From positions 1 to 53,697 of the IMG/VR virus record IMGVR_UViG_3300037125_000089: a stretch of 53,697 bases of DNA. One strand, given 5' to 3'. A program made the position numbers and the translations under genes. The notes under the pieces were generated by a model. The model worked only from the letters and a program-made list of their open reading frames with translations, was not told the DNA's origin and did no database searches. This DNA comes from a virus. Taxonomy: Duplodnaviria; Caudoviricetes. This document shows positions 1-53,697 of the stretch, piece by piece. How positions within the stretch are numbered: the first letter of the stretch is position 1; every line of letters begins with the position of its first letter.

Positions 1-1083
1 ATGTCTTCCGATGAAAATAAAAAAAACTTTACTGCTGTTGATAATAATTTGTTTGAGGCAATACTTCAATATAAATGCTCAGGAAATGAGAAGGATGTCA
101 TTTGGTCTGTAATAAGAGATACAATAGGATTCCAGAAACCGGAAGGAGCAGAGATTTCCGTAAGAAAGGTTTCAAATAGATTGAACAGGGATTTAAAAAC
201 AGTTCAGGGAAATATGAAATCGTTAATAGATAAATATGTTTTGATAGTTGTAAGCGAAGCAACATTTTCAAAACCAAGAAAAATAAAAGTCAACTACAAT
301 ACAAATCAGTGGCTTTCAATGCCGAATACAACAGGGGGTAATATCTACCCCTCAACAGGGGTAGATATACCAACACCGGCAGGTGAAGGTTTATACATCT
401 CAACAGGGGGTAGTATTTCCCCCTCAACAGGGGTAGATATACCAACACCGGCAGGTGAAGGTTTATACATCTCAACAGGGGGTAATATTTCCCCCTCAAC
501 AGGGGTAGATATACCAACAATAATAGATAGTTTAAAAAAAATAGAAATTAATATTAGTAATAGTAGTAACGATGTAATTGTAAAAGATTGGTTAAGTAAA
601 AATTATAGACTAGTAAAAGGTTATAATGCCAATTCGTTTGAATTAAACAGGCTTTTTAACATTATCTGTAAAAATATAAAAGCAGGCCCGGAGAATTTAT
701 TAAGTATAGTAAACGACCAGTTTGATTATTGGGGAACTAAACAAAATAACAAGAACGGGAAAGCAGAGTTCGAATATTTATCCAACATTCTCAATAAGAA
801 CCTGAATGTTGCCGCTAAAAGTATTAAGTCTAGTAAAGAGAATGAAATTGATTTTGTTCAGGTTAACAATTCCGGGTTTATTTACAATGGGATAGAATTC
901 GGCAAAGAGTTTTTATCTGAATACGAAGGCAAGAAAGTACTGTTATTCAAGAATCAATTTTCACCGGACGGTATGCCGGTATATTATGTAAACGGAAACA
1001 ATAATAATCCAAAGTATTTAGGTTACGTTTGGCCTAAGATAAACGGAGAAATAAATAATTTCAAAGTTACAAATGGAATATGA
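1..1083 (+). CDS. Phage replication initiator (lambda O-like)
   Basis: N-terminal FTAVDNNLFEAIL...VIRDTIGFQK...IS winged-helix pattern typical of O-like initiators, followed by a central iteron-encoded repeat linker. Confidence 0.8.
   Translation: MSSDENKKNFTAVDNNLFEAILQYKCSGNEKDVIWSVIRDTIGFQKPEGAEISVRKVSNRLNRDLKTVQGNMKSLIDKYVLIVVSEATFSKPRKIKVNYNTNQWLSMPNTTGGNIYPSTGVDIPTPAGEGLYISTGGSISPSTGVDIPTPAGEGLYISTGGNISPSTGVDIPTIIDSLKKIEINISNSSNDVIVKDWLSKNYRLVKGYNANSFELNRLFNIICKNIKAGPENLLSIVNDQFDYWGTKQNNKNGKAEFEYLSNILNKNLNVAAKSIKSSKENEIDFVQVNNSGFIYNGIEFGKEFLSEYEGKKVLLFKNQFSPDGMPVYYVNGNNNNPKYLGYVWPKINGEINNFKVTNGI
329..519. repeat. 72-bp tandem repeat (about 2.65 copies), probable origin iterons
   Basis: Units start at 329, 401 and 473, giving six CAACAGGGG(G)TA cores. 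Perfect 12-bp inverted repeat atatctacccct/aggggtagatat at 341-368. Position inside an O-like gene matches lambdoid origins. Confidence 0.85.
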
Positions 1084-1255
1084 TGATAAGAATCATCTTG
1101 ATGAATATAGAAGATGTCCAAATTGTTTAGAATGGGGAAGAGTAATAAAATGTTTAAAAACAAACAAAGTATATATTGAATGCTGGAACTGCTATAAAGA
1201 AAAAGGATATGTAGAAATGCAGCTTGATATATTTTTACACCAAGATTTAGAATGA
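1073..1255 (+). CDS. Small zinc-ribbon protein
   Basis: CPNC...CWNC; overlaps the end of the initiator gene. Confidence 0.6.
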   Translation: MEYDDKNHLDEYRRCPNCLEWGRVIKCLKTNKVYIECWNCYKEKGYVEMQLDIFLHQDLE

Positions 1256-1337
1256 AAATTTATTGAGAAACATTTAATAAAATATTTGCCGTAAAAAAAA
1301 CAGGGGTAAATTAATAACAAAACAAAGGGCCAAAGTT

Positions 1338-1814
1338 ATGATTGAATTACCAGCATTAAGCTACCATCAACCATGGGCAAGTTTAATAACTACACCCATA
1401 GAAGAAAACATTAATTACGGAATACCGATAAAGGATTATGAAAACCGTAATAGAAGAATTGTTACACATCTGAACAGGATAACTCTTGTTCATGCCACCG
1501 GAAATATAAACGATTTTGAATTTGACAAAGCAAAAAGAATATACTTTAGAGTAACACACGGAAAGGATTTGCCGGATATAGAAAATTATTCGTACGGCGG
1601 AATAATCGGCTGGGCTGTCTACGATAAGTGTATTGTCGTAAAAAATGAAAATAAAAACATTTCAAAATGGTTAGAAGGCGATTTCGGCTGGCATATTATA
1701 GAAAGCGGACCAACCGATTTTATTCCATGTAACGGTTCAAGAAATTGGTTCAAAATTGAGGTGCCTGATACTTTTATACCTGAAGAAATATTGGAAAAGT
1801 ATAGAATAGACTAA
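1338..1814 (+). CDS. ASCH domain protein
   Basis: ALSYHQPWASLI...IKDYENR...LVHA...GGIIG...FIPCNG ASCH signature. Confidence 0.85.
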   Translation: MIELPALSYHQPWASLITTPIEENINYGIPIKDYENRNRRIVTHLNRITLVHATGNINDFEFDKAKRIYFRVTHGKDLPDIENYSYGGIIGWAVYDKCIVVKNENKNISKWLEGDFGWHIIESGPTDFIPCNGSRNWFKIEVPDTFIPEEILEKYRID

Positions 1815-1953
1815 AGAGTAATAAACATTAAAAGGAGTAACCTGAAAATGCAACGTGAAAAACCCTCGAATCAACAAAAGAAAGATGAACAATTAGTTAG
1901 CAAAGGCTTATCTCAACAACCACAAAAACACTTGTGTTTGATGGTTATTCCTT

Positions 1954-1990
1954 ACCCCTTTGTGTTTCCCCTTTATAAAAGAAGGGGAAA
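1954..1990. repeat. Hairpin repeat, copy 1
   Basis: 28 bp (1954-1981) identical to 11093-11120; tttcccctt/aaggggaaa stem. Confidence 0.8.
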
Positions 1991-1998
1991 GGGAGTAA

Positions 1999-3018
1999 AT
2001 GATGACTAATATTGAATGGACTCATATCCCTGGATATCTTCCGGAAACCTGGAACCCGACAGCAGGATGTACTAAAAAGTCTGAAGGTTGTAAAGAATGT
2101 TATGCAATACCACAAGCATGGATAAGAATGCATAACCCGAAACTCAAAGAGAAGTATACCGATACAGTTGAAAAGTTAGCTAACGGTAAATTGAATTGGA
2201 CCGGTAAAATAAATATTTATGAACCTCATATGGAATTGCCACTTAAATGGAAGAAACCGCGCGCAATTTTTGTTGATTCCATGAGTGATATTTTTCATGA
2301 AAATCTCTATAAAAACGGAATATTGGGATTGGAGTTTCTTGATAAATTAATAGAGATTATATACAACTGCCCCCAACATATTTTCATAATTTTAACTAAG
2401 CGAATAGATATAACTGATGTTGTACTACCAAGGATTTTAAAGAGTTATAGATACCCAGAAAATATTTGGTTAGGTGTATCAGTAGAAAACCAAAAAGCTG
2501 CCGATGAAAGAATTCCAGTTCTTCTTCGAATGCCAGTTAGAGTAAAGCTTTTAAGTTGTGAACCATTGTTGGCTTTCGTGAATTTGAATAAGTATTTGCT
2601 AGAAGGAAAAATATGGAATACCATACCAATCAAGGACAGAACTAAATGGTTAGATTTAATTGATTGGGTGATTGTCGGAGGAGAAAGCGGTAAACATGCA
2701 AGACCAATGCACCCTAAATGGGCATTATCAATTCGTGACCAATGTGCTGAAGCAAATGTACCATTTTTCTTTAAGCAATGGGGAAGCTGGATGCCGTTAA
2801 TGAGTTATGCTAAATGTATTACAAATGATAAAAGTTGTATATCGATTGATATTGACGGTAATATTGTTGATTCCTTGGATAAATTAAAAAACGATAGTTA
2901 TGCTTTTATGAAGAAAAGTAAAAAGGAAGCAGGTAGGATGCTCGATGGCAAAGAGTATAATGAGTTTCCCCACCTTCACGAAAGTTATGGAGGGCAGGTG
3001 GAAATAGTTTCAAGTTAA
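1999..3018 (+). CDS. DUF5131 / phage Gp37Gp68 family protein
   Basis: TNIEWT...WNPTAGCTKKSEGCKECYA (CX6CX2C), FVDSMSDIFH, LTKR, WLGVSVENQ, SCEPLL, DWVIVGGESG, PFFFKQWG. Confidence 0.92.
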   Translation: MMTNIEWTHIPGYLPETWNPTAGCTKKSEGCKECYAIPQAWIRMHNPKLKEKYTDTVEKLANGKLNWTGKINIYEPHMELPLKWKKPRAIFVDSMSDIFHENLYKNGILGLEFLDKLIEIIYNCPQHIFIILTKRIDITDVVLPRILKSYRYPENIWLGVSVENQKAADERIPVLLRMPVRVKLLSCEPLLAFVNLNKYLLEGKIWNTIPIKDRTKWLDLIDWVIVGGESGKHARPMHPKWALSIRDQCAEANVPFFFKQWGSWMPLMSYAKCITNDKSCISIDIDGNIVDSLDKLKNDSYAFMKKSKKEAGRMLDGKEYNEFPHLHESYGGQVEIVSS

Positions 3019-3043
3019 CCAAGTTAAAAGGAATGAATATTAT

Positions 3044-3313
3044 ATGAAGATTATTCTAAAAGATATACCGATGAACAGTTATATGTTTATGGATGGAAAA
3101 GAGGGAGCAGCAGTACAAGGTTATCGAAACGATGAATTTGGAATAGTTTTAATTAGATCGCGTAAATCAAGAAAGGATAGTTTCGTTAATACCTGGAGTA
3201 GTGAACATTTGCCCAATCAAGAATTTAAGACATTCAAAGACTTGAGAGATGAATTGATTAGAAAAAAAATTTTTAGTGATTCCTTAAACAAGAAGGAAGA
3301 TAAAGATGGGTGA
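3044..3313 (+). CDS. Hypothetical phage protein
   Basis: ORF in a tightly packed co-oriented run. Confidence 0.6.
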   Translation: MKIILKDIPMNSYMFMDGKEGAAVQGYRNDEFGIVLIRSRKSRKDSFVNTWSSEHLPNQEFKTFKDLRDELIRKKIFSDSLNKKEDKDG

Positions 3314-3551
3314 AATTAAAGAAGAAAATAAGATGGTTAAAGAATTTCATGAAGATGGATTAATAGCTGTAGTAGAAATATTAGAGGATAATTCAAATGA
3401 CATTTATGAAAAATATAAAATCAAATTCATGGAAATAAAAAAAGAGTCGCCTTTTTTTATCAACCCTGATATCGGCGAAGTAATCGATATAGAAAAAATG
3501 AAGGGTGTTAGCTGTCCGGGTTTATGGTATTTAAATAAAATCAACAATTAA
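3306..3551 (+). CDS. Hypothetical phage protein
   Basis: Overlaps the end of the upstream ORF; purine-rich RBS. Confidence 0.6.
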   Translation: MGEIKEENKMVKEFHEDGLIAVVEILEDNSNDIYEKYKIKFMEIKKESPFFINPDIGEVIDIEKMKGVSCPGLWYLNKINN

Positions 3552-3563
3552 AGAAATAAAAAA

Positions 3564-3809
3564 GTGTCACTAGTAGTTTCAAGTAATATCATTACCGGTG
3601 TAAAGAATATTACCGGAAAAAGAAAAAGTTATGTGAAACTCTGTAATTATGAAAAGATTCGTGAAACAGAGGGTGTTAAAGGCGCAGCTTATTTAAAGTT
3701 TGGAAAATTGGAGCTGTGGATCCCGAAAAGTTTGTTGAAATATGACCGATCAGCTATTCTCTGGGTTAAGAAGTGGTTTTTTGAAAAATATTTAAGAAAA
3801 AATTTATGA
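3564..3809 (+). CDS. Hypothetical phage protein
   Basis: RET..KGA....WIPKS...WVKKWF pattern reminiscent of small phage proteins; start uncertain. Confidence 0.6.
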   Translation: MSLVVSSNIITGVKNITGKRKSYVKLCNYEKIRETEGVKGAAYLKFGKLELWIPKSLLKYDRSAILWVKKWFFEKYLRKNL

Positions 3810-4093
3810 AAAAAAATAAAAGAAAAAACTTAGGCGGTTATGGTATTTGTAATAAGTGTATTCCTAAAAGGTCAGTATTTTTTTGTTTAAGCCGCGGTGG
3901 AAATAAGTTAATTGCTATTGAACCTAGTTCTTTAAGCGAAGCAGAAAAATTTGAGGCAAGAAGATTTTTCCCGGTTTACTTTGATCCGTTAAGACATGTG
4001 AAACATAGTACTAACTGCCAGGGATTTTCTTATAAAAAAAAGTATATGAAATTGAAAACCGGGGAAAGTATGCCGGTTCCGTATAGTGATTAG
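3806..4093 (+). CDS. Hypothetical protein, possibly zinc-binding
   Basis: CNKC...H..NC; ATGA overlap with the upstream gene. Confidence 0.6.
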   Translation: MKKNKRKNLGGYGICNKCIPKRSVFFCLSRGGNKLIAIEPSSLSEAEKFEARRFFPVYFDPLRHVKHSTNCQGFSYKKKYMKLKTGESMPVPYSD

Positions 4094-4125
4094 TTTCAAG
4101 TTGCAGGTTTGTCAAGTTACAAGTT
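4092..4125 (+). repeat. CAAGTT 7-8-mer tandem tract (one of seven dispersed copies)
   Basis: agtttcaagttgcaggtttgtcaagttacaagtt; others at 3006, 6098, 21389, 24844, 29177 and 38968. Confidence 0.85.
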
Positions 4126-4149
4126 AATTAAACGGAAGAAACATATAAC

Positions 4150-4557
4150 ATGAATTATGAGATTAATATTGTTGTACCCAAAAGAATTCCGACACTAATA
4201 AAGCAGAGATATAAAGGTGATTGCGCGGTTGCCTCATTGGCTATGTTTTTGGGTATAAGTTATGACGAAATTATTAAACATTATTCTGAAGAATTAGAGG
4301 TAATGTTTGAAAATGGTGTATGGGATCATAAAACATTTGAGGTTGCAGAAAAATACGGCGTTGAACTTACTTGTGTTTATAAGGATTTTGATTTCTCGAA
4401 ACCAAGCATGTTAATAATCCCAAGTTTTAATCTTAAAGATAAAAACCATATGGTATTTTGGGATGGAGAAAAAGTATTTGATCCATCACCAGCTATAGTA
4501 TATAAAAGCAAACCGGAAAACATATTATATATTTTCCAAAGGTATAAGGAGCTATAA
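4150..4557 (+). CDS. Standalone C39-like cysteine peptidase
   Basis: IKQRYKGDCAVASLAM (Q-x5-C), then HMVFWDG and VFDP, giving a Cys-His-Asp triad pattern. Confidence 0.75.
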   Translation: MNYEINIVVPKRIPTLIKQRYKGDCAVASLAMFLGISYDEIIKHYSEELEVMFENGVWDHKTFEVAEKYGVELTCVYKDFDFSKPSMLIIPSFNLKDKNHMVFWDGEKVFDPSPAIVYKSKPENILYIFQRYKEL

Positions 4558-4560
4558 CTA

Positions 4561-4758
4561 ATGGGTGATATTCCAAAAGTTGATGAACATTGGACATGTG
4601 AGTTTGGACCAAACAAATCTAAAATTATTGTAAAAATATTGGAAATGCCTAAACCTAATAAACATATTAAAAACGTTATGGTTCAAGATTTTGTATGTGA
4701 TAGAAAAGGTGAAAAGATATTAGTTAGCGGGTCATGTTTAATCGAAAAATGGGATTGA
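4561..4758 (+). CDS. Hypothetical phage protein
   Basis: AGGAG upstream; packed in the operon. Confidence 0.6.
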   Translation: MGDIPKVDEHWTCEFGPNKSKIIVKILEMPKPNKHIKNVMVQDFVCDRKGEKILVSGSCLIEKWD

Positions 4759-4798
4759 TAATTATTTTTTATAAACAATAAATGAAAGGAGGATTTAC

Positions 4799-5176
4799 AT
4801 GGATGAAAGATTTTTGAATGTTTTTGAGGTAGGGAAGAAGCGTACAAAGGATGGAATTTTATATCCATTGCCAGGAGATTTACAGAAGGCGTTCCTCAAA
4901 ACACAGGAAGTAGTGAATGCTACAAATAAAAAGCAAACCTTGAAATTAGAGGTTGTTATTGAACCGGATAAAAAGAAACCGGAAATAAGATTTATAAATT
5001 ATAAAATTATTGTACCGTTTATTCCGGAAGAAAGCAGCCCGATAGTCGCTGAGGTAAATAAAGACGGTAAAATTATTTCAACTGCAGAGAGACCGGATTT
5101 TCTCGGCCAGATTGATTGGGTTGATGAATTAATGAAAGAAGAAGAAAAACTGAAAGTTATCAACGGAAAAAAATAA
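4799..5176 (+). CDS. Hypothetical protein, possible partner of the downstream DUF2303-like gene
   Basis: AGGAGG RBS; gene context. Confidence 0.65.
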   Translation: MDERFLNVFEVGKKRTKDGILYPLPGDLQKAFLKTQEVVNATNKKQTLKLEVVIEPDKKKPEIRFINYKIIVPFIPEESSPIVAEVNKDGKIISTAERPDFLGQIDWVDELMKEEEKLKVINGKK

Positions 5177-5201
5177 ACTATAATAAAAAAGGAGTTATAA
5201 A

Positions 5202-6089
5202 ATGTCAGTAAATACAGAAAATATGTATGTAAATGTAAAATCAGAAAACGGTAAAGTATTATTTGGGAGTGATTATCATTTACTGAAAGATAAAAGTTGC
5301 GGAAATTTTCATACAAATTCTTTAATTGATTTTAGAAATTACTTAGTAAAATTCGAAAAAGAATTATCTGTATTCATAGGCAGTATTACAATTGACGGTT
5401 TAAACAATGTTGAAGCGTATGTTTCAGAATCAATAAAAAATATCACAAGAAACACTTATCCGGCAGCAAGCTGTAATTATAAGATTCATCCGGCCCTTGC
5501 ATTATTATTTGGTATGAATACCATGAAGTTTTCTCATTTAGAGTTTATTACAATTATAGAACGTTTGAAAAAGTATCTGAAAGGCGGGTTAGATAATAAT
5601 TCGGATTTGTTTCTTAGTTTATCGGACTTGAAAATACAAAGAAATATTGAACTTGTTTCTTACAAAAGCAACAGGGGCGAGTTCGAACTATCCGTAAAAA
5701 GCAGAAATTCCGAAGGTAATGAGAATAAAAATAATTCATTATTTAAATTGCCCGAAACTATCACCTTCGAAATCCCGCTGCTGGAGATGTTTGATAAGAA
5801 GATAGAAATAGAGTTTGAATTGAATTTGCCGGTGGACAGCAAAAGTGAAATACCGGAGCTTACGTTAATGATACAGAATTTTGAACTTGAAGAAATTGTG
5901 AAAAATCAGTTAAAAGCTATGTTATTGGAATTCATTACTACCGGTGAGGTACTTGATGACGGAGATGACGGAGATGACGGAGATGACGGACTTGTTGAAG
6001 AAAGTGCCGGAAATATTAAAACATACTATGGAGATCTGGTTATAAATAAAGCTGATGATGAGTGGATGTATAAAAAGAATTCTGTGTAA
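5202..6089 (+). CDS. Phage protein, possibly DUF2303/YfdQ-like
   Basis: AGGAG RBS; SLIDF..YL, FS..EF...IE and KLPETITFEIPL resemble DUF2303. Family call tentative. Confidence 0.55.
   Translation: MSVNTENMYVNVKSENGKVLFGSDYHLLKDKSCGNFHTNSLIDFRNYLVKFEKELSVFIGSITIDGLNNVEAYVSESIKNITRNTYPAASCNYKIHPALALLFGMNTMKFSHLEFITIIERLKKYLKGGLDNNSDLFLSLSDLKIQRNIELVSYKSNRGEFELSVKSRNSEGNENKNNSLFKLPETITFEIPLLEMFDKKIEIEFELNLPVDSKSEIPELTLMIQNFELEEIVKNQLKAMLLEFITTGEVLDDGDDGDDGDDGLVEESAGNIKTYYGDLVINKADDEWMYKKNSV
5955..5990. repeat. In-frame 9-bp tandem repeat (GATGACGGA)x4
   Basis: Four perfect copies encoding (DDG)4. Confidence 0.95.
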
Positions 6090-6188
6090 CTGATTTTAGT
6101 TGCAAGTTTCAAGTTGTCAAGTTGCATGTAGTTGAAAAAACAGGGGTAAATAAAGTATTAAGGGCCAAATTAATATTCCTAATCTATA

Positions 6189-7037
6189 ATGAAAAAATTA
6201 ATTGCGTTTAATTATTACGGCGGGAAGTTCAGACACTTGGATTGGATATTGGAAAAATTACCACATACAAAAAGCTATTTAGAACCATTTGGCGGAAGCG
6301 GAGTGGTTATGTTAAATAAAAAACCAACACAAATTGAATGTTTGAACGATAAAAATGACAAAATAGGTAACTTCTTTGAAGTAATAAGAACTAAAGAAGA
6401 TGAATTTCTTCGAAGTGTTTATTTGACACCTTATTCAAGAAGAGAATACCTAAAATGTTTCAAATCTTTGAATGAAGGTGATAATTTAGACAGAGCAAGA
6501 AAATTTTTTGTTGTTTGTAGTCAATCATTTAATGGAAGTACAGTTAGGCAAACTGGTTTTAAAATGTCAACTATTGAAAGTAGAGCAAATATAAGTGAAT
6601 CTGTTAATAGATGGTTAGCAAAATTAATAAGCCTGAAACCTATTATTCAAAGGATGAAGACAGTACAGCTTACGGATTATGATTTTAGAGTAGTCATTCC
6701 GAAATTTGATTCAGATAAAACCCTTATTTACGCAGACCCTCCTTACTTACTTTCCAAAAGATATTACAGAGATAAATATGATAATGTGTTTGAATATGAA
6801 ATGGATGATGCAGATCATGAAGAATTACTGGAAATATTGTTGAATTGTAAAAGTAAGATCGCAATTTCTGGTTATGATAATGATTTATATAATGATAAGC
6901 TAAAAGATTATTATAAATCAGTTGGACCCCCAAAAAGAACTTCAACCATGCATTCAAAAAAACAGGAAGTTCTCTGGACAAATTATGATCCTAATAATAT
7001 TCACCAGTTATCACTATTAAGTCTGAAGACAGAATAA
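6189..7037 (+). CDS. DNA adenine methyltransferase, D12/Dam class
   Basis: FNYYGGK, EPFGGSG (motif I), YADPPY (motif IV), EVLWTNY. Confidence 0.93.
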   Translation: MKKLIAFNYYGGKFRHLDWILEKLPHTKSYLEPFGGSGVVMLNKKPTQIECLNDKNDKIGNFFEVIRTKEDEFLRSVYLTPYSRREYLKCFKSLNEGDNLDRARKFFVVCSQSFNGSTVRQTGFKMSTIESRANISESVNRWLAKLISLKPIIQRMKTVQLTDYDFRVVIPKFDSDKTLIYADPPYLLSKRYYRDKYDNVFEYEMDDADHEELLEILLNCKSKIAISGYDNDLYNDKLKDYYKSVGPPKRTSTMHSKKQEVLWTNYDPNNIHQLSLLSLKTE

Positions 7038-7041
7038 AGAA

Positions 7042-7587
7042 ATGAATACGAGTTACGAAAAATTAACAAATATAAATGATCAAAGATTATTTGGGACGAG
7101 AACAATCAGTACTAAAGATGAATGGTTAACCCCAAAATATATTATCGAAGCATTGGGAGAATTTGATCTTGATCCTTGTTCACCTTTAACTTTAAATAGA
7201 CCTTGGGATACTGCAAAAAAACATTTAACACTTATGGATGACGGATTAAAACATGAATGGAAAGGTAGAGTATGGTTAAATCCACCATATGGGAAAAAGG
7301 CAGTAAAGTGGATTAAAAAACTGCAATTTCATGGAAATGGAATAGCATTGTTATATGCAAGAACAGATACAAAAATGTTTTTTGATCATATATGGAATAA
7401 TGCTGATTCAATTTTCTTTATAAAGGGAAGGATTAAATTTTATCATTCTAATGGAGTAATATCTTCACAAAACGCAGGTGCCCCTTCTGTATTGATAGCT
7501 TACGGCTTTGAAAATTCCAAAGTTTTACAAGAATGCAATATCAAAGGAAAGTTTATCGAATTAAAAAGGAATAATAATGAGAAATAA
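7042..7587 (+). CDS. Phage N6-adenine DNA methyltransferase (small phage Dam type)
   Basis: DEWLTP, FDLDPC, DDGL, VWLNPPYG, ARTDT, FIKGRIKF. Confidence 0.92.
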   Translation: MNTSYEKLTNINDQRLFGTRTISTKDEWLTPKYIIEALGEFDLDPCSPLTLNRPWDTAKKHLTLMDDGLKHEWKGRVWLNPPYGKKAVKWIKKLQFHGNGIALLYARTDTKMFFDHIWNNADSIFFIKGRIKFYHSNGVISSQNAGAPSVLIAYGFENSKVLQECNIKGKFIELKRNNNEK

Positions 7588-7602
7588 TGTAGATAGTATA
7601 TA

Positions 7603-8145
7603 ATGACTACTTATATGACAAGAAAAGCATACGAACATTGGGGAAAGGTTATAAATGATGGGAGGCAACCATTACCAAACAATGTTGCTTATTTATATAG
7701 TGACCATCCCCAACAGCCCTGGATAGCCGTAACGTGGGACGAAGTGCATAAAGAAAGGGCTGAAATACAAGCTAGTAATCTTGAATATATAAGAAGAATA
7801 GACACACAAATTAAGCCTGGGTTTATTTGGGTGTTTGATAACGGTCCTATCTTTCCATATGGCGGTAAATGGCATTATGTGAAAACATTTAATGAACAGT
7901 TTCCTTTGAACTTTATAGGAGAAAAGATAGAGCTGATATTAAAATGTATGAACTTATTCCCTTGTGGAGTTTTACCGTTAATAGAAAATCATGAGTTATG
8001 GATGAAAGAGTTTATAAAACAATATCGCAAGCCAAATAAAAGAAGGAAAAAACAAGGTTTGAAAAAAGTTTGGTGTAAAATTAATCATAACAATCTAATA
8101 GATGTATTTATTAAAAGTAAAAAGGTAGAGTTTAATGAGAAATAA
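7603..8145 (+). CDS. Hypothetical phage protein
   Basis: 180-aa ORF in the operon. Confidence 0.7.
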   Translation: MTTYMTRKAYEHWGKVINDGRQPLPNNVAYLYSDHPQQPWIAVTWDEVHKERAEIQASNLEYIRRIDTQIKPGFIWVFDNGPIFPYGGKWHYVKTFNEQFPLNFIGEKIELILKCMNLFPCGVLPLIENHELWMKEFIKQYRKPNKRRKKQGLKKVWCKINHNNLIDVFIKSKKVEFNEK

Positions 8146-8296
8146 AGTGGCAAAAAGTTTAAGAAAGAAAGCTCTTGATTTATCTGATAAAAGGATAAGC
8201 GTTAAGCTTCTAAGGTATGGCCAATATATTTGGGAAAATGGTTCACCCAAAAGGATTTATAAAGAATTAAAGAAACAGTACAGTAGAAAAAAATGA
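8135..8296 (+). CDS. Small basic phage protein, 53 aa (not in the ORF track)
   Basis: MRNKVAKSLRKKALDLSDKRISVKLLRYGQYIWENGSPKRIYKELKKQYSRKK; fills the gap and has an ATGA overlap with the ORF at 8293. Confidence 0.7.
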   Translation: MRNKVAKSLRKKALDLSDKRISVKLLRYGQYIWENGSPKRIYKELKKQYSRKK

Positions 8297-8544
8297 TTGA
8301 GCAAATAGAGTATTTACAGAGTTTTGGAATTTACATTAGTGTTTACCCGGAATTTTCCCCGGTAACGAATACTTTTATGGGTTGGACATATTGTGTTACC
8401 CCGGAATATGCTGATGAATTCATAGGCAATTGTGTTAAAACTTACGGTGAAGCCTTTTCTTATGCTGTGGATATAGGAGTTAAATTCGCTGCAGAACTGG
8501 AAAGAAAAAAAATTTTAAGTAAAGAACTAAATTTATTTGAATAA
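8293..8544 (+). CDS. Hypothetical phage protein
   Basis: GIYISV...TYGEA pattern; translationally coupled. Confidence 0.65.
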   Translation: MIEQIEYLQSFGIYISVYPEFSPVTNTFMGWTYCVTPEYADEFIGNCVKTYGEAFSYAVDIGVKFAAELERKKILSKELNLFE

Positions 8545-8863
8545 GAGGTGTATGATGAAAAATAATTTTTTGAGAATTGACAGACTGAAATACTGGAAGA
8601 ATAAGGTCAAAAAAGCAAAGGATAAATATAAAGTAATGAATCAAAAAGTTTTAATTGTTACAGGTAATTTTAACCAGTACAGAATTTATATAGAAGAAAA
8701 TAAAATTGATTTTAATAATTGTAAGTATGCCGGTAATGAATATTATTTATCCGGGTTGATGAACAGCTTTGACAAAATAATATTTGGAGAAGGTCATGAA
8801 AAAAATAAGCTGTTCAAAAAATACGGTAAAGAGTGGTTTAACAGATTTCTCAAGAAAGTTTAG
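8537..8863 (+). CDS. Hypothetical phage protein (start uncertain)
   Basis: ORF in the operon; GAGGTG precedes the ATG near 8552. Confidence 0.55.
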   Translation: MNKRCMMKNNFLRIDRLKYWKNKVKKAKDKYKVMNQKVLIVTGNFNQYRIYIEENKIDFNNCKYAGNEYYLSGLMNSFDKIIFGEGHEKNKLFKKYGKEWFNRFLKKV

Positions 8864-8872
8864 GGTAAAAAA

Positions 8873-10627
8873 TTGAATCATATAAGTCGGAAAATAGCCC
8901 GCGTAATCTGCGCAATTAATCATGATCCAAAAGCACTTGACAGTCATTGGAAGAATCATCCAAACGTACTTCATTTCGAGGAAGATATAAAGACTTTTAA
9001 TGTAAAGAAACTTCCAAAGGCAAATTTTGATAACGATATCAATTTTGAAGCAATTGATTTGTTTGCCGGAGCCGGGGGTGTGACTACAGGTATTGAAATG
9101 GCGGAAACGGATAAAAAAGTTGACTGGATAAAATTAAAATTATTATGGGCATCACTAGAATGTACAAATTTTAGTAAAGCGAAGGGGGGATTAGCCCGGG
9201 ATGCTGATTCCAGAGCTCTAGCAGAAAACTTACCTCCATATCAAAAGGAATTTGGACCGGATTATATAGGTATTGAGAATGTTAAGGAATTCCGGGATTG
9301 GGGACCATTAATTCAAAAAAAGGATGATAAAGGAAATTTGTTATTTGACAAAAAAGGTAAACCATTAATGATACCCGATATGGAGAAAAAAGGTATTTAT
9401 TATAAACGATGGTTAGATACTATGTGTAAACCGGGTTATTATTATGAAGAAAAATTATTAAATGCTGCAGATTACGGTGCATATACTTCGCGGGAAAGGT
9501 TATTTATAATCTTTGCCAAAATAGGATTACCAATCTCATGGCCCAAACCGACACATGATAAATACGGCCGAAACGGGTTACCCAAATGGAAGCCAGTAAA
9601 AGATGTTTTGGATTTTTCAGACAAGGGAGAAAACATTTTCGGCCGAAAGAAAGATTTAGTAGAAAACACTTACAAAAGGATTTATGCCGGATTAGTCAAA
9701 TTTATAGCCAAAGAGGATGAAAGTTTTTTAACACAGTATAACGGAAATGGTAACGACCAAAGAATTATATCAATTAATGACCCATGCAATACAGTTACAA
9801 CTGCGAACAGGTTTGGATTAGTTAAAGCCGAATATTTGATTAATTATAATCACAGTTCGAGATGTAATTCCGTATATGATCCTTCACCCACTATATTGAC
9901 AAAAGACAAATTAGGATTAGTACAAGTACAAACTCATTTTATCGACATGCAGCACGGAAAACCGAAACAAAATGAATCAGTGAACGAACCATGCGGTGCA
10001 TTACTACCTGTAGTCAAGAAAAATTTAGTTTCTTGTGAGCAATTGAGTTTTATAGATCAACAGTATGGTAAAAGCAAACCAACAAGTATTGATAATCCGA
10101 TAAACACATTAACTGCTAATCCAAAGTATAATGTTGTTTCAGCGTTTTTGTATAATCCACAATACTCAAGTAAAGGAGGCAGTGTTGATGATCCTTCATT
10201 TACGTTAATTGCTCGAATGGATAAAAAGCCGCCTTCTTTAGTTCAGATGGATACACAATATAACAACGTTGGTAAAAGTATTGATGAACCAGCTTTCACT
10301 TCTTTAATTGGATCTCGACGGCATCCATACTTAGTACAGGTAGAAACCGGAGAATTAGCAATTCAAGTTTTTGAATCCGACACAGAACATATGGTTAAAA
10401 TTAAAAAGTTCATGGCAGCTTACGGTATTATTGGAATTTATATGAGGATGTTAAAAATACCAGAATTGCTGAGGATAACAGGTTTCCCGGAGGACTATAT
10501 TTTAGTCGGTACACAGACGGATCAAAAGAAGTTTATTGGTAATGCAGTTCCTCCTGTACTTCCAAAAGTAATAATAGAAGAATTATATAATGTCAATTTG
10601 AATAAAGAAGAAAGCGCTGCTGCTTAA
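8873..10627 (+). CDS. C5-cytosine DNA methyltransferase with rearranged N-terminal motifs
   Basis: IDLFAGAGG (I), WASLECTNFS (IV), IENV (VI), LNAADYG (VII), TSRERLF (VIII), RML...EL...GFP (IX), IGNAVPP (X). Confidence 0.93.
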   Translation: MNHISRKIARVICAINHDPKALDSHWKNHPNVLHFEEDIKTFNVKKLPKANFDNDINFEAIDLFAGAGGVTTGIEMAETDKKVDWIKLKLLWASLECTNFSKAKGGLARDADSRALAENLPPYQKEFGPDYIGIENVKEFRDWGPLIQKKDDKGNLLFDKKGKPLMIPDMEKKGIYYKRWLDTMCKPGYYYEEKLLNAADYGAYTSRERLFIIFAKIGLPISWPKPTHDKYGRNGLPKWKPVKDVLDFSDKGENIFGRKKDLVENTYKRIYAGLVKFIAKEDESFLTQYNGNGNDQRIISINDPCNTVTTANRFGLVKAEYLINYNHSSRCNSVYDPSPTILTKDKLGLVQVQTHFIDMQHGKPKQNESVNEPCGALLPVVKKNLVSCEQLSFIDQQYGKSKPTSIDNPINTLTANPKYNVVSAFLYNPQYSSKGGSVDDPSFTLIARMDKKPPSLVQMDTQYNNVGKSIDEPAFTSLIGSRRHPYLVQVETGELAIQVFESDTEHMVKIKKFMAAYGIIGIYMRMLKIPELLRITGFPEDYILVGTQTDQKKFIGNAVPPVLPKVIIEELYNVNLNKEESAAA

Positions 10628-10707
10628 GTAAATTTGTGGAGTAAAACCATGAATGAAAAATGTATTGATTGATGAATTAAGAGATTACGGATTAGACCCG
10701 TTTTGAA

Positions 10708-11091
10708 ATGAAAAATGTTTTAACAAATAAACCGGTAGGAATTATAAAGACAATGCCCGTGAAGTGGGTAAAGGAATTGCCTTTTGGATATGAACGATGG
10801 GAAAAGAATATACTGGCAATGAATGATTACGTGGATCACACCTGGGTATTTAGTTTGTCGAATAAACCGAAACATGAAGTATTATACTTCTATTTGTTAA
10901 TTCAAGGTGAAATCCGTTATAGAGCAAATATCATTGGTTATTTGGGACCGGGAGAAGTAAAGTGTTATGGCGGGAATGTTATGTTTTCTAAAGTATGGGT
11001 ACAGATTGGATCACCGATATTAAAGTTAAATCCGCCTGTAGAGATGAAGGGGTTTAGAGGATTTAGGTATACAGATCAAATATATGTGTAA
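10708..11091 (+). CDS. Hypothetical protein, possibly PUA/ASCH-like fold
   Basis: C-terminal PVEMKGFRGFRY resembles the ends of ASCH-like proteins; fold call weak. Confidence 0.6.
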   Translation: MKNVLTNKPVGIIKTMPVKWVKELPFGYERWEKNILAMNDYVDHTWVFSLSNKPKHEVLYFYLLIQGEIRYRANIIGYLGPGEVKCYGGNVMFSKVWVQIGSPILKLNPPVEMKGFRGFRYTDQIYV

Positions 11092-11092
11092 A

Positions 11093-11127
11093 ACCCCTTT
11101 GTGTTTCCCCTTTATAAAAGGGGAAAG
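11093..11127. repeat. Hairpin repeat, copy 2
   Basis: tttcccctt-tataa-aaggggaaa immediately after the stop at 11091; 28 bp identical to 1954-1981. Confidence 0.8.
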
Positions 11128-11149
11128 TTAATTATTGAATGAGGAATAA

Positions 11150-11371
11150 ATGAAAAAAATAACTATATCAATAACACCTTCTGAATCTTTTTCAATAATG
11201 TATGCTATGAATTCATATATAAATGGAATGACAGTAAATCCGGAAATAAAGAATCATAAAGAATTATTGGTTAAGCTGATAGAACAGATTTCAGAACAGA
11301 TGACAGAAGATGAAATCTCTCAAGAGATAAATGTTACAGAATTAAAAAAAATAATATACGCCTGTATTTAA
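11150..11371 (+). CDS. Hypothetical phage protein
   Basis: GAGGA RBS. Confidence 0.6.
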   Translation: MKKITISITPSESFSIMYAMNSYINGMTVNPEIKNHKELLVKLIEQISEQMTEDEISQEINVTELKKIIYACI

Positions 11372-11446
11372 TGGAAAAGAATATTTTAATAGAAATATCA
11401 GATAATCAGTTAATTCTTGTGTCTGAAAAAGAACTAAAAGAAAAAG

Positions 11447-11656
11447 GTGATAATGAAAAAAGAAGCAATAACTGAAGTAGGAAGAGTAAAGTGTTTTAGT
11501 AAGAAATGTGATTGGGAAGAAGAAGGACGCAAATGCAACAATACTTCCTACTATAGAACACATTGGTATATGTATGTTTGTAAAGATCATGGTTCAATCA
11601 TGATAATGAATCATGGGATCGATTATTTAATAGAACTTGATGAAAAGTCTTTCTAA
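11447..11656 (+). CDS. Small Cys/His zinc-finger-like protein
   Basis: C-x4-C...C...CKDH. Confidence 0.55.
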   Translation: MIMKKEAITEVGRVKCFSKKCDWEEEGRKCNNTSYYRTHWYMYVCKDHGSIMIMNHGIDYLIELDEKSF

Positions 11657-11691
11657 GATAGGATTACCTCCTAAAGTATGAGTGTAGTTAA

Positions 11692-11871
11692 ATGGAAAAG
11701 AATATTGAAATTGAAGTGAAAGAGACACGAGAAGAAAGGTTTATAGAGATATGTAAAGAGTTGGCTAACTTGTCTCGTAGACCTTATGCATGGGAAGATT
11801 TTTACAATAGATTGATGACCGGGAGTAATCTTCCTTTTGAATTTCAAAATTATTTGAATTATAAAAAATGA
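11692..11871 (+). CDS. Hypothetical protein, 59 aa (not in the ORF track)
   Basis: MEKNIEIEVKETREERFIEICKEL...YLNYKK; ATGA overlap with the ORF at 11868. Confidence 0.6.
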   Translation: MEKNIEIEVKETREERFIEICKELANLSRRPYAWEDFYNRLMTGSNLPFEFQNYLNYKK

Positions 11872-12101
11872 AATACATAGAAGTAATTGAAAATTTAAAG
11901 GCAGGCTGGGGATTAAGGTATCATAGTAATGGTTTTGTTTGTGGAATTGAGGTTAGTATAGGTGATCATGATTGGAATGAAGTTTATTGTTTGCATCATA
12001 ATACAGTAAGAAAATTATTGAAACTGAAACATAAATTTATCACAGTATGGATGGAAGGTAGTGAAGACGGTGGATTTTTAATTATTGAAGATGAGGAGTA
12101 A
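11868..12101 (+). CDS. Hypothetical phage protein
   Basis: Translationally coupled ORF. Confidence 0.6.
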   Translation: MKYIEVIENLKAGWGLRYHSNGFVCGIEVSIGDHDWNEVYCLHHNTVRKLLKLKHKFITVWMEGSEDGGFLIIEDEE

Positions 12102-12107
12102 AAAAAA

Positions 12108-12332
12108 GTGGGAGATATAAAAAGTTTTAAACACCCTTTTGATAAAGATTCAGGCAGATATATCTGCAGTACTAAACATCCAATGCCGGATTATAAACCG
12201 AAGGGCAGTAGGTGGATTCATCCGGATGCTTATGAAGTTGGTGAACAGCTAGACGGATGGCCGGCAGGGGATATTCAAACAATGTATTGTCCAAACTGTG
12301 GGATAGATTGGGAAATGGAATTACCTCAATAA
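12108..12332 (+). CDS. Small phage protein with C/H...CPNC motif
   Basis: GAGGAG RBS; C...HPM...RWIHPDA...CPNCG..W..ELPQ. Confidence 0.7.
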   Translation: MGDIKSFKHPFDKDSGRYICSTKHPMPDYKPKGSRWIHPDAYEVGEQLDGWPAGDIQTMYCPNCGIDWEMELPQ

Positions 12333-12346
12333 ATAAGAGAATTAAA

Positions 12347-12790
12347 ATGAGTAAAGTACCCTATCATTTGTGTGTTATGTTATGTGAGAATGATGATAAC
12401 TATAATTTGACAAATAATCTTGAGGAAATTGAAATCATGGCTGAAGGTGATATTTTGTTAAGTTTGATACCAATATATGACGGTCCGGAAAATCACAACT
12501 CAAATAAATATCAAATAAAAATCTATGATAAAGTATTTAAAGTTGATAGAACTGGTGAATTTGTAGGAAATATTTATTGGAATTCGTATAGAATAAGTAT
12601 GCCTTATTTGCTTGGACTAATAAATCATTTAATGAATAGCGGTAAATGGCAAGTAGAACAAGGCTGGTCAGTGTTATTTGATAAGTTTAAAAAAAAAGAA
12701 GTAATAACTTCTAAAGATTTCGGCTATGCTGAGGATATTAAACCAACGATGATAGATGTTTCAGATAAAAAGAATTGGAAACTTGAGTAG
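12347..12790 (+). CDS. Hypothetical phage protein
   Basis: The track ORF starts at 12257; the ATG at 12347 avoids overlap with the upstream gene. Confidence 0.6.
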   Translation: MSKVPYHLCVMLCENDDNYNLTNNLEEIEIMAEGDILLSLIPIYDGPENHNSNKYQIKIYDKVFKVDRTGEFVGNIYWNSYRISMPYLLGLINHLMNSGKWQVEQGWSVLFDKFKKKEVITSKDFGYAEDIKPTMIDVSDKKNWKLE

Positions 12791-13046
12791 CACTCGGTTA
12801 AAATTTTATACAAGTAAAAGAAAGAGTAGGATATTAAAGTTGAGAATAAAGAAAAAAATATTACGTAAAAGAGAATTAAAAAAAAGAATTGGTTATAAAA
12901 AATATATAGTAATTCTAATAGACGAAAGTTGCGAGATGTGTAAACATTCCGAAATTAGAATCAAAGATGCTGATGAAAATATTTTTTGTACAAAATATAA
13001 ATTTAAATGTAATGGAAACGGAAGATGTGATAAGCACAAATATTGA
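12756..13046 (+). CDS. Hypothetical basic protein with Cys-rich C-terminus
   Basis: CEMCKH...C....C....C; start uncertain. Confidence 0.45.
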   Translation: MFQIKRIGNLSSTRLKFYTSKRKSRILKLRIKKKILRKRELKKRIGYKKYIVILIDESCEMCKHSEIRIKDADENIFCTKYKFKCNGNGRCDKHKY

Positions 13047-13066
13047 CCCAATTATAGGATATTAAT

Positions 13067-13966
13067 ATGCAAAATAAACAGATGAATAAAGCTGTTTTTA
13101 TTGAAACGGTAGTTAAAAATTTACATGGCGACATCCGGGTAATGTGGTGGAGTGGTGGAATAACAAGTGCTGTGGCTGGTAAATTTGCTATTGAGATGTA
13201 TGACAATGTTGAATTCTTTTATTGTGAAACAGGTGCAGCACATCCAGATAATATTCGTTTCAAAGCTGATTGTGAGAATTGGTATAGCAAAAAAATTAAT
13301 CATGTAAAAAATTCTTCAGGATATAATTCTCCTGCTGATGTTTGGCTTAAAACAGGGTACATCAACGGAGTTGACGGAGCACGTTGTTCTCTTGAATTAA
13401 AAAAGAAAGTTCGATTTGAATTAGAAGAATTAATGCGACCTAATTTATTCTATCCAAATAGAGGCATTATTCAAAATCAAATTTATGGATTTGAATGGGA
13501 GCAGAGACAAGTTAATAGAGCTATAAGATTTCTTGAACAATATCCTTATGCGAATGCAATATTTCCATTAATAGAACAAATGAAAACTAAAAATAATTGC
13601 GCGGGTATACTTACGAGCGCAGGAATAGAGTTGCCTCATCTATATAAATTAGGATATAATAATAATAACTGCCTTTCAGACGAATGTGTTTGTTGCAAGG
13701 GTGGAATGGGGTATATGAATAAAACTAGAATTGATTTTCCTCTTGGATTTAAAAACACATCATTGATTGAAAGGAATATTGGATATAGTTGTATGAACGG
13801 GAAGTTTTTAGATGAACTAAATCCAAACGAAGGTAGAGGACTAAAACCAATTGTACCGGAATGCGGTGAATTCTGTGATGTTGAATTAATAGAATCGCCA
13901 CATCCAAATGTTGAAAAAGTAATGCGTGGTGAGATGACAGTTTATGAAGCAAAGCAAGCTGCGTAA
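13067..13966 (+). CDS. Phage PAPS-reductase-like PP-loop protein
   Basis: WWSGGITSAVA PP-loop, HPDNIRF, CSLELKK, FPLIE, YKLGYNNNNC...CCKGGMGY, ECGEFC. Confidence 0.8.
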   Translation: MQNKQMNKAVFIETVVKNLHGDIRVMWWSGGITSAVAGKFAIEMYDNVEFFYCETGAAHPDNIRFKADCENWYSKKINHVKNSSGYNSPADVWLKTGYINGVDGARCSLELKKKVRFELEELMRPNLFYPNRGIIQNQIYGFEWEQRQVNRAIRFLEQYPYANAIFPLIEQMKTKNNCAGILTSAGIELPHLYKLGYNNNNCLSDECVCCKGGMGYMNKTRIDFPLGFKNTSLIERNIGYSCMNGKFLDELNPNEGRGLKPIVPECGEFCDVELIESPHPNVEKVMRGEMTVYEAKQAA

Positions 13967-14036
13967 TTACTCCAAAAATTATCGAATCGAGGCATATATA
14001 AATAATTTAAAAATAATAAATCAGAGGGAATGTAAA

Positions 14037-14339
14037 ATGATTCAATATAATGACGGCTCTTTTAGTAGTATTATGGAATTCGGAAAAATTAATGAAATTG
14101 TTACGGAAATGGTTAGTGTAAGGCAATATCCAAAAGCCATACATTTTGGGAGTGTCTATGAATTAAAAAAAGTGAAGCAACAAAAAGACATTGCTGAAGA
14201 AATTACTGAACTAAAAAATAGAATTACCGAATTAGAATCGCATTACTCAATAATTAAGAAACCAACCAAAGCGGAAATGGCCCAATACACGAAGCAAAAA
14301 CAATTTGGCGGTAATGATATAACTATGATAGTTAGATGA
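14037..14339 (+). CDS. Hypothetical protein with a coiled coil
   Basis: The track ORF starts at 13944; GAGGGA RBS favours the ATG at 14037. Confidence 0.6.
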   Translation: MIQYNDGSFSSIMEFGKINEIVTEMVSVRQYPKAIHFGSVYELKKVKQQKDIAEEITELKNRITELESHYSIIKKPTKAEMAQYTKQKQFGGNDITMIVR

Positions 14340-14629
14340 GAACAATGACAGTACAAGACTTTGCTGATTTTAAGGAATGTAAAATATCTAAAGTACACGA
14401 TGCTACTTTAGGGAGAGGAAAACAGAGGCTGCATTCGACAATTGTTCCAATAAAAGGAAAGGGTAACGGTTCAAGATTAAAACTAATAATTTTAGATGAA
14501 CTATCAGAAAAATTTGAAGGCGGTTTTATTTCTCAAAAATACAAATTAAATGCTGTAGATAAATGGCTAAGATTTGATAGAGTTGATTTTAACAGACCTG
14601 TTGAAATTGAGTTCGGGCAATCAATTTAA
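14336..14629 (+). CDS. Putative HTH DNA-binding protein
   Basis: MTVQDFADFKECKISKV resembles excisionase-type HTH starts; ATGA overlap. Confidence 0.5.
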   Translation: MRTMTVQDFADFKECKISKVHDATLGRGKQRLHSTIVPIKGKGNGSRLKLIILDELSEKFEGGFISQKYKLNAVDKWLRFDRVDFNRPVEIEFGQSI

Positions 14630-14637
14630 TTGAAGTT

Positions 14638-14898
14638 ATGGAGTTATATCTACCACATAGAGAGGACTTAGAAAAGCTTTTAGATCAAGGTTTGATTGAT
14701 GAGAAAGCTTTAAGAGATGCTATTATTCAAAAAGAATACGAAATTTGTAAAACAAAAAAGAAAAAAGGAATTGTTGTATTTCTAGCTGAAAAGTTTAATA
14801 TGACACCTGATAATATATGCAAAATAATTTATAGCCAGAATAAATATCATAAAAAACCCTTTCCTAAAGTAAAAGAATACCTACATATTTTATTTTAA
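14638..14898 (+). CDS. Mor/C-like transcription activator (candidate late activator)
   Basis: RDAIIQKEY...LAEKFNMTPDNICKIIY matches the Mor-type C-terminal HTH pattern. Confidence 0.65.
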   Translation: MELYLPHREDLEKLLDQGLIDEKALRDAIIQKEYEICKTKKKKGIVVFLAEKFNMTPDNICKIIYSQNKYHKKPFPKVKEYLHILF

Positions 14899-14995
14899 AC
14901 TCACCAACAAATCTATGAAAATCTTTTCCGATTTTTTTGACTAATAAGAGTTTTATTTTTTAAGCAAATAAAACAACAAAAAAAAGGAAAGTGCC

Positions 14996-16057
14996 ATGAA
15001 AAGGATTACCAGTATCATTTGTTTTTTTATAATCATTTTGTTTCAAACTATTATTTCACAAAATGTTGAGAATTCTAATTTCTCTACTACTTCAGTTCAG
15101 GGGGGAAACGATGTGCTTGGTAGACCCTTATTAGAGGGAACATTGAATCCAGAAGTTGTTTCTTCCAGCAATGTAGAGGTTACAGATTTAACAGCTTATA
15201 TGTTCTTCAAGGATGCCTTCGATTCAAGCATCCCGGCGTTTAGTACACAAACACCAACAGTTACTTATAGTGTAGAGGGGAATAATATAGTATTTGAAAC
15301 ATATGGTTCTATAGGTAGTACACCTTGGGAATCAAAGCTCGGTGTAAATCTTTATGTACATTATAATGAAAATGGTGTAAATAAAACGAAGACGTTATCT
15401 CATGGACTATTTGGCCCATTGAATACGCGACCAGTTCCTTTTAAGCGCGCAATTTCCGGTGGATGTACTGGAGAATGTTCAGAACAAGTTTCCATATCTT
15501 GGGATCAAGGTTGGGATGCTGAATTTGTTAAACTTATAATTAAGAACAAGGATAGCGGAGAAGTACTTGTGAATAATGATGATGATCCATTCTGGACTTA
15601 TACGGGATATTTCGATAGAGACGACATAGATAGGATTGAAGTACAAGTCGGCGTTGGTAATAGACGCTATGGTACTGTTTGGTCGAATAAATATGTTTAT
15701 GATATCGCTCCTTGCTATGATTTAGCGAATATAGATATTAATTCAGTCTCCTATAATGCAACCAAGAACATGGTGAATTTTTCTCTGTACTTTTCTTATC
15801 CGTGCAGTGCTACGAGCAGGTCATGGAAAGTTAAAAGATCTTCAAGCGCAGATATAACAGGGACTTGGACAACTGTAGCATTAGGAACTATCAATGATGT
15901 TTATTGGACTGCAAAGGATTCGCAGCCTCCATCAGGACTGTGGTATTACAGACTATTCTGTACTTATACAGACGCCTGCGGTAGTGTTAGAAATCCATAT
16001 AGCAGTGCAAAATCATGTACTGTAAGTAGTGGCACAAATGGTAAAATATTGCCGTGA
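14996..16057 (+). CDS. Secreted beta-rich protein (moron-like) with possible Ig/Fn3-like domains
   Basis: Signal peptide MKRITSIICFFIIILFQTIIS|Q; VSISWD and WKVKRS...W...D......WYYRL Fn3-like pattern; several Cys. Confidence 0.75.
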   Translation: MKRITSIICFFIIILFQTIISQNVENSNFSTTSVQGGNDVLGRPLLEGTLNPEVVSSSNVEVTDLTAYMFFKDAFDSSIPAFSTQTPTVTYSVEGNNIVFETYGSIGSTPWESKLGVNLYVHYNENGVNKTKTLSHGLFGPLNTRPVPFKRAISGGCTGECSEQVSISWDQGWDAEFVKLIIKNKDSGEVLVNNDDDPFWTYTGYFDRDDIDRIEVQVGVGNRRYGTVWSNKYVYDIAPCYDLANIDINSVSYNATKNMVNFSLYFSYPCSATSRSWKVKRSSSADITGTWTTVALGTINDVYWTAKDSQPPSGLWYYRLFCTYTDACGSVRNPYSSAKSCTVSSGTNGKILP

Positions 16058-16097
16058 GTGAGGTCGGGTTTTTAGTTATAATTTTTTTGGCGGAAAT

Positions 16098-16376
16098 ATG
16101 AAGTGTAATTATGAATTAGGATTCTTAAACCATTCGGTTGGAAATAAGTGTACAGAATGTGACAGTTATTCTTTTGAGCTAATCGATAAAACAGAAGATC
16201 AGGTAGAATTAGGGAATAGAATTGTTGGTGTAATGAAGTGTTTGGATTGTGGAAATATATTTTGGAACCACATTGATAGCGATCCAACTATATACTGGTT
16301 TGATGTTGGGGACAAACATATTGAAGAACGGAGCCAATTACCGGAGCCAATTCGGAAAGTGAGCATAAACAATTAG
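16098..16376 (+). CDS. Zinc-ribbon protein
   Basis: CTEC...CLDC. Confidence 0.65.
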   Translation: MKCNYELGFLNHSVGNKCTECDSYSFELIDKTEDQVELGNRIVGVMKCLDCGNIFWNHIDSDPTIYWFDVGDKHIEERSQLPEPIRKVSINN

Positions 16377-16462
16377 AGTTAGTATGAAGTGGAAAGAGGA
16401 GAATTATGACTAGTCGTATTGATATGAGTTAAGCGGCTTCAATTTGCTATTCAGTTTTAAAG

Positions 16463-16506
16463 AATACATCATAATTTTACTTATGCAAAATTAAAGAAAG
16501 AAATAT
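16463..16506. repeat. 44-bp direct repeat, copy 1 (copy 2 at 17766-17809)
   Basis: aatacatcataattttacttatgcaaaattaaagaaagaaatat is identical at both sites. Confidence 0.92.
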
Positions 16507-16537
16507 ATGAATTGCGGTTCTTAGCATTGGAGAGAAT

Positions 16538-16972
16538 ATGGAAAAAGAATTATTAAAAGCAGCAAAAAAGATAAGTGATGAGTTGATTCTCAAACCAATG
16601 TATGAAGAAAATGATAGGTTATTAAAATCAAATGAAGTTAATGCAGAATGGGATTTTGTTTCTGTGGCCAATCAACAAATAGAATTAATAGCTAAATATT
16701 TATCAGAACTAAAAGAAAAATGGTTAAATGAAAGCAATCGGCATGAAAAGCAAGGTATAGACAGTATGAAACTTTGGATAACAAGAGATTTAGACGGTGG
16801 ATTATTTATATCAAAAGAAATGCCACATAAAGAAGAAGACCAGTGGTACACGGACTCACCAAGTGATGATTTTATTGGAATAGATGAAGGACTTTTTCCC
16901 GAAATAAAATGGGAAGATGCAGAGCCAAAGCAAGTTGAAATTAAGTTAATTACGGAACAAAAAGGCTCCTAA
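16538..16972 (+). CDS. Hypothetical protein, apparent two-module fusion
   Basis: The second module MKLWITRDLDG...LFPEIKWED..P starts at ATG 16766, just after the repeat at 16735-16756. Confidence 0.7.
   Translation: MEKELLKAAKKISDELILKPMYEENDRLLKSNEVNAEWDFVSVANQQIELIAKYLSELKEKWLNESNRHEKQGIDSMKLWITRDLDGGLFISKEMPHKEEDQWYTDSPSDDFIGIDEGLFPEIKWEDAEPKQVEIKLITEQKGS
16735..16756. repeat. 22-bp direct repeat (copy at 18221-18242)
   Basis: caatcggcatgaaaagcaaggt, read as NRHEKQG in both ORFs. Confidence 0.9.
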
Positions 16973-17047
16973 TTTTTGGTTAATTGCGTCCCCGTTATCA
17001 ACAGGCGAATATGGTGTCGGAAAAAAATAAATTTAAGGAATAGAATT

Positions 17048-17347
17048 ATGAATAAAGAAAAAACTCCTAAACCGACCAGCGATAACGAAGTCGGTGTTGA
17101 AAAACTTGTTAGGCTGCCGAATCGTTCTTATTGTAATGTCTGCGAAATAGACAACCGAAGAAATGCCTTACAGGTTAATGGAGTCAAGATTTGTGTTGAA
17201 TGTGCTAAATTTTTAGGTAACTGGGCTGAAATTTATAGACAGGCAAATTATATAAAATATCATCGGGCGGCTTACAAGAATAGGAGAATAATTTTGAATA
17301 AAAGTAAAAAAATAACAGATGTAAAAAGCGGAAAAGAAGAGTTATAA
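17048..17347 (+). CDS. Hypothetical zinc-finger protein
   Basis: AGGA RBS before ATG 17048 (track ORF starts at 16976); CNVC...CVEC. Confidence 0.6.
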   Translation: MNKEKTPKPTSDNEVGVEKLVRLPNRSYCNVCEIDNRRNALQVNGVKICVECAKFLGNWAEIYRQANYIKYHRAAYKNRRIILNKSKKITDVKSGKEEL

Positions 17348-17358
17348 GTCCGCTTGAT

Positions 17359-17604
17359 ATGCTTTTTATACCGAAAGGCACGGACATTGAATATATACTT
17401 TGTGCTGCCATTTGGTTTGACGATAAAAAGAAAAGAGAACATCAGCCTAAAAATATTAAGACTGGAATAGTTACTTGCGGGTTTAGACATTGTAATGCTT
17501 TTATAATTTTATATGAAATTGCACAACCGAATTATGATAAACAAAAAGTTACGCAAGGATTTTTGACTAATTATGGAAGATTTGTTAACCGAATACTTGC
17601 TTAA
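17359..17604 (+). CDS. Conserved-looking phage protein, possibly C-terminally truncated
   Basis: EYILCAAIW...GIVTCGFRH...QGFLTN.GRFV.R pattern; the ORF ends abruptly after that motif. Confidence 0.65.
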   Translation: MLFIPKGTDIEYILCAAIWFDDKKKREHQPKNIKTGIVTCGFRHCNAFIILYEIAQPNYDKQKVTQGFLTNYGRFVNRILA

Positions 17605-17646
17605 TTGATTTACACGGAAGTTTATAACAATTAAAACGAAGTAAAT

Positions 17647-18066
17647 ATGTTTGATAGGAAATTACTTGAATTGATTGAAAAAGATTACCCTTTTTTACAC
17701 GCATTATTACAAGATGCTGAACAAATAAAAATAACTTGGGACTTTGATGAACAACAAGCTGATCCAATACATCATAATTTTACTTATGCAAAATTAAAGA
17801 AAGAAATATCTGCTCTACTTTTGAAGATTGAAAGTATTCCGGCTGAAACTGGGGTTATGCCGAAACCGGAAATAGAATTCAGACCCAATATGGATGATGT
17901 AGATGAAATTGTTGCCCATAATGCTCAAATACATTTAGAGTACATGAATGATAGTTCAATTTGGATGTCGATTACAATTCCAGGCAAGGAATACCATGTA
18001 TGGATCAACCCAAAAAATCCCAAATCTCAAGCACATATAAAAACTTGGGCAGAGCGGGTAGGATAG
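17647..18066 (+). CDS. Hypothetical protein, apparent fusion
   Basis: Contains the 44-bp repeat copy and an attC-like motif at 17839-17860. Confidence 0.65.
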   Translation: MFDRKLLELIEKDYPFLHALLQDAEQIKITWDFDEQQADPIHHNFTYAKLKKEISALLLKIESIPAETGVMPKPEIEFRPNMDDVDEIVAHNAQIHLEYMNDSSIWMSITIPGKEYHVWINPKNPKSQAHIKTWAERVG

Positions 18067-18104
18067 CAATTATGCCGTTGTGGAATAAAATAAGGAATTA
18101 TAAT

Positions 18105-18446
18105 ATGACAGAAAAAGAATTTGAACTTGCTAAAGAAATAGAAAATGAAATTAAAAGTTATTTATGTGATGATGCATCGCTGATAATAAATAAAATACAA
18201 GAATTAATTAGAAGTATTAACAATCGGCATGAAAAGCAAGGTTATAGCGAGGGCGAAGTTCAGCCCGTTTCGGTTACGGAAAACGATATTTTAAAAAAAG
18301 CAGAGGAAATAATTCCGGCAGATTTATATAGAGATTGTAGTGGTTTTGTAACAATCGAAGACCGAAACAAACATAAAAGAAATTTACTTATTAAAGGAAT
18401 TAAAATTGGGCTTGAATTACAAAAGCAAGCAACCGCATCACTATAA
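18105..18446 (+). CDS. Hypothetical protein, apparent fusion
   Basis: AGGA RBS before ATG 18105 (track ORF starts at 17961); contains the 22-bp repeat. Confidence 0.65.
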   Translation: MTEKEFELAKEIENEIKSYLCDDASLIINKIQELIRSINNRHEKQGYSEGEVQPVSVTENDILKKAEEIIPADLYRDCSGFVTIEDRNKHKRNLLIKGIKIGLELQKQATASL

Positions 18447-18544
18447 CTATGTTTTGAGCTGAATTGAATTTATTAGAAATGAAGTAAAGTTGTTTGTACT
18501 ATATACTTAATTATTATGAGAAAAGATTTGTTTTAGGAGGGATT

Positions 18545-19159
18545 ATGGAAATTGGAAAATATGTAGTGATAGAAAGAATATCAGATAAGAAGAAATACAG
18601 GTATCCAAATAATTTAGTGGTTGATCTTCCAACCGGTTATTCAGTAGTAAAATATTCATGCGATGCTGGGGATAAAAAGTATAAAAGGATTTTTCCTAAT
18701 AATAATTCTGCAATAATACGTTTATATATTGAAAAGTGCGTTAAATATAATAGATTGATTGAGAAAGGTTTTTTTGGTGAAGGTGAAATAACCGATAAGA
18801 TTATTATTGGAGAAATCTCTAATGAACTTAAACTTGAATATAATTATATAAATACCTTTCTGTATCAAAATAGAAAAATAACATTACATGATTTTAATGT
18901 AGAAATATTAATTAAGTCTAAATTACTTACAGAAAATAAAATTAAAAGTCTTTTGAAAAAAAATGAATTCAAACATGTAAGATTGTTAGATTGTTTACAT
19001 CCAGAATTTGCACCAAAAGGGCAGGTCGGTTATTTATTAAATAACATAGGAGTGAAGGGCAAGTACGGAATAAAAGTATTTTTTTCTTCAAGTATACCTT
19101 TCAAAGAAGGTTTAGAGATACCACCAGGTATTAGGTATGAGATAATCTATTCTAATTAA
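18545..19159 (+). CDS. Hypothetical protein
   Basis: AGGAGG RBS before ATG 18545. Confidence 0.7.
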   Translation: MEIGKYVVIERISDKKKYRYPNNLVVDLPTGYSVVKYSCDAGDKKYKRIFPNNNSAIIRLYIEKCVKYNRLIEKGFFGEGEITDKIIIGEISNELKLEYNYINTFLYQNRKITLHDFNVEILIKSKLLTENKIKSLLKKNEFKHVRLLDCLHPEFAPKGQVGYLLNNIGVKGKYGIKVFFSSSIPFKEGLEIPPGIRYEIIYSN

Positions 19160-19176
19160 TGTAAGATTAAACACAT

Positions 19177-19240
19177 TTCAAAAATAACCCCAAATATAAC
19201 CGTTTAATTGACTTATAGAATTTTTTTTAACAATCTTTCC
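19177..19240 (+). promoter_or_regulatory. Putative late promoter upstream of terS
   Basis: TTCAAAAATAACCCC-N12-TTAATTG shared with 51880-51913; TTGACT-17 bp-CAATCT. Confidence 0.65.
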
Positions 19241-19265
19241 GGTGTAATAAATCAATTGTTTTAAT

Positions 19266-19889
19266 ATGGCTGATGAAAAATTAACAGTTACGGAATTAAG
19301 ATATAGACAGTTTGCTATAGAATTACTAGCAACAGCAAGAATAGGAAAAGAGAAATCTTTTAACCTAACTAAAGCTTATAAAACAGTTTATGGAGATTCT
19401 GTTAGTGATGCAACTGCAAATGTTAATGCATCAAAATTACTAAAAAATGCTAAGGTCAAAAAGTACTTAAATGAATACACTAAAAAGTTTTTCGGGAATA
19501 AAGAGAAGTATGTTAAAAAATTACTAGCTGAATTAAAAGAGATTGCACATAGTGATATAACAAATTACTTGGAGTGGAGAACTGAATCACAAGTTGTAGG
19601 TTTAGACCCAATTACCGGTCAAGAAGTATATGCTTATCGTCCAATAATAGAACTTAAAGATAGCGTTGATGTAAACGGTAAGTTGGTAAAATCTGTATCA
19701 TTAAGCAAAGAAGGTGTTTTTAAGTTTGAAATGTATGATAAACAAAAAGCACAAGATATATTATCAAAAATATATGAAATTCAAAATGATGTAACAGTTA
19801 AACCTACTATTGTAAATAATGGTGAAGGTAATACAACAGTTAATGTTTATCTCCCGGCAAAAAATAAATTGGAAATACCAAACAATTAA
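19266..19889 (+). CDS. terS: Terminase small subunit
   Basis: FNLTKAYK..YG...ATANVNASKLLKNAKVKKYL HTH; ELKEIA.SDI; KFEMYDKQKA; directly upstream of terL. Confidence 0.88.
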   Translation: MADEKLTVTELRYRQFAIELLATARIGKEKSFNLTKAYKTVYGDSVSDATANVNASKLLKNAKVKKYLNEYTKKFFGNKEKYVKKLLAELKEIAHSDITNYLEWRTESQVVGLDPITGQEVYAYRPIIELKDSVDVNGKLVKSVSLSKEGVFKFEMYDKQKAQDILSKIYEIQNDVTVKPTIVNNGEGNTTVNVYLPAKNKLEIPNN

Positions 19890-21390
19890 TATGATAAAAA
19901 TAATAGTAATAATTCTATTTATGAATTTAGTGCCAAACAGCAAGCCTCAGGAAGAATTTTTAGCGTCTTCCGAATACGAGGTACTTTACGGGGGTGCTGC
20001 AGGGGGTGGCAAAACAAGAGCAATTGTAATGGACCCGCTAAGGTATATAGATTATCAAGATTACACTGCTATAATATTTCGTAGAACCTATCCAGAACTT
20101 GATGGATCGGTATTACCAGAAGCATTAAGTATTTATAAGAATTTATTTAATGCCAGGTATAATGATTCTAAACATATTTTTACATTTCCAAGCGGCGCAT
20201 GGATTAGATTAGCATATATGAAAAAAGCTTCAGACTGGATGAACTACCAGGGGCACGAGTATGCCGGACAATATTATGACGAATTAACCCACTTTACTGA
20301 AGATCAATATTTAAAATTAGGTGCTTGGAATAGATCAAAAGTTGACGGAATAGAACCATATCGTAGATCAACATCTAACCCAGGTGGACCGGGTCATTTG
20401 TGGGTAAAAAAAAGATTTCCAGATAAATCACTACCTATTAAAGACGGGCCTTTAAGATACTCATTGTTAGCTAATATGATGTGGCAGCCAATGAAAGCAG
20501 GTCAAACATATTGGGATATTAATGAGTTTGGGCATAAGTTATCTAGAAGGTTTATACCGGCCAGGGTTTTTGATAACAAGGATTTGTTAAGAAGAAATCC
20601 TAATTATTTAGCTCAGTTGTTACAATTACCTAAAAGAATGCAAAAGGCTCTTATTGAAGGTGATTGGAATGCATTCGAAGGTCAATTTTTTGATTTTGAT
20701 TATTATAGACAAGTTATAACAAAACCTTTCTTGATACCGCGAGAGTGGAGATTAGTTGGCAGTTTAGATCCCGGTTATTCAGCTCCTTGTTCATTTAGTT
20801 TAGGTGCAATGGATTTTATGGAAAATTATTACAGGATTTCTACTTACTATCAAAAAGGATTATCACCTACCAAACACGCAATAAATATAAAAACATTTAT
20901 AAAAAATTTACCCTGGACAGAAGGAAGAATGCCGGAATTAATCGTTGCAGACCCTTATGCCTGGGCAAAGAGAGACAGACATGCTGTATTGGAAAGTAAA
21001 AAGACCTTTGCAGATGTATGTATGGAAGAAGGTTTAGTTTTATCAAAAGCCAATAACGATAGAACTATTGGCTGGTGGGCAATGAAAGATATGATGACAA
21101 TGATTGATGAGGATACCGGAGATTATAAATATTTTGTATTTGACAAATTGAATGTACCATTTCTTGAGCAAATAGTATCAACGAGTTCTGATGAAAACGA
21201 CCCGGAAGATATTGAAGGCAAAGGACTTAATAAAAATATTGAAGATCATTGCATTGATGAAGAAAGATACAGATGTATGGCTATTTATAAACCAACAGCA
21301 CAGCCGGAAGATTTACCGGGGAGTAGTGGAAGAAGTGCAAGAAGAAATAAAAAGAAAAATGAACGGCCAAAAGGTTCGTTTACGCTTTAG
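19819..21390 (+). CDS. terL: Terminase large subunit (true start likely 19891 or 19921)
   Basis: PQEEF adenine-binding motif, Walker A YGGAAGGGKT, Walker B YYDELTHF, STSNPGGPGH, nuclease motifs SLDPGY and EDHCIDEERY. Confidence 0.95.
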   Translation: MVKVIQQLMFISRQKINWKYQTINMIKIIVIILFMNLVPNSKPQEEFLASSEYEVLYGGAAGGGKTRAIVMDPLRYIDYQDYTAIIFRRTYPELDGSVLPEALSIYKNLFNARYNDSKHIFTFPSGAWIRLAYMKKASDWMNYQGHEYAGQYYDELTHFTEDQYLKLGAWNRSKVDGIEPYRRSTSNPGGPGHLWVKKRFPDKSLPIKDGPLRYSLLANMMWQPMKAGQTYWDINEFGHKLSRRFIPARVFDNKDLLRRNPNYLAQLLQLPKRMQKALIEGDWNAFEGQFFDFDYYRQVITKPFLIPREWRLVGSLDPGYSAPCSFSLGAMDFMENYYRISTYYQKGLSPTKHAINIKTFIKNLPWTEGRMPELIVADPYAWAKRDRHAVLESKKTFADVCMEEGLVLSKANNDRTIGWWAMKDMMTMIDEDTGDYKYFVFDKLNVPFLEQIVSTSSDENDPEDIEGKGLNKNIEDHCIDEERYRCMAIYKPTAQPEDLPGSSGRSARRNKKKNERPKGSFTL

Positions 21391-21422
21391 TTGCAAGTTT
21401 CAAAAAATATAGGATAGACAAT

Positions 21423-23588
21423 TTGATAGCAAGGCATTACGATATCGGAATAAATTCAGATTCAACTTTTTATCTGTATAAAGCTTATTCAAAGCTAAAA
21501 AAACAGTTCAAAGAAATACATGATACGATGCAAGAAAATTATAACATGTGTATAACAAAGACCCAAATACCAAAGGATTTTAAGGAATGGTTAGAATCTA
21601 AAGATAGGACAGCTTACGCTTACAATTTAATAGCGCCTATTCTGAAGTCAATATCTTCGATGGAAAGAGGTTCGAGAAAAAAAGTTATCGCAATTCCCAG
21701 AACTGAAGAAGATAATGTATTTGTTGAAAAATTTAATTATGTACTGGATCATTATAAAGATAAAGGAAAATTTGATTATTATATAACAAGAGCTCATTTG
21801 GATGCAATAATTGCGATGTATTCATTTGTATTTCAATATTGGGGATATGACCCGGAAACAGATGAAGGAAAAATATTTTATACTGCACTTAATCCAATGA
21901 AAGCAATGTTTGAATTGAATGATACAATTGATACGAGTATGAGTAAATGTAATTACATCATGATAGAATCGGACTTAACCGTTGAAGAAATTATTGAGAT
22001 GTATGCACTTCATAATGAAGAATTAGCTAAACAAATTATACTACAAGCCTCAAATTATATTGAAAGCAGGAATATTTCTTTGAAGGAATTTATTTCGGAA
22101 AATATTAGAAGAATAATAGATTCTGCAATGGATTTTTTCAGTGCTTCAGGTTATAGTACAGAACCAAATTATAATATTCAAAAAGATAAATCATTATTTG
22201 ATTCAAATACAGGCAGATTTAAAGTCGTTGAAATTCATGAAAGAAGGCGTGATAAAAGGTTATTTATAAGAAATTACGATGATTACGAAAAATATGATAT
22301 AACAGACAATGTAAAAGATGAAAACGGAAGAATATCAAATGAATTAATCGGACGTTTAAGAGATACAAAATTTAAAAACAGTAGCGATCCTAAGCCTTTC
22401 ATGAAAACAAATAATTATATTGTTGCAAATTGTCCGGCATTGGAAATAATGCTGCAAAATGATATGTACACTGAGAGATTACCTAATAACAATTTTGCAT
22501 TAACCATGATACCCGCTTATGATTATAGTCAGGATATTAGTAAAATGCAATCGGTAGTAAGTGAAATAATTGATGTTCAGAGTGACTACAATAAATCAAG
22601 AAATATAATACAGGATATGCTTATAAGGTACATTAGAAAAGGTTATTTGGTGAAGGAAAATGCAATAAAAGAATATATGGAAGATTTCGAGGAAAATAAA
22701 TTTTATAAACGAGTAAAAGGTGGTCAAGGGCCTATAGGTGATCTTATAAAAGAGGAAGAAGTGCCCAGGGTAACACCGGAATTAATAAGAGAAGGAGAGG
22801 AATCAAAACATTTAATGCATGTAATTACAAATGTAACCCCATCTCTTGAAGGGAGAAGTGAAGATTCTAACCAGAGCGGGAAAAAATATATAGCATTACG
22901 AGAGCAATCGGAAAAGAATTTAACAATGCTATTTGATAATCTAAATTTTTCAAAAATAATAATAGTAGAAAACACTGCAAAATTAGTACAAGCTAATGTA
23001 AAAGAAGAAACAGTAATAAGAATAAATGAGGATTTAACAGATAATTACAGCTTCTTTAAAATTAATCAAATTATACCGGTTATTAACCCACGCGGTTATC
23101 TTGCTTATAAAAAGATAAATGATATATCAAAAGGTAATTATGATTTTAAGATAGCCAACAGTCCTTATGGAGCTACGGCAAGAGAAAGGGAATATGCTAA
23201 AGAGGCAGAAATTTTTGAAATTGTAATGAAACTTGATGCTAAACTTGCACTAAAAGGATTACCGTTGTTATTGAAGTCAAGTGATTTGGGTAATAGATAT
23301 GATTGGGTTGAGTTAATTCAAAAACATTTGGGAGAGGTTGATAATGTGAACCCGGCAATGAAACAAATGATGTCTATTATGCAACAGCTTGAAATTAAAG
23401 GTAAAGAACTGGAAAATAACAAGAAAGCTGTAGAAATTAAAAAAATTATGGTAGATGTATTAAATAAATATCAGGACTTAAAGAAAAAATCAATTGAAAA
23501 TGAAAATTATAAGAATGAGTTAGCAATTGAGAGTATGCTGAATAATCCATATTCGTTTGGTAGTAACGGTTATAGGATGGTTTCTTGA
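21423..23588 (+). CDS. Portal protein (P22/N4-like)
   Basis: Follows terL; 721 aa; YNLIAPI, DVQSDYNK, SLEG....QSGK, DISKGNYDF, ATARERE; C-terminal coiled coil. Confidence 0.85.
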   Translation: MIARHYDIGINSDSTFYLYKAYSKLKKQFKEIHDTMQENYNMCITKTQIPKDFKEWLESKDRTAYAYNLIAPILKSISSMERGSRKKVIAIPRTEEDNVFVEKFNYVLDHYKDKGKFDYYITRAHLDAIIAMYSFVFQYWGYDPETDEGKIFYTALNPMKAMFELNDTIDTSMSKCNYIMIESDLTVEEIIEMYALHNEELAKQIILQASNYIESRNISLKEFISENIRRIIDSAMDFFSASGYSTEPNYNIQKDKSLFDSNTGRFKVVEIHERRRDKRLFIRNYDDYEKYDITDNVKDENGRISNELIGRLRDTKFKNSSDPKPFMKTNNYIVANCPALEIMLQNDMYTERLPNNNFALTMIPAYDYSQDISKMQSVVSEIIDVQSDYNKSRNIIQDMLIRYIRKGYLVKENAIKEYMEDFEENKFYKRVKGGQGPIGDLIKEEEVPRVTPELIREGEESKHLMHVITNVTPSLEGRSEDSNQSGKKYIALREQSEKNLTMLFDNLNFSKIIIVENTAKLVQANVKEETVIRINEDLTDNYSFFKINQIIPVINPRGYLAYKKINDISKGNYDFKIANSPYGATAREREYAKEAEIFEIVMKLDAKLALKGLPLLLKSSDLGNRYDWVELIQKHLGEVDNVNPAMKQMMSIMQQLEIKGKELENNKKAVEIKKIMVDVLNKYQDLKKKSIENENYKNELAIESMLNNPYSFGSNGYRMVS

Positions 23589-23773
23589 AAAAGGAAGATG
23601 TTAAAAAAGCTATTGATGATCTTAACGGGATGAAGATTGCTTATAAACTGGAATTAAATACTAAAGGAGATGGTGAAATAAAATTAAATTTTAGTACAAA
23701 CGAGAATGGATTAAGATATTTGTTGAGTAATAATAGATTTTCTTCATTTTCAAAAAAGAAAATGAATTTATGA
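23585..23773 (+). CDS. Hypothetical protein
   Basis: TTGA overlap with the portal stop; 62 aa. Confidence 0.5.
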   Translation: MKKEDVKKAIDDLNGMKIAYKLELNTKGDGEIKLNFSTNENGLRYLLSNNRFSSFSKKKMNL

Positions 23774-23870
23774 AAATATTGTGACGCAATGTATGCGTCA
23801 CCTACAAAAATAAAATATAACCGGGAATAGTTTTTGTAAAACCCGGATAAAAGGGATAATCAATAAAACG

Positions 23871-23910
23871 ACCCCTTTTAAGTGCTGAACCGTACTTGAA
23901 AGGGGTTTTA
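23871..23910 (+). terminator. Probable intrinsic terminator/attenuator
   Basis: 15-bp stem accccttttaagtgc/gtacttgaaaggggt (two G-U pairs), 6-nt loop, followed by a T-rich tract. Confidence 0.7.
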
Positions 23911-23939
23911 AATTTTAAACAAAAAAAAGGGGGAGGAAA

Positions 23940-24461
23940 ATGAGACCATCATTTAAGAATTTGTTAAATGCATTAACCGTTTTGTTATTGTTTGGATATT
24001 TATTCGGGCAGGATACAAACAAAGTTGATTGGAATAATTATCAAATAGATCAAACAATGTTTGTAAGGTGGAATTTTACGGCCGATTCCGGAGCAACCAG
24101 AACGGGTAAAGCTTTTCCAATGGTATTTTATGACGGAAATGATTTTTCAACTAATCCCATAGCAGGGTATTATTCCATAACGGCAAGTAATAGCGGAGAG
24201 GCAATCGATTCATTAGAAGGAAAATTGTTATTAGGAGTAAGCTACGGCAACGGGGAATCAGTTAAGATAGATACTGTAATAGTAAAAAGTACTGCAGAAA
24301 ATGATACAACATTGACCGGTAATTTTGAATTTGATCTTGTTAATTCAGACACTGTGAAAGTTAGAGGGGAAAACTATTTCTTCGAATTTATAGCAGAAAC
24401 AAGTAATGTATTAAGCGGTTTTGTAGAGATTGTAATTGATAAACCGGAAAGTAATAGGTAG
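23940..24461 (+). CDS. Signal-peptide-bearing beta-rich protein in the head module
   Basis: GGGGAGG RBS; MRPSFKNLLNALTVLLLFGYLFG|Q. Confidence 0.75.
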   Translation: MRPSFKNLLNALTVLLLFGYLFGQDTNKVDWNNYQIDQTMFVRWNFTADSGATRTGKAFPMVFYDGNDFSTNPIAGYYSITASNSGEAIDSLEGKLLLGVSYGNGESVKIDTVIVKSTAENDTTLTGNFEFDLVNSDTVKVRGENYFFEFIAETSNVLSGFVEIVIDKPESNR

Positions 24462-24509
24462 TACAACAACAAAAACAATTTTTTAATAAAAAATAAATCC
24501 GAGATAAAA

Positions 24510-24833
24510 ATGGATGCAAACGAGAAAAAGGAATTTAAAGAAAATCTGAAATCTAAATTGACTGATGTGCAGCAACAGATAAAAAGAGATTTGCAAAGAT
24601 CAAAATCAGATCAAAAAGTTAATTCGATAGAATATGATGGTCAAGATTATATATGTAGGTTCGAAGCTAAGTTACAACATAAAAAGAAAAATAAAAGCGG
24701 AGTTGATAAGGAAATCTCAACAGAATATAACTGGGAAAACTGGACACAAGCTTTTAGTTCATTAGATGAAATGATGAAATATATCAAAGCATTTTTTGAT
24801 GATTTTGATTCTATTGTTGCAAGCATGAAGTAG
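24510..24833 (+). CDS. Hypothetical protein
   Basis: 107-aa ORF in the head module. Confidence 0.7.
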   Translation: MDANEKKEFKENLKSKLTDVQQQIKRDLQRSKSDQKVNSIEYDGQDYICRFEAKLQHKKKNKSGVDKEISTEYNWENWTQAFSSLDEMMKYIKAFFDDFDSIVASMK

Positions 24834-24887
24834 ATACATGGTCCAAGTTACAGGTTTCAATTTTTATAATTAATCAAGGCGGGAAAA

Positions 24888-26105
24888 ATGGAAAACAAAT
24901 TAGAAAATAATAATGATAAAATAAATGACGTATTGGATTCTGAAATTGATTCACCTGAAAAAGCTGAAGAATTTTTGAATATGGTATATGAAAATGATCT
25001 GAAAGATATTGAAGAAGAAGTTAAGGAAGATAACTCTTCCGAAGAAACCGGACACGGCGATGAACCAGATGAAAAAGGTAAGCAACCCCCTTCAACACCC
25101 CCCGATAAGGATAAAACGGGAGACGGCGATGAGAAGGACACGGATGCTGACCAACCTACCGATAAGGAGGTAGGTGAGGAGAAATCATCTAAAAAAGAGC
25201 CCCCGGAAATAGAACCGGAAAAGTTAACTGTAACCGAATCTTTCATTAATCAATTTGAAGAAGATGAAAAGAAAAATTTGTCTAAGTATTTAGGCAAACC
25301 TATGACCGAAATTGCAAAGGCTTTACATCATAGCCAAACAAAACTAGGTAAAACAAAAAGAACACCTATCATTCCGGATACAGCACCGAATATTACGAAG
25401 CTTGAAGATTCGGATAAAGAATTATTAACGAAAATGAAAATAGATTCTTTAAAAATAGCTTATCCGAATATGGACTGGGATGATCCGGAAAAATTGAAGG
25501 AACAGCTAAACGATATCAATGAAAATGATTTTACAGAAGCTCAAGAAATTATTGCTAAAAAGAAAGAAATAGAAACCCAGGTTACCAATGAGTTTAATAC
25601 CCTGATGTATGTGAAGAATAATCACAAACAAATATTAAACGACAGTGCTAAAAGTGCTTTTACCGGTTTTACAGAGAAATTAAGCAGGCTGCCGGTAATA
25701 GGGAAAAACGTTGATCAATTTATTGAACAATCCGGCTTGAATTTTACAAAGCTAGATGAAAATAACAAAAATGAATTGTTCAGTTTTCTTGTATCAGACG
25801 GTAACGGTAATATAGATCCTCAAGTAGTTACCAGCTTGCAAGTCGGCAATGAATCATTAAAGGTAATTATACCGGAAGCACTTGAAAATAAAGCTTTAAT
25901 ATCATTTCTGCCATACATAGCATACAGAATTTTTGACCAGGGATATAAAACCGGTTATTCAGAACGAAGCAATAATAAAGAAGTAAATTCTCTACTGAAA
26001 GACAAAGGAGGTACCAAAACTAAAACTTCTTTAACACTTGAAGATATCGACAAAGCTGATCCTGATGAATTAACCAAAATAATTGAAACCGAATTTAGCA
26101 TGTAA
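24888..26105 (+). CDS. Probable capsid scaffolding protein
   Basis: Very acidic low-complexity N-terminus, helical remainder, immediately before the major capsid gene. Confidence 0.7.
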   Translation: MENKLENNNDKINDVLDSEIDSPEKAEEFLNMVYENDLKDIEEEVKEDNSSEETGHGDEPDEKGKQPPSTPPDKDKTGDGDEKDTDADQPTDKEVGEEKSSKKEPPEIEPEKLTVTESFINQFEEDEKKNLSKYLGKPMTEIAKALHHSQTKLGKTKRTPIIPDTAPNITKLEDSDKELLTKMKIDSLKIAYPNMDWDDPEKLKEQLNDINENDFTEAQEIIAKKKEIETQVTNEFNTLMYVKNNHKQILNDSAKSAFTGFTEKLSRLPVIGKNVDQFIEQSGLNFTKLDENNKNELFSFLVSDGNGNIDPQVVTSLQVGNESLKVIIPEALENKALISFLPYIAYRIFDQGYKTGYSERSNNKEVNSLLKDKGGTKTKTSLTLEDIDKADPDELTKIIETEFSM

Positions 26106-26130
26106 TTAAAAATTCATTGGGGGAAAAATA

Positions 26131-27414
26131 ATGGAAACAATAAAAACCAAACTTGCCCGGGAGGCTTTATCAAGAAACCTGTATTATTTGACATTCAAAT
26201 CAGATACAATATGGACGAGAATGGGGGCATTTGGAGATGTTGGAAATACAAGGTCCGATAAAACATATCCAACCGTAACTTCATTCTCCGAAGTACAAAA
26301 AAAACAGGTACAGCCAACCGGCAAACTAATAGAAAGATTTACAAATTTTATGCATGACGGCGGTGAAGAAATGCTGATACCGATCATGACTCATCTTGTA
26401 AAGCCTCCTAATGTCGGTGATAATCAATTGCTTGGAACCGAAGAAGATCCCGATGTATTGTGGTTAAAGACAAGAATAAACGGGGTTTCAAAATCGACCA
26501 ATATTCAAACCGGGAAAATGAATGCTCAAAGAATTAATCATCCTGCAGTAAAGAAATCATTGATGAAAGGAGCACATGACAGGTTAGCTAATTTTATGAC
26601 AACATGGATTGGTCTTGAACCATATTATACGACCTATCTAGGTTATAGTACAAATATACTCAAAGATATTAAATTAACCAGCAAGTTAGAAATTACAGAA
26701 AAGTACCATCCAAACTTCTTTGTAGCAGGTGCGGGTCGTGTTGAATATGATGAGGATCAAACAAATTATGCAACCAATATAGCTACTGCCCTAGATACAT
26801 TAAGTGATTTACCAAGTAAACGTTTTGGGTCCCACACGCTGACATTCATAAGAAAAATGGCTCCGATATTAGGTATTAGAAAATCTTTGATAAAAGGTAG
26901 ATATGGTTATCATGTTATGGCAGGACCTGGACCACTGGCCGATTTAGCGAAAGATGAAGATTGGAAAGAAGCTCAAAAGATTAGAAAAAGAGGTGATGAT
27001 AATCCATTAATAACCGGCGACCTTGAAGGATACTTTAATCAATGCTGGGTATGGAGCGATGATAATCAATTTGATGCTAAAATCAGCGGGGATACAGGTT
27101 ATAGTTCAGACAGAGGAATTGTAAACTACGGCAATGCGGATCAACTAGAAAATAACCAGACAACAACGAACAGACACCTAATTTCGGTGTACGGTCAAAG
27201 CGCAATAACTCAAGGTATAAGCCAGGCCCTGGATTTTATGGATGAAAATTATGACTACGGAAGAAAGAAATCCGAAGCTTGCGAAATGCTTACCGGATTT
27301 CAATTAGCAAATATATGGGATGTTGACGGTGTAATTAAAAATAAAAATACACTATATAAAAATCAGAGCAGCATGGTAATTTCTGTGTGGTCAGATGGCG
27401 AACCAACAATTTAG
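26131..27414 (+). CDS. Major capsid protein
   Basis: 427 aa after the scaffold; VGDNQLLGTEE, LAKDEDWKEAQ...DNPLITG..G, ENYDYG as in N4-gp56/DUF4043-type capsids. Confidence 0.85.
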   Translation: METIKTKLAREALSRNLYYLTFKSDTIWTRMGAFGDVGNTRSDKTYPTVTSFSEVQKKQVQPTGKLIERFTNFMHDGGEEMLIPIMTHLVKPPNVGDNQLLGTEEDPDVLWLKTRINGVSKSTNIQTGKMNAQRINHPAVKKSLMKGAHDRLANFMTTWIGLEPYYTTYLGYSTNILKDIKLTSKLEITEKYHPNFFVAGAGRVEYDEDQTNYATNIATALDTLSDLPSKRFGSHTLTFIRKMAPILGIRKSLIKGRYGYHVMAGPGPLADLAKDEDWKEAQKIRKRGDDNPLITGDLEGYFNQCWVWSDDNQFDAKISGDTGYSSDRGIVNYGNADQLENNQTTTNRHLISVYGQSAITQGISQALDFMDENYDYGRKKSEACEMLTGFQLANIWDVDGVIKNKNTLYKNQSSMVISVWSDGEPTI

Positions 27415-27466
27415 TTGGTGATTTAGTTACAATAAATAAAAATAATTAATAAAAAGTGAGAATTAC

Positions 27467-27793
27467 ATGGGACTAAAACATATAAATAATATGAGAGAAG
27501 TTGATACCCAGGCGTGGTATCAGAATTTCGGAATGGAATTCGAAGATGCAAAGGAATATGACGGCTGTCATATTTTAAGAGGATTGAAACCGGATGGGAC
27601 TCAAATATTTTATGCAGAATTGTTATACAGCGGTACAACAGAACCGGATTTTACAAAGTTAGCTAAAGTACCTGAACATTCAAAAATTTATGCATCAAAA
27701 ATGACATTACCTACAGTATATGTCCGCAAGACCATTTCAAATCCTGCAGTAAAAACAGATTGGGCAAAATTTGAAGGGACAATGTTAACATAG
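27467..27793 (+). CDS. Probable virion/decoration protein
   Basis: Directly after the capsid gene and before a hairpin; function inferred from position. Confidence 0.55.
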   Translation: MGLKHINNMREVDTQAWYQNFGMEFEDAKEYDGCHILRGLKPDGTQIFYAELLYSGTTEPDFTKLAKVPEHSKIYASKMTLPTVYVRKTISNPAVKTDWAKFEGTMLT

Positions 27794-27803
27794 GTTATAG
27801 GGT

Positions 27804-27830
27804 GGGGGAATATCTCCCCCTTGACCATTT
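27804..27830 (+). terminator. Hairpin after the capsid genes, possible terminator
   Basis: ggggga-atatc-tccccc stem; weak T tract. Confidence 0.5.
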
Positions 27831-27856
27831 AATAAAATTAACAAAAGGTATTTGTT

Positions 27857-28537
27857 ATGGAAAAAATTAAAACTGTGTTTGTAAAGATTTTACTCCCTGT
27901 ACCAAAATTTTTGGAAAGGGGAAACGGGCATTATTTAAGTAATGCTAAAGATATTATATACGAAGATTTACAAAAGGGTGAATATATCGAATTACCTGAA
28001 GATGTTGCACTAGGCCGGGTTAAAGCAAATCCAAGAAGGTATGAGCTTTATGAAGGTAAAAATATACCCGAAGGTGCAAGATTACTTGAAAAAGGTGTCT
28101 TGAGTTCTTCCAGAATACCGCAGGTGACTGATACGGTACTTAAGTTGAATAAAGGAGTTTATAAAACCGGAAAAGAAAAGGATACCCGAGACGGTATACA
28201 GGCGAACAAAGTGAAAGAAACACAAAAGGTTATCACTGATGCATCAACGGATGATGTTGAAACGGAAACGGCAAAAAATAATGTGATTATTGAAAATATA
28301 GACACCGCTGCTTATGCAAATAAAGGTGATAATGAAAAATTGAGTGAAGATCATAAAATCCTTGTTGAGGAATTAGGCGATGAGGATGTAGAATTTACTC
28401 AATCATTTCTTGAAAGATTTGTGGAAAAGCCTAATGTTCTCAGGGCTATTGCAAATATATCGAAGGTAAAATATCACCATAAAGCGGGACCGGAAAAAAT
28501 TATTGATGCAATACTTGATAAAGTACATAAAAGTTAA
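27857..28537 (+). CDS. Phage protein with C-terminal HeH/Rho-N-like helix pair
   Basis: LRAIA...KVKYHHKAGPEKIIDAIL; typical post-capsid position. Confidence 0.6.
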   Translation: MEKIKTVFVKILLPVPKFLERGNGHYLSNAKDIIYEDLQKGEYIELPEDVALGRVKANPRRYELYEGKNIPEGARLLEKGVLSSSRIPQVTDTVLKLNKGVYKTGKEKDTRDGIQANKVKETQKVITDASTDDVETETAKNNVIIENIDTAAYANKGDNEKLSEDHKILVEELGDEDVEFTQSFLERFVEKPNVLRAIANISKVKYHHKAGPEKIIDAILDKVHKS

Positions 28538-28539
28538 TC

Positions 28540-29172
28540 ATGGCTGGTGAACGAAGCAACATATTAGCGGGTAATGTTTATAACAATATTGAAGGGTATG
28601 GAATTAGAAATATTTCCATACCTAATATTTATTCAAAACTTACACAGGCGCAAAATTATATTATCAGTGAAGCAATGCCTATTGAGATATTTGAGGTTAC
28701 GACAGTAAAAGACCATGAAGAATATCTTCTTGAATTTAACGATTCAACAATAGAATTGAAGATCAGAAAAATAATCAATCCTTCAGCATGGAGAGAAAAA
28801 ATAATTACATGTGACCTTAATGAATTTGAAGAATTAAAAAGAGAAAATTTTATTTACAGACAACCGGTAAAAGCAATAATAATTAAAGGTGTGCTGCATT
28901 TAATACCGGCCCCGGGTGAGTCTGATTTGAAAATAAAATTGTATGCAATGTTAACCGGATCAAATATAAATACAAAGATTAATAAAGAAACTGATCCAAT
29001 ATTAAAAACATTTTGGGATGATGCTCTTGAATACTACGCTACAGAAAAATCAGTACCGGTAAAAGAAAGAGCATACTGGAATCAAAAATTTTTAAATGCA
29101 TTAACTGATAATACAGATAAAGGACATAATATACTGCCAATGCCTTCTAAAGACAGCAGGAATTATTGGTAG
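28540..29172 (+). CDS. Probable head-tail adaptor
   Basis: L..AQN.I, T....EEY.L, LHLIPAP, WDDALEYYA pattern; position. Confidence 0.65.
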   Translation: MAGERSNILAGNVYNNIEGYGIRNISIPNIYSKLTQAQNYIISEAMPIEIFEVTTVKDHEEYLLEFNDSTIELKIRKIINPSAWREKIITCDLNEFEELKRENFIYRQPVKAIIIKGVLHLIPAPGESDLKIKLYAMLTGSNINTKINKETDPILKTFWDDALEYYATEKSVPVKERAYWNQKFLNALTDNTDKGHNILPMPSKDSRNYW

Positions 29173-29219
29173 GATAAAGTTACAAGTTTGCAAGTTAACA
29201 AGTTGAAAGAGAATTATTA

Positions 29220-29855
29220 ATGGCTACACCTAAATTTGATAGTATATGTATTGAGTTTATGAGCCGTATTGCAGATAAGTTTGTTTCTTCATTTACTGCA
29301 GGAAGCGGAGATATGCCGGAAGGAATAATACTTGAGAATAAAAAATATATTGAAAGTTATATAAATAAATCGATGTTCATCCTTTTTAACAACTATTGGG
29401 AAGCAGTAAAGGGAGATATACAATTATTTAAACAAATATTTCCTGAATTAATTTCAGTACCTACCGATGTGGTTGAATTTGATTCAGGGAAATATACAAT
29501 TGATAATCCATACAAAAATTTTTTTAGGTTGGTTGGCGCTATTACAGAAGATAAAAAATATATAACCGTGACAGATGTTAATAAATATACAATCCTAATA
29601 AGTGAATTGTATGAAGAAATTGACGCTGATGAATCTAATCCAAGAATTTTTCAAATCGGTGAAAACAAACTTGAAATATTTCCAGATACGATTGAATCAG
29701 CAATTATAATATATCTCAAACAACCGTTAAACCCTGAAGACGGCAGTTTTATTGAACAGAACGGTAATTATGATAGTCCTTTTAATCTACAATGGAATTC
29801 CAAAATAGCTGAAATAGCTGAAAAGTTATATAAAACAGACAGACAAGAGGTATAA
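29220..29855 (+). CDS. Probable adaptor/tail-ring paralogue
   Basis: YINKS...KLEIFP...IIYLKQP...IAEIA pattern. Confidence 0.55.
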   Translation: MATPKFDSICIEFMSRIADKFVSSFTAGSGDMPEGIILENKKYIESYINKSMFILFNNYWEAVKGDIQLFKQIFPELISVPTDVVEFDSGKYTIDNPYKNFFRLVGAITEDKKYITVTDVNKYTILISELYEEIDADESNPRIFQIGENKLEIFPDTIESAIIIYLKQPLNPEDGSFIEQNGNYDSPFNLQWNSKIAEIAEKLYKTDRQEV

Positions 29856-30740
29856 ATGTTAGGAAAAGATTTTACCTTAAAAGAAACAAGGAATATTATT
29901 CTACAATGGGTTAAAGAATTAGACCAAGTGAAAATAGAAAGAAAACTTGTGAATAAATTTATAAATATGGCTGTTACGGACACCGCGGAAATATTAGGAC
30001 TTGCAGAATTAGAACCATATGGTGAGACAGCAATATTAAACAATGTTAATTCATCTGTAAATTCATATTCGGAAGGTGTTGTAACCGAAGCAACATATTC
30101 GAACACAACAAAATCAATAGAAAAATCACCACATTCGTTAACAACGAATCATATAGGAAGAAGAATAGTTTTTTGGAGCACTACATCCAATATAGCCATT
30201 GGCCAAATAGTTTCAATTCCAGATGAAAATAATTTTACTGTAAATATAGCAGTTGGCAGTGATATGAGTTCAGTAAATTATTCTATTTTTAGCGAACATA
30301 GTGTTGACAGCCTTGATATTTCGGATTTAAGAATAAATCAAACTAGGAAATTAACAGATAGTGTAAATGGATTGATATTACCAACTACCGATACCAAATT
30401 TGATAATTTATCAGAATTTGATGAAAAGAGTGATAACATATATTGGTATAGACACGGTGAAAAATTACTTCTTCATAAAGGAGCAAATATTTCAGGTTAC
30501 GGAGAAATTACACTTCATTATTTTAGATATCCATACAGAGCCACAATTGACAGTGACTATTTAGATATAAGAGATCAATTTATACCCGGATTAGTAATTC
30601 CAAAAGTTAAGAATTATGTATTAGAACATTTGGGAATAGAACCCTCAGAAAAATTAATCGAACAAATCAATAGTCGAACTGAAAAGATAAGAAATTTGAA
30701 TATTGCTGAAAAAGCATCATTAAATAAAAAAGAGTCTTAA
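29856..30740 (+). CDS. Probable adaptor/tail-ring paralogue with an inserted beta domain
   Basis: FINMAV...ITLHYFRYP......D.LDI.DQF pattern. Confidence 0.55.
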   Translation: MLGKDFTLKETRNIILQWVKELDQVKIERKLVNKFINMAVTDTAEILGLAELEPYGETAILNNVNSSVNSYSEGVVTEATYSNTTKSIEKSPHSLTTNHIGRRIVFWSTTSNIAIGQIVSIPDENNFTVNIAVGSDMSSVNYSIFSEHSVDSLDISDLRINQTRKLTDSVNGLILPTTDTKFDNLSEFDEKSDNIYWYRHGEKLLLHKGANISGYGEITLHYFRYPYRATIDSDYLDIRDQFIPGLVIPKVKNYVLEHLGIEPSEKLIEQINSRTEKIRNLNIAEKASLNKKES

Positions 30741-30746
30741 ACCATA

Positions 30747-33203
30747 ATGGAAAAATTTACACATACATTTAATAATTTTACCGGTACTGTGAGCAATAAA
30801 AATACTGAAGGAGTAAATGGTTCAAAAAGGATATTAAATTTTGAAATTCATAAAAAACCCGGAGTATTGACATTAAGACCAAAATACATGTTGAAATATG
30901 AAGCCCCTTCGATTAATGATGAGGTTTTATTTGACAGAATAAAAGACTTGGAATATATAACGTTTGAAAATTTTGCCGACAAGAGCATTGAAAACCAGGA
31001 AATGGAAGTTACTTGTGAAATTCAAAAAGGTGAAATTACAGCTTTAGATGGAAGCGGTATAGAGGATACTATACCAACATTGTTATTTTGGATAAGACCA
31101 TATTTTAGAGGTTACTGGATTGATGGTTGGGAATGGTTAAATAAAATTGTTATTACTAAAACTGTAAGTGAACCTGATGAAACATATAAATCAAAAATTG
31201 ATATTTACGGTGAGCTTGGAGATATAAGACAATGGACTGTTTATAATAAAACTAAAGGTAATATTTCTCAAGTAATTGATTATAAAGAAGCCGAAGGCGG
31301 GAATACTACAATTCATCATACATTATTTAATAATAATTGGGAAGATGGCGATATCATCTATCTTTTCAAAAATTATTTTTCATCAGATTTTATGAATTAT
31401 AATTTCATTGCCGATGAATATGAAATAAATTTCCATACTGTTGTAAATGATTTAAGAATTAGTTTCGGTAGTGAGAAATATAGATTAGCTGCAGGAATAG
31501 GGTATAGAAATAAATATTTTAAAGTGAAAGGTTTTGGTTTTAGTGTTCACCCGGATATTGATAATGAAGAAACATTAACAAATTTTTCAAATATATCAAG
31601 AATAATCTTTGATCCATATACACTATATCCGGGAACCGGAGAATACGGATTAAAGCTTGTTAAATTGTCGAACGGGAATTTACCTGCCGGTGATTATCAA
31701 TTTAAACTAATAGGAGTTATAGACAGCTCTAATAAATTATTACTTGCTGAAAATAAAATTACCGTAAGCGGGAGTTATAATATTGCAGTTTATCCTTATG
31801 CAAGACTTGGAAACCACAATAAAAGGATTACTGATTTGGAAGTTTATTTTTCTTCTGACGGTAAAGCATTTTATTTATTTAATAATTATAATATTTCCGA
31901 AACAGAGTTTTCACCAACAGATTATATAATTAATGAAGACGGCCAGTTAATTTTAGAATCTGTCGACTCTATCGAATTATATACAAATGAAGATGCAGCT
32001 AGTAAAGATTCAGAAACAGATTCAGTTGGATTATGGAAAATATGGCGAGGAACATTTTTACCTGGAACAGTTGAAAGTGTAAACGACGGCTATGAAAGTT
32101 CATATTCGATAAAATACACAAACAGAACAATTTTACCATATGAAACAACAGGTATTCAACATGAAGTTTATGATGTAAAAGAATTAACTGACTATACTAT
32201 AACTTTCGATGCAAAATCAGATATTTATAGAACTTTAGAACTGTTTTTTCTCGGAAATTCATATTTTTATGTTGGTCAACCGAAGGTTGTTGTTGATGTA
32301 AAAAATATATGGACTAACATACAAATCACGTTAACAACTCCAAAATTCACAAGTGAAATTTATAAATACCTTGTAATAATTGCTAACGATCTAACTTCAG
32401 ACAGTACCTTTCAAATTGACAATATGTCAATAAAAGAAAAATCCAATTCAATTTTAACAGACGATACTGCAGCGGAGGAATCAATTAAAAGCAGACTAGG
32501 TTATACACCTACAAAAAATATAGTGTCAAGCTGGGATCAAGCATTAATATTAAACGGGAAAACATTTCTCGTAAATCCTGTAATAGATGAGGAAAGATTT
32601 ATAAACTATATTTTCAGATCGCATATATCATCAGATTCAGTTATGTATGATGTGATTACTTCACAGAATCGAATTAATTTGGAAAAGTTTGACGGTGATT
32701 TCTTAGTAGGAGTATTTAAAACAAATGAAAAAGATTTAGCAATTTTAAAAAATAACAGTGTTACCATAATTGATCCTGAAACAGGATACGAAAGGTTATC
32801 AGATAAAACTATAGGCTGCATTTCTAAAGCAAGTATTCAAAATAATTTTTGGTGTGATAAACAAGATGCTTTTGGAATAATCAACGGAACTATAACTAAT
32901 TTAACCGAAGATACAATACGCGATAAGTTAAATAATTCTGAAGAAAAGGAAAAGATATATTCAGTAATCGATAGGTACGGAACTTATAGAATACGATTGT
33001 ATGATATCAATACCGAATGGATTTACACAAAATTAGGATGGATAGAGCAAAGTAAGGATATTTTTCCGAAAATTTATAGGGAAGGCGTGGGAAGAATTGT
33101 TTGGTTTATGGATGAGGAAGGTAATATTTATTCTGAACCGGAAACAATAGAAGAAATAATTGGATACGGAACAAAGTATGGTGCAGCTAATCAAGAGTTT
33201 TAG
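30747..33203 (+). CDS. Probable tail nozzle / stabilisation protein (P22 gp10-like) with CBM-like insertion
   Basis: N-terminal F.NFTG...LNFEI..KPGVL.LRP; beta-propeller-like C-terminus (IGCISKASI); position in the tail module. Confidence 0.6.
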   Translation: MEKFTHTFNNFTGTVSNKNTEGVNGSKRILNFEIHKKPGVLTLRPKYMLKYEAPSINDEVLFDRIKDLEYITFENFADKSIENQEMEVTCEIQKGEITALDGSGIEDTIPTLLFWIRPYFRGYWIDGWEWLNKIVITKTVSEPDETYKSKIDIYGELGDIRQWTVYNKTKGNISQVIDYKEAEGGNTTIHHTLFNNNWEDGDIIYLFKNYFSSDFMNYNFIADEYEINFHTVVNDLRISFGSEKYRLAAGIGYRNKYFKVKGFGFSVHPDIDNEETLTNFSNISRIIFDPYTLYPGTGEYGLKLVKLSNGNLPAGDYQFKLIGVIDSSNKLLLAENKITVSGSYNIAVYPYARLGNHNKRITDLEVYFSSDGKAFYLFNNYNISETEFSPTDYIINEDGQLILESVDSIELYTNEDAASKDSETDSVGLWKIWRGTFLPGTVESVNDGYESSYSIKYTNRTILPYETTGIQHEVYDVKELTDYTITFDAKSDIYRTLELFFLGNSYFYVGQPKVVVDVKNIWTNIQITLTTPKFTSEIYKYLVIIANDLTSDSTFQIDNMSIKEKSNSILTDDTAAEESIKSRLGYTPTKNIVSSWDQALILNGKTFLVNPVIDEERFINYIFRSHISSDSVMYDVITSQNRINLEKFDGDFLVGVFKTNEKDLAILKNNSVTIIDPETGYERLSDKTIGCISKASIQNNFWCDKQDAFGIINGTITNLTEDTIRDKLNNSEEKEKIYSVIDRYGTYRIRLYDINTEWIYTKLGWIEQSKDIFPKIYREGVGRIVWFMDEEGNIYSEPETIEEIIGYGTKYGAANQEF

Positions 33204-33259
33204 TTTGAGATGGGGAGAAACGTAGAATAGGAGATTTGAATTTATAAAATGGGGGTGAA

Positions 33260-33766
33260 ATGAAATTATTCTATTTTTTTATTTTAATAATACTAATACC
33301 ACAGTTTTTAACAGCGCAGTTTGCAAAACCCAAAAGCTTAACTAAACACTACGAACTTAGAAAGTATGAACAAGACGTTAGAGTAAATGCAGTTGAATTA
33401 AATGATGATAAAGATAAGCTTGATTCGCTGATACATGCTTTAACAGCGCAAACTGATCCCAAACAATTACAATTTATTGAATGTAAAGATACTTCTATTG
33501 TAGTAGACACTACATTACTGCTTTTGTCATTATCAGATAATATGAGCGGCCAAGGACAATTTACAGGAACTTCTGAAATTGACAGTGTTGGTATTGCCGC
33601 ATTAGATAGCTTGGATATTGTACTTGCAACACCATATACAGAAAGTGTAAATGTTAATGACTATTTAAGTGTTTATATCAAGGGGAATTATTTATACGTT
33701 AGAAGACCAGCAGGCGGCACAACAGACCTTAAGTATAATTGGATTTGGATAAGGAAATATCAATGA
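33260..33766 (+). CDS. Signal-peptide-bearing tail-fibre-like protein
   Basis: MKLFYFFILIILIPQFLTA|Q followed by LTKHYELRK...ELNDDKDKLDSLI, resembling a tail-fibre N-terminal anchor. Confidence 0.65.
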   Translation: MKLFYFFILIILIPQFLTAQFAKPKSLTKHYELRKYEQDVRVNAVELNDDKDKLDSLIHALTAQTDPKQLQFIECKDTSIVVDTTLLLLSLSDNMSGQGQFTGTSEIDSVGIAALDSLDIVLATPYTESVNVNDYLSVYIKGNYLYVRRPAGGTTDLKYNWIWIRKYQ

Positions 33767-36561
33767 GAATTAAAGCAATAATTTATTTAATTCTACTAAT
33801 AATAAATTTTACAATGGCTCAAATCTCTGAACCTAATTGGATAAGATTGCACAGAGAAAATCTTCTTGGAAGTGGCGGTAAAATCCAAAGTGATTGGTTA
33901 TTTCATCTTGACACGCTTCATATTTTGGGCTTAAGTGCTAATACAAATAGTGTTATTCATCCAAAATATAAGCTTACAAATAGTAACATATTTTGGAGAA
34001 ATTTATGGAAAATTGATTCAACACATTTGTTTGTAACGGAAAATTTGTTTGGACTTAATCAACCTAGTCTAGGAGAATGGACTACAAATGAAAGTGTATC
34101 TAGGCATTCATTGTTATCAGCTGATAAAAAAACATGGGGATCAATATGTGAGGTGAAAAAAGATAGCTTAGTGTATATATGGTTAGTTGATAATGATATT
34201 GATCACAAAATTCTAGGATATAATGAAAATGGTGTTTTTTCTTGGACCGAGTATACAAACTTATCATCTGAATTTATGGGACAAATGGATAAAAGTACAT
34301 GTTCACGAGCGTTTGCATATAGAGATTCTTTTTTCATTAGAACCATGCATGGAGGAGTTGCTTATAACCCTAGCATTCGATCCTGGACAGCTCAAGGTTT
34401 TGCTGTATATAATTATGAAGTAGGTGCTATTAATTCTAATATAGTTTTATTTGGGGATAATGATACCACTCTTTATTCTGAATCTGGATCAAATGGTACA
34501 ATACTCAATAACGATTGGTTATTAGAGGTAGACTCTTTAAATGATAAGTATTATATATGGGCATGGCAAGTTGATATAGGATCGTCTGTAGATTATGATA
34601 GTATAACTGTTTTATATGAAATCAATTCAACGGCTTTAGATTCAATAGTATATAATAATGGTAATAGAATATATGGTTTCCAAGAAGTATGGAGAGATAT
34701 TGAATCGTTAGGTTACCCCTATAAAATGTGGAATAGAGATGGATACTTATGGTGTGCAATAGCAAATGATGTTGATCATAATGTTAATTTATTAAAATGG
34801 GATGGGATTACCATGGAAATTGTTGATTTGCCTGAATCCCATATTGATAGCGCTGAAGTTGTAGGAGTATATCCTTATGATTCGAATAATATAATTATGA
34901 CAATCCAAGATTATGATCACATTGAAAGTATTGATTCGATACATTTTGGCTATCAATTTAAACCAAATGTTTCAAGTGTTGATACTTTTTTACTTCCAAC
35001 TGCAGAACTGGGATTGATGAATACTATTGACTATTATAATGGAAATTTATTTGTTGGATACACAACTTATCCAACAGGTTATATTAATGATGCTCCCGAC
35101 GGGAATGATTATGATGCTAAAACCGAAAGTATGTTTTATGCAAAATTTGATTTTGGAATAATATCTTTATTACAGCCACAAAATGAAAAAGCATATATTC
35201 CAGGTGATACTATTAATATATCATGGTTAGCTTCACAGGATACAATTGAAATATTGATTTTAGGTGATACAATTACAGTATCCGGTACTGAATATAATTA
35301 TGAGGTACCTGATACAAGCGGGACTTTTATTTTGACTGCAAGGTTAAAAAATCTACCGGGACAATTTGATTACAGAACATTTATAGTAAAATCTAATATA
35401 TTTTTGGAAGTAGTAACAAACGTAGACGCGGATAAATTAACAATTGTAAATGAAGTTTCGAAAACGATAAATATTTCTCTATTATCAAATGGTGTTGATT
35501 CTGTAAGATTTTATTGGTCAGAAGATACTACAGGCGGAGTTTGGAATTTATTAGAAGGTTCATATTCAATAACAGATGATAGCGGGATAGATACATCGGT
35601 AATTGAGTGGTCAGTAAAGGGAATTCCCAAAGTTGAAGATAGTTTATTTGTTAAAGTAGAACAGATTGCAGATACAAATATTCATAGTTTAAAACCACCA
35701 AAATCTGGTGTAATAGTTGAAGCAGGACATACCGGAATAGACAAAAGAGTTTGTTGGGGTTCAGTAAATGATAATTTACCATATTCCCAAAATTGGTGTT
35801 TAGATTTATGTTGTAAATGGTGTACTGTGAACTGGTATAAAGGAAGTTTTAGATTAAATTCTGGCAATTCAGTTGGAAATATAATTGGTAAACTTCCAGC
35901 TACAGTGTCAGAATATAAAACAAATCAAAAGAAATGTTCGGAACTATGGGCTGGTGATAGTGACGCTAATAAATATTATTATATTGACGAAAGCCAAAAT
36001 GTTATTAAAACACAGATAGAAAGGGAAGTAGCTTTGAGATCTTTGGGGATTTATAAAAATGGCAATTTTACATGGAATGGTTATTCATGGTATGTGTCGG
36101 GTAATGCTTTATATGTTGATGATTTGGTCAATGGTGTTGATAGCCTTATTGTTTTCAATTTTGAAGCTTATACTGACGATGCTGGAGGTTATGGTTATAA
36201 ACATTTTCTAGGAGATGTATCGGTTGCTTTTTTGATATTTGATGATCAAGATATAGGTAGTCAGACAAAACCAAATCCTTTTAGACCAGATGGAAGTTTA
36301 ATCCCATTAACAGAGGATGAAATGAAGAGTTATATTGATACTCTTGCAAATCAGGGTGAACAAGTAAAATTTATTACAATTTTATATGGTCGTGGTTTTC
36401 CAGGCGATGCTATTCTTATAGTTGATGTAGATTTTGTAGGAAATGCCCATGATAAAAGTTCAATTTCAGTTTCAGATTCATTTGTACTAACATCAGGTAC
36501 AGTGACTCGCACAATATTTAGAGGTTATATTCCTCAAAAGATATTGGAGTTAAGAAATTAA
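33763..36561 (+). CDS. Large signal-peptide-bearing beta-rich protein (candidate receptor-binding/appendage protein)
   Basis: ATG 33763 overlaps the upstream stop (ATGA); MRIKAIIYLILLIINFTMA|Q; Ig-like segment P.NE.....GDTINISW; Cys cluster CLDLCCKWC. Confidence 0.7.
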   Translation: MRIKAIIYLILLIINFTMAQISEPNWIRLHRENLLGSGGKIQSDWLFHLDTLHILGLSANTNSVIHPKYKLTNSNIFWRNLWKIDSTHLFVTENLFGLNQPSLGEWTTNESVSRHSLLSADKKTWGSICEVKKDSLVYIWLVDNDIDHKILGYNENGVFSWTEYTNLSSEFMGQMDKSTCSRAFAYRDSFFIRTMHGGVAYNPSIRSWTAQGFAVYNYEVGAINSNIVLFGDNDTTLYSESGSNGTILNNDWLLEVDSLNDKYYIWAWQVDIGSSVDYDSITVLYEINSTALDSIVYNNGNRIYGFQEVWRDIESLGYPYKMWNRDGYLWCAIANDVDHNVNLLKWDGITMEIVDLPESHIDSAEVVGVYPYDSNNIIMTIQDYDHIESIDSIHFGYQFKPNVSSVDTFLLPTAELGLMNTIDYYNGNLFVGYTTYPTGYINDAPDGNDYDAKTESMFYAKFDFGIISLLQPQNEKAYIPGDTINISWLASQDTIEILILGDTITVSGTEYNYEVPDTSGTFILTARLKNLPGQFDYRTFIVKSNIFLEVVTNVDADKLTIVNEVSKTINISLLSNGVDSVRFYWSEDTTGGVWNLLEGSYSITDDSGIDTSVIEWSVKGIPKVEDSLFVKVEQIADTNIHSLKPPKSGVIVEAGHTGIDKRVCWGSVNDNLPYSQNWCLDLCCKWCTVNWYKGSFRLNSGNSVGNIIGKLPATVSEYKTNQKKCSELWAGDSDANKYYYIDESQNVIKTQIEREVALRSLGIYKNGNFTWNGYSWYVSGNALYVDDLVNGVDSLIVFNFEAYTDDAGGYGYKHFLGDVSVAFLIFDDQDIGSQTKPNPFRPDGSLIPLTEDEMKSYIDTLANQGEQVKFITILYGRGFPGDAILIVDVDFVGNAHDKSSISVSDSFVLTSGTVTRTIFRGYIPQKILELRN

Positions 36562-36926
36562 TGGCAGAGAATGAAAGCAGTATCAGTGTTGCATACGAAA
36601 CGCTTCCGATTTTATTTAAAGGAAATAAGAGAGGTCTGCTTCAATATATTTCAGTTACAGAATATAAATCAAGCGTTGATCTAAATTTTACTATTCATTT
36701 TAGACCATTTGACAACGGTTATTATATAGAAAAAACCTATACTTTACCAAAATCATTAGAATTCGAAGATGAGAATTATTTAACAAAAGATTTTTTTCAA
36801 ATGCTGCCACCGGGATTTTTAGTTAAAGAGTATTATGTAAGTATAACCGGTAACGTGAACGGATATATAGAAATAAAAGATTTTTTAGTAGAAGGAGAAA
36901 TAATTAGTACGGGCAGATATGGCTAA
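36561..36926 (+). CDS. Probable tail protein, resembling the C-terminal domain of a nozzle protein
   Basis: ISVAYET...KR....ISV.EYKS beta-sandwich pattern; TAATG overlap. Confidence 0.5.
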   Translation: MAENESSISVAYETLPILFKGNKRGLLQYISVTEYKSSVDLNFTIHFRPFDNGYYIEKTYTLPKSLEFEDENYLTKDFFQMLPPGFLVKEYYVSITGNVNGYIEIKDFLVEGEIISTGRYG

Positions 36927-37182
36927 AATTAAAAGAAAAATTACAATATCTGATAATCAAATTGAACAAGAAATTGATAATATTACAAGACAAGTAGAAA
37001 ATATGTTTTCAAGTAAACTCTCAAGAGTTGATAAGTTGCCTGATATTAATTCAATAAACGAAATGGATGAATTTCTTTTGTTACAGAACGAAAATTATTT
37101 GAGAATAATAAGAATAGAAGATAATTGGTTTCAACAAAAAGTAGACGAAAACAATATTGTTTACTATGAAGTATATTCTTAG
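36919..37182 (+). CDS. Hypothetical virion-module protein
   Basis: Overlaps the end of the upstream ORF. Confidence 0.65.
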   Translation: MAKIKRKITISDNQIEQEIDNITRQVENMFSSKLSRVDKLPDINSINEMDEFLLLQNENYLRIIRIEDNWFQQKVDENNIVYYEVYS

Positions 37183-37191
37183 GAGGATAAT

Positions 37192-37761
37192 ATGCCACTG
37201 AATCCAGCAGGTCCATTAAATGATGCTTTTGACGCAGCTTATGGTTTAAATGCAATAGTTGGAAATAGATTTGATGATTTTAAATTTGATTTTGATTACA
37301 ACAACATGAATGATGTTCTCAAAAGCATTTATGGAAATCAAACCAATTTGATAACTCGAAAAGCGAATAAATCGATTGACGATGCTAATAAATCTGCTAT
37401 TTCAAGGTTGGCTTCCAGCGGAATTACAGACGGAGCAATTCTTGAAGATACTATTGCCGGTAACACATATGATATAGGCGAAAGTTTATTTGATTCATTA
37501 GAAAGCCTAACTACATCTCAAGCAAGTGATACTATAGATTTAATGAATCAAGAAAATCAAAATAAATATCTAACTACTAAAGCCGCTCAAGATGTAGATT
37601 TTCAAAATATAACCAATCAAATCAATAAGATAAGAACTTTATTATCATCTGCATCAGTACTTGAGAACAAAAAATTAGCAGCAGGAAACCAAACGGGAAT
37701 TTGGGATGATATTTTATCAACAATACAATCCGGTTCGAATGTAGCTTCGTTATTCGTATAA
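37192..37761 (+). CDS. Probable internal virion (ejection) protein
   Basis: AGGAGG RBS; helical, SRLASSGI...G motif; first of three genes of increasing size ending in the giant gene. Confidence 0.6.
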   Translation: MPLNPAGPLNDAFDAAYGLNAIVGNRFDDFKFDFDYNNMNDVLKSIYGNQTNLITRKANKSIDDANKSAISRLASSGITDGAILEDTIAGNTYDIGESLFDSLESLTTSQASDTIDLMNQENQNKYLTTKAAQDVDFQNITNQINKIRTLLSSASVLENKKLAAGNQTGIWDDILSTIQSGSNVASLFV

Positions 37762-37799
37762 ACATTTTGAAAATTATTATAATAAAAATCGGTTAAAAT

Positions 37800-38963
37800 A
37801 TGGGCGATTGGGCTAAAGCTTGGATGAGACAAGGTCCTGGAGTTACAGAATCAATAAGATATCTTAAATATCTACAAGACCAAGCAAATAAAAAAGAAAA
37901 CACAAAAAAGTTGAATGATTTGTTTTCTTCAAGTTTGGGGAATATTAATAGAATAAACCAAAGTATAAATAATCCTACTGAAGAAATAACTACTGAAGGA
38001 TTTAGTGATTATGTTTTAGGTGATATTCAAACAACGGCTCAAAAGAATACTGCAGGAACAAATGAAACTATAAACTTTCTTCAAAAAGCTTTACAAGTTG
38101 AAAATCCAGATATAAATCAAGCCGGAAGTATGTTTGATATTCTCAATAAATTTGTTACACCAATTTCTTCTCAAAGACAAAAAACTCAAAAGGACCCTTA
38201 TAAAGCCGGAAAATATATTTATGGAAGAAAAGATGATGATTCAATTGATTTTAGTAAACCAATCCATACAATTGAAGAAAGTGATGATATAAAAGACCCG
38301 TATAGGTTTTCGGATTATGTCTTCGGCAGGGATGAAGATGGTAATGTAGATTTTTCAAATATTCTATTCAAAGCACCGGATAAAACAGAAGATGAAGAAT
38401 ACCCGGATATTTCTACAGATTTAGGAACGTTACAGCAGGGTATTAAAATAGTTAAAGATATTAAGAAAACACCTTTTGTAAAATACAGCAAAACTGATCC
38501 TAGGTTTGAAAACTATCCATCAGAAGAAACGTCTGGTGAACAATTATTGGAGGAAATTGAATATTTACGCGATAAAGGTTTATCCGATGAAGAAATATTT
38601 GCAAAAAAAGGGTTAGGTAATGTATTTAACACACTTGATGAAATATCCGACACAGAAGATATTATTCAAATTCCCGAATACGGCGGTGCATATTTTTTAA
38701 ATGACGGAAGTAAAACAAAGGGATATTTTACACAAGAATCTTTCGACAAATATAAAGAAAGTGTTAAAAACAAGTATGTTGATACAGCTAATAAAATTAT
38801 TTACAAAACCGGATTACAGGATGCTGTTGAAATTATTCGCGAACAATTAAAAAAAGGAAGACCGCTTGATAAAGTTTTAGAAGCATTTATGAAAGGTGAT
38901 TCTTCACTTACTAAGGACGATGCAGATGTATTACGAGCATATTTTAGGTTAATGAGTTTGTAA
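37800..38963 (+). CDS. Probable internal virion (ejection) protein
   Basis: Position before the giant gene; internal KDPY repeat. Confidence 0.6.
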   Translation: MGDWAKAWMRQGPGVTESIRYLKYLQDQANKKENTKKLNDLFSSSLGNINRINQSINNPTEEITTEGFSDYVLGDIQTTAQKNTAGTNETINFLQKALQVENPDINQAGSMFDILNKFVTPISSQRQKTQKDPYKAGKYIYGRKDDDSIDFSKPIHTIEESDDIKDPYRFSDYVFGRDEDGNVDFSNILFKAPDKTEDEEYPDISTDLGTLQQGIKIVKDIKKTPFVKYSKTDPRFENYPSEETSGEQLLEEIEYLRDKGLSDEEIFAKKGLGNVFNTLDEISDTEDIIQIPEYGGAYFLNDGSKTKGYFTQESFDKYKESVKNKYVDTANKIIYKTGLQDAVEIIREQLKKGRPLDKVLEAFMKGDSSLTKDDADVLRAYFRLMSL

Positions 38964-38983
38964 TAATAGTTACAGGTTGCAAG

Positions 38984-41900
38984 TTGACAAGTTACTTGAA
39001 AAGAAGAAAATTCAAACAAATAGATTTTGATAAGTATTTCTCGCAGGAGATAGTTGATAGTAGTTCCTCCTTTGATAAATCTGTAGATGTAATGAATGCA
39101 CCTCCTGAAGATGATTTTTTTTTATCGACTATAAATAACCTTCATTCAAAAAAAAAAGATGACCGCCAAAGAATTAAGTTAAAAGATAAAGAAGAAAAGC
39201 TATTCCAAGAATTTTGGAAATCTAACCCTAATGTTCAGGCATGGAAAAAGAATTTAGGCAATCTAAATAAATCTCCAGATGATGAACTTGATAAATATGA
39301 CTATAGAAAAGCATGGCAAGCCGGCGATGAACCTCAAATAAATCCTGTTGATAATCTTTATCATTGGGGGAGTATAGGAAAAGATGAAGATCATCCAACT
39401 GCTTGGAAGCAGAAATATTTTGAACAGACAGGTTTAAACCCGGATGAGTTGTTATTTAATAAAAACAAAAACATTAAACCACCGTTATTTGATACGGCTA
39501 TTCAAGAAACAACAAAACAGCCGGCATTATTAGCTGATGATATTACCGAACCAAGAAAGCCTTTTCAACCTTCTATTCAACAACATGAATTAAACAGAAT
39601 ACCTGAAGATGATATTGTTAATAATATCAATTTAATCGACAAGCAGTTGCCAATCTTAAAAGCACAGTTTGAAAAGGCTGATGAAATTAATAAATCTGAA
39701 TTAGCACAAAAGTATAATTCTTTGATAGATCAAAGAAATAAGCTTGTTGAAAATTATTATAAAATATTTCCCGGGCAAAAATATTTGGCCAAAGGTGTTT
39801 TGGAAGCTGTTAATCTTCAAAATATAATTAGCCCTCTTAAACAGATACAACGAACGCCAAAACCTTTAACCGCAAATGAAGAGTACATTCCTAAAAAAAG
39901 TAGTTTAGAAATAATACCAAAAGGTAAAGACCCATTATTTGGTTTGGAATATAAGGGTTTACGAATTCCGCTAAATACCCCGGGCGGAAGGTTAATATCA
40001 TCATTTGTACAAGGCGCCGCAGCAATACCGGAAGGTGTATTCGGCGCTGCAGAGTATTTGGGGGACCAGTTTAATTTCAAAGATGTTAAAGGTGTATCAC
40101 GGAAAACCGCAAAAAATATTAATAGATGGGTAAGGAGTATTGCACCGGAGAATCCTAATTTTGTAGAGGAACTAGCATCAGGAGCCGGTTCGATGGCAAT
40201 ATTTTTACCGTTTGGAATAGGCGCATCAACAGTAGGCCGTTTGTTGGGAAGTACTCCTAAGATAGCTAATCTGTTTGGTGTAGGAGCTGCAACATTTCTT
40301 GAATCAGCTACAGAAGCTGGCCAGGTATATAACGAAAGTAAAAGTGAAGCAGCAGCAGAGAAAACATTTCTTGCAAATATGGTTTTAATAGGCGTGACTA
40401 ATAAGTTCGGTATTTTTGCAGACAGGGTACCTGGATTAAAGAAAATGCTGCTATCTACGCCTTTGGAAGGACTACAGGAAGCCGGCCAGGAAATAATACA
40501 GGCAAAAGCACAAGGAAAAGAACCGGATTGGAACAATGTAATTAAAAGCGCTCAAATAGGTACTATTATAGGCGGCGGTGCAAGTTTTGTGGATACTTCC
40601 ACAAGAGAAAAACCAATTGATGATATACGTGGTAAGAAAATTCCTATTGAATTTGATCCAAAACTTAATGAGGAAATAAATCAAAGAATTGAGGGTTTTG
40701 GTTTAACACCGGAAACAGGACTAAATCAATATGTATTGGATTTGTTATCACCAAAGGAAGCTCAAATAGATATAACTCCGGATAAGTTAACAGATGAGGT
40801 GTTTGGTAAACAAGATAAAAGTGAAAAGGTAAAAGTAAAAAGTAATGAACAAAAAAGAAAAGAAGTTGATGTTGAAGATTTTGTAAGAAAAGCAAACCGG
40901 TTTCAAACTGAAGATATTCCGGGATTAACGGCTGATTTTGATTTGAAGAATATCCACCAGCCAATCGGCAAGACTGGTGAATCCGGGACCAGGAAGTCGG
41001 AAGCAGAAAAGATTTTGGAAAAGGGTAAAGATGTAGAATACAAGAAAATACCGAATATGTTTACACCGGCTCAAGGCGAAACGATATTTAATGAGAACGG
41101 GCAATGGTATAGAGTATATGAATCAGGTACCAGTGCAGAAATGTATGTTCCACCGGAAGAACTTGATGTTAAAATGAAAATAAGTCCAAAAGAAGCTTAT
41201 GATTCATTCAATTTTATGAATAAAAATCTTGCCAAACTTGATTTATTCTTGTCTTCAAAACAAAATGAAAATATTAAAGAAAAAGAACCGAAATCATATT
41301 TGGAAATGCCAAGTTATGAAGATTTTTTAAAAATGTCAGTTGGTGATGTACAGGATTTTGAATTGAATAGATATGAAGAAATGCAATCAAAATTGCAACC
41401 AATTGATGAAAGGATTAAAAATGAAAAAGAAAATCTGAATAATTATAAGGGTAGAAGCAAAGTTAATCAAGGTAAAAGAAAAAAAATTAAAAGTAATATT
41501 AATGAATTAAATGAACAGAAATCCAAAATAAAAGATGAATATGAAAGTAAAGCATTAAATTTTTCATTGGAACTTAGAGAAAGAATATCAGAAAAAGCCA
41601 TAGAGGAAAAAGTTGATTTACCTGAAGATGAAATCTATCAATTGGTAGATGATGTTCTGGTTGCATTGGATCCCCGTTATGGTAAATCTGATTTAACAGT
41701 AGATGAATTAATTTCTGATACGATTGCAGATTATAAGGAGAAAGAAGATAGTAGAAAGAAGACAGATTCAAGTGATAAGTTAAAAGATAGAACTATAGAA
41801 AAACCATCTAAACAAACATTCGAAGAATCTATCCCTTCTCAAAAAACAATTATTGAACAAATAACCGATGAAACAAATGGTAGATATGAAATTGATATTG

Positions 41901-44900
41901 TTGACGGTAAATATAAAGCTATAGATCAAGCATCGGGTAACCCGGTTAGTATTGGAGGAAATGTAACGGATTCCGATGAGTTAATAAAAATACTTAAGGC
42001 TCATGCAAAAAGAAATCCTGAAGCAAACTATGGTTTAAAAAAAGTAGAAGAAAGTGAAGATAGGAGTTCCTCCTTCGATAAATCTACGGCGGAAAGGAAA
42101 GAGACTGATGAAGAAAAGCCTTCAGATGTTGAAGCTTCGGAGGTTATTAATGTTGATGAGATTGAACCTAATGAAAGTATTGATATAGATAAACTTGAAT
42201 CTGAAATAGCTTATAATAAGGGAGTTGTTAAAGAATTAGAATCAAAAATCAAGAATCAAGAATTAAGAAAAACTAATGCTGATGATTTTATTAAAAAAGA
42301 ATATGAAAATATTAAGAATCGAGGAATTTTAACCGATGTAGATAAAATTTCAAATAGAATTTTTAAGAAATCTAAAAAGCAGTATCCAGATAAATCTAAA
42401 GACTATATAAAAATATTTGTTATTGAACAGGAAATTCAAAACGTTAAAAGCCGATCTAAACGGGGGAAGTTGAAAAAGCAACTTCAAGAATTAAGAAGTT
42501 CCTCAGAAAAAGGTGATGAAGGATTAACTACTACTTTTACTCCAGCACAATATTTGAGTGATGTTCCGACACCTAACATAATAAAGGAAGCTACTGCAAA
42601 ATTAGGCGGAATAGATAAATTACAGGAAGCATTTGAAAAAGCTAATAATGATGAGCTGGCAAATTTAGAAAAGGAAAAAGGAACATTGTTAGAATCTTTT
42701 GCACGTCATTATCTTGCAGAGGAAGCTGTGAAAAATATAAAGATTGAAGAAAAGGGAAGTGTTTCAGACATATCAAAGAATTTTAATAAACAGTTGGATG
42801 AATATGTATCCGGTAAGTTAAGAAGCGATGTTATTTTTAATCTTGGAAAACCTTCGAAAGTGCTAAAAAAAACGGGAGTCCCGAATTTAGAAATTTCTTT
42901 AACTCAAAAGGTAATAAAAACCAAAACAGGAAAGCATAATTATCCGGTAGAATCGCTAAAAGATTTACCCGATAGAATAAATGATCCGATAATGGTATTT
43001 CCGTCAAAAACGCAACCAAATTCTAAGGTTGTTCTTACCGGAATAAAATATAAGAACCGCAATTTTGTTGTAGCTTTAAAATTAGATGAGACAGCTTATA
43101 GAGGTAGAAAAGCAATACAGGTAAATGATATAAAAAGTATTTATCCAAAGGATTTTGAAAAAATTATTAACTGGATAAAGGAAGGGAATGTAGATTATGT
43201 AAATAAAAAGAAAGGTCTCAAATGGTTTGAGGACTCAGCGGGCTCCAATTACCCGCAGCGTCAAACCATTCAAAACCTTATTTCGAATATAGCAGATAAA
43301 TTCGAAAAGTCAAGCGGAAAAGATGTTGGGAAGAAAGAGGGTGCGCAAGAAAAAAAAGATTTGCAAGTTACTGAAAAAAGTTTAAGTTTACATAATGAGG
43401 AACAAAGTGATGAAACTAAGTCAAGAAATATCAAAGAAGATACCGACAGAGGACAAGAATTACCTCATGAAAGTTCTGAATCAGGGGGAATATCTGGAAC
43501 TGATAACGAAGGAAAACAGGTTGACAAAGGAAGAAAAGTTGATCAGAAAGAAGTTGATAAAGGTTTACGAAAATCTGAATCAGACATTGAGCGAAGTAGC
43601 AGCACATCTAAATTACCCACCGCAACCAAGTCAGTGGAAGGACAGTCAACCGTTAGTAGAGATGCTGGAGATATTTCCGAACCTTCACAAAAGTCTATGG
43701 TATCAGAATCAACTGAGCCAGGTGACAGGGATGTAGGTGTAAGGGAGTCCTCCTACGCCAAGGCTTCGGAGGATGCTAATTATGATTTACGCAATAAAGA
43801 ACCTATAAGACTTACCAAAAGCCAACGCAGAAAGATAAACGAAAAAGTACGCGAAATTCTTCAATCAAAAAAGGCAGGTGAATTATCTGATGAAGACCGC
43901 GAAATTTTACGTCAATACACCGGTGAAGGAGGTTTATCATCCGGGGAAGGTAAAGGCGCCCTTAACCAGCATTACACAGATTACCCTGTAATTAAATCAA
44001 TTTTTGACGCACTTGATAAGTCAGGATTTGATTATAAAAATGTATTAGAACCGGCAGCGGGTTCCGGTAATTTTGTAGGAATGAAACCGGATAAAAATTG
44101 GACTACGGTAGATATTGATAAAACCAACCATGATGTAACTAAATATTTATACCCGAAAGGAACACATTATAATTTATCTTATGAGCAGTTTAAAGATACC
44201 GGTTATGATTTAGTTATTTCTAATGTACCTTTTAGCGAGGAAAGAGGCGCCGGTAAATTAAATATTAGACCGGATATTAAAGCACTTCATGATTTTTATT
44301 TTATCCATTCATTGGACCGTGTAAAACCAAACGGTTTGATTGTTTTTATTACTTCAAAGGGTACAATGGATAAGGTTAATCAGCAGATTAGAAATGAAAT
44401 ATTAAGTAAGGCCGACTTTATAACAGCATACCGTTTACCAGGAGGTACATTCGAAAAGAACGCACATACAGATGTAATAACCGATATAATTGTGCTGCAG
44501 AAAAGACCGGAAGGATATGAAACTAAAAATGCCGATAAGAATTATATGTTTTCTCAATCCGATAAAGTACTATTTGTAGATGGTGGATTTGTAGGATCAA
44601 ATGACGGGGTGTTTGTTAATATGTTTTATCAGAATTTTCCTGAGAAGATATTAGGCAAACCGGAAATGGGTAAAAATAAGTTATACGGCGGGAAGCTTAA
44701 TCTTAATGTTACGGGTGAACCGGATTTATCAAAGATTAAAATTGAATATGAGCCTTACCGGTTAAAAGAAAAGGAGAAAGGGAGAAAAGGAGAGATTGAA
44801 AAATATTCACGAACTGAGAAGATACCCGATAGGATGCAGGAATTTGAATCGTGGGCAAGTGAAAACGGAACTAAATACAGGATAAGCAGTGATCCGCGGT

Positions 44901-47900
44901 TCAAAGAAAATATTGCGATTAAACCAAATGAAAATAGTGTCTATCATAGAGATTATATCCAGGAATTTAGCGATGTAGAATTAAAAGCAAAAGCTTATAT
45001 AGAACTTCCATTGAATGATAAAAATAGAAATAAAATTATCGGTTTGTATAATCTAAAACAGGTTGCTGATGAAATTCAAAGTAATAAAAAATTCGGTTAT
45101 AAAGAAAAAGTTGAATCGATAATTAAAGAATACCGGGAAAGATTCAAAGTCCATCCTAAGAATGACAAAAAATTAAAAAATTTCTTTAAGGAATATAATG
45201 AAGAATCATTGTTTCATGAGTTATCTTCTTTCTTTACGAAAGACTGGAAGCCTGAATCTGTATTTACAAAGCAGGTAAGATTTGAAAAAAGCGGCGAACT
45301 GGAAATTAATGAAAAATCAACTTTAGCAGAAAAAGCATTATTTAACGAAAATATACACGGTGTAATTAACTTAAAATCATCTAAGTATTTAAGTGAAAAT
45401 GACTTAGTTTCTTTACTTGAACAAGGATATTCAATAATTGAAGAAAGCAAAGTACAAAACGATGTACTTTATTATTCCGGTAACGTTTATAAAAAAATTG
45501 AAGAAGCAGAAGAACTTAAACATAATGTTAATGATGAAGTTTTGGTAGAAAAGCTCAATCAACAGATTGAAGAATTAGAAAATATAAAACCGGAAATAAA
45601 AACCATTGAGGATATTGATATTAAAGGGAATGAATCATGGTTTAAGAATTTTATAAATAAAGTATTCCCCGGATGGATTGAAAATTACAGTGATAAATCG
45701 GACCGTATTCTTATTACTTCAGGATACGGTAAAATTTATGATAATTATTTGAATAACAATCAATTGGTTTCTTTAGAGGAAAAGGATTCACAAGGAAATG
45801 TTAGAAAATTATCAGAGAATGAAATAAAAGCAAGAATTGTAGAGGCAGAGGAAAAAGTAAGGGAAATAAAGGAAGAAATAAAAGATAAGATTAGATCAGA
45901 CCATGAATTACTTGAACAAATTCAGTTTGAATACAATAGAAAATATAAAAATTATGTTAAGCCGGATTATACAAAAGCATCTTATTTAATTGATGATGTT
46001 ATATCTGAATTACCAAAGAAAACACCGAACGGGCAAGATTTTTCCTTAAGAAAGAACCAGATTGACTGGGTTGTTAAAGCACTATATGAAGGCAAAGGTA
46101 TAAATGCCCATGATGTAGGCGGAGGAAAAACTTTTGCAGCAATTACCCTGGCCAGGGTATTAAAGAAAAAAGGAATCGCCAAAAAGCCTGTATTTGTTGT
46201 ACCGGCAAAAACAATAAGGAAGTGGGAAAGGGATATAAAATTTTTATTTCCCAATGCAAAAATATGTAACCTTGGTAATCTTTCTAAAAATAAAAGAAAA
46301 GAAAAATTATACGAGGTTGCGAATAATGAATTTGATTATGTATTGATTTCCCATGAAGGTTTCGGACAGATAAAATTAAATGCCGATGATGAATTAAAAT
46401 ATTTTAATAAAGTAGTTGATGAGAATATAACAGACCCGGAAAAAGTAGGAAGATCAAAAGAATTAGAATTAGAAAAAATAGCAAGATTCAGAGAAATTAT
46501 TAAAAGGTCAAAACGAGATGAGAATTTAACATTTGATAAGTTAGGATTTGATTCAATAGTAGTAGATGAAGCCCATGCATATAAAAATATAGGTATTAAC
46601 GGAGATCTGGTTAAATTTGGAGCCGGTATAGCTTTCGGTGTTAATGTAAATACAAGAAAACTAAGAAAATCAGAAGTTAGTAAGGAGGAATCAGAAGGGA
46701 AATATATTATTACAGATAGCAAAGGAAGTAAGTTTGTACAAAATGTTAATTTAAAATCTGCAAGAAGTTATGATTTCAGATTTAAGTCACAATTTATTAC
46801 GGAAAAGAATAACGGGAAAAATGTTTTTTTATTAACAGCAACGCCTACCCCGAATAAACCAATGGAAGTATTCACGATGTTAAGGCATCTGGATACCGAA
46901 ATACTTCAAGAATACGGAATTCATACAGACAGGGATTTTGCAAATACATTTATGAAGTTCGGTTCAGTATCAAATCCTGTTAAGAAAAAAGGTTATGATA
47001 ACATTGTTAAAGCCATAACAAATGCACAGGAATTAAGAGCTATTCTTGACAGGTATGTTGATAAACTTTCTATGGAACAAATGCCGTGGATAAAATTACC
47101 TGAAGCAAAGGTTAAAACTCATTACATGAAGGCTTCGGATGCAGCAAAAGATATAGCTGATGATTTACGTTCGAGGATTAATAATTTGAAAGGAAGCTGG
47201 AAAATAGATCAAGGTGATGATACAATGCTGGGGATTTATACTACGGGCCGGGCCGGAAGTATTGATCCGAGACTATATGAAAGTACACATGCAGGCGTTC
47301 AGATATTTAACCGTGATATTGACACCGAAACAGATAAAATTGAGTTAGCAGAATCGCAGATTTATGATACATATAAAAAGAATAAGAATTCGGGGCAGAT
47401 TGTATTTCTGGATCATGCGGGCCATACATCAACACACCTTGATGAAAATATTCATTCCGAGATTAAAAAGGATTTAGTTAAGAAAGGTATTATACCGAAA
47501 CAAATTGCAATAATATCGGGACAGGAAATTACTAATCCGCAAACAGGTAAAGAAAGAAAACTCTCCGGAGACAGATTAAATTCAGCCAAACAGGAAATAG
47601 TTGATTTATACAACCAGGGAGAGATTCGAGTAATTATCGGTACAACAAAAAGTGCAGGCGAAGGGATGGATATCCAGGTAAAGACAACAGATATATATCA
47701 TCTGGATATACCTTATACACCGGGAGAATTTCAGCAAAGGAACGGAAGAGGTGTCCGTTACGGAAATGAAAATGATACAGTACGTATTCATTACTATTTT
47801 ATGCGGGGGACATTTGATGAGCTGTCGTTTAATATAGTTGCACGTAAACGAGGGTGGAACGAAGCAATCTGGGATAAGGATGCAGTAAACGAAATTGATA

Positions 47901-50900
47901 CAGTTGCCGAAATGCTGGGAGGCATGCCTTCAGAAGAAGAAATTCAATTAGCAATGGAAGAAGACCCTGTTAAAAGACGTTTGCTTGAACTGGAAATTAA
48001 AAGAAGTCATTTATCAAATGATGTTGTTGCAGCGCGTGACGGTGTTCGTAGAGCCGAAAGAAAAATAGATTTTCTAAACATAAAAAAAAGAAGTTCTCAA
48101 CGTGAATTAAATGAAGATCAGAAGGAAAGAAATTCCATAGCTGAAAAGTTAAGAGATAAATCTGTTGATGACGATACGAAAAATAAATTACGTAAAAAAA
48201 GAAAAACTCTGGATTCTTTTATTTCTAAAAACAAACGATTTATTGATAATTATCCGAAAAGAAATAACTCTCTTGAGAAGCAGTTAGAACATGCTAAGAA
48301 AGTTCTTGAAGAAACTGAAAATGATATTACTTCTTTTATTGAAAAGTATATTCCAAATCAAAATGATATTTGGGGAGTGATTGAATTATCAGAGAGTGAA
48401 CTTAAGGAATTAGAGGCAACAGAACGGAGTCAGGATACCGTAGAAGATTTGGAGGAAGCAGAGAACAAAAAAAGAATCGTAAATGATGATAAATATTATG
48501 AAGCAAAACAAAATATAATAGATAAACATAATAGTCTAAGTTTTGGTTTTGATCCGACTTTGATTAAAGATTATCTGGTTATAGGCGCCTATCATGTTGA
48601 GAATCTGATTAGAAAAGGTGTTAAGCCGGAATCATTGAAAAGGTTATTTAGAGCTGAGATGTATAAGGATTTTGGCAAGAAAATCAGAAAGTTTGTTAAT
48701 AAGATTTGGCGAAGTTTATGGAAGGAGTTCGGAAAGCAGTTATTAACTATTGCAGAAAAAAATCCACTGTATAAAGGTTTTACTAAGTTAGCCGAGGGAC
48801 CGTTGTTTGATGATGAAGGGAATTTTATTGAAGATAAAAGTAAAAAGGAAAAAGATATAAGTGAGGCGGATAGGTCGGCCGGTAAATTATCAGAAAGGGA
48901 GAAGATTGAAAGGGCAATTTATTCCGGGGAAAAAGAAAGTAAGATTGATAAAATAATTGACAGATATAAAGAAAAATTAGTTTTCGGAAAAAATAAACGA
49001 GAAACACATTTTACTTCTACATTGATTAAGCAGCGTATCAAAGATTTACAGCGCGGTTATAAGTTAGGTGAAATTGATAAGGAACGCGAATTACAGAAAA
49101 TTAAACAAATGATTTCAACTTATGTTAGGAAGAATCTTCCTAATGATGAATATAAGAAAAGAGACATTACCAAAATCTTGACCAAAATTGTAAGAGCTAA
49201 AAATGCTAAAGGCGTAGAGGAAGCTTTTAATAAGATTGATGAGATAATTGATAATAAAAATGATGAAAATATTCGAAATAAATTTCTTGATTTGTTAAAA
49301 CAGCATAAGCCGACTACAAAAAGCGGTCGTGAAACCGGTACTATATTAACTGCAGATCATTATAAAACCCTTGATATGATTAGAGAGGTTATTCATCTTG
49401 ATTCGGATGAAGTACAGGAAAGAACTGAAAGAATATTGGAGTCTGTTTGTGATGGTATTGAATTAACCGAGGATCAGAACCGTGAAATGTTTGTACTGGG
49501 TAACTTCGGGGATTTTGAAAATTTAGGAGGACAGAGATTAAAAGAAGTATATGAAATTTTGCGTGATTTTATTGCTGAAGGAAAATTTGAATACTGGCAA
49601 CGGGAAACTTCAAGGATACAGGAAAATGAAAGGTTAAGAGATGAAGCTATTGATGCCATTTCCGGAGGTGAAGGTTTATTAACCCAAGAACAGGCAAGAG
49701 ATAAAGGGGTTGATACTGGTAAATTTTCAATCGATAAATATGATTCATATAATCAATCTTTTGAATGGCTGCTAGATAAGCTGCAGAAATTAGATAAAGA
49801 TTCCGGAACATTGGAGGGACCGTTAAATAAACAATTTGTCCCTAAAATATTAAATGCTAGGAATAATGAAAATAAAGGACTGCGTGATAATTATGAATTG
49901 TTCAAAAATAAATTAGAAGAAATTTATAACAAATACGGGAAAGAATTAGCTAATGAATTAAAAGATAATACCGAAAGGAAGAAAACGGGTATTATTATTA
50001 AACAAGGTTCGAAAGAAATAGAACTTGAGTTAAGTCAAAATGAAGCTTATAAAAAATATCTTGAAGCACAAGATCCTACGCAGTGGGAAACATTGGATAA
50101 AATGGGCTATACTTCAGATGTAATAAATCAAATAGAAAAGTGGCTGAAGCCGGAAGTTAAAAAATGGGCTGATTGGCAGATAGAAGAATTTTATCCGGAA
50201 TATTATCATTCGGTAAATGAAGTTTATAGAAATAGGTTTTATGCAGATTTGCCTTATAACCAATTTTACACACCTATTTTCAGAGATTTCCAGGGAGGGG
50301 AAGCAGATAATCAATTGCTAAAAGAAAAAAGCCACTATGCTACGGTGTTAAACGGACATTTAAAAACAAGAAGGGAGAATACTCTAACTTTAAAACTTGT
50401 TGACGGTGATTCGGTATTAGCACAGCATATAATTGAAATGGAGCATTTTAAGGCCTGGTCTGAAGTAATAAGACAGTTAAGGTCTGTGTTTGCCCATAAA
50501 GATGTAAGAAATACAATTAGGCAATATCATGGAAAAGCTAACCTTGATATACTAACTAAGTTTATTGATGATTTTGCGCGGGGCGGTGTTGACAGGTCCT
50601 TAACTTTGAATGTTCTCGATAAATTCAGGGCTAATTTTACCAAAGCAGTGTTAGGAGTAAATGTAACCGTATTCTTCAAACAGTTAACATCCATACCGGC
50701 CTACGCAATGGAAATTCCTGTTAAAAATTTTGTACAGGGTATAAGTGATTTTGTTAGGAACCCGGCAAAAGCAATAAGAATATTATCTAAATCCGAAATG
50801 CTAAAATCAAGATACAATGTAGGCTGGGAACGTGATGTAATTCTTGCAATGAAGCAATCAACATCAAAACAATTGGCAGGAACAAAATCAATAACCGATG

Positions 50901-51910
50901 CTTTGATGTTAACTACACGTGCGGGGGATAAAGCAGCAATATTAATAGGAGGCTGGGGAGTATACAAATATCATTATGATAAAGCGATAAAAGAAGGTAA
51001 AGGAGCAATAGAAGCAAGTAAAATTGCTATGGAGCAGTTTGAATTAACAACAAAACGAGCACAGCAAGCAGGTGATGTAGAGGATTTGGCCGATATACAG
51101 AGACAGGGAAGCTGGGCCAAATTATTTACAATGTTTATTACTGCACCAAACCAGTATTATAGAAGTGTATCGGGCGGTTTCAGAAATTTAATTCACGGTA
51201 GAGGAAATAAAGTTGAGAATATAAAAAGAATAGCCATTGCACATTTTATTCTTCCTGCTTTGTTCCAGTATGTTGCAAGCGGTTTTCCCGGGTTATTCAG
51301 TGAATGGGATGATAAAGATACTTTGAGACAATTTAGAGCTTTGGGATTAGGTTCCTTAAACGGGTTATTAATAGCAGGTGATTTATTAGAAGGATTGTTT
51401 GATGCTTTGATTGGTGATTATAATTATTCATTTGATGCTTTACCGATTCAATCTGCAGTGAAGTATTTAAGAACAGGTTTAGTAAAAATCCATAATTTGA
51501 TACGTGACGATACCTATACATTTGATGAATTCGTAAGTATTATAGATCAACTGCTATCCGGTATAAGTAAGTTTCACGGAGTACCTTACGACCCTGTAAA
51601 AAAGTTAGGTGAAGGATTAAAGAAAACAATCAAAGGAGAATCCGAAAGTATAATGGAATTATTCGGGTATTCCGATTATGCGCTTGGTGATGAAAAATTA
51701 AGTAAAGAATTGAGAGCAATTAGGAACCAGGAACGAATAGTTCGAAGGTTAAAAAAAATATTTAATAATTCCAATAGATATAATGATAAAAAGAAATATG
51801 AAAGTGAAAAGAAAAAACTTGATGATATGAGGAAGAAATCAAAAGATTATCAACAATTAAAAAAAGAAAGAACCGGAAGTTCAAAAATAACCCCGATTAT
51901 ATGGAATTAA
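38984..51910 (+). CDS. Giant polyvalent DarB-like internal virion protein (PBECR-like nuclease, N6-adenine methyltransferase, SNF2 helicase); start uncertain
   Basis: YTGEGGL, EPAAGSG, NVPF (44222); AHDVGGGKT (46106), DEAH (46565), TATP, QRNGRGVRYG; MuF-C/PBECR-like segment at about 42780-43230. Confidence 0.9.
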   Translation: MTSYLKRRKFKQIDFDKYFSQEIVDSSSSFDKSVDVMNAPPEDDFFLSTINNLHSKKKDDRQRIKLKDKEEKLFQEFWKSNPNVQAWKKNLGNLNKSPDDELDKYDYRKAWQAGDEPQINPVDNLYHWGSIGKDEDHPTAWKQKYFEQTGLNPDELLFNKNKNIKPPLFDTAIQETTKQPALLADDITEPRKPFQPSIQQHELNRIPEDDIVNNINLIDKQLPILKAQFEKADEINKSELAQKYNSLIDQRNKLVENYYKIFPGQKYLAKGVLEAVNLQNIISPLKQIQRTPKPLTANEEYIPKKSSLEIIPKGKDPLFGLEYKGLRIPLNTPGGRLISSFVQGAAAIPEGVFGAAEYLGDQFNFKDVKGVSRKTAKNINRWVRSIAPENPNFVEELASGAGSMAIFLPFGIGASTVGRLLGSTPKIANLFGVGAATFLESATEAGQVYNESKSEAAAEKTFLANMVLIGVTNKFGIFADRVPGLKKMLLSTPLEGLQEAGQEIIQAKAQGKEPDWNNVIKSAQIGTIIGGGASFVDTSTREKPIDDIRGKKIPIEFDPKLNEEINQRIEGFGLTPETGLNQYVLDLLSPKEAQIDITPDKLTDEVFGKQDKSEKVKVKSNEQKRKEVDVEDFVRKANRFQTEDIPGLTADFDLKNIHQPIGKTGESGTRKSEAEKILEKGKDVEYKKIPNMFTPAQGETIFNENGQWYRVYESGTSAEMYVPPEELDVKMKISPKEAYDSFNFMNKNLAKLDLFLSSKQNENIKEKEPKSYLEMPSYEDFLKMSVGDVQDFELNRYEEMQSKLQPIDERIKNEKENLNNYKGRSKVNQGKRKKIKSNINELNEQKSKIKDEYESKALNFSLELRERISEKAIEEKVDLPEDEIYQLVDDVLVALDPRYGKSDLTVDELISDTIADYKEKEDSRKKTDSSDKLKDRTIEKPSKQTFEESIPSQKTIIEQITDETNGRYEIDIVDGKYKAIDQASGNPVSIGGNVTDSDELIKILKAHAKRNPEANYGLKKVEESEDRSSSFDKSTAERKETDEEKPSDVEASEVINVDEIEPNESIDIDKLESEIAYNKGVVKELESKIKNQELRKTNADDFIKKEYENIKNRGILTDVDKISNRIFKKSKKQYPDKSKDYIKIFVIEQEIQNVKSRSKRGKLKKQLQELRSSSEKGDEGLTTTFTPAQYLSDVPTPNIIKEATAKLGGIDKLQEAFEKANNDELANLEKEKGTLLESFARHYLAEEAVKNIKIEEKGSVSDISKNFNKQLDEYVSGKLRSDVIFNLGKPSKVLKKTGVPNLEISLTQKVIKTKTGKHNYPVESLKDLPDRINDPIMVFPSKTQPNSKVVLTGIKYKNRNFVVALKLDETAYRGRKAIQVNDIKSIYPKDFEKIINWIKEGNVDYVNKKKGLKWFEDSAGSNYPQRQTIQNLISNIADKFEKSSGKDVGKKEGAQEKKDLQVTEKSLSLHNEEQSDETKSRNIKEDTDRGQELPHESSESGGISGTDNEGKQVDKGRKVDQKEVDKGLRKSESDIERSSSTSKLPTATKSVEGQSTVSRDAGDISEPSQKSMVSESTEPGDRDVGVRESSYAKASEDANYDLRNKEPIRLTKSQRRKINEKVREILQSKKAGELSDEDREILRQYTGEGGLSSGEGKGALNQHYTDYPVIKSIFDALDKSGFDYKNVLEPAAGSGNFVGMKPDKNWTTVDIDKTNHDVTKYLYPKGTHYNLSYEQFKDTGYDLVISNVPFSEERGAGKLNIRPDIKALHDFYFIHSLDRVKPNGLIVFITSKGTMDKVNQQIRNEILSKADFITAYRLPGGTFEKNAHTDVITDIIVLQKRPEGYETKNADKNYMFSQSDKVLFVDGGFVGSNDGVFVNMFYQNFPEKILGKPEMGKNKLYGGKLNLNVTGEPDLSKIKIEYEPYRLKEKEKGRKGEIEKYSRTEKIPDRMQEFESWASENGTKYRISSDPRFKENIAIKPNENSVYHRDYIQEFSDVELKAKAYIELPLNDKNRNKIIGLYNLKQVADEIQSNKKFGYKEKVESIIKEYRERFKVHPKNDKKLKNFFKEYNEESLFHELSSFFTKDWKPESVFTKQVRFEKSGELEINEKSTLAEKALFNENIHGVINLKSSKYLSENDLVSLLEQGYSIIEESKVQNDVLYYSGNVYKKIEEAEELKHNVNDEVLVEKLNQQIEELENIKPEIKTIEDIDIKGNESWFKNFINKVFPGWIENYSDKSDRILITSGYGKIYDNYLNNNQLVSLEEKDSQGNVRKLSENEIKARIVEAEEKVREIKEEIKDKIRSDHELLEQIQFEYNRKYKNYVKPDYTKASYLIDDVISELPKKTPNGQDFSLRKNQIDWVVKALYEGKGINAHDVGGGKTFAAITLARVLKKKGIAKKPVFVVPAKTIRKWERDIKFLFPNAKICNLGNLSKNKRKEKLYEVANNEFDYVLISHEGFGQIKLNADDELKYFNKVVDENITDPEKVGRSKELELEKIARFREIIKRSKRDENLTFDKLGFDSIVVDEAHAYKNIGINGDLVKFGAGIAFGVNVNTRKLRKSEVSKEESEGKYIITDSKGSKFVQNVNLKSARSYDFRFKSQFITEKNNGKNVFLLTATPTPNKPMEVFTMLRHLDTEILQEYGIHTDRDFANTFMKFGSVSNPVKKKGYDNIVKAITNAQELRAILDRYVDKLSMEQMPWIKLPEAKVKTHYMKASDAAKDIADDLRSRINNLKGSWKIDQGDDTMLGIYTTGRAGSIDPRLYESTHAGVQIFNRDIDTETDKIELAESQIYDTYKKNKNSGQIVFLDHAGHTSTHLDENIHSEIKKDLVKKGIIPKQIAIISGQEITNPQTGKERKLSGDRLNSAKQEIVDLYNQGEIRVIIGTTKSAGEGMDIQVKTTDIYHLDIPYTPGEFQQRNGRGVRYGNENDTVRIHYYFMRGTFDELSFNIVARKRGWNEAIWDKDAVNEIDTVAEMLGGMPSEEEIQLAMEEDPVKRRLLELEIKRSHLSNDVVAARDGVRRAERKIDFLNIKKRSSQRELNEDQKERNSIAEKLRDKSVDDDTKNKLRKKRKTLDSFISKNKRFIDNYPKRNNSLEKQLEHAKKVLEETENDITSFIEKYIPNQNDIWGVIELSESELKELEATERSQDTVEDLEEAENKKRIVNDDKYYEAKQNIIDKHNSLSFGFDPTLIKDYLVIGAYHVENLIRKGVKPESLKRLFRAEMYKDFGKKIRKFVNKIWRSLWKEFGKQLLTIAEKNPLYKGFTKLAEGPLFDDEGNFIEDKSKKEKDISEADRSAGKLSEREKIERAIYSGEKESKIDKIIDRYKEKLVFGKNKRETHFTSTLIKQRIKDLQRGYKLGEIDKERELQKIKQMISTYVRKNLPNDEYKKRDITKILTKIVRAKNAKGVEEAFNKIDEIIDNKNDENIRNKFLDLLKQHKPTTKSGRETGTILTADHYKTLDMIREVIHLDSDEVQERTERILESVCDGIELTEDQNREMFVLGNFGDFENLGGQRLKEVYEILRDFIAEGKFEYWQRETSRIQENERLRDEAIDAISGGEGLLTQEQARDKGVDTGKFSIDKYDSYNQSFEWLLDKLQKLDKDSGTLEGPLNKQFVPKILNARNNENKGLRDNYELFKNKLEEIYNKYGKELANELKDNTERKKTGIIIKQGSKEIELELSQNEAYKKYLEAQDPTQWETLDKMGYTSDVINQIEKWLKPEVKKWADWQIEEFYPEYYHSVNEVYRNRFYADLPYNQFYTPIFRDFQGGEADNQLLKEKSHYATVLNGHLKTRRENTLTLKLVDGDSVLAQHIIEMEHFKAWSEVIRQLRSVFAHKDVRNTIRQYHGKANLDILTKFIDDFARGGVDRSLTLNVLDKFRANFTKAVLGVNVTVFFKQLTSIPAYAMEIPVKNFVQGISDFVRNPAKAIRILSKSEMLKSRYNVGWERDVILAMKQSTSKQLAGTKSITDALMLTTRAGDKAAILIGGWGVYKYHYDKAIKEGKGAIEASKIAMEQFELTTKRAQQAGDVEDLADIQRQGSWAKLFTMFITAPNQYYRSVSGGFRNLIHGRGNKVENIKRIAIAHFILPALFQYVASGFPGLFSEWDDKDTLRQFRALGLGSLNGLLIAGDLLEGLFDALIGDYNYSFDALPIQSAVKYLRTGLVKIHNLIRDDTYTFDEFVSIIDQLLSGISKFHGVPYDPVKKLGEGLKKTIKGESESIMELFGYSDYALGDEKLSKELRAIRNQERIVRRLKKIFNNSNRYNDKKKYESEKKKLDDMRKKSKDYQQLKKERTGSSKITPIIWN
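43748..43773. repeat. REP-like palindrome inside the giant CDS (relatives at 42067-42094 and 39064-39082)
   Basis: tcctcc-tac-gcc-aa-ggc-ttc-ggagga. Confidence 0.7.
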
Positions 51911-51942
51911 TTGCATCAAGCAATTAAAAAAACTACTTTTCC
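51880..51942 (+). promoter_or_regulatory. Putative late promoter upstream of the lysis module
   Basis: TTCAAAAATAACCCC-N12-TTAATTG; TTGCAT-17 bp-TACTTT. Confidence 0.65.
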
Positions 51943-51965
51943 TAGTATATAAACAATCATTTTTT

Positions 51966-52349
51966 ATGTGTGAATTAACTCCTAAAGGTTATAAAATGAA
52001 GGACGGAACCATTATTGGATGGGATACAAACCTAGAGGATATTTCACAACATCATTTTCAAGAATTACAAGAAGCAGGTTTATGGGAATCATTTATAAAT
52101 AGGAGAAATTTTCATTCGATAAGAAATGAGATGAAGAATTTGTTTTCTTCTATACAAGACTCATTAACGGATATAAGAGATAACATGAATAAATTTTTAA
52201 CTGCTGATGAAATTGATTCAAAAATAGAAAAAGCGATTGATAAAGCACCCAGTGAACATATTAGCAAAATAGCAACATTAATTAAAAATTTAGCAATAAT
52301 TCTAGGCACTGTTAGCGGGTGGATATATGTTTTAATTCAAAATCAATAG
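51966..52349 (+). CDS. Coiled-coil protein with one C-terminal TM helix (holin-like)
   Basis: LAIILGTVSGWIYVLI at the C-terminus; lysis-region position. Confidence 0.6.
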   Translation: MCELTPKGYKMKDGTIIGWDTNLEDISQHHFQELQEAGLWESFINRRNFHSIRNEMKNLFSSIQDSLTDIRDNMNKFLTADEIDSKIEKAIDKAPSEHISKIATLIKNLAIILGTVSGWIYVLIQNQ

Positions 52350-52402
52350 ATAAATTATCTTTCTTTTAAAAGAAACACATCACAAATCAAAGGGCCAACA
52401 TT

Positions 52403-52531
52403 ATGATAAAAAAAATTTTTTTCCCATTTCTGATTATTCTATTCCTGTTTATCCTTTCTACAAATTTCAGTGCATCAATCAATGGGGGGAATGATGTACG
52501 AGGAAGACCGTTATTACTACTAAGGTCTTAA
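52403..52531 (+). CDS. 42-aa putative secreted peptide (not in the ORF track)
   Basis: MIKKIFFPFLIILFLFILSTNFSASINGGNDVRGRPLLLLRS; same CAAAGGGCCAA-N4-ATG context as the ASCH gene; motif shared with the protein at 14996. Confidence 0.75.
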   Translation: MIKKIFFPFLIILFLFILSTNFSASINGGNDVRGRPLLLLRS

Positions 52532-52575
52532 AAACGAAAAAAATAAATAAACGTTAATAACAAAAGGAGAATAGT

Positions 52576-52920
52576 ATGGACACCTTAACAAAGGTAAATG
52601 AAGTTTTAAAAGGTTCGATACAGGGCACAAATGAGCTTGGTGATTTAGTTGACTTTGTATATGAATCTTTTGAAGAACTACAAGACGGATTTCAAATCAC
52701 GGATGGCATAGATTTAATAAATGCTGTCATTAAAGCTGTAAGCGGTAGTAAAGAAGCGGCGGCGCAAGTTTTTGATTTACAAGATAGTGAAATAAACGAG
52801 CTTGTAGAAAGAAGTGATAATTTCACGTTAGGTGAGCTTGCCAATGAAGCACGCCAGATAGTGAAATTTATTTTAACAGGATTTCAAACCTATTCTGTAT
52901 TTGCCGGTAAACTTGGTTAA
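52576..52920 (+). CDS. Hypothetical acidic helical protein in the lysis module
   Basis: AGGAG RBS; DGFQITD motif. Confidence 0.75.
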   Translation: MDTLTKVNEVLKGSIQGTNELGDLVDFVYESFEELQDGFQITDGIDLINAVIKAVSGSKEAAAQVFDLQDSEINELVERSDNFTLGELANEARQIVKFILTGFQTYSVFAGKLG

Positions 52921-52923
52921 TAA

Positions 52924-53064
52924 ATGAAAAAAAAGAAGTGGTATAAAAGAAAAGAATTATGGGGCGCCGTGTTGACTACAGTCAGCACGGGGCTAACTAT
53001 GTTTAATCAACATACTACAGCATATAAAATTGGTATTATGCTGGGTGTAGGTTTATCGCCCTAA
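52924..53064 (+). CDS. Small holin-like membrane protein, 46 aa (not in the ORF track)
   Basis: MKKKKWYKRKELWGAVLTTVSTGLTMFNQHTTAYKIGIMLGVGLSP; KKWYK.K.LWG start typical of small holins; directly before the endolysin. Confidence 0.65.
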   Translation: MKKKKWYKRKELWGAVLTTVSTGLTMFNQHTTAYKIGIMLGVGLSP

Positions 53065-53082
53065 AAAAATAAATTTCACGAG

Positions 53083-53697
53083 GTGAAAATGTCAACAATC
53101 AATAGAGGGATAAGATTATCATTTCGGGAAATGTTTAGTCAACCATTCGGAATGATGATAATATTGATGAATAATCAATTGGCATTAAATATATATGCCT
53201 GTGCAGGACAGGAAAGTTCATTTTATACCGGTTGTGTAGGTGATAACGGTAAAAGTTACGGCCTATTCCAGTTTTATACTTCAGTGCACAAAGAAAAAGA
53301 TATTTCAAAATATATAAATAAATCAATCCGGTTTTTTAAATTAGAATTTTTGGAAAACTTGAACTATAGCGAATGGGTACATTCAGTTGGTTATAAAATG
53401 GTTTATCCAAAAATTGAAGCAGATGAAATAAATATTGATGTGCAAATTGCTGCGTGGCTGGGATATATGATCGAAGAAAATTATATTTCTGAATTAGCAA
53501 ATATCTCGGTGTTTACAGATATTGTAAATTATCAAAAAGCTCAAAGATTCCATCCAGATCATATTGATACTTACCAAAAAAATACAGAAAAATATTACAA
53601 TATTGCAAAAGAAAAGTACGATAAATACTATTCCGAGTTAAAAAAAGTTGAATCATATCTTATAAAACCTTTCAAAATGAAAAGTACCCTGCAATAA
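53083..53697 (+). CDS. Lysozyme-like transglycosylase (probable endolysin)
   Basis: QESSF....VGDNGKSYGLFQF (catalytic ES plus GLFQ motif). Confidence 0.8.
   Translation: MKMSTINRGIRLSFREMFSQPFGMMIILMNNQLALNIYACAGQESSFYTGCVGDNGKSYGLFQFYTSVHKEKDISKYINKSIRFFKLEFLENLNYSEWVHSVGYKMVYPKIEADEINIDVQIAAWLGYMIEENYISELANISVFTDIVNYQKAQRFHPDHIDTYQKNTEKYYNIAKEKYDKYYSELKKVESYLIKPFKMKSTLQ

Follow-up and report, generated by a model that had tools for sequence, protein, structure and literature searches.

Two coupled genes, here called SP1 and SP2, lie on the plus strand in the tail module of a prophage that has a P22-type portal and resides in a Bacteroidota-type bacterium, within the 53,697 nt analysed here (IMG/VR record IMGVR_UViG_3300037125_000089; hereafter the window). 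SP1 extends from 33260 to 33766, starts with an ATG at 33260 that is directly preceded by the SD-like sequence GGGGGTGAA, ends with a stop codon at 33764-33766 and encodes 168 aa. The ATG of SP2 at 33763 overlaps this stop codon (ATGA). From there the reading frame runs to 36561 and encodes 932 aa; the mechanically called ORF, starting with the TTG at 33739, has 940 aa. The TAA of SP2 in turn overlaps the ATG of the following gene (TAATG), which is translationally coupled to it, encodes 121 aa (36561..36926, plus strand) and had no family match in Pfam and PHROG scans. Directly upstream of SP1, an 818-aa tail protein is encoded (30747..33203, plus strand) that is nozzle-like by size and position only and had no match in Pfam, PHROG or NCBIfam. 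The GC content of SP1 and SP2 is 0.31, matching the rest of the module, and the pair is located about 15 kb upstream of lysis-like genes at 51966-53697. A preliminary description of this DNA had placed adaptors at 28540-30740; their sole basis is a sub-threshold SU10_adaptor match at 29856-30740 (E 0.016; 16.1 bits, cut-off 27). Its statement that no other fibre gene is present held in Pfam and PHROG scans of the 54 window proteins, which are low in power because this phage is so divergent.

Both proteins begin with a predicted signal peptide of 19 residues. In SP1 (33260..33316, plus strand) MK is followed by LFYFFILIILIPQFL and TA, with predicted cleavage between LTA and Q, and in SP2 (33763..33819, plus strand) MRIK is followed by AIIYLILLIINF and TMA, with predicted cleavage between TMA and Q. 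The coupled ORFs and their N-termini are exactly as quoted in the preliminary description. Both leaders show the Sec/signal peptidase I (SPI) pattern of a short basic n-region, an uncharged h-region of about 10-15 residues, a small residue at -1 and a tolerated residue at -3. A hydrophobicity scan of the contig C4 ORFs found such N-termini in three plus-strand genes of the window, namely SP1, SP2 and the gene at 14996-16057. Neither leader has a lipobox Cys as read from the sequence, and neither protein matched Por_Secre_tail or any other Pfam or NCBIfam family at E 0.1 or better; at least 150 Por_Secre_tail (T9SS) domains occur elsewhere in the host. We rejected SAR-type anchors, as the h-regions read as strongly hydrophobic and not Gly/Ala-rich, T9SS cargo, given the missing C-terminal Por_Secre_tail domain, and a spanin pair, given the missing lipobox, the size of SP2 and the wrong position.

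Two reports (Bochtler et al. 2018, PMC5837995; PMC10653852) describe, in their available text, Q-rule substrates of the Bacteroidetes Sec/SPI pathway, which have a leader that ends in a small residue (-1) and is followed by Gln (+1). SP1 and SP2 share these features, and the host genome obeys the rule: Gln follows candidate cleavage sites at 21.4% compared with a background of 2.7% (938 leader-like ORFs), a 7.9-fold enrichment. The substrates presented in that text are cellular periplasmic, outer-membrane or secreted proteins, whereas SP1 and SP2 belong to a phage structural operon. No plant-type glutaminyl cyclase (PF05096) turned up in the host genome, which is irrelevant to the rule because a second enzyme lineage exists, according to PMC5837995. 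A survey of homologues for signal-peptide retention found the leader kept and followed by Q in 12 of 12 SP1 relatives with complete N-termini and in all 14 members of the SP2 family (seven proteins plus those of L031, L032, L034, L041, L042, L043 and L046). Q20 of SP2, the +1 residue, is invariant in 13/13 full-length relatives and represents one of six fully invariant columns. The leaders, host-style and conserved in every relative found, thus look genuine at the level of sequence.

The SP1 relatives in alignment A6 (13 sequences) are 28-44% identical to the window protein, and their similarity is unevenly distributed. Residues 20-51 (33317..33412, plus strand), a candidate tail-docking segment, show identities of 0.51-0.60 within backbone groups and of 0.17-0.35 between them, compared with 0.37-0.45 between groups for the remainder. 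This conserved body, residues 52-168 (33413..33763, plus strand), contains a DSL..AL helix motif, a beta-rich C-terminal part and the tail LKYNWIWIRKYQ. The type of this N-terminal module, which comprises the first 32 mature residues, goes with the homology group of the tail gene upstream. In prophage G041 the SP1 relative has 423 aa, carries a leader followed by Q and is similar to annotated tail fibres from 20 phage records, with E values of 9e-21 for Roseobacter phage CRP-6, 3e-12 for Pseudomonas phage Rollin and 5e-8 for Flavobacterium phage immuto. The fibre-like N-terminus ascribed to SP1 in the preliminary description is part of a conserved module that in G041 is joined to a domain with homology to annotated tail fibres. 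The pairwise similarity of SP1 to the G041 protein is weak (E 0.12), and it is the multiple alignment that links them. In the window, SP1 itself lacks the domain that the long relative has in common with CRP-6 gp61 and the Rollin and immuto fibres, and gave no match, and CRP-6 gp61 and the immuto fibre, the two that were translated, have neither a leader nor the motif enrichment described below. In the Atlas, SP1 has small viral clusters as neighbours, one of which bears the name 'tail fiber protein family'; the scores of 0.83-0.88 lie below the reliability bars.

SP2 is variable at its N-terminus and conserved at its C-terminus, the reverse of most fibres. According to the alignments, residues 20-465 (33820..35157, plus strand) are swapped for unrelated N-terminal modules in relatives. 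This region is possibly a beta-propeller: its Atlas neighbours are propeller-like, at TM values of only 0.25-0.37 and with a poor model, and AF2 did not fold it (pLDDT <30). Residues 466-640 (35158..35682, plus strand) comprise Ig-like beta-sandwich repeats, the sole part that reached an AF2 pLDDT of 50-75. In the phylum sample, 20 other genomes have large host ORFs with partial matches to these repeats, and the Ig-like region of the L031 relative gave a Big_7 match. Residues 641-932 (35683..36558, plus strand) form the conserved C-terminal domain with a terminal FRG motif; identity to P0003 is 45% over residues 466-921. W686, R920 and G921 are present in 13/13 relatives, and C664 and C684 in 12/13. 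The 'Cys cluster' of the preliminary description thus reduces to this one conserved pair. The AF2 models of full-length SP2 (7 sequences, pLDDT 39.2) and of its C-terminal 313 residues (10 sequences, pLDDT 45.2) are unusable, so no fold supports a fibre.

At least three phage backbones with no relation to each other have the SP1-SP2 cassette in their fibre slot. These are the window itself, the group of G041, L031 and L034, which share capsid proteins at 66-67% identity that are not related to that of the window, and a Baseplate_J-bearing type represented by contigs of 129-133 kb (Pfam 1.4e-16; PHROG baseplate wedge 9.3e-44). In the window, G041, L031, L034, L040 and L044 the cassette comes after a large distal tail protein; the 830-869 aa proteins found there in G041, L031 and L034 are equivalent in position to the 818-aa protein and have no BLASTP similarity to it. 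In L032/L033 and L041 it comes after Baseplate_J plus a 684-aa protein. Leaderless fibre-like genes flank it in the baseplate-type contigs, so it need not be the only receptor binder there. The cassette is present in viral-collection contigs as well as in prophages, and of 166 genomes from the family of the host only 2 contain full-length copies, in each case within a phage structural module. By their synteny in several backbones the genes lie in the tail-fibre slot, and the pair is a conserved cassette and no local peculiarity.

Both proteins are enriched in the motif D(S/T)(A/I/L/V/M/T), which we took from the available text of PMC8550257 as the Bacteroidota O-glycosylation motif. SP2 contains 17 instances of D[ST][AILVMT] compared with 4.2 expected, a number reached by 0/300 shuffles, and SP1 contains 4 compared with 0.8 expected (p 0.003). 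This 4-5-fold excess exceeds the 99th percentile of the host and is also seen in all relatives, with sites at conserved columns that include four conserved positions in SP1. No enrichment is seen in the third leader protein of the window or in the 506-aa and 90-aa leader proteins of G041; gp091-094 of Cellulophaga phage phi10:1 lack it as well, unlike SP1 and SP2, and the observed/expected ratio over host exported proteins is 0.95. As these comparison sets are unenriched, the excess may be a structural trait of the SP1 and SP2 families; possibly, the sites are glycosylated by the host.

Similarity of SP1 or SP2 to known fibres was not detectable in Pfam, PHROG, NCBIfam or tblastn searches against isolated phages. 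The tblastn searches also returned nothing for the portal, the small protein of L034 and the 480-aa leader protein of L031, and for the SP2 relative of L032 they gave one weak match in an unannotated Bacillus phage record. Word-indexed protein searches returned only SP1 and SP2 themselves, pattern scans with single proteins or with alignment A2 yielded no loci, and a PDB sequence search gave nothing below E 0.16. One metatranscriptome run shares 10% of the sampled words of 30000-38000, which is uninformative on expression or habitat.

In phi10:1 the consecutive genes gp091-gp094, at the distal end of the tail module of a phage with a Bacteroidota host, are annotated 'structural protein, experimental MS/MS proteomics' (GenBank KC821618). 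All four products have a leader, a small residue and then Q, and so has the adjoining pectate lyase gp095. However, proteins may also co-purify with particles. With a capsid annotated by pfam05065, phi10:1 differs in backbone from the window and its P22-type portal, and BLASTP and HMM comparisons found no homology between gp091-095 and SP1 or SP2; a homology to gp087-095 was likewise rejected. A literature search found no text discussing the leaders of gp091-gp094. By analogy, the annotation of leader-bearing proteins as virion proteins makes an attachment of SP1 and SP2 to the virion plausible. The nearest report found, by Matrishin et al. (2023, PMC10367356), describes in its available text Q-rule genes in Porphyromonas gingivalis prophages, where predicted cleavage exposes Gln, which the authors take for an adaptation to Sec/SPI export in the host. 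There, the genes have an unknown function and may modify the host outer membrane, and a conserved fibre-slot cassette is not part of the text available. Full-text searching found no paper describing exported tail fibres; subscription journals and supplements may hold more. Among the crAss001 fibres gp21-26, leaders were found in 0/6.

In textbook tailed phages every part of the virion is built in the cytoplasm. P22 tailspikes and T4 fibres fold there and have no signal peptide, and they attach late, as the last components of otherwise complete particles, in a step for which they are competent in vitro. By analogy with this late attachment, addition of a fibre after a membrane breach is mechanically conceivable.

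Our main reading, to which we assign a probability of about one in two, is that SP1 and SP2 are parts of a fibre that are exported and become attached to the particle at lysis. The host secretion signal on both proteins in the fibre slot suggests that host-recognition parts of this phage probably mature outside the cytoplasm, where the particles are built. The preliminary description had proposed exported appendages, and its proposal gains from the host-style leaders, the fibre slot and the SP1 module. Periplasmic maturation is the best-fitting reading, and joining the virion at lysis is plausible in view of phi10:1. As late phage proteins, SP1 and SP2 would be exported by the host Sec machinery and cut by signal peptidase I before the invariant Gln, and would be retained in the periplasm because they carry no T9SS or lipoprotein signal. 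Maturation there would give pyroglutamate N-termini, one or more disulfides in SP2 and, possibly, O-glycans of the host. The two proteins would form a mobile host-recognition cassette of the tail-fibre type, in which SP1 would act as a small adaptor whose mature N-terminus fits a particular tail and whose body is common to the phages. SP2, which may bind to it, would be large and modular, with an exchangeable N-terminal domain for binding, Ig-like segments as spacers and the conserved C-terminal domain. Until lysis breaches the inner membrane, both would be kept apart from the fibre-less particles built in the cytoplasm, and their attachment would be the last assembly step. We hold more tentatively the wider idea that a group of Bacteroidota phages sends its fibre through Sec, to be folded in the periplasm with pyroglutamate, disulfides and host O-glycans and to be mounted at lysis.

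The main rival reading, which we consider less likely, is that SP1 and SP2 are exported but never borne on the virion and function in the producing cell's envelope at a late stage of infection. They could mask or destroy the receptor, which would keep progeny from being lost on debris and, as with T5 Llp, block superinfection, or loosen the envelope or surface polymers for release. Export is well supported, and proteins with neither a T9SS tail nor a lipobox should remain in the periplasm; this places surface receptors out of their reach, a point against this rival. The N-terminal modules of the SP2 family, lectin-like, propeller-like or beta-helix-like in what is partly a reading of the sequence, would suit glycan binding or cleavage, and neither protein resembles known virion proteins. 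T5 Llp, a lipoprotein, and lambda Lom, an outer-membrane protein, are exported and encoded beside tail or receptor-binding genes; both are small and, unlike SP1 and SP2, they are not known to be conserved as coupled pairs across backbones or to track a tail gene. The available text of PMC10367356 takes the Q-rule proteins of P. gingivalis phages as envelope modifiers. However, without any docking to the tail there would be little reason for the SP1 N-terminus to track the upstream tail gene. A true fibre domain in the G041 relative of SP1, the lack of another recognisable receptor binder in the window prophage and the leader-bearing phi10:1 proteins annotated as virion components by MS/MS argue against a role confined to the envelope as well.

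The preliminary description had offered receptor-blocking morons as its alternative, and the moron part of this is disfavoured. We consider it improbable that the pair is expressed from the prophage and gives the host a periplasmic or surface adhesin or a glycan-binding function by lysogenic conversion. The prophage context and the Ig-like repeats common to SP2 and large host ORFs would fit this idea, and the Bdellovibrio MAT fibres, in the text available on them, show bacterial use of signal-peptide-bearing proteins that resemble phage fibres. Yet no promoter or terminator belonging to the pair itself was found: no Bacteroidetes-type promoter was seen upstream, and neither promoter-like sites (79 compared with 74 in shuffles) nor terminator-like sites (5 compared with 4.9), both about as common as in the shuffles, flank it. 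Its overlaps with the neighbouring genes, its matching GC content, its persistence across unrelated backbones and in viral-collection contigs, and the confinement of the few full-length copies in the host's family to phage structural modules argue against it further. Least probable of all is that the hydrophobic N-termini are not cleaved, either as inner-membrane anchors that hold fibre parts for assembly or as an artefact of start choice in an AT-rich genome, in which I, L, F, K and N codons are favoured. An internal ATG at residue 18 of SP2 could yield a leaderless protein, and in the SP1 relative of L039 the residue at -1 is P, an unfavourable one for signal peptidase I. However, M is found at position 18 in 0/12 other full-length SP2 relatives, all of which keep the hydrophobic stretch, and the DNA of SP1 offers no other in-frame ATG, GTG or TTG in roughly the first 60 codons, which speaks against starts downstream of the hydrophobic segments. 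A small residue and then Q close the hydrophobic stretch in 25/26 family members, the host marks its exported proteins by the same Q-rule, and only three plus-strand genes of the window have such N-termini.

If SP1 and SP2 are indeed fibre parts that pass through the periplasm, some tailed phages would use a two-compartment assembly pathway. This would offer fibres a route to disulfides, to blocked N-termini and perhaps to glycans made by the host, and a phage could then wear glycans of its host. The prediction of receptor-binding proteins of Bacteroidota phages would have to change, because annotators discard leader-bearing proteins as non-structural, and the production of such proteins for host-range work would be affected. 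Phage phi10:1 is a cultured system in which the idea of exported fibres is directly testable.

The two coupled genes of the tail module, SP1 (33260-33766, + strand, 168 aa) and SP2 (33763-36561, + strand, 932 aa), were checked in the DNA, and their reading frames and N-termini were identical to those from which the preliminary description had claimed signal peptides on tail-fibre-like proteins. An SD-like sequence, GGGGGTGAA, precedes the SP1 ATG, and by inspection of the DNA no other in-frame start is present over approximately the first 60 codons. The SP1 stop overlaps the SP2 ATG (ATGA) and the SP2 TAA overlaps the ATG of the next gene (TAATG). Promoter-like and terminator-like sites were not more frequent than in shuffled sequences and none brackets the pair; the Bacteroidetes-type promoter pattern TTTG...TAnnTTTG occurs 8 times in the window against 4.9 expected, with no instance upstream of SP1. 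The GC content of both genes is that of the adjoining genes. Because of the start/stop overlaps, the absence of a bracketing promoter or terminator and the matching GC content, the SP1/SP2 pair belongs to the late operon.

The window corresponds to G000:C4:42946-96642, inside a 6.76 Mb bacterial genome of 98.5% completeness, in which it forms a low-GC island (0.30-0.33 vs. 0.354 genome-wide). To the left are early-type genes and a 422-aa minus-strand ORF that is an integrase candidate by position only, to the right host-like transporter genes, and the long genes of the window are all on the + strand. Family scans recognized a replication O-like protein and three DNA methyltransferases, the small and large terminase subunits, a P22-type portal (Pfam 1.2e-44, PHROG 6e-51), the major capsid protein and a sub-threshold SU10-adaptor match (29856-30740). 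An 818-aa tail protein (30747-33203) is encoded directly before the pair and four small proteins after it. The gene at 38984-51910 (+) encodes a polyvalent protein of 4308 aa, probably packaged and injected, in which MuF_C, SNF2 helicase and DarB-like antirestriction regions and a methyltransferase-like one were matched; its counterpart at the equivalent position in the related prophage genome G041 has 2136 aa, without a Pfam match. At 51966-52349 (+) follows a 127-aa protein with a hydrophobic segment at the C-terminus, besides SP2 the only window protein resembling the G041 prophage by BLASTP (2.8e-20). The last ORF (53083-53697, +, 204 aa) contains a motif that we take to be typical of lytic transglycosylases. 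Together these two genes look like a lysis region, and neither obtained a family match in the scans.

Cleavage is predicted at LTA↓Q in SP1 and at TMA↓Q in SP2. PMC5837995 and PMC10653852 describe a Bacteroidetes Q-rule, according to which a Gln exposed by signal peptidase I is cyclised to pyroglutamate. Among 938 ORFs of the host genome with a leader-like N-terminus, Q made up 21.4% after candidate cleavage sites vs. 2.7% in the background, a 7.9-fold excess. On contig C4, a hydrophobicity scan assigned such an N-terminus to three + strand genes of the window: SP1, SP2 and the gene at 14996-16057 (+). The latter encodes a third protein with a leader followed by Q (IIS↓Q), of 353 aa with several Cys, which is located among the early genes, distant from the tail module, and gave only noise in family scans.

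Word-indexed protein searches with SP1 and SP2 returned self-matches only, and an exhaustive HMMER scan yielded six SP2 relatives (E 9e-117 to 1.3e-6). Further relatives were identified by genome and contig searches in G041, in three types of viral contigs and in metagenome contigs; membership in the SP2 family was confirmed by HMM or BLASTP. Full-length relatives are rare (2 of 401 genomes in the phylum sample, 2 of 166 in the family), and the remaining genome matches cover only the Ig-like part, within large host ORFs. The SP1 family comprises 13 aligned members with 28-44% identity to the SP1 of the window, plus a long form in G041. The survey of homologues for signal-peptide retention that had been proposed in the preliminary description found it throughout: a hydrophobic leader, then A/G/S, then Q begins 14/14 verified SP2-family proteins, and leader and Q are likewise found in 12/12 SP1 relatives with complete N-termini (A/G/S at −1 in 11, P in the one from contig L039; two others are cut by contig ends). 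Fragments located 3′ of SP1 relatives on L039, L040 and L044 also begin with leader and Q, at a length insufficient for placement in the SP2 family. Export and cleavage of SP1 and SP2 are predicted with high confidence, and it is very improbable that the hydrophobic segments are uncleaved anchors or artefacts of start assignment.

Among 13 aligned full-length SP2 members, six columns are fully invariant (Q20, P472, D536, W686, R920 and G921), while C664 and C684 are kept in 12 of the 13. The relatives have exchanged the N-terminal half and retained the Ig-like repeats and the C-terminal domain. By sequence inspection these exchanged modules resemble propellers, lectins or beta-helices, with weak Atlas support. 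Module swapping is usual in receptor binders, though the polarity of SP2 is opposite to the usual one. AF2 models were poor, with a pLDDT of 39.2 for full SP2 and 45.2 for its C-terminal part. SP2 ends (window ~36500-36558) in a conserved tail of basic and aromatic residues, which reads IFRGYIPQKIL in the window and [YF]FRG[IV]HPKIWKYG in the majority of its relatives; the C-terminal end of SP1, LKYNWIWIRKYQ, resembles it. This tail could serve an SP1-SP2 or tail contact, or it could bind to membrane or LPS.

The pair occurs as a cassette, at the position of the tail fibres, on unrelated phage backbones. The portal, capsid and tail proteins of the window had no BLASTP relation to those of the other loci. 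In the group of G041, L031 and L034, capsids are 66-67% identical and the tail proteins of 830-869 aa 34-36%. In the group of L032 and L033 (contigs of 129-133 kb), L041 and L042, the pair is located 3′ of a 684-aa protein and a Baseplate_J protein (Pfam 1.4e-16; PHROG 'baseplate wedge subunit' 9.3e-44). At all loci but L043, the gene for the small leader protein comes immediately before that for the large one, and L041 and L042 have two small paralogues each. On L043, a single metagenome contig, a Cys-rich 209-aa ORF (L043:424-1053) intervenes, which may be a homing-endonuclease-like insertion. Mature residues 1-32 of SP1 share an identity of 0.51-0.60 within a backbone group vs. 0.17-0.35 between groups, compared to 0.37-0.45 between groups for the remainder, and loci whose upstream tail genes are homologous share the N-terminal type. 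This is the pattern expected of a tail-docking end.

SP1 and SP2 had no match in Pfam, PHROGs, NCBIfam, PDB sequences or isolated phages. The 423-aa protein at the SP1 position of G041 shares an N-terminal module with SP1 in the alignment (pairwise E only 0.12), and the domain that follows has matches among the annotated tail fibres of 20 phage records, including CRP-6 gp61 (9e-21), Rollin (3e-12), a 'cerebellin-1 domain' protein (3e-13) and Flavobacterium phage immuto (5e-8). In translation, the CRP-6 gp61 and immuto fibres are without a leader, unlike SP1 and SP2. The earlier remark that the window has no other obvious fibre gene was upheld, as none was recognized among 54 window proteins in Pfam and PHROG scans, which have low power in such a divergent phage; inspection of the prophage arm to the left revealed no fibre or spike. 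A fibre-type role of the pair in host recognition is rather probable. Between the giant protein and lysis-like genes of G041, three further proteins with leader and Q are encoded (G041:C14:120184-122345; L023:184-2345, −; 121, 506 and 90 aa), and in the 506-aa protein a Laminin_G_3 domain (2.3e-21) was recognized, along with a match to a PHROG annotated 'virion structural protein' (3.8e-19).

SP1 and SP2 have neither a lipobox, by sequence inspection, nor a T9SS C-terminal domain in Pfam and NCBIfam, of which the host has at least 150, so that the mature proteins should remain periplasmic until the envelope fails. Both would mature and be retained in the periplasm and would attach to fibre-less particles after the inner membrane is breached, a chain of events to which we assign, as a whole, a probability of about 0.5. 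Late attachment is feasible, as P22 tailspikes and T4 fibres attach late in vitro. In the cultured Cellulophaga phage phi10:1 (GenBank KC821618), gp091-gp094 are annotated 'structural protein; annotation based on experimental MS/MS proteomics analysis', and all four have leaders ending in SA↓Q, FG↓Q, SA↓Q and NA↓Q, respectively, as has the pectate lyase gp095 (leader and Q); they are alike in this respect to SP1 and SP2 but not homologous.

The main rival is that the pair is exported late to work in the envelope, without ever becoming part of the particle, which we consider possible but less likely. The fibres and spikes gp21-gp26 of crAss001 have a leader in 0/6 cases, unlike SP1 and SP2, and the full-text literature searched contained no description of exported tail fibres. 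For phages of P. gingivalis, PMC10367356 reports five Q-rule genes of unassigned function and proposes outer-membrane modification. That SP1 and SP2 are morons is improbable, and the 353-aa leader protein among the early genes is a better candidate for a moron or for superinfection exclusion.

The general O-glycosylation motif of Bacteroidota is given as D(S/T)(A/I/L/V/M/T) in PMC8550257. It occurs 17 times in SP2 vs. 4.2 expected from composition (0/300 shuffles reach 17) and 4 times in SP1 vs. 0.8 (p 0.003), an excess that may be a further sign of a periplasmic location. The SP2 density of 1.82/100 aa is above the 99th percentile of host proteins of at least 500 aa (1.13-1.22). Every relative has an excess (1.9-4.8/100 aa in the SP1 and 1.2-2.5/100 aa in the SP2 family), in conserved columns. 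In G041, L031 and L033 it is confined to the leader-bearing proteins of the pair; the 121-aa leader protein of G041 has a weaker excess (p 0.03), and portals, capsids and large tail proteins have none; a leaderless 933-aa fibre-like protein has 0 motifs vs. 3.6 expected. Among 34 window proteins tested, one other reached that level, a 173-aa protein (23940-24461, +; 4 vs. 0.66, 0/300 shuffles). It has no leader and is encoded between the portal gene and a 405-aa gene upstream of the capsid gene, hence motif enrichment can arise without export. Host exported proteins as a class (observed/expected 0.95), the third leader protein of the window (0 vs. 1.45 expected), the 506-aa and 90-aa leader proteins of G041, the 480-aa one of L031 and phi10:1 gp091-094 were not enriched. 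This speaks against glycosylation as the explanation, and a fold trait of the SP1 and SP2 families may account for the excess.

3′ of the fibre block of L032 and L033, several ORFs have glycosyltransferase-like starts by inspection (L033:13642-20852). If these glycosyltransferases are real, the phage may carry its own glycosylation genes beside motif-rich exported fibres.

Follow-up and report, generated by a model that had tools for sequence, protein, structure and literature searches.

Near the right end of an integrated prophage, a 42-aa open reading frame (ORF) encodes a signal-peptide-like N-terminus followed by a short motif, and the same motif, with one core residue changed, stands behind the signal peptide of a 353-aa secreted protein encoded in the same prophage. 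We lean, with confidence that falls a little short of even, toward the reading that the short ORF is the 5' remnant of a diverged paralogue of the 353-aa protein's N-terminus, possibly still made and exported. This reading is favoured by the abrupt end of the homology between the two copies, by the position of the short ORF at a mosaic joint, and by the presence of genes for secreted proteins in the corresponding slot of related loci. If the short ORF is a remnant, the case is an ordinary one, and what it documents is a mosaic joint and an orphan secreted family in a prophage of an uncultured member of the Ignavibacteriota. The features on which the analysis draws are collected in Table 1.

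Table 1. Features of the two motif-bearing genes and of the prophage end region, in coordinates of the window
Feature	Coordinates	Strand	Remarks
353-aa secreted, beta-rich orphan protein	14996..16057	+	Signal peptide, then QNVENSNFSTTSVQGGNDVLGRPLLEG
Core motif GGNDVLGRPLL, long gene	15101..15133	+	Pattern match and codon alignment
127-aa ORF	51966..52349	+	Upstream of the short ORF; hydrophobic C-terminal segment
CAAAGGGCCAA element	52388..52398	+	4 nt upstream of ATG 52403; contains the 9-mer AAGGGCCAA
42-aa ORF	52403..52531	+	MIKK n-region, 14-residue uncharged hydrophobic h-region, then TNFSASINGGNDVRGRPLLLLRS and stop; from translation, inspection, and hydropathy filter
Core motif GGNDVRGRPLL, short ORF	52484..52516	+	11 codons; 52516 is the last position homologous to the long gene
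114-aa gene	52576..52920	+	Directly downstream of the short ORF; anchors the slot
46-aa membrane-like ORF	52924..53064	+	Weak holin match, phrog_34682, E 1.8e-4, residues 1-21
204-aa ORF	53083..53697	+	Last gene before the prophage right end; Phage_lysozyme2 at E 0.082

Two copies of one N-terminal region

Both ORFs begin with a Sec-type signal peptide that is followed by NFS..GGNDVxGRPLL, and 10 of the 11 core residues are identical. Translation of 52403-52531 gives exactly the 42 residues quoted in the original prediction, and translation of 14996-16057 gives a 353-aa protein that carries SNFSTTSVQGGNDVLGRPLLEG and has the N-terminus quoted there; the original prediction had read a signal peptide, or a sequence like one, at the start of each, and inspection agrees. 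We compared them with the usual marks of a Sec/SPase I signal, which are a basic n-region, an h-region of about 7-15 residues that is hydrophobic and carries no charge, and a polar c-region in which positions -1 and -3 hold small residues. The short ORF offers MIKK, a 14-residue h-region, and S-T-N-F-S-A, and the long ORF has MKR and a 17-residue h-region, followed by IIS|Q. The signal-peptide Q-rule is reported not to extend to every member of the FCB group, and no cleavage site is therefore concluded from Q22. A hydropathy filter applied to the window returned only three genuine plus-strand ORFs (at 14996, 33260, and 52403), together with one internal start in the terminase gene. The 42-aa sequence has no Cys and hence no lipobox, so it is not a spanin-type lipoprotein.

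The likeness of the two copies is supported by several comparisons. BLASTP of the pair gave 14 identities among 21 aligned residues (E 2e-7). When the 42-aa ORF was searched by tblastn against the whole 6.76-Mb host genome, the long gene was the best non-self match, with residues 2-38 aligned (E 0.002 with composition statistics and 4e-5 without them), so that both the signal peptide and the motif are covered. Further, a search with a degenerate DNA pattern for GGNDVxGRP matched the window at two sites and none of 100 shuffles.

The codon differences listed in the original prediction are all correct (gga/ggg, aac/aat, gtg/gta, ggt/gga, and ccc/ccg, with tct/agt for the Ser), and they are part of a wider pattern. 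Over 19 aligned codons the copies differ at 17 bases, distributed 5/2/10 over codon positions 1/2/3, and Nei-Gojobori counting gives pS 0.63 and pN 0.19 (Fisher p 0.002); for the 11-codon core, a region chosen post hoc, the values are pS 0.68 and pN 0.04 (p 0.0005). Synonymous sites are thus near saturation, which implies that both copies are old and that conservation has been at the level of the peptide, not of the DNA. The earlier suggestion to this effect is borne out by the excess of third-position differences and by a pairwise dN/dS well below 1, a value that describes two sequences only, so that neither the changes nor the selection can be assigned to the short copy's own branch and a recent truncation, whether of a long-kept paralogue or of a homologue that arrived by recombination, would look alike. 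The signal peptide of the short ORF has fully diverged in sequence from that of the long copy, yet it is canonical and free of stops, and its h-region is uncharged.

Homology between the two copies stops exactly after GRPLL, four codons ahead of the stop of the short ORF. Beyond that point the short frame holds four unrelated codons (LLRS), and no DNA or protein similarity to the long gene was found past GRPLL in any frame. The short ORF thus has some of the features by which a truncated paralogue is recognized, namely 5' homology, an abrupt end, and absence of the remainder. Fusion to the 114-aa gene by readthrough or frameshift was considered and rejected; the two ORFs are in different frames, and a stop in the frame of the 114-aa gene lies 18 nt upstream of that gene's own ATG.

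On its own, the short ORF gives few further clues. Its codon-usage score is -0.13 per codon, which is within the range of spurious ORFs (-0.20 +/- 0.19, n = 76) and under all 641 real-gene windows (0.285 +/- 0.10, n = 641); because signal peptides score low, the N-terminus of the long gene included (-0.05 per codon over its first 46 codons), this score is uninformative. The 42-aa query had no match at E <= 10 among larger proteins, no Pfam or PHROGs match, and no usable match in the ESM Atlas.

The start of the short ORF is more telling. An identical 11-nt context, CAAAGGGCCAA-N4-ATG, precedes ATG 1338 and ATG 52403. Its 9-mer is enriched in the phage, with 13 copies in the genome of which 4 fall within the roughly 61-kb prophage, all of them on the plus strand and intergenic, and the element before the short ORF stands at gene-like spacing. 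A stub would inherit its start context, so this context argues for expression and not for function. The original prediction had pointed out the shared context, correctly, and had called the gene at 1338 an ASCH gene, a label that does not hold up: the product has no Pfam match at E <= 0.01, and matches only phrog_3193, a family of unknown function.

The 353-aa protein is itself an orphan. It has no family match, Cupin Pfam families included, and a word-indexed search of 5.8e9 clustered proteins returned the protein itself alone. A full HMMER search of 1.84e9 representatives returned itself and P0003; the latter was rejected as a homologue, its local phmmer score being the sum of many repeat matches of 3-4.5 bits each. 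No relatives were found in IMG/VR, none below E 0.04 in 166 genomes of the same family, and none at E <= 10 among PDB sequences. The ESM Atlas model (pLDDT 0.71, pTM 0.42) has tandem Fn3 proteins as its structural neighbours at TM 0.39-0.50, which lends weak support to the Ig/Fn3-like label given earlier; the gene that had been called a Mor-like activator has no family match. Single-sequence AF2 of the protein was unusable (pLDDT 44), and the strands that it placed at residues 35-38 and 44-50 have a pLDDT of about 40.

The prophage end region and its variable slot

The window, by which we mean the whole 53,697-nt stretch of DNA that was analysed, corresponds to G000:C4:42946-96642 in a 6.76-Mb, 98.5%-complete genome of 244 contigs, and comprises most of an integrated prophage of roughly 61 kb. 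An integrase-like ORF lies at C4:35447-36715, and host-like genes begin again from C4:97320. Proteins encoded in the window include a replication O-like protein, a terminase large subunit, a portal protein, a major head protein, two DNA methylases, and the product of a 4308-aa ORF, and all long ORFs are on the plus strand. From the source name and taxonomy of a same-family genome, we infer that the host belongs to the Melioribacteraceae, in the phylum Ignavibacteriota of the FCB group. The envelope of Ignavibacteriota is diderm. No close relatives of the prophage were found in the collections searched (IMG/VR, INPHARED, protein sets, and same-family genomes), so the absence of conservation of the short ORF is uninformative. 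At the DNA level, positions 51900-53697 had no match among INPHARED phages, Rfam gave no match at E <= 1 over 51800-53697, and a scan of the prophage end region for promoters and terminators gave results no better than the level of shuffles.

The 42-aa ORF is about 1.2 kb from the prophage right end, between the 127-aa and 114-aa ORFs. The region had been labelled a lysis module, a name that goes further than the matches behind it, which are weak: the holin match of the 46-aa ORF covers just 21 residues, and the Phage_lysozyme2 match of the 204-aa ORF has an E of 0.082 (Table 1). The 204-aa protein has no significant family match and only two marginal, stop-ridden matches in the host family; a muramidase or transglycosylase is a possible identity for it, and a lysis module at this end of the prophage is plausible.

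The most informative neighbour is the 114-aa gene. Homologues are present in 7 other host-family genomes at 37-43% identity, and among 401 genomes sampled across the phylum the gene was found in the host family only (3 of 401, including the host itself); no member of the family was found in IMG/VR. It is the sole window gene that is common to seven related Melioribacteraceae loci (BLASTP E 1e-4), which points to a mobile module exchanged among phages that are otherwise unrelated, with a mosaic joint at its upstream edge. As a separate observation, no RNA run is among the sequencing runs listed for this DNA; one run is its probable source, and another contains just an identical 151-base piece of the 114-aa gene, with the short ORF outside that piece.

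Directly upstream of the 114-aa gene is a slot with variable content. In five of the seven loci it is occupied by a complete gene for a signal-peptide-like protein of 144-147 aa (the five represent four genera, with two near-identical copies from one genus), in the other two it is empty, and in the window it holds the 42-aa signal-peptide ORF. Comparison of the ~145-aa family with the 42-aa ORF by hhalign gave E 0.041 and a probability of 1.3%, over the signal peptide only; hmmsearch of the family against the ORF or the motif scored 1-5 bits, and tblastn of the family against the window returned nothing at E <= 1. The original prediction had held that its proposal would fail if the short ORF were the 5' stub of a longer paralogue in related genomes. 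Five of the seven related loci do carry a full ~145-aa gene in the slot, which would fit a stub, but that family has no significant homology to the 42-aa ORF.

By two profile methods, the core of the ~145-aa family pairs with residues 251-330 of the 353-aa protein at E 0.05 and 0.003 per comparison, a pairing that is suggestive at most. An eyeballed likeness of the motif to F-S/T-G-V/I-I-S-G-G-D-T-L of the ~145-aa family was set aside, as neither hhalign nor hmmsearch supports it. AF2 models the family as all-beta (pLDDT 61), and Foldseek of this model against the PDB returned nothing at E <= 0.001.

Occurrence of the motif in other genomes

A six-frame regular-expression search of the 244 host contigs with four progressively looser motif patterns recovered just the two prophage sites, and GGNDV alone added two unrelated matches in the host genome. 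A generic host sorting tag, which the original prediction had named as an alternative that would refute it, is contradicted by this result; the host genome has just two occurrences, both in the prophage.

Outside the host, a DNA-pattern scan of IMG/VR gave four matches, two inside larger open frames and two in high-GC contexts unlike either ORF, and none of the four is behind a signal peptide. The same kind of scan over one genome each of 185,579 species also gave four matches, all in non-coding frames of high-GC genomes. JGI metagenome contigs gave 61 pattern matches, mostly of one recurrent VVGGNDVPGRPF frame, often with stops, that is probably antisense to a common gene. Thus, neither the short ORF nor the motif has another phage-like case in IMG/VR, the 185,579 species genomes, or the JGI metagenomes, and the search for GGNDV.GRP by which the original prediction had wanted to test the co-occurrence of short and long forms returned no second phage-like case. 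A search of the literature for 'GGNDV' found nothing relevant by title.

Among the 61 metagenomic matches, a signal-peptide context was found for one only. This locus (L034, positions 9164-9604) encodes a 146-aa secreted Cupin_2 protein on a metagenomic contig of 65% GC. Behind its signal peptide it carries VQGGNDVLGRPL, 12 residues that are identical to those of the 353-aa protein, with EGT.N a few residues later. Identity to the 353-aa protein is 57% over 30 residues (pairwise BLASTP E 7e-7) and HMMER against the host genome gives E 0.009, but since the pattern itself picked out the locus, these E-values look better than they should and the match is a lead, not independent support. The alignment of the cupin with the solved bicupin 2vqa (aligned text PLVSLGGNEL...) takes in the stretch, which by this evidence is part of a predicted folded beta domain directly behind the signal peptide. 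Such a placement agrees with the simplest reading of the phage motif, as the opening strand-turn-strand of the 353-aa family's mature domain. The likeness to the phage motif may be a matter of convergence or chance.

Competing explanations and known systems

If the short ORF is a remnant, its history would run as follows. A second, anciently diverged copy of the N-terminus would have lost its gene body, with the start context, the signal peptide, and about 20 mature residues surviving. GGNDVxGRPLL, which probably belongs to the fold, would be the first strand-turn-strand of the mature domain in the 353-aa orphan family, and as long as the two copies were full genes, purifying selection would have preserved it. 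The remainder would then have been cut away by a deletion, or by a recombination joint immediately before the mobile 114-aa gene, and export of the stub would give a short periplasmic or membrane peptide that has no selected role. Directly observed are the homology and its sudden end, the conservation of the peptide, the restriction of the motif to this prophage, and the content of the slot in related loci; that a truncation took place, that the motif has a structural role, and that the stub is without function are parts of this account that we infer. The start region and the signal peptide of the stub have both survived, so its transcription, translation, and export may continue; because its frame ends four codons past the strand-turn-strand element, it would encode a piece of a domain. 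Long neutral drift would have erased the motif, so the truncation would have to have happened late compared with the split between the two copies. The short form occurs once, and nothing shows that it is conserved as such; no longer motif-bearing paralogue was found at the slot in the sequences searched.

Several observations stand against a remnant. In the core, pN is 0.04 against a pS of 0.68; the signal peptide has diverged yet is canonical; the stop follows directly on the conserved motif, where a purpose-built peptide would be expected to end; and the start shares its CAAAGGGCCAA-N4 context, with the phage-enriched 9-mer, with that of the bona fide gene at 1338. A mini-gene would account for these observations. 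Its product, an exported free peptide of about 18-23 residues, would engage the same envelope or periplasmic partner as the 353-aa protein and be a competitor, decoy, timer, or co-factor there. A dN/dS far below 1 with saturated synonymous sites, a signal peptide that is intact despite complete sequence divergence, a stop just past the motif, an 11-nt start context that is that of a real gene and includes a phage-enriched element, and a motif that is specific to the phage and not to the host would all suit such a peptide. We nevertheless consider a mini-gene doubtful, if a serious candidate. It has a single occurrence across the sequence space searched, its codon-usage score is in the non-coding range, and no partner or receptor candidate is apparent, with no TPR or peptide-binding family among 19 window proteins; further, truncation is just as compatible with a slot in which relatives carry complete genes for secreted proteins, and with two sequences only the selection is not assignable to the short branch. 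If the short ORF is a remnant, it also warns that a fragment need not be functional just because its pairwise dN/dS with the parent gene is low. It is, in our judgement, unlikely that the phage has two exported carriers of one selected beta-hairpin motif, one being the N-terminus of a secreted Fn3-like protein and the other a free peptide of ~20 residues that competes for, or primes, the envelope partner of the 353-aa protein. If this were true, the prophage would have a periplasmic decoy or timer of an undescribed kind, in an FCB-group diderm, and a peptide that acts via the shared motif would be both a new type of periplasmic phage ligand and a handle on the partner of the 353-aa protein.

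The remaining explanations are less probable still. The short ORF could encode a small membrane-anchored lysis or exclusion protein, resembling an antiholin or a holin modulator, with an uncleaved anchor and a basic periplasmic tail, and with a motif that came from common descent of an export module. Its place among small membrane-protein ORFs at 1.2 kb from the prophage right end, the adjoining 46-aa ORF with its weak holin match, and the strong hydrophobicity of the h-region would fit, but an h-region of ~14 residues is short for a stable transmembrane helix, the lysis module itself rests on weak matches, there is no homology to PHROG or Pfam lysis families, and the conserved periplasmic motif is left unexplained; we hold this improbable. 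We give very little credence to an arbitrium-like or quorum peptide analogous to AimP, or to a double-glycine-leader peptide that is processed after GG, even though an ORF of 42 aa with a signal peptide and a short tail has an AimP-like shape and GG stands directly before NDVRGRPLLLLRS. No receptor gene is adjacent, the upstream ORFs being those of 127 aa and 4308 aa. As the original prediction had remarked, no AimR-type TPR receptor is seen: among 19 window proteins scanned against Pfam, no TPR family exceeds its cut-off, and the sole trace is TPR_25 on the 114-aa protein, at 13.8 bits against a cut-off of 27. In a diderm host, a 2-kDa periplasmic peptide would presumably be a poor diffusible signal. 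As for double-glycine processing, Peptidase_C39 (PF03412) has no match in the 98.5%-complete host genome, in a search whose control was positive in 7 of 14 genomes, and the leader of the short ORF is a hydrophobic Sec-type signal. Neither model predicts that the motif should also be found on a 353-aa protein. The signalling, lysis-timing, or decoy system that had been proposed is thus left without support: no TPR receptor appeared among the 19 scanned proteins, the host is a diderm, no C39 peptidase was found in its genome, and no relatives that keep the short ORF turned up in the collections searched. Chance resemblance of a spurious AT-rich ORF to the long gene is the explanation we credit least. 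At 32% GC an ORF of 42 codons is no rarity (an estimated 4% or so of ATGs would open one), and the codon-usage score is like that of non-coding sequence. Set against this are the genome-wide tblastn E-values of 0.002 to 4e-5, the absence of the DNA pattern from all 100 shuffles, the equal distance of the motif behind the signal peptide in the two copies, and the concentration of differences at third codon positions (5/2/10).

Comparison with known systems helps to place the short ORF. The AimP pre-pro-peptides of Bacillus phages consist of a signal peptide and a short tail and are about 40 aa long, and in arbitrium aimP is immediately downstream of aimR, which encodes a TPR receptor of ~380 aa, in a lysogeny module, the host being a monoderm that re-imports the peptide through Opp once it has been processed outside the cell. 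The 42-aa ORF resembles AimP as a phage ORF of similar length and layout, but it has no AimR-type receptor adjacent or among the 19 scanned proteins, it is found in a diderm host and outside a lysogeny module, and its motif also heads a 353-aa secreted protein. Double-glycine leaders are non-hydrophobic, end in GG, and have a cognate ABC exporter with a C39 peptidase. With the RI-type antiholin of T4 and other small lysis regulators, the short ORF has in common that a small exported or anchored phage protein is encoded beside putative holin and endolysin genes; it has no sequence or family similarity to RI and is far shorter. Secreted cupins, of which the metagenomic L034 protein and 2vqa are the examples, are alike in that the L034 protein has VQGGNDVLGRPL behind a signal peptide, and in cupins this stretch belongs to the fold. 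They are unlike the phage protein in that the 353-aa protein has no Cupin Pfam match and has Fn3-like structural neighbours, and in that the cupin comes from an organism of 65% GC. Gene remnants at the mosaic joints of temperate phages are the comparison that goes with the reading we favour. The fragment here departs from them in having an intact start, an intact signal peptide, and a motif that was once under strong purifying selection, and in that no full-length motif-bearing donor is known at the slot. It agrees with them in being a 5' fragment with an abrupt end of homology, next to a module that is shared with unrelated phages, in a slot that is variably filled from one locus to the next (5 of 7 filled and 2 of 7 empty).

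Repeated intergenic elements in the prophage

The sequence AAGGGCCAA occurs 13 times across the 6.76-Mb host genome, and four of these copies lie inside the prophage of ~61 kb, all four of them intergenic and on the + strand. A second common element, ACAGGGGTAAAT, is found within ~60 nt of three of the four prophage copies, the one without such a neighbour being the copy that precedes the 42-aa ORF. The AAGGGCCAA/ACAGGGGTAAAT sites are probably phage regulatory sites, either promoter or operator.

Locations of elements and genes (C4, host contig carrying the prophage; L-numbers, related Melioribacteraceae loci except L034, a metagenomic contig)
Feature	Location	Strand	Remark
AAGGGCCAA copy	C4:39614	+	3.3 kb upstream of window
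AAGGGCCAA copy	window 1325-1333	+	
AAGGGCCAA copy	window 6160-6168	+	
AAGGGCCAA copy	window 52390-52398	+	before 42-aa ORF
168-aa ORF	window 33260-33766	+	
4308-aa ORF	window 38984-51910		24% of window
114-aa gene	window 52576-52920		
~145-aa family	L009 1008-1442		
~145-aa family	L011 1008-1445		
~145-aa family	L012 1003-1443		
~145-aa family	L013 1003-1443		
~145-aa family	L014 730-1173		
Secreted Cupin_2 protein	L034 9164-9604		contig of 65% GC

Neighbouring genes and their families

A cluster of small genes lies directly downstream of a single 4308-aa ORF. The 114-aa family, which includes the window gene and its homologues at L008-L014, was detected in the host family alone: in eight of its 166 genomes (host counted), and in no non-family genome of a set of 401 sampled across the phylum. 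In most cases the next gene encodes a small, KK-rich membrane protein, and in one genome (G120) the product is 230 aa long, a fusion with an N-terminal membrane region.

Melioribacteraceae prophage-like loci also carry an unannotated ~145-aa protein family with signal-peptide-like N-termini, encoded between an ORF of ~311-328 aa and the 114-aa homologue. A Pfam search of this family gave no match; its AF2 model is all-beta (pLDDT 61), with no significant neighbours in the PDB. With its signal-peptide-like N-terminus (...LTAQ followed by FAKPK), the 168-aa ORF is the third of this type on the + strand of the window; neither Pfam nor NCBIfam gave a match to it, and the GGNDV motif is absent from it.

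Motif matches in metagenomes

Of the 61 hits of the motif DNA pattern in metagenome contigs (L022-L082), about two-thirds share the reading VVGGNDVPGRPF/L; their frame, in many cases interrupted by stops, has ...KFP or ...ELP at its end. It resembles the antisense strand of a single conserved and widespread gene, and false positives recur from it in such pattern scans. VQGGNDVLGRPL and a subsequent EGT.N are common to the prophage 353-aa protein and a metagenomic secreted Cupin_2 protein, a likeness that may reflect convergence, chance or distant homology of an N-terminal strand.
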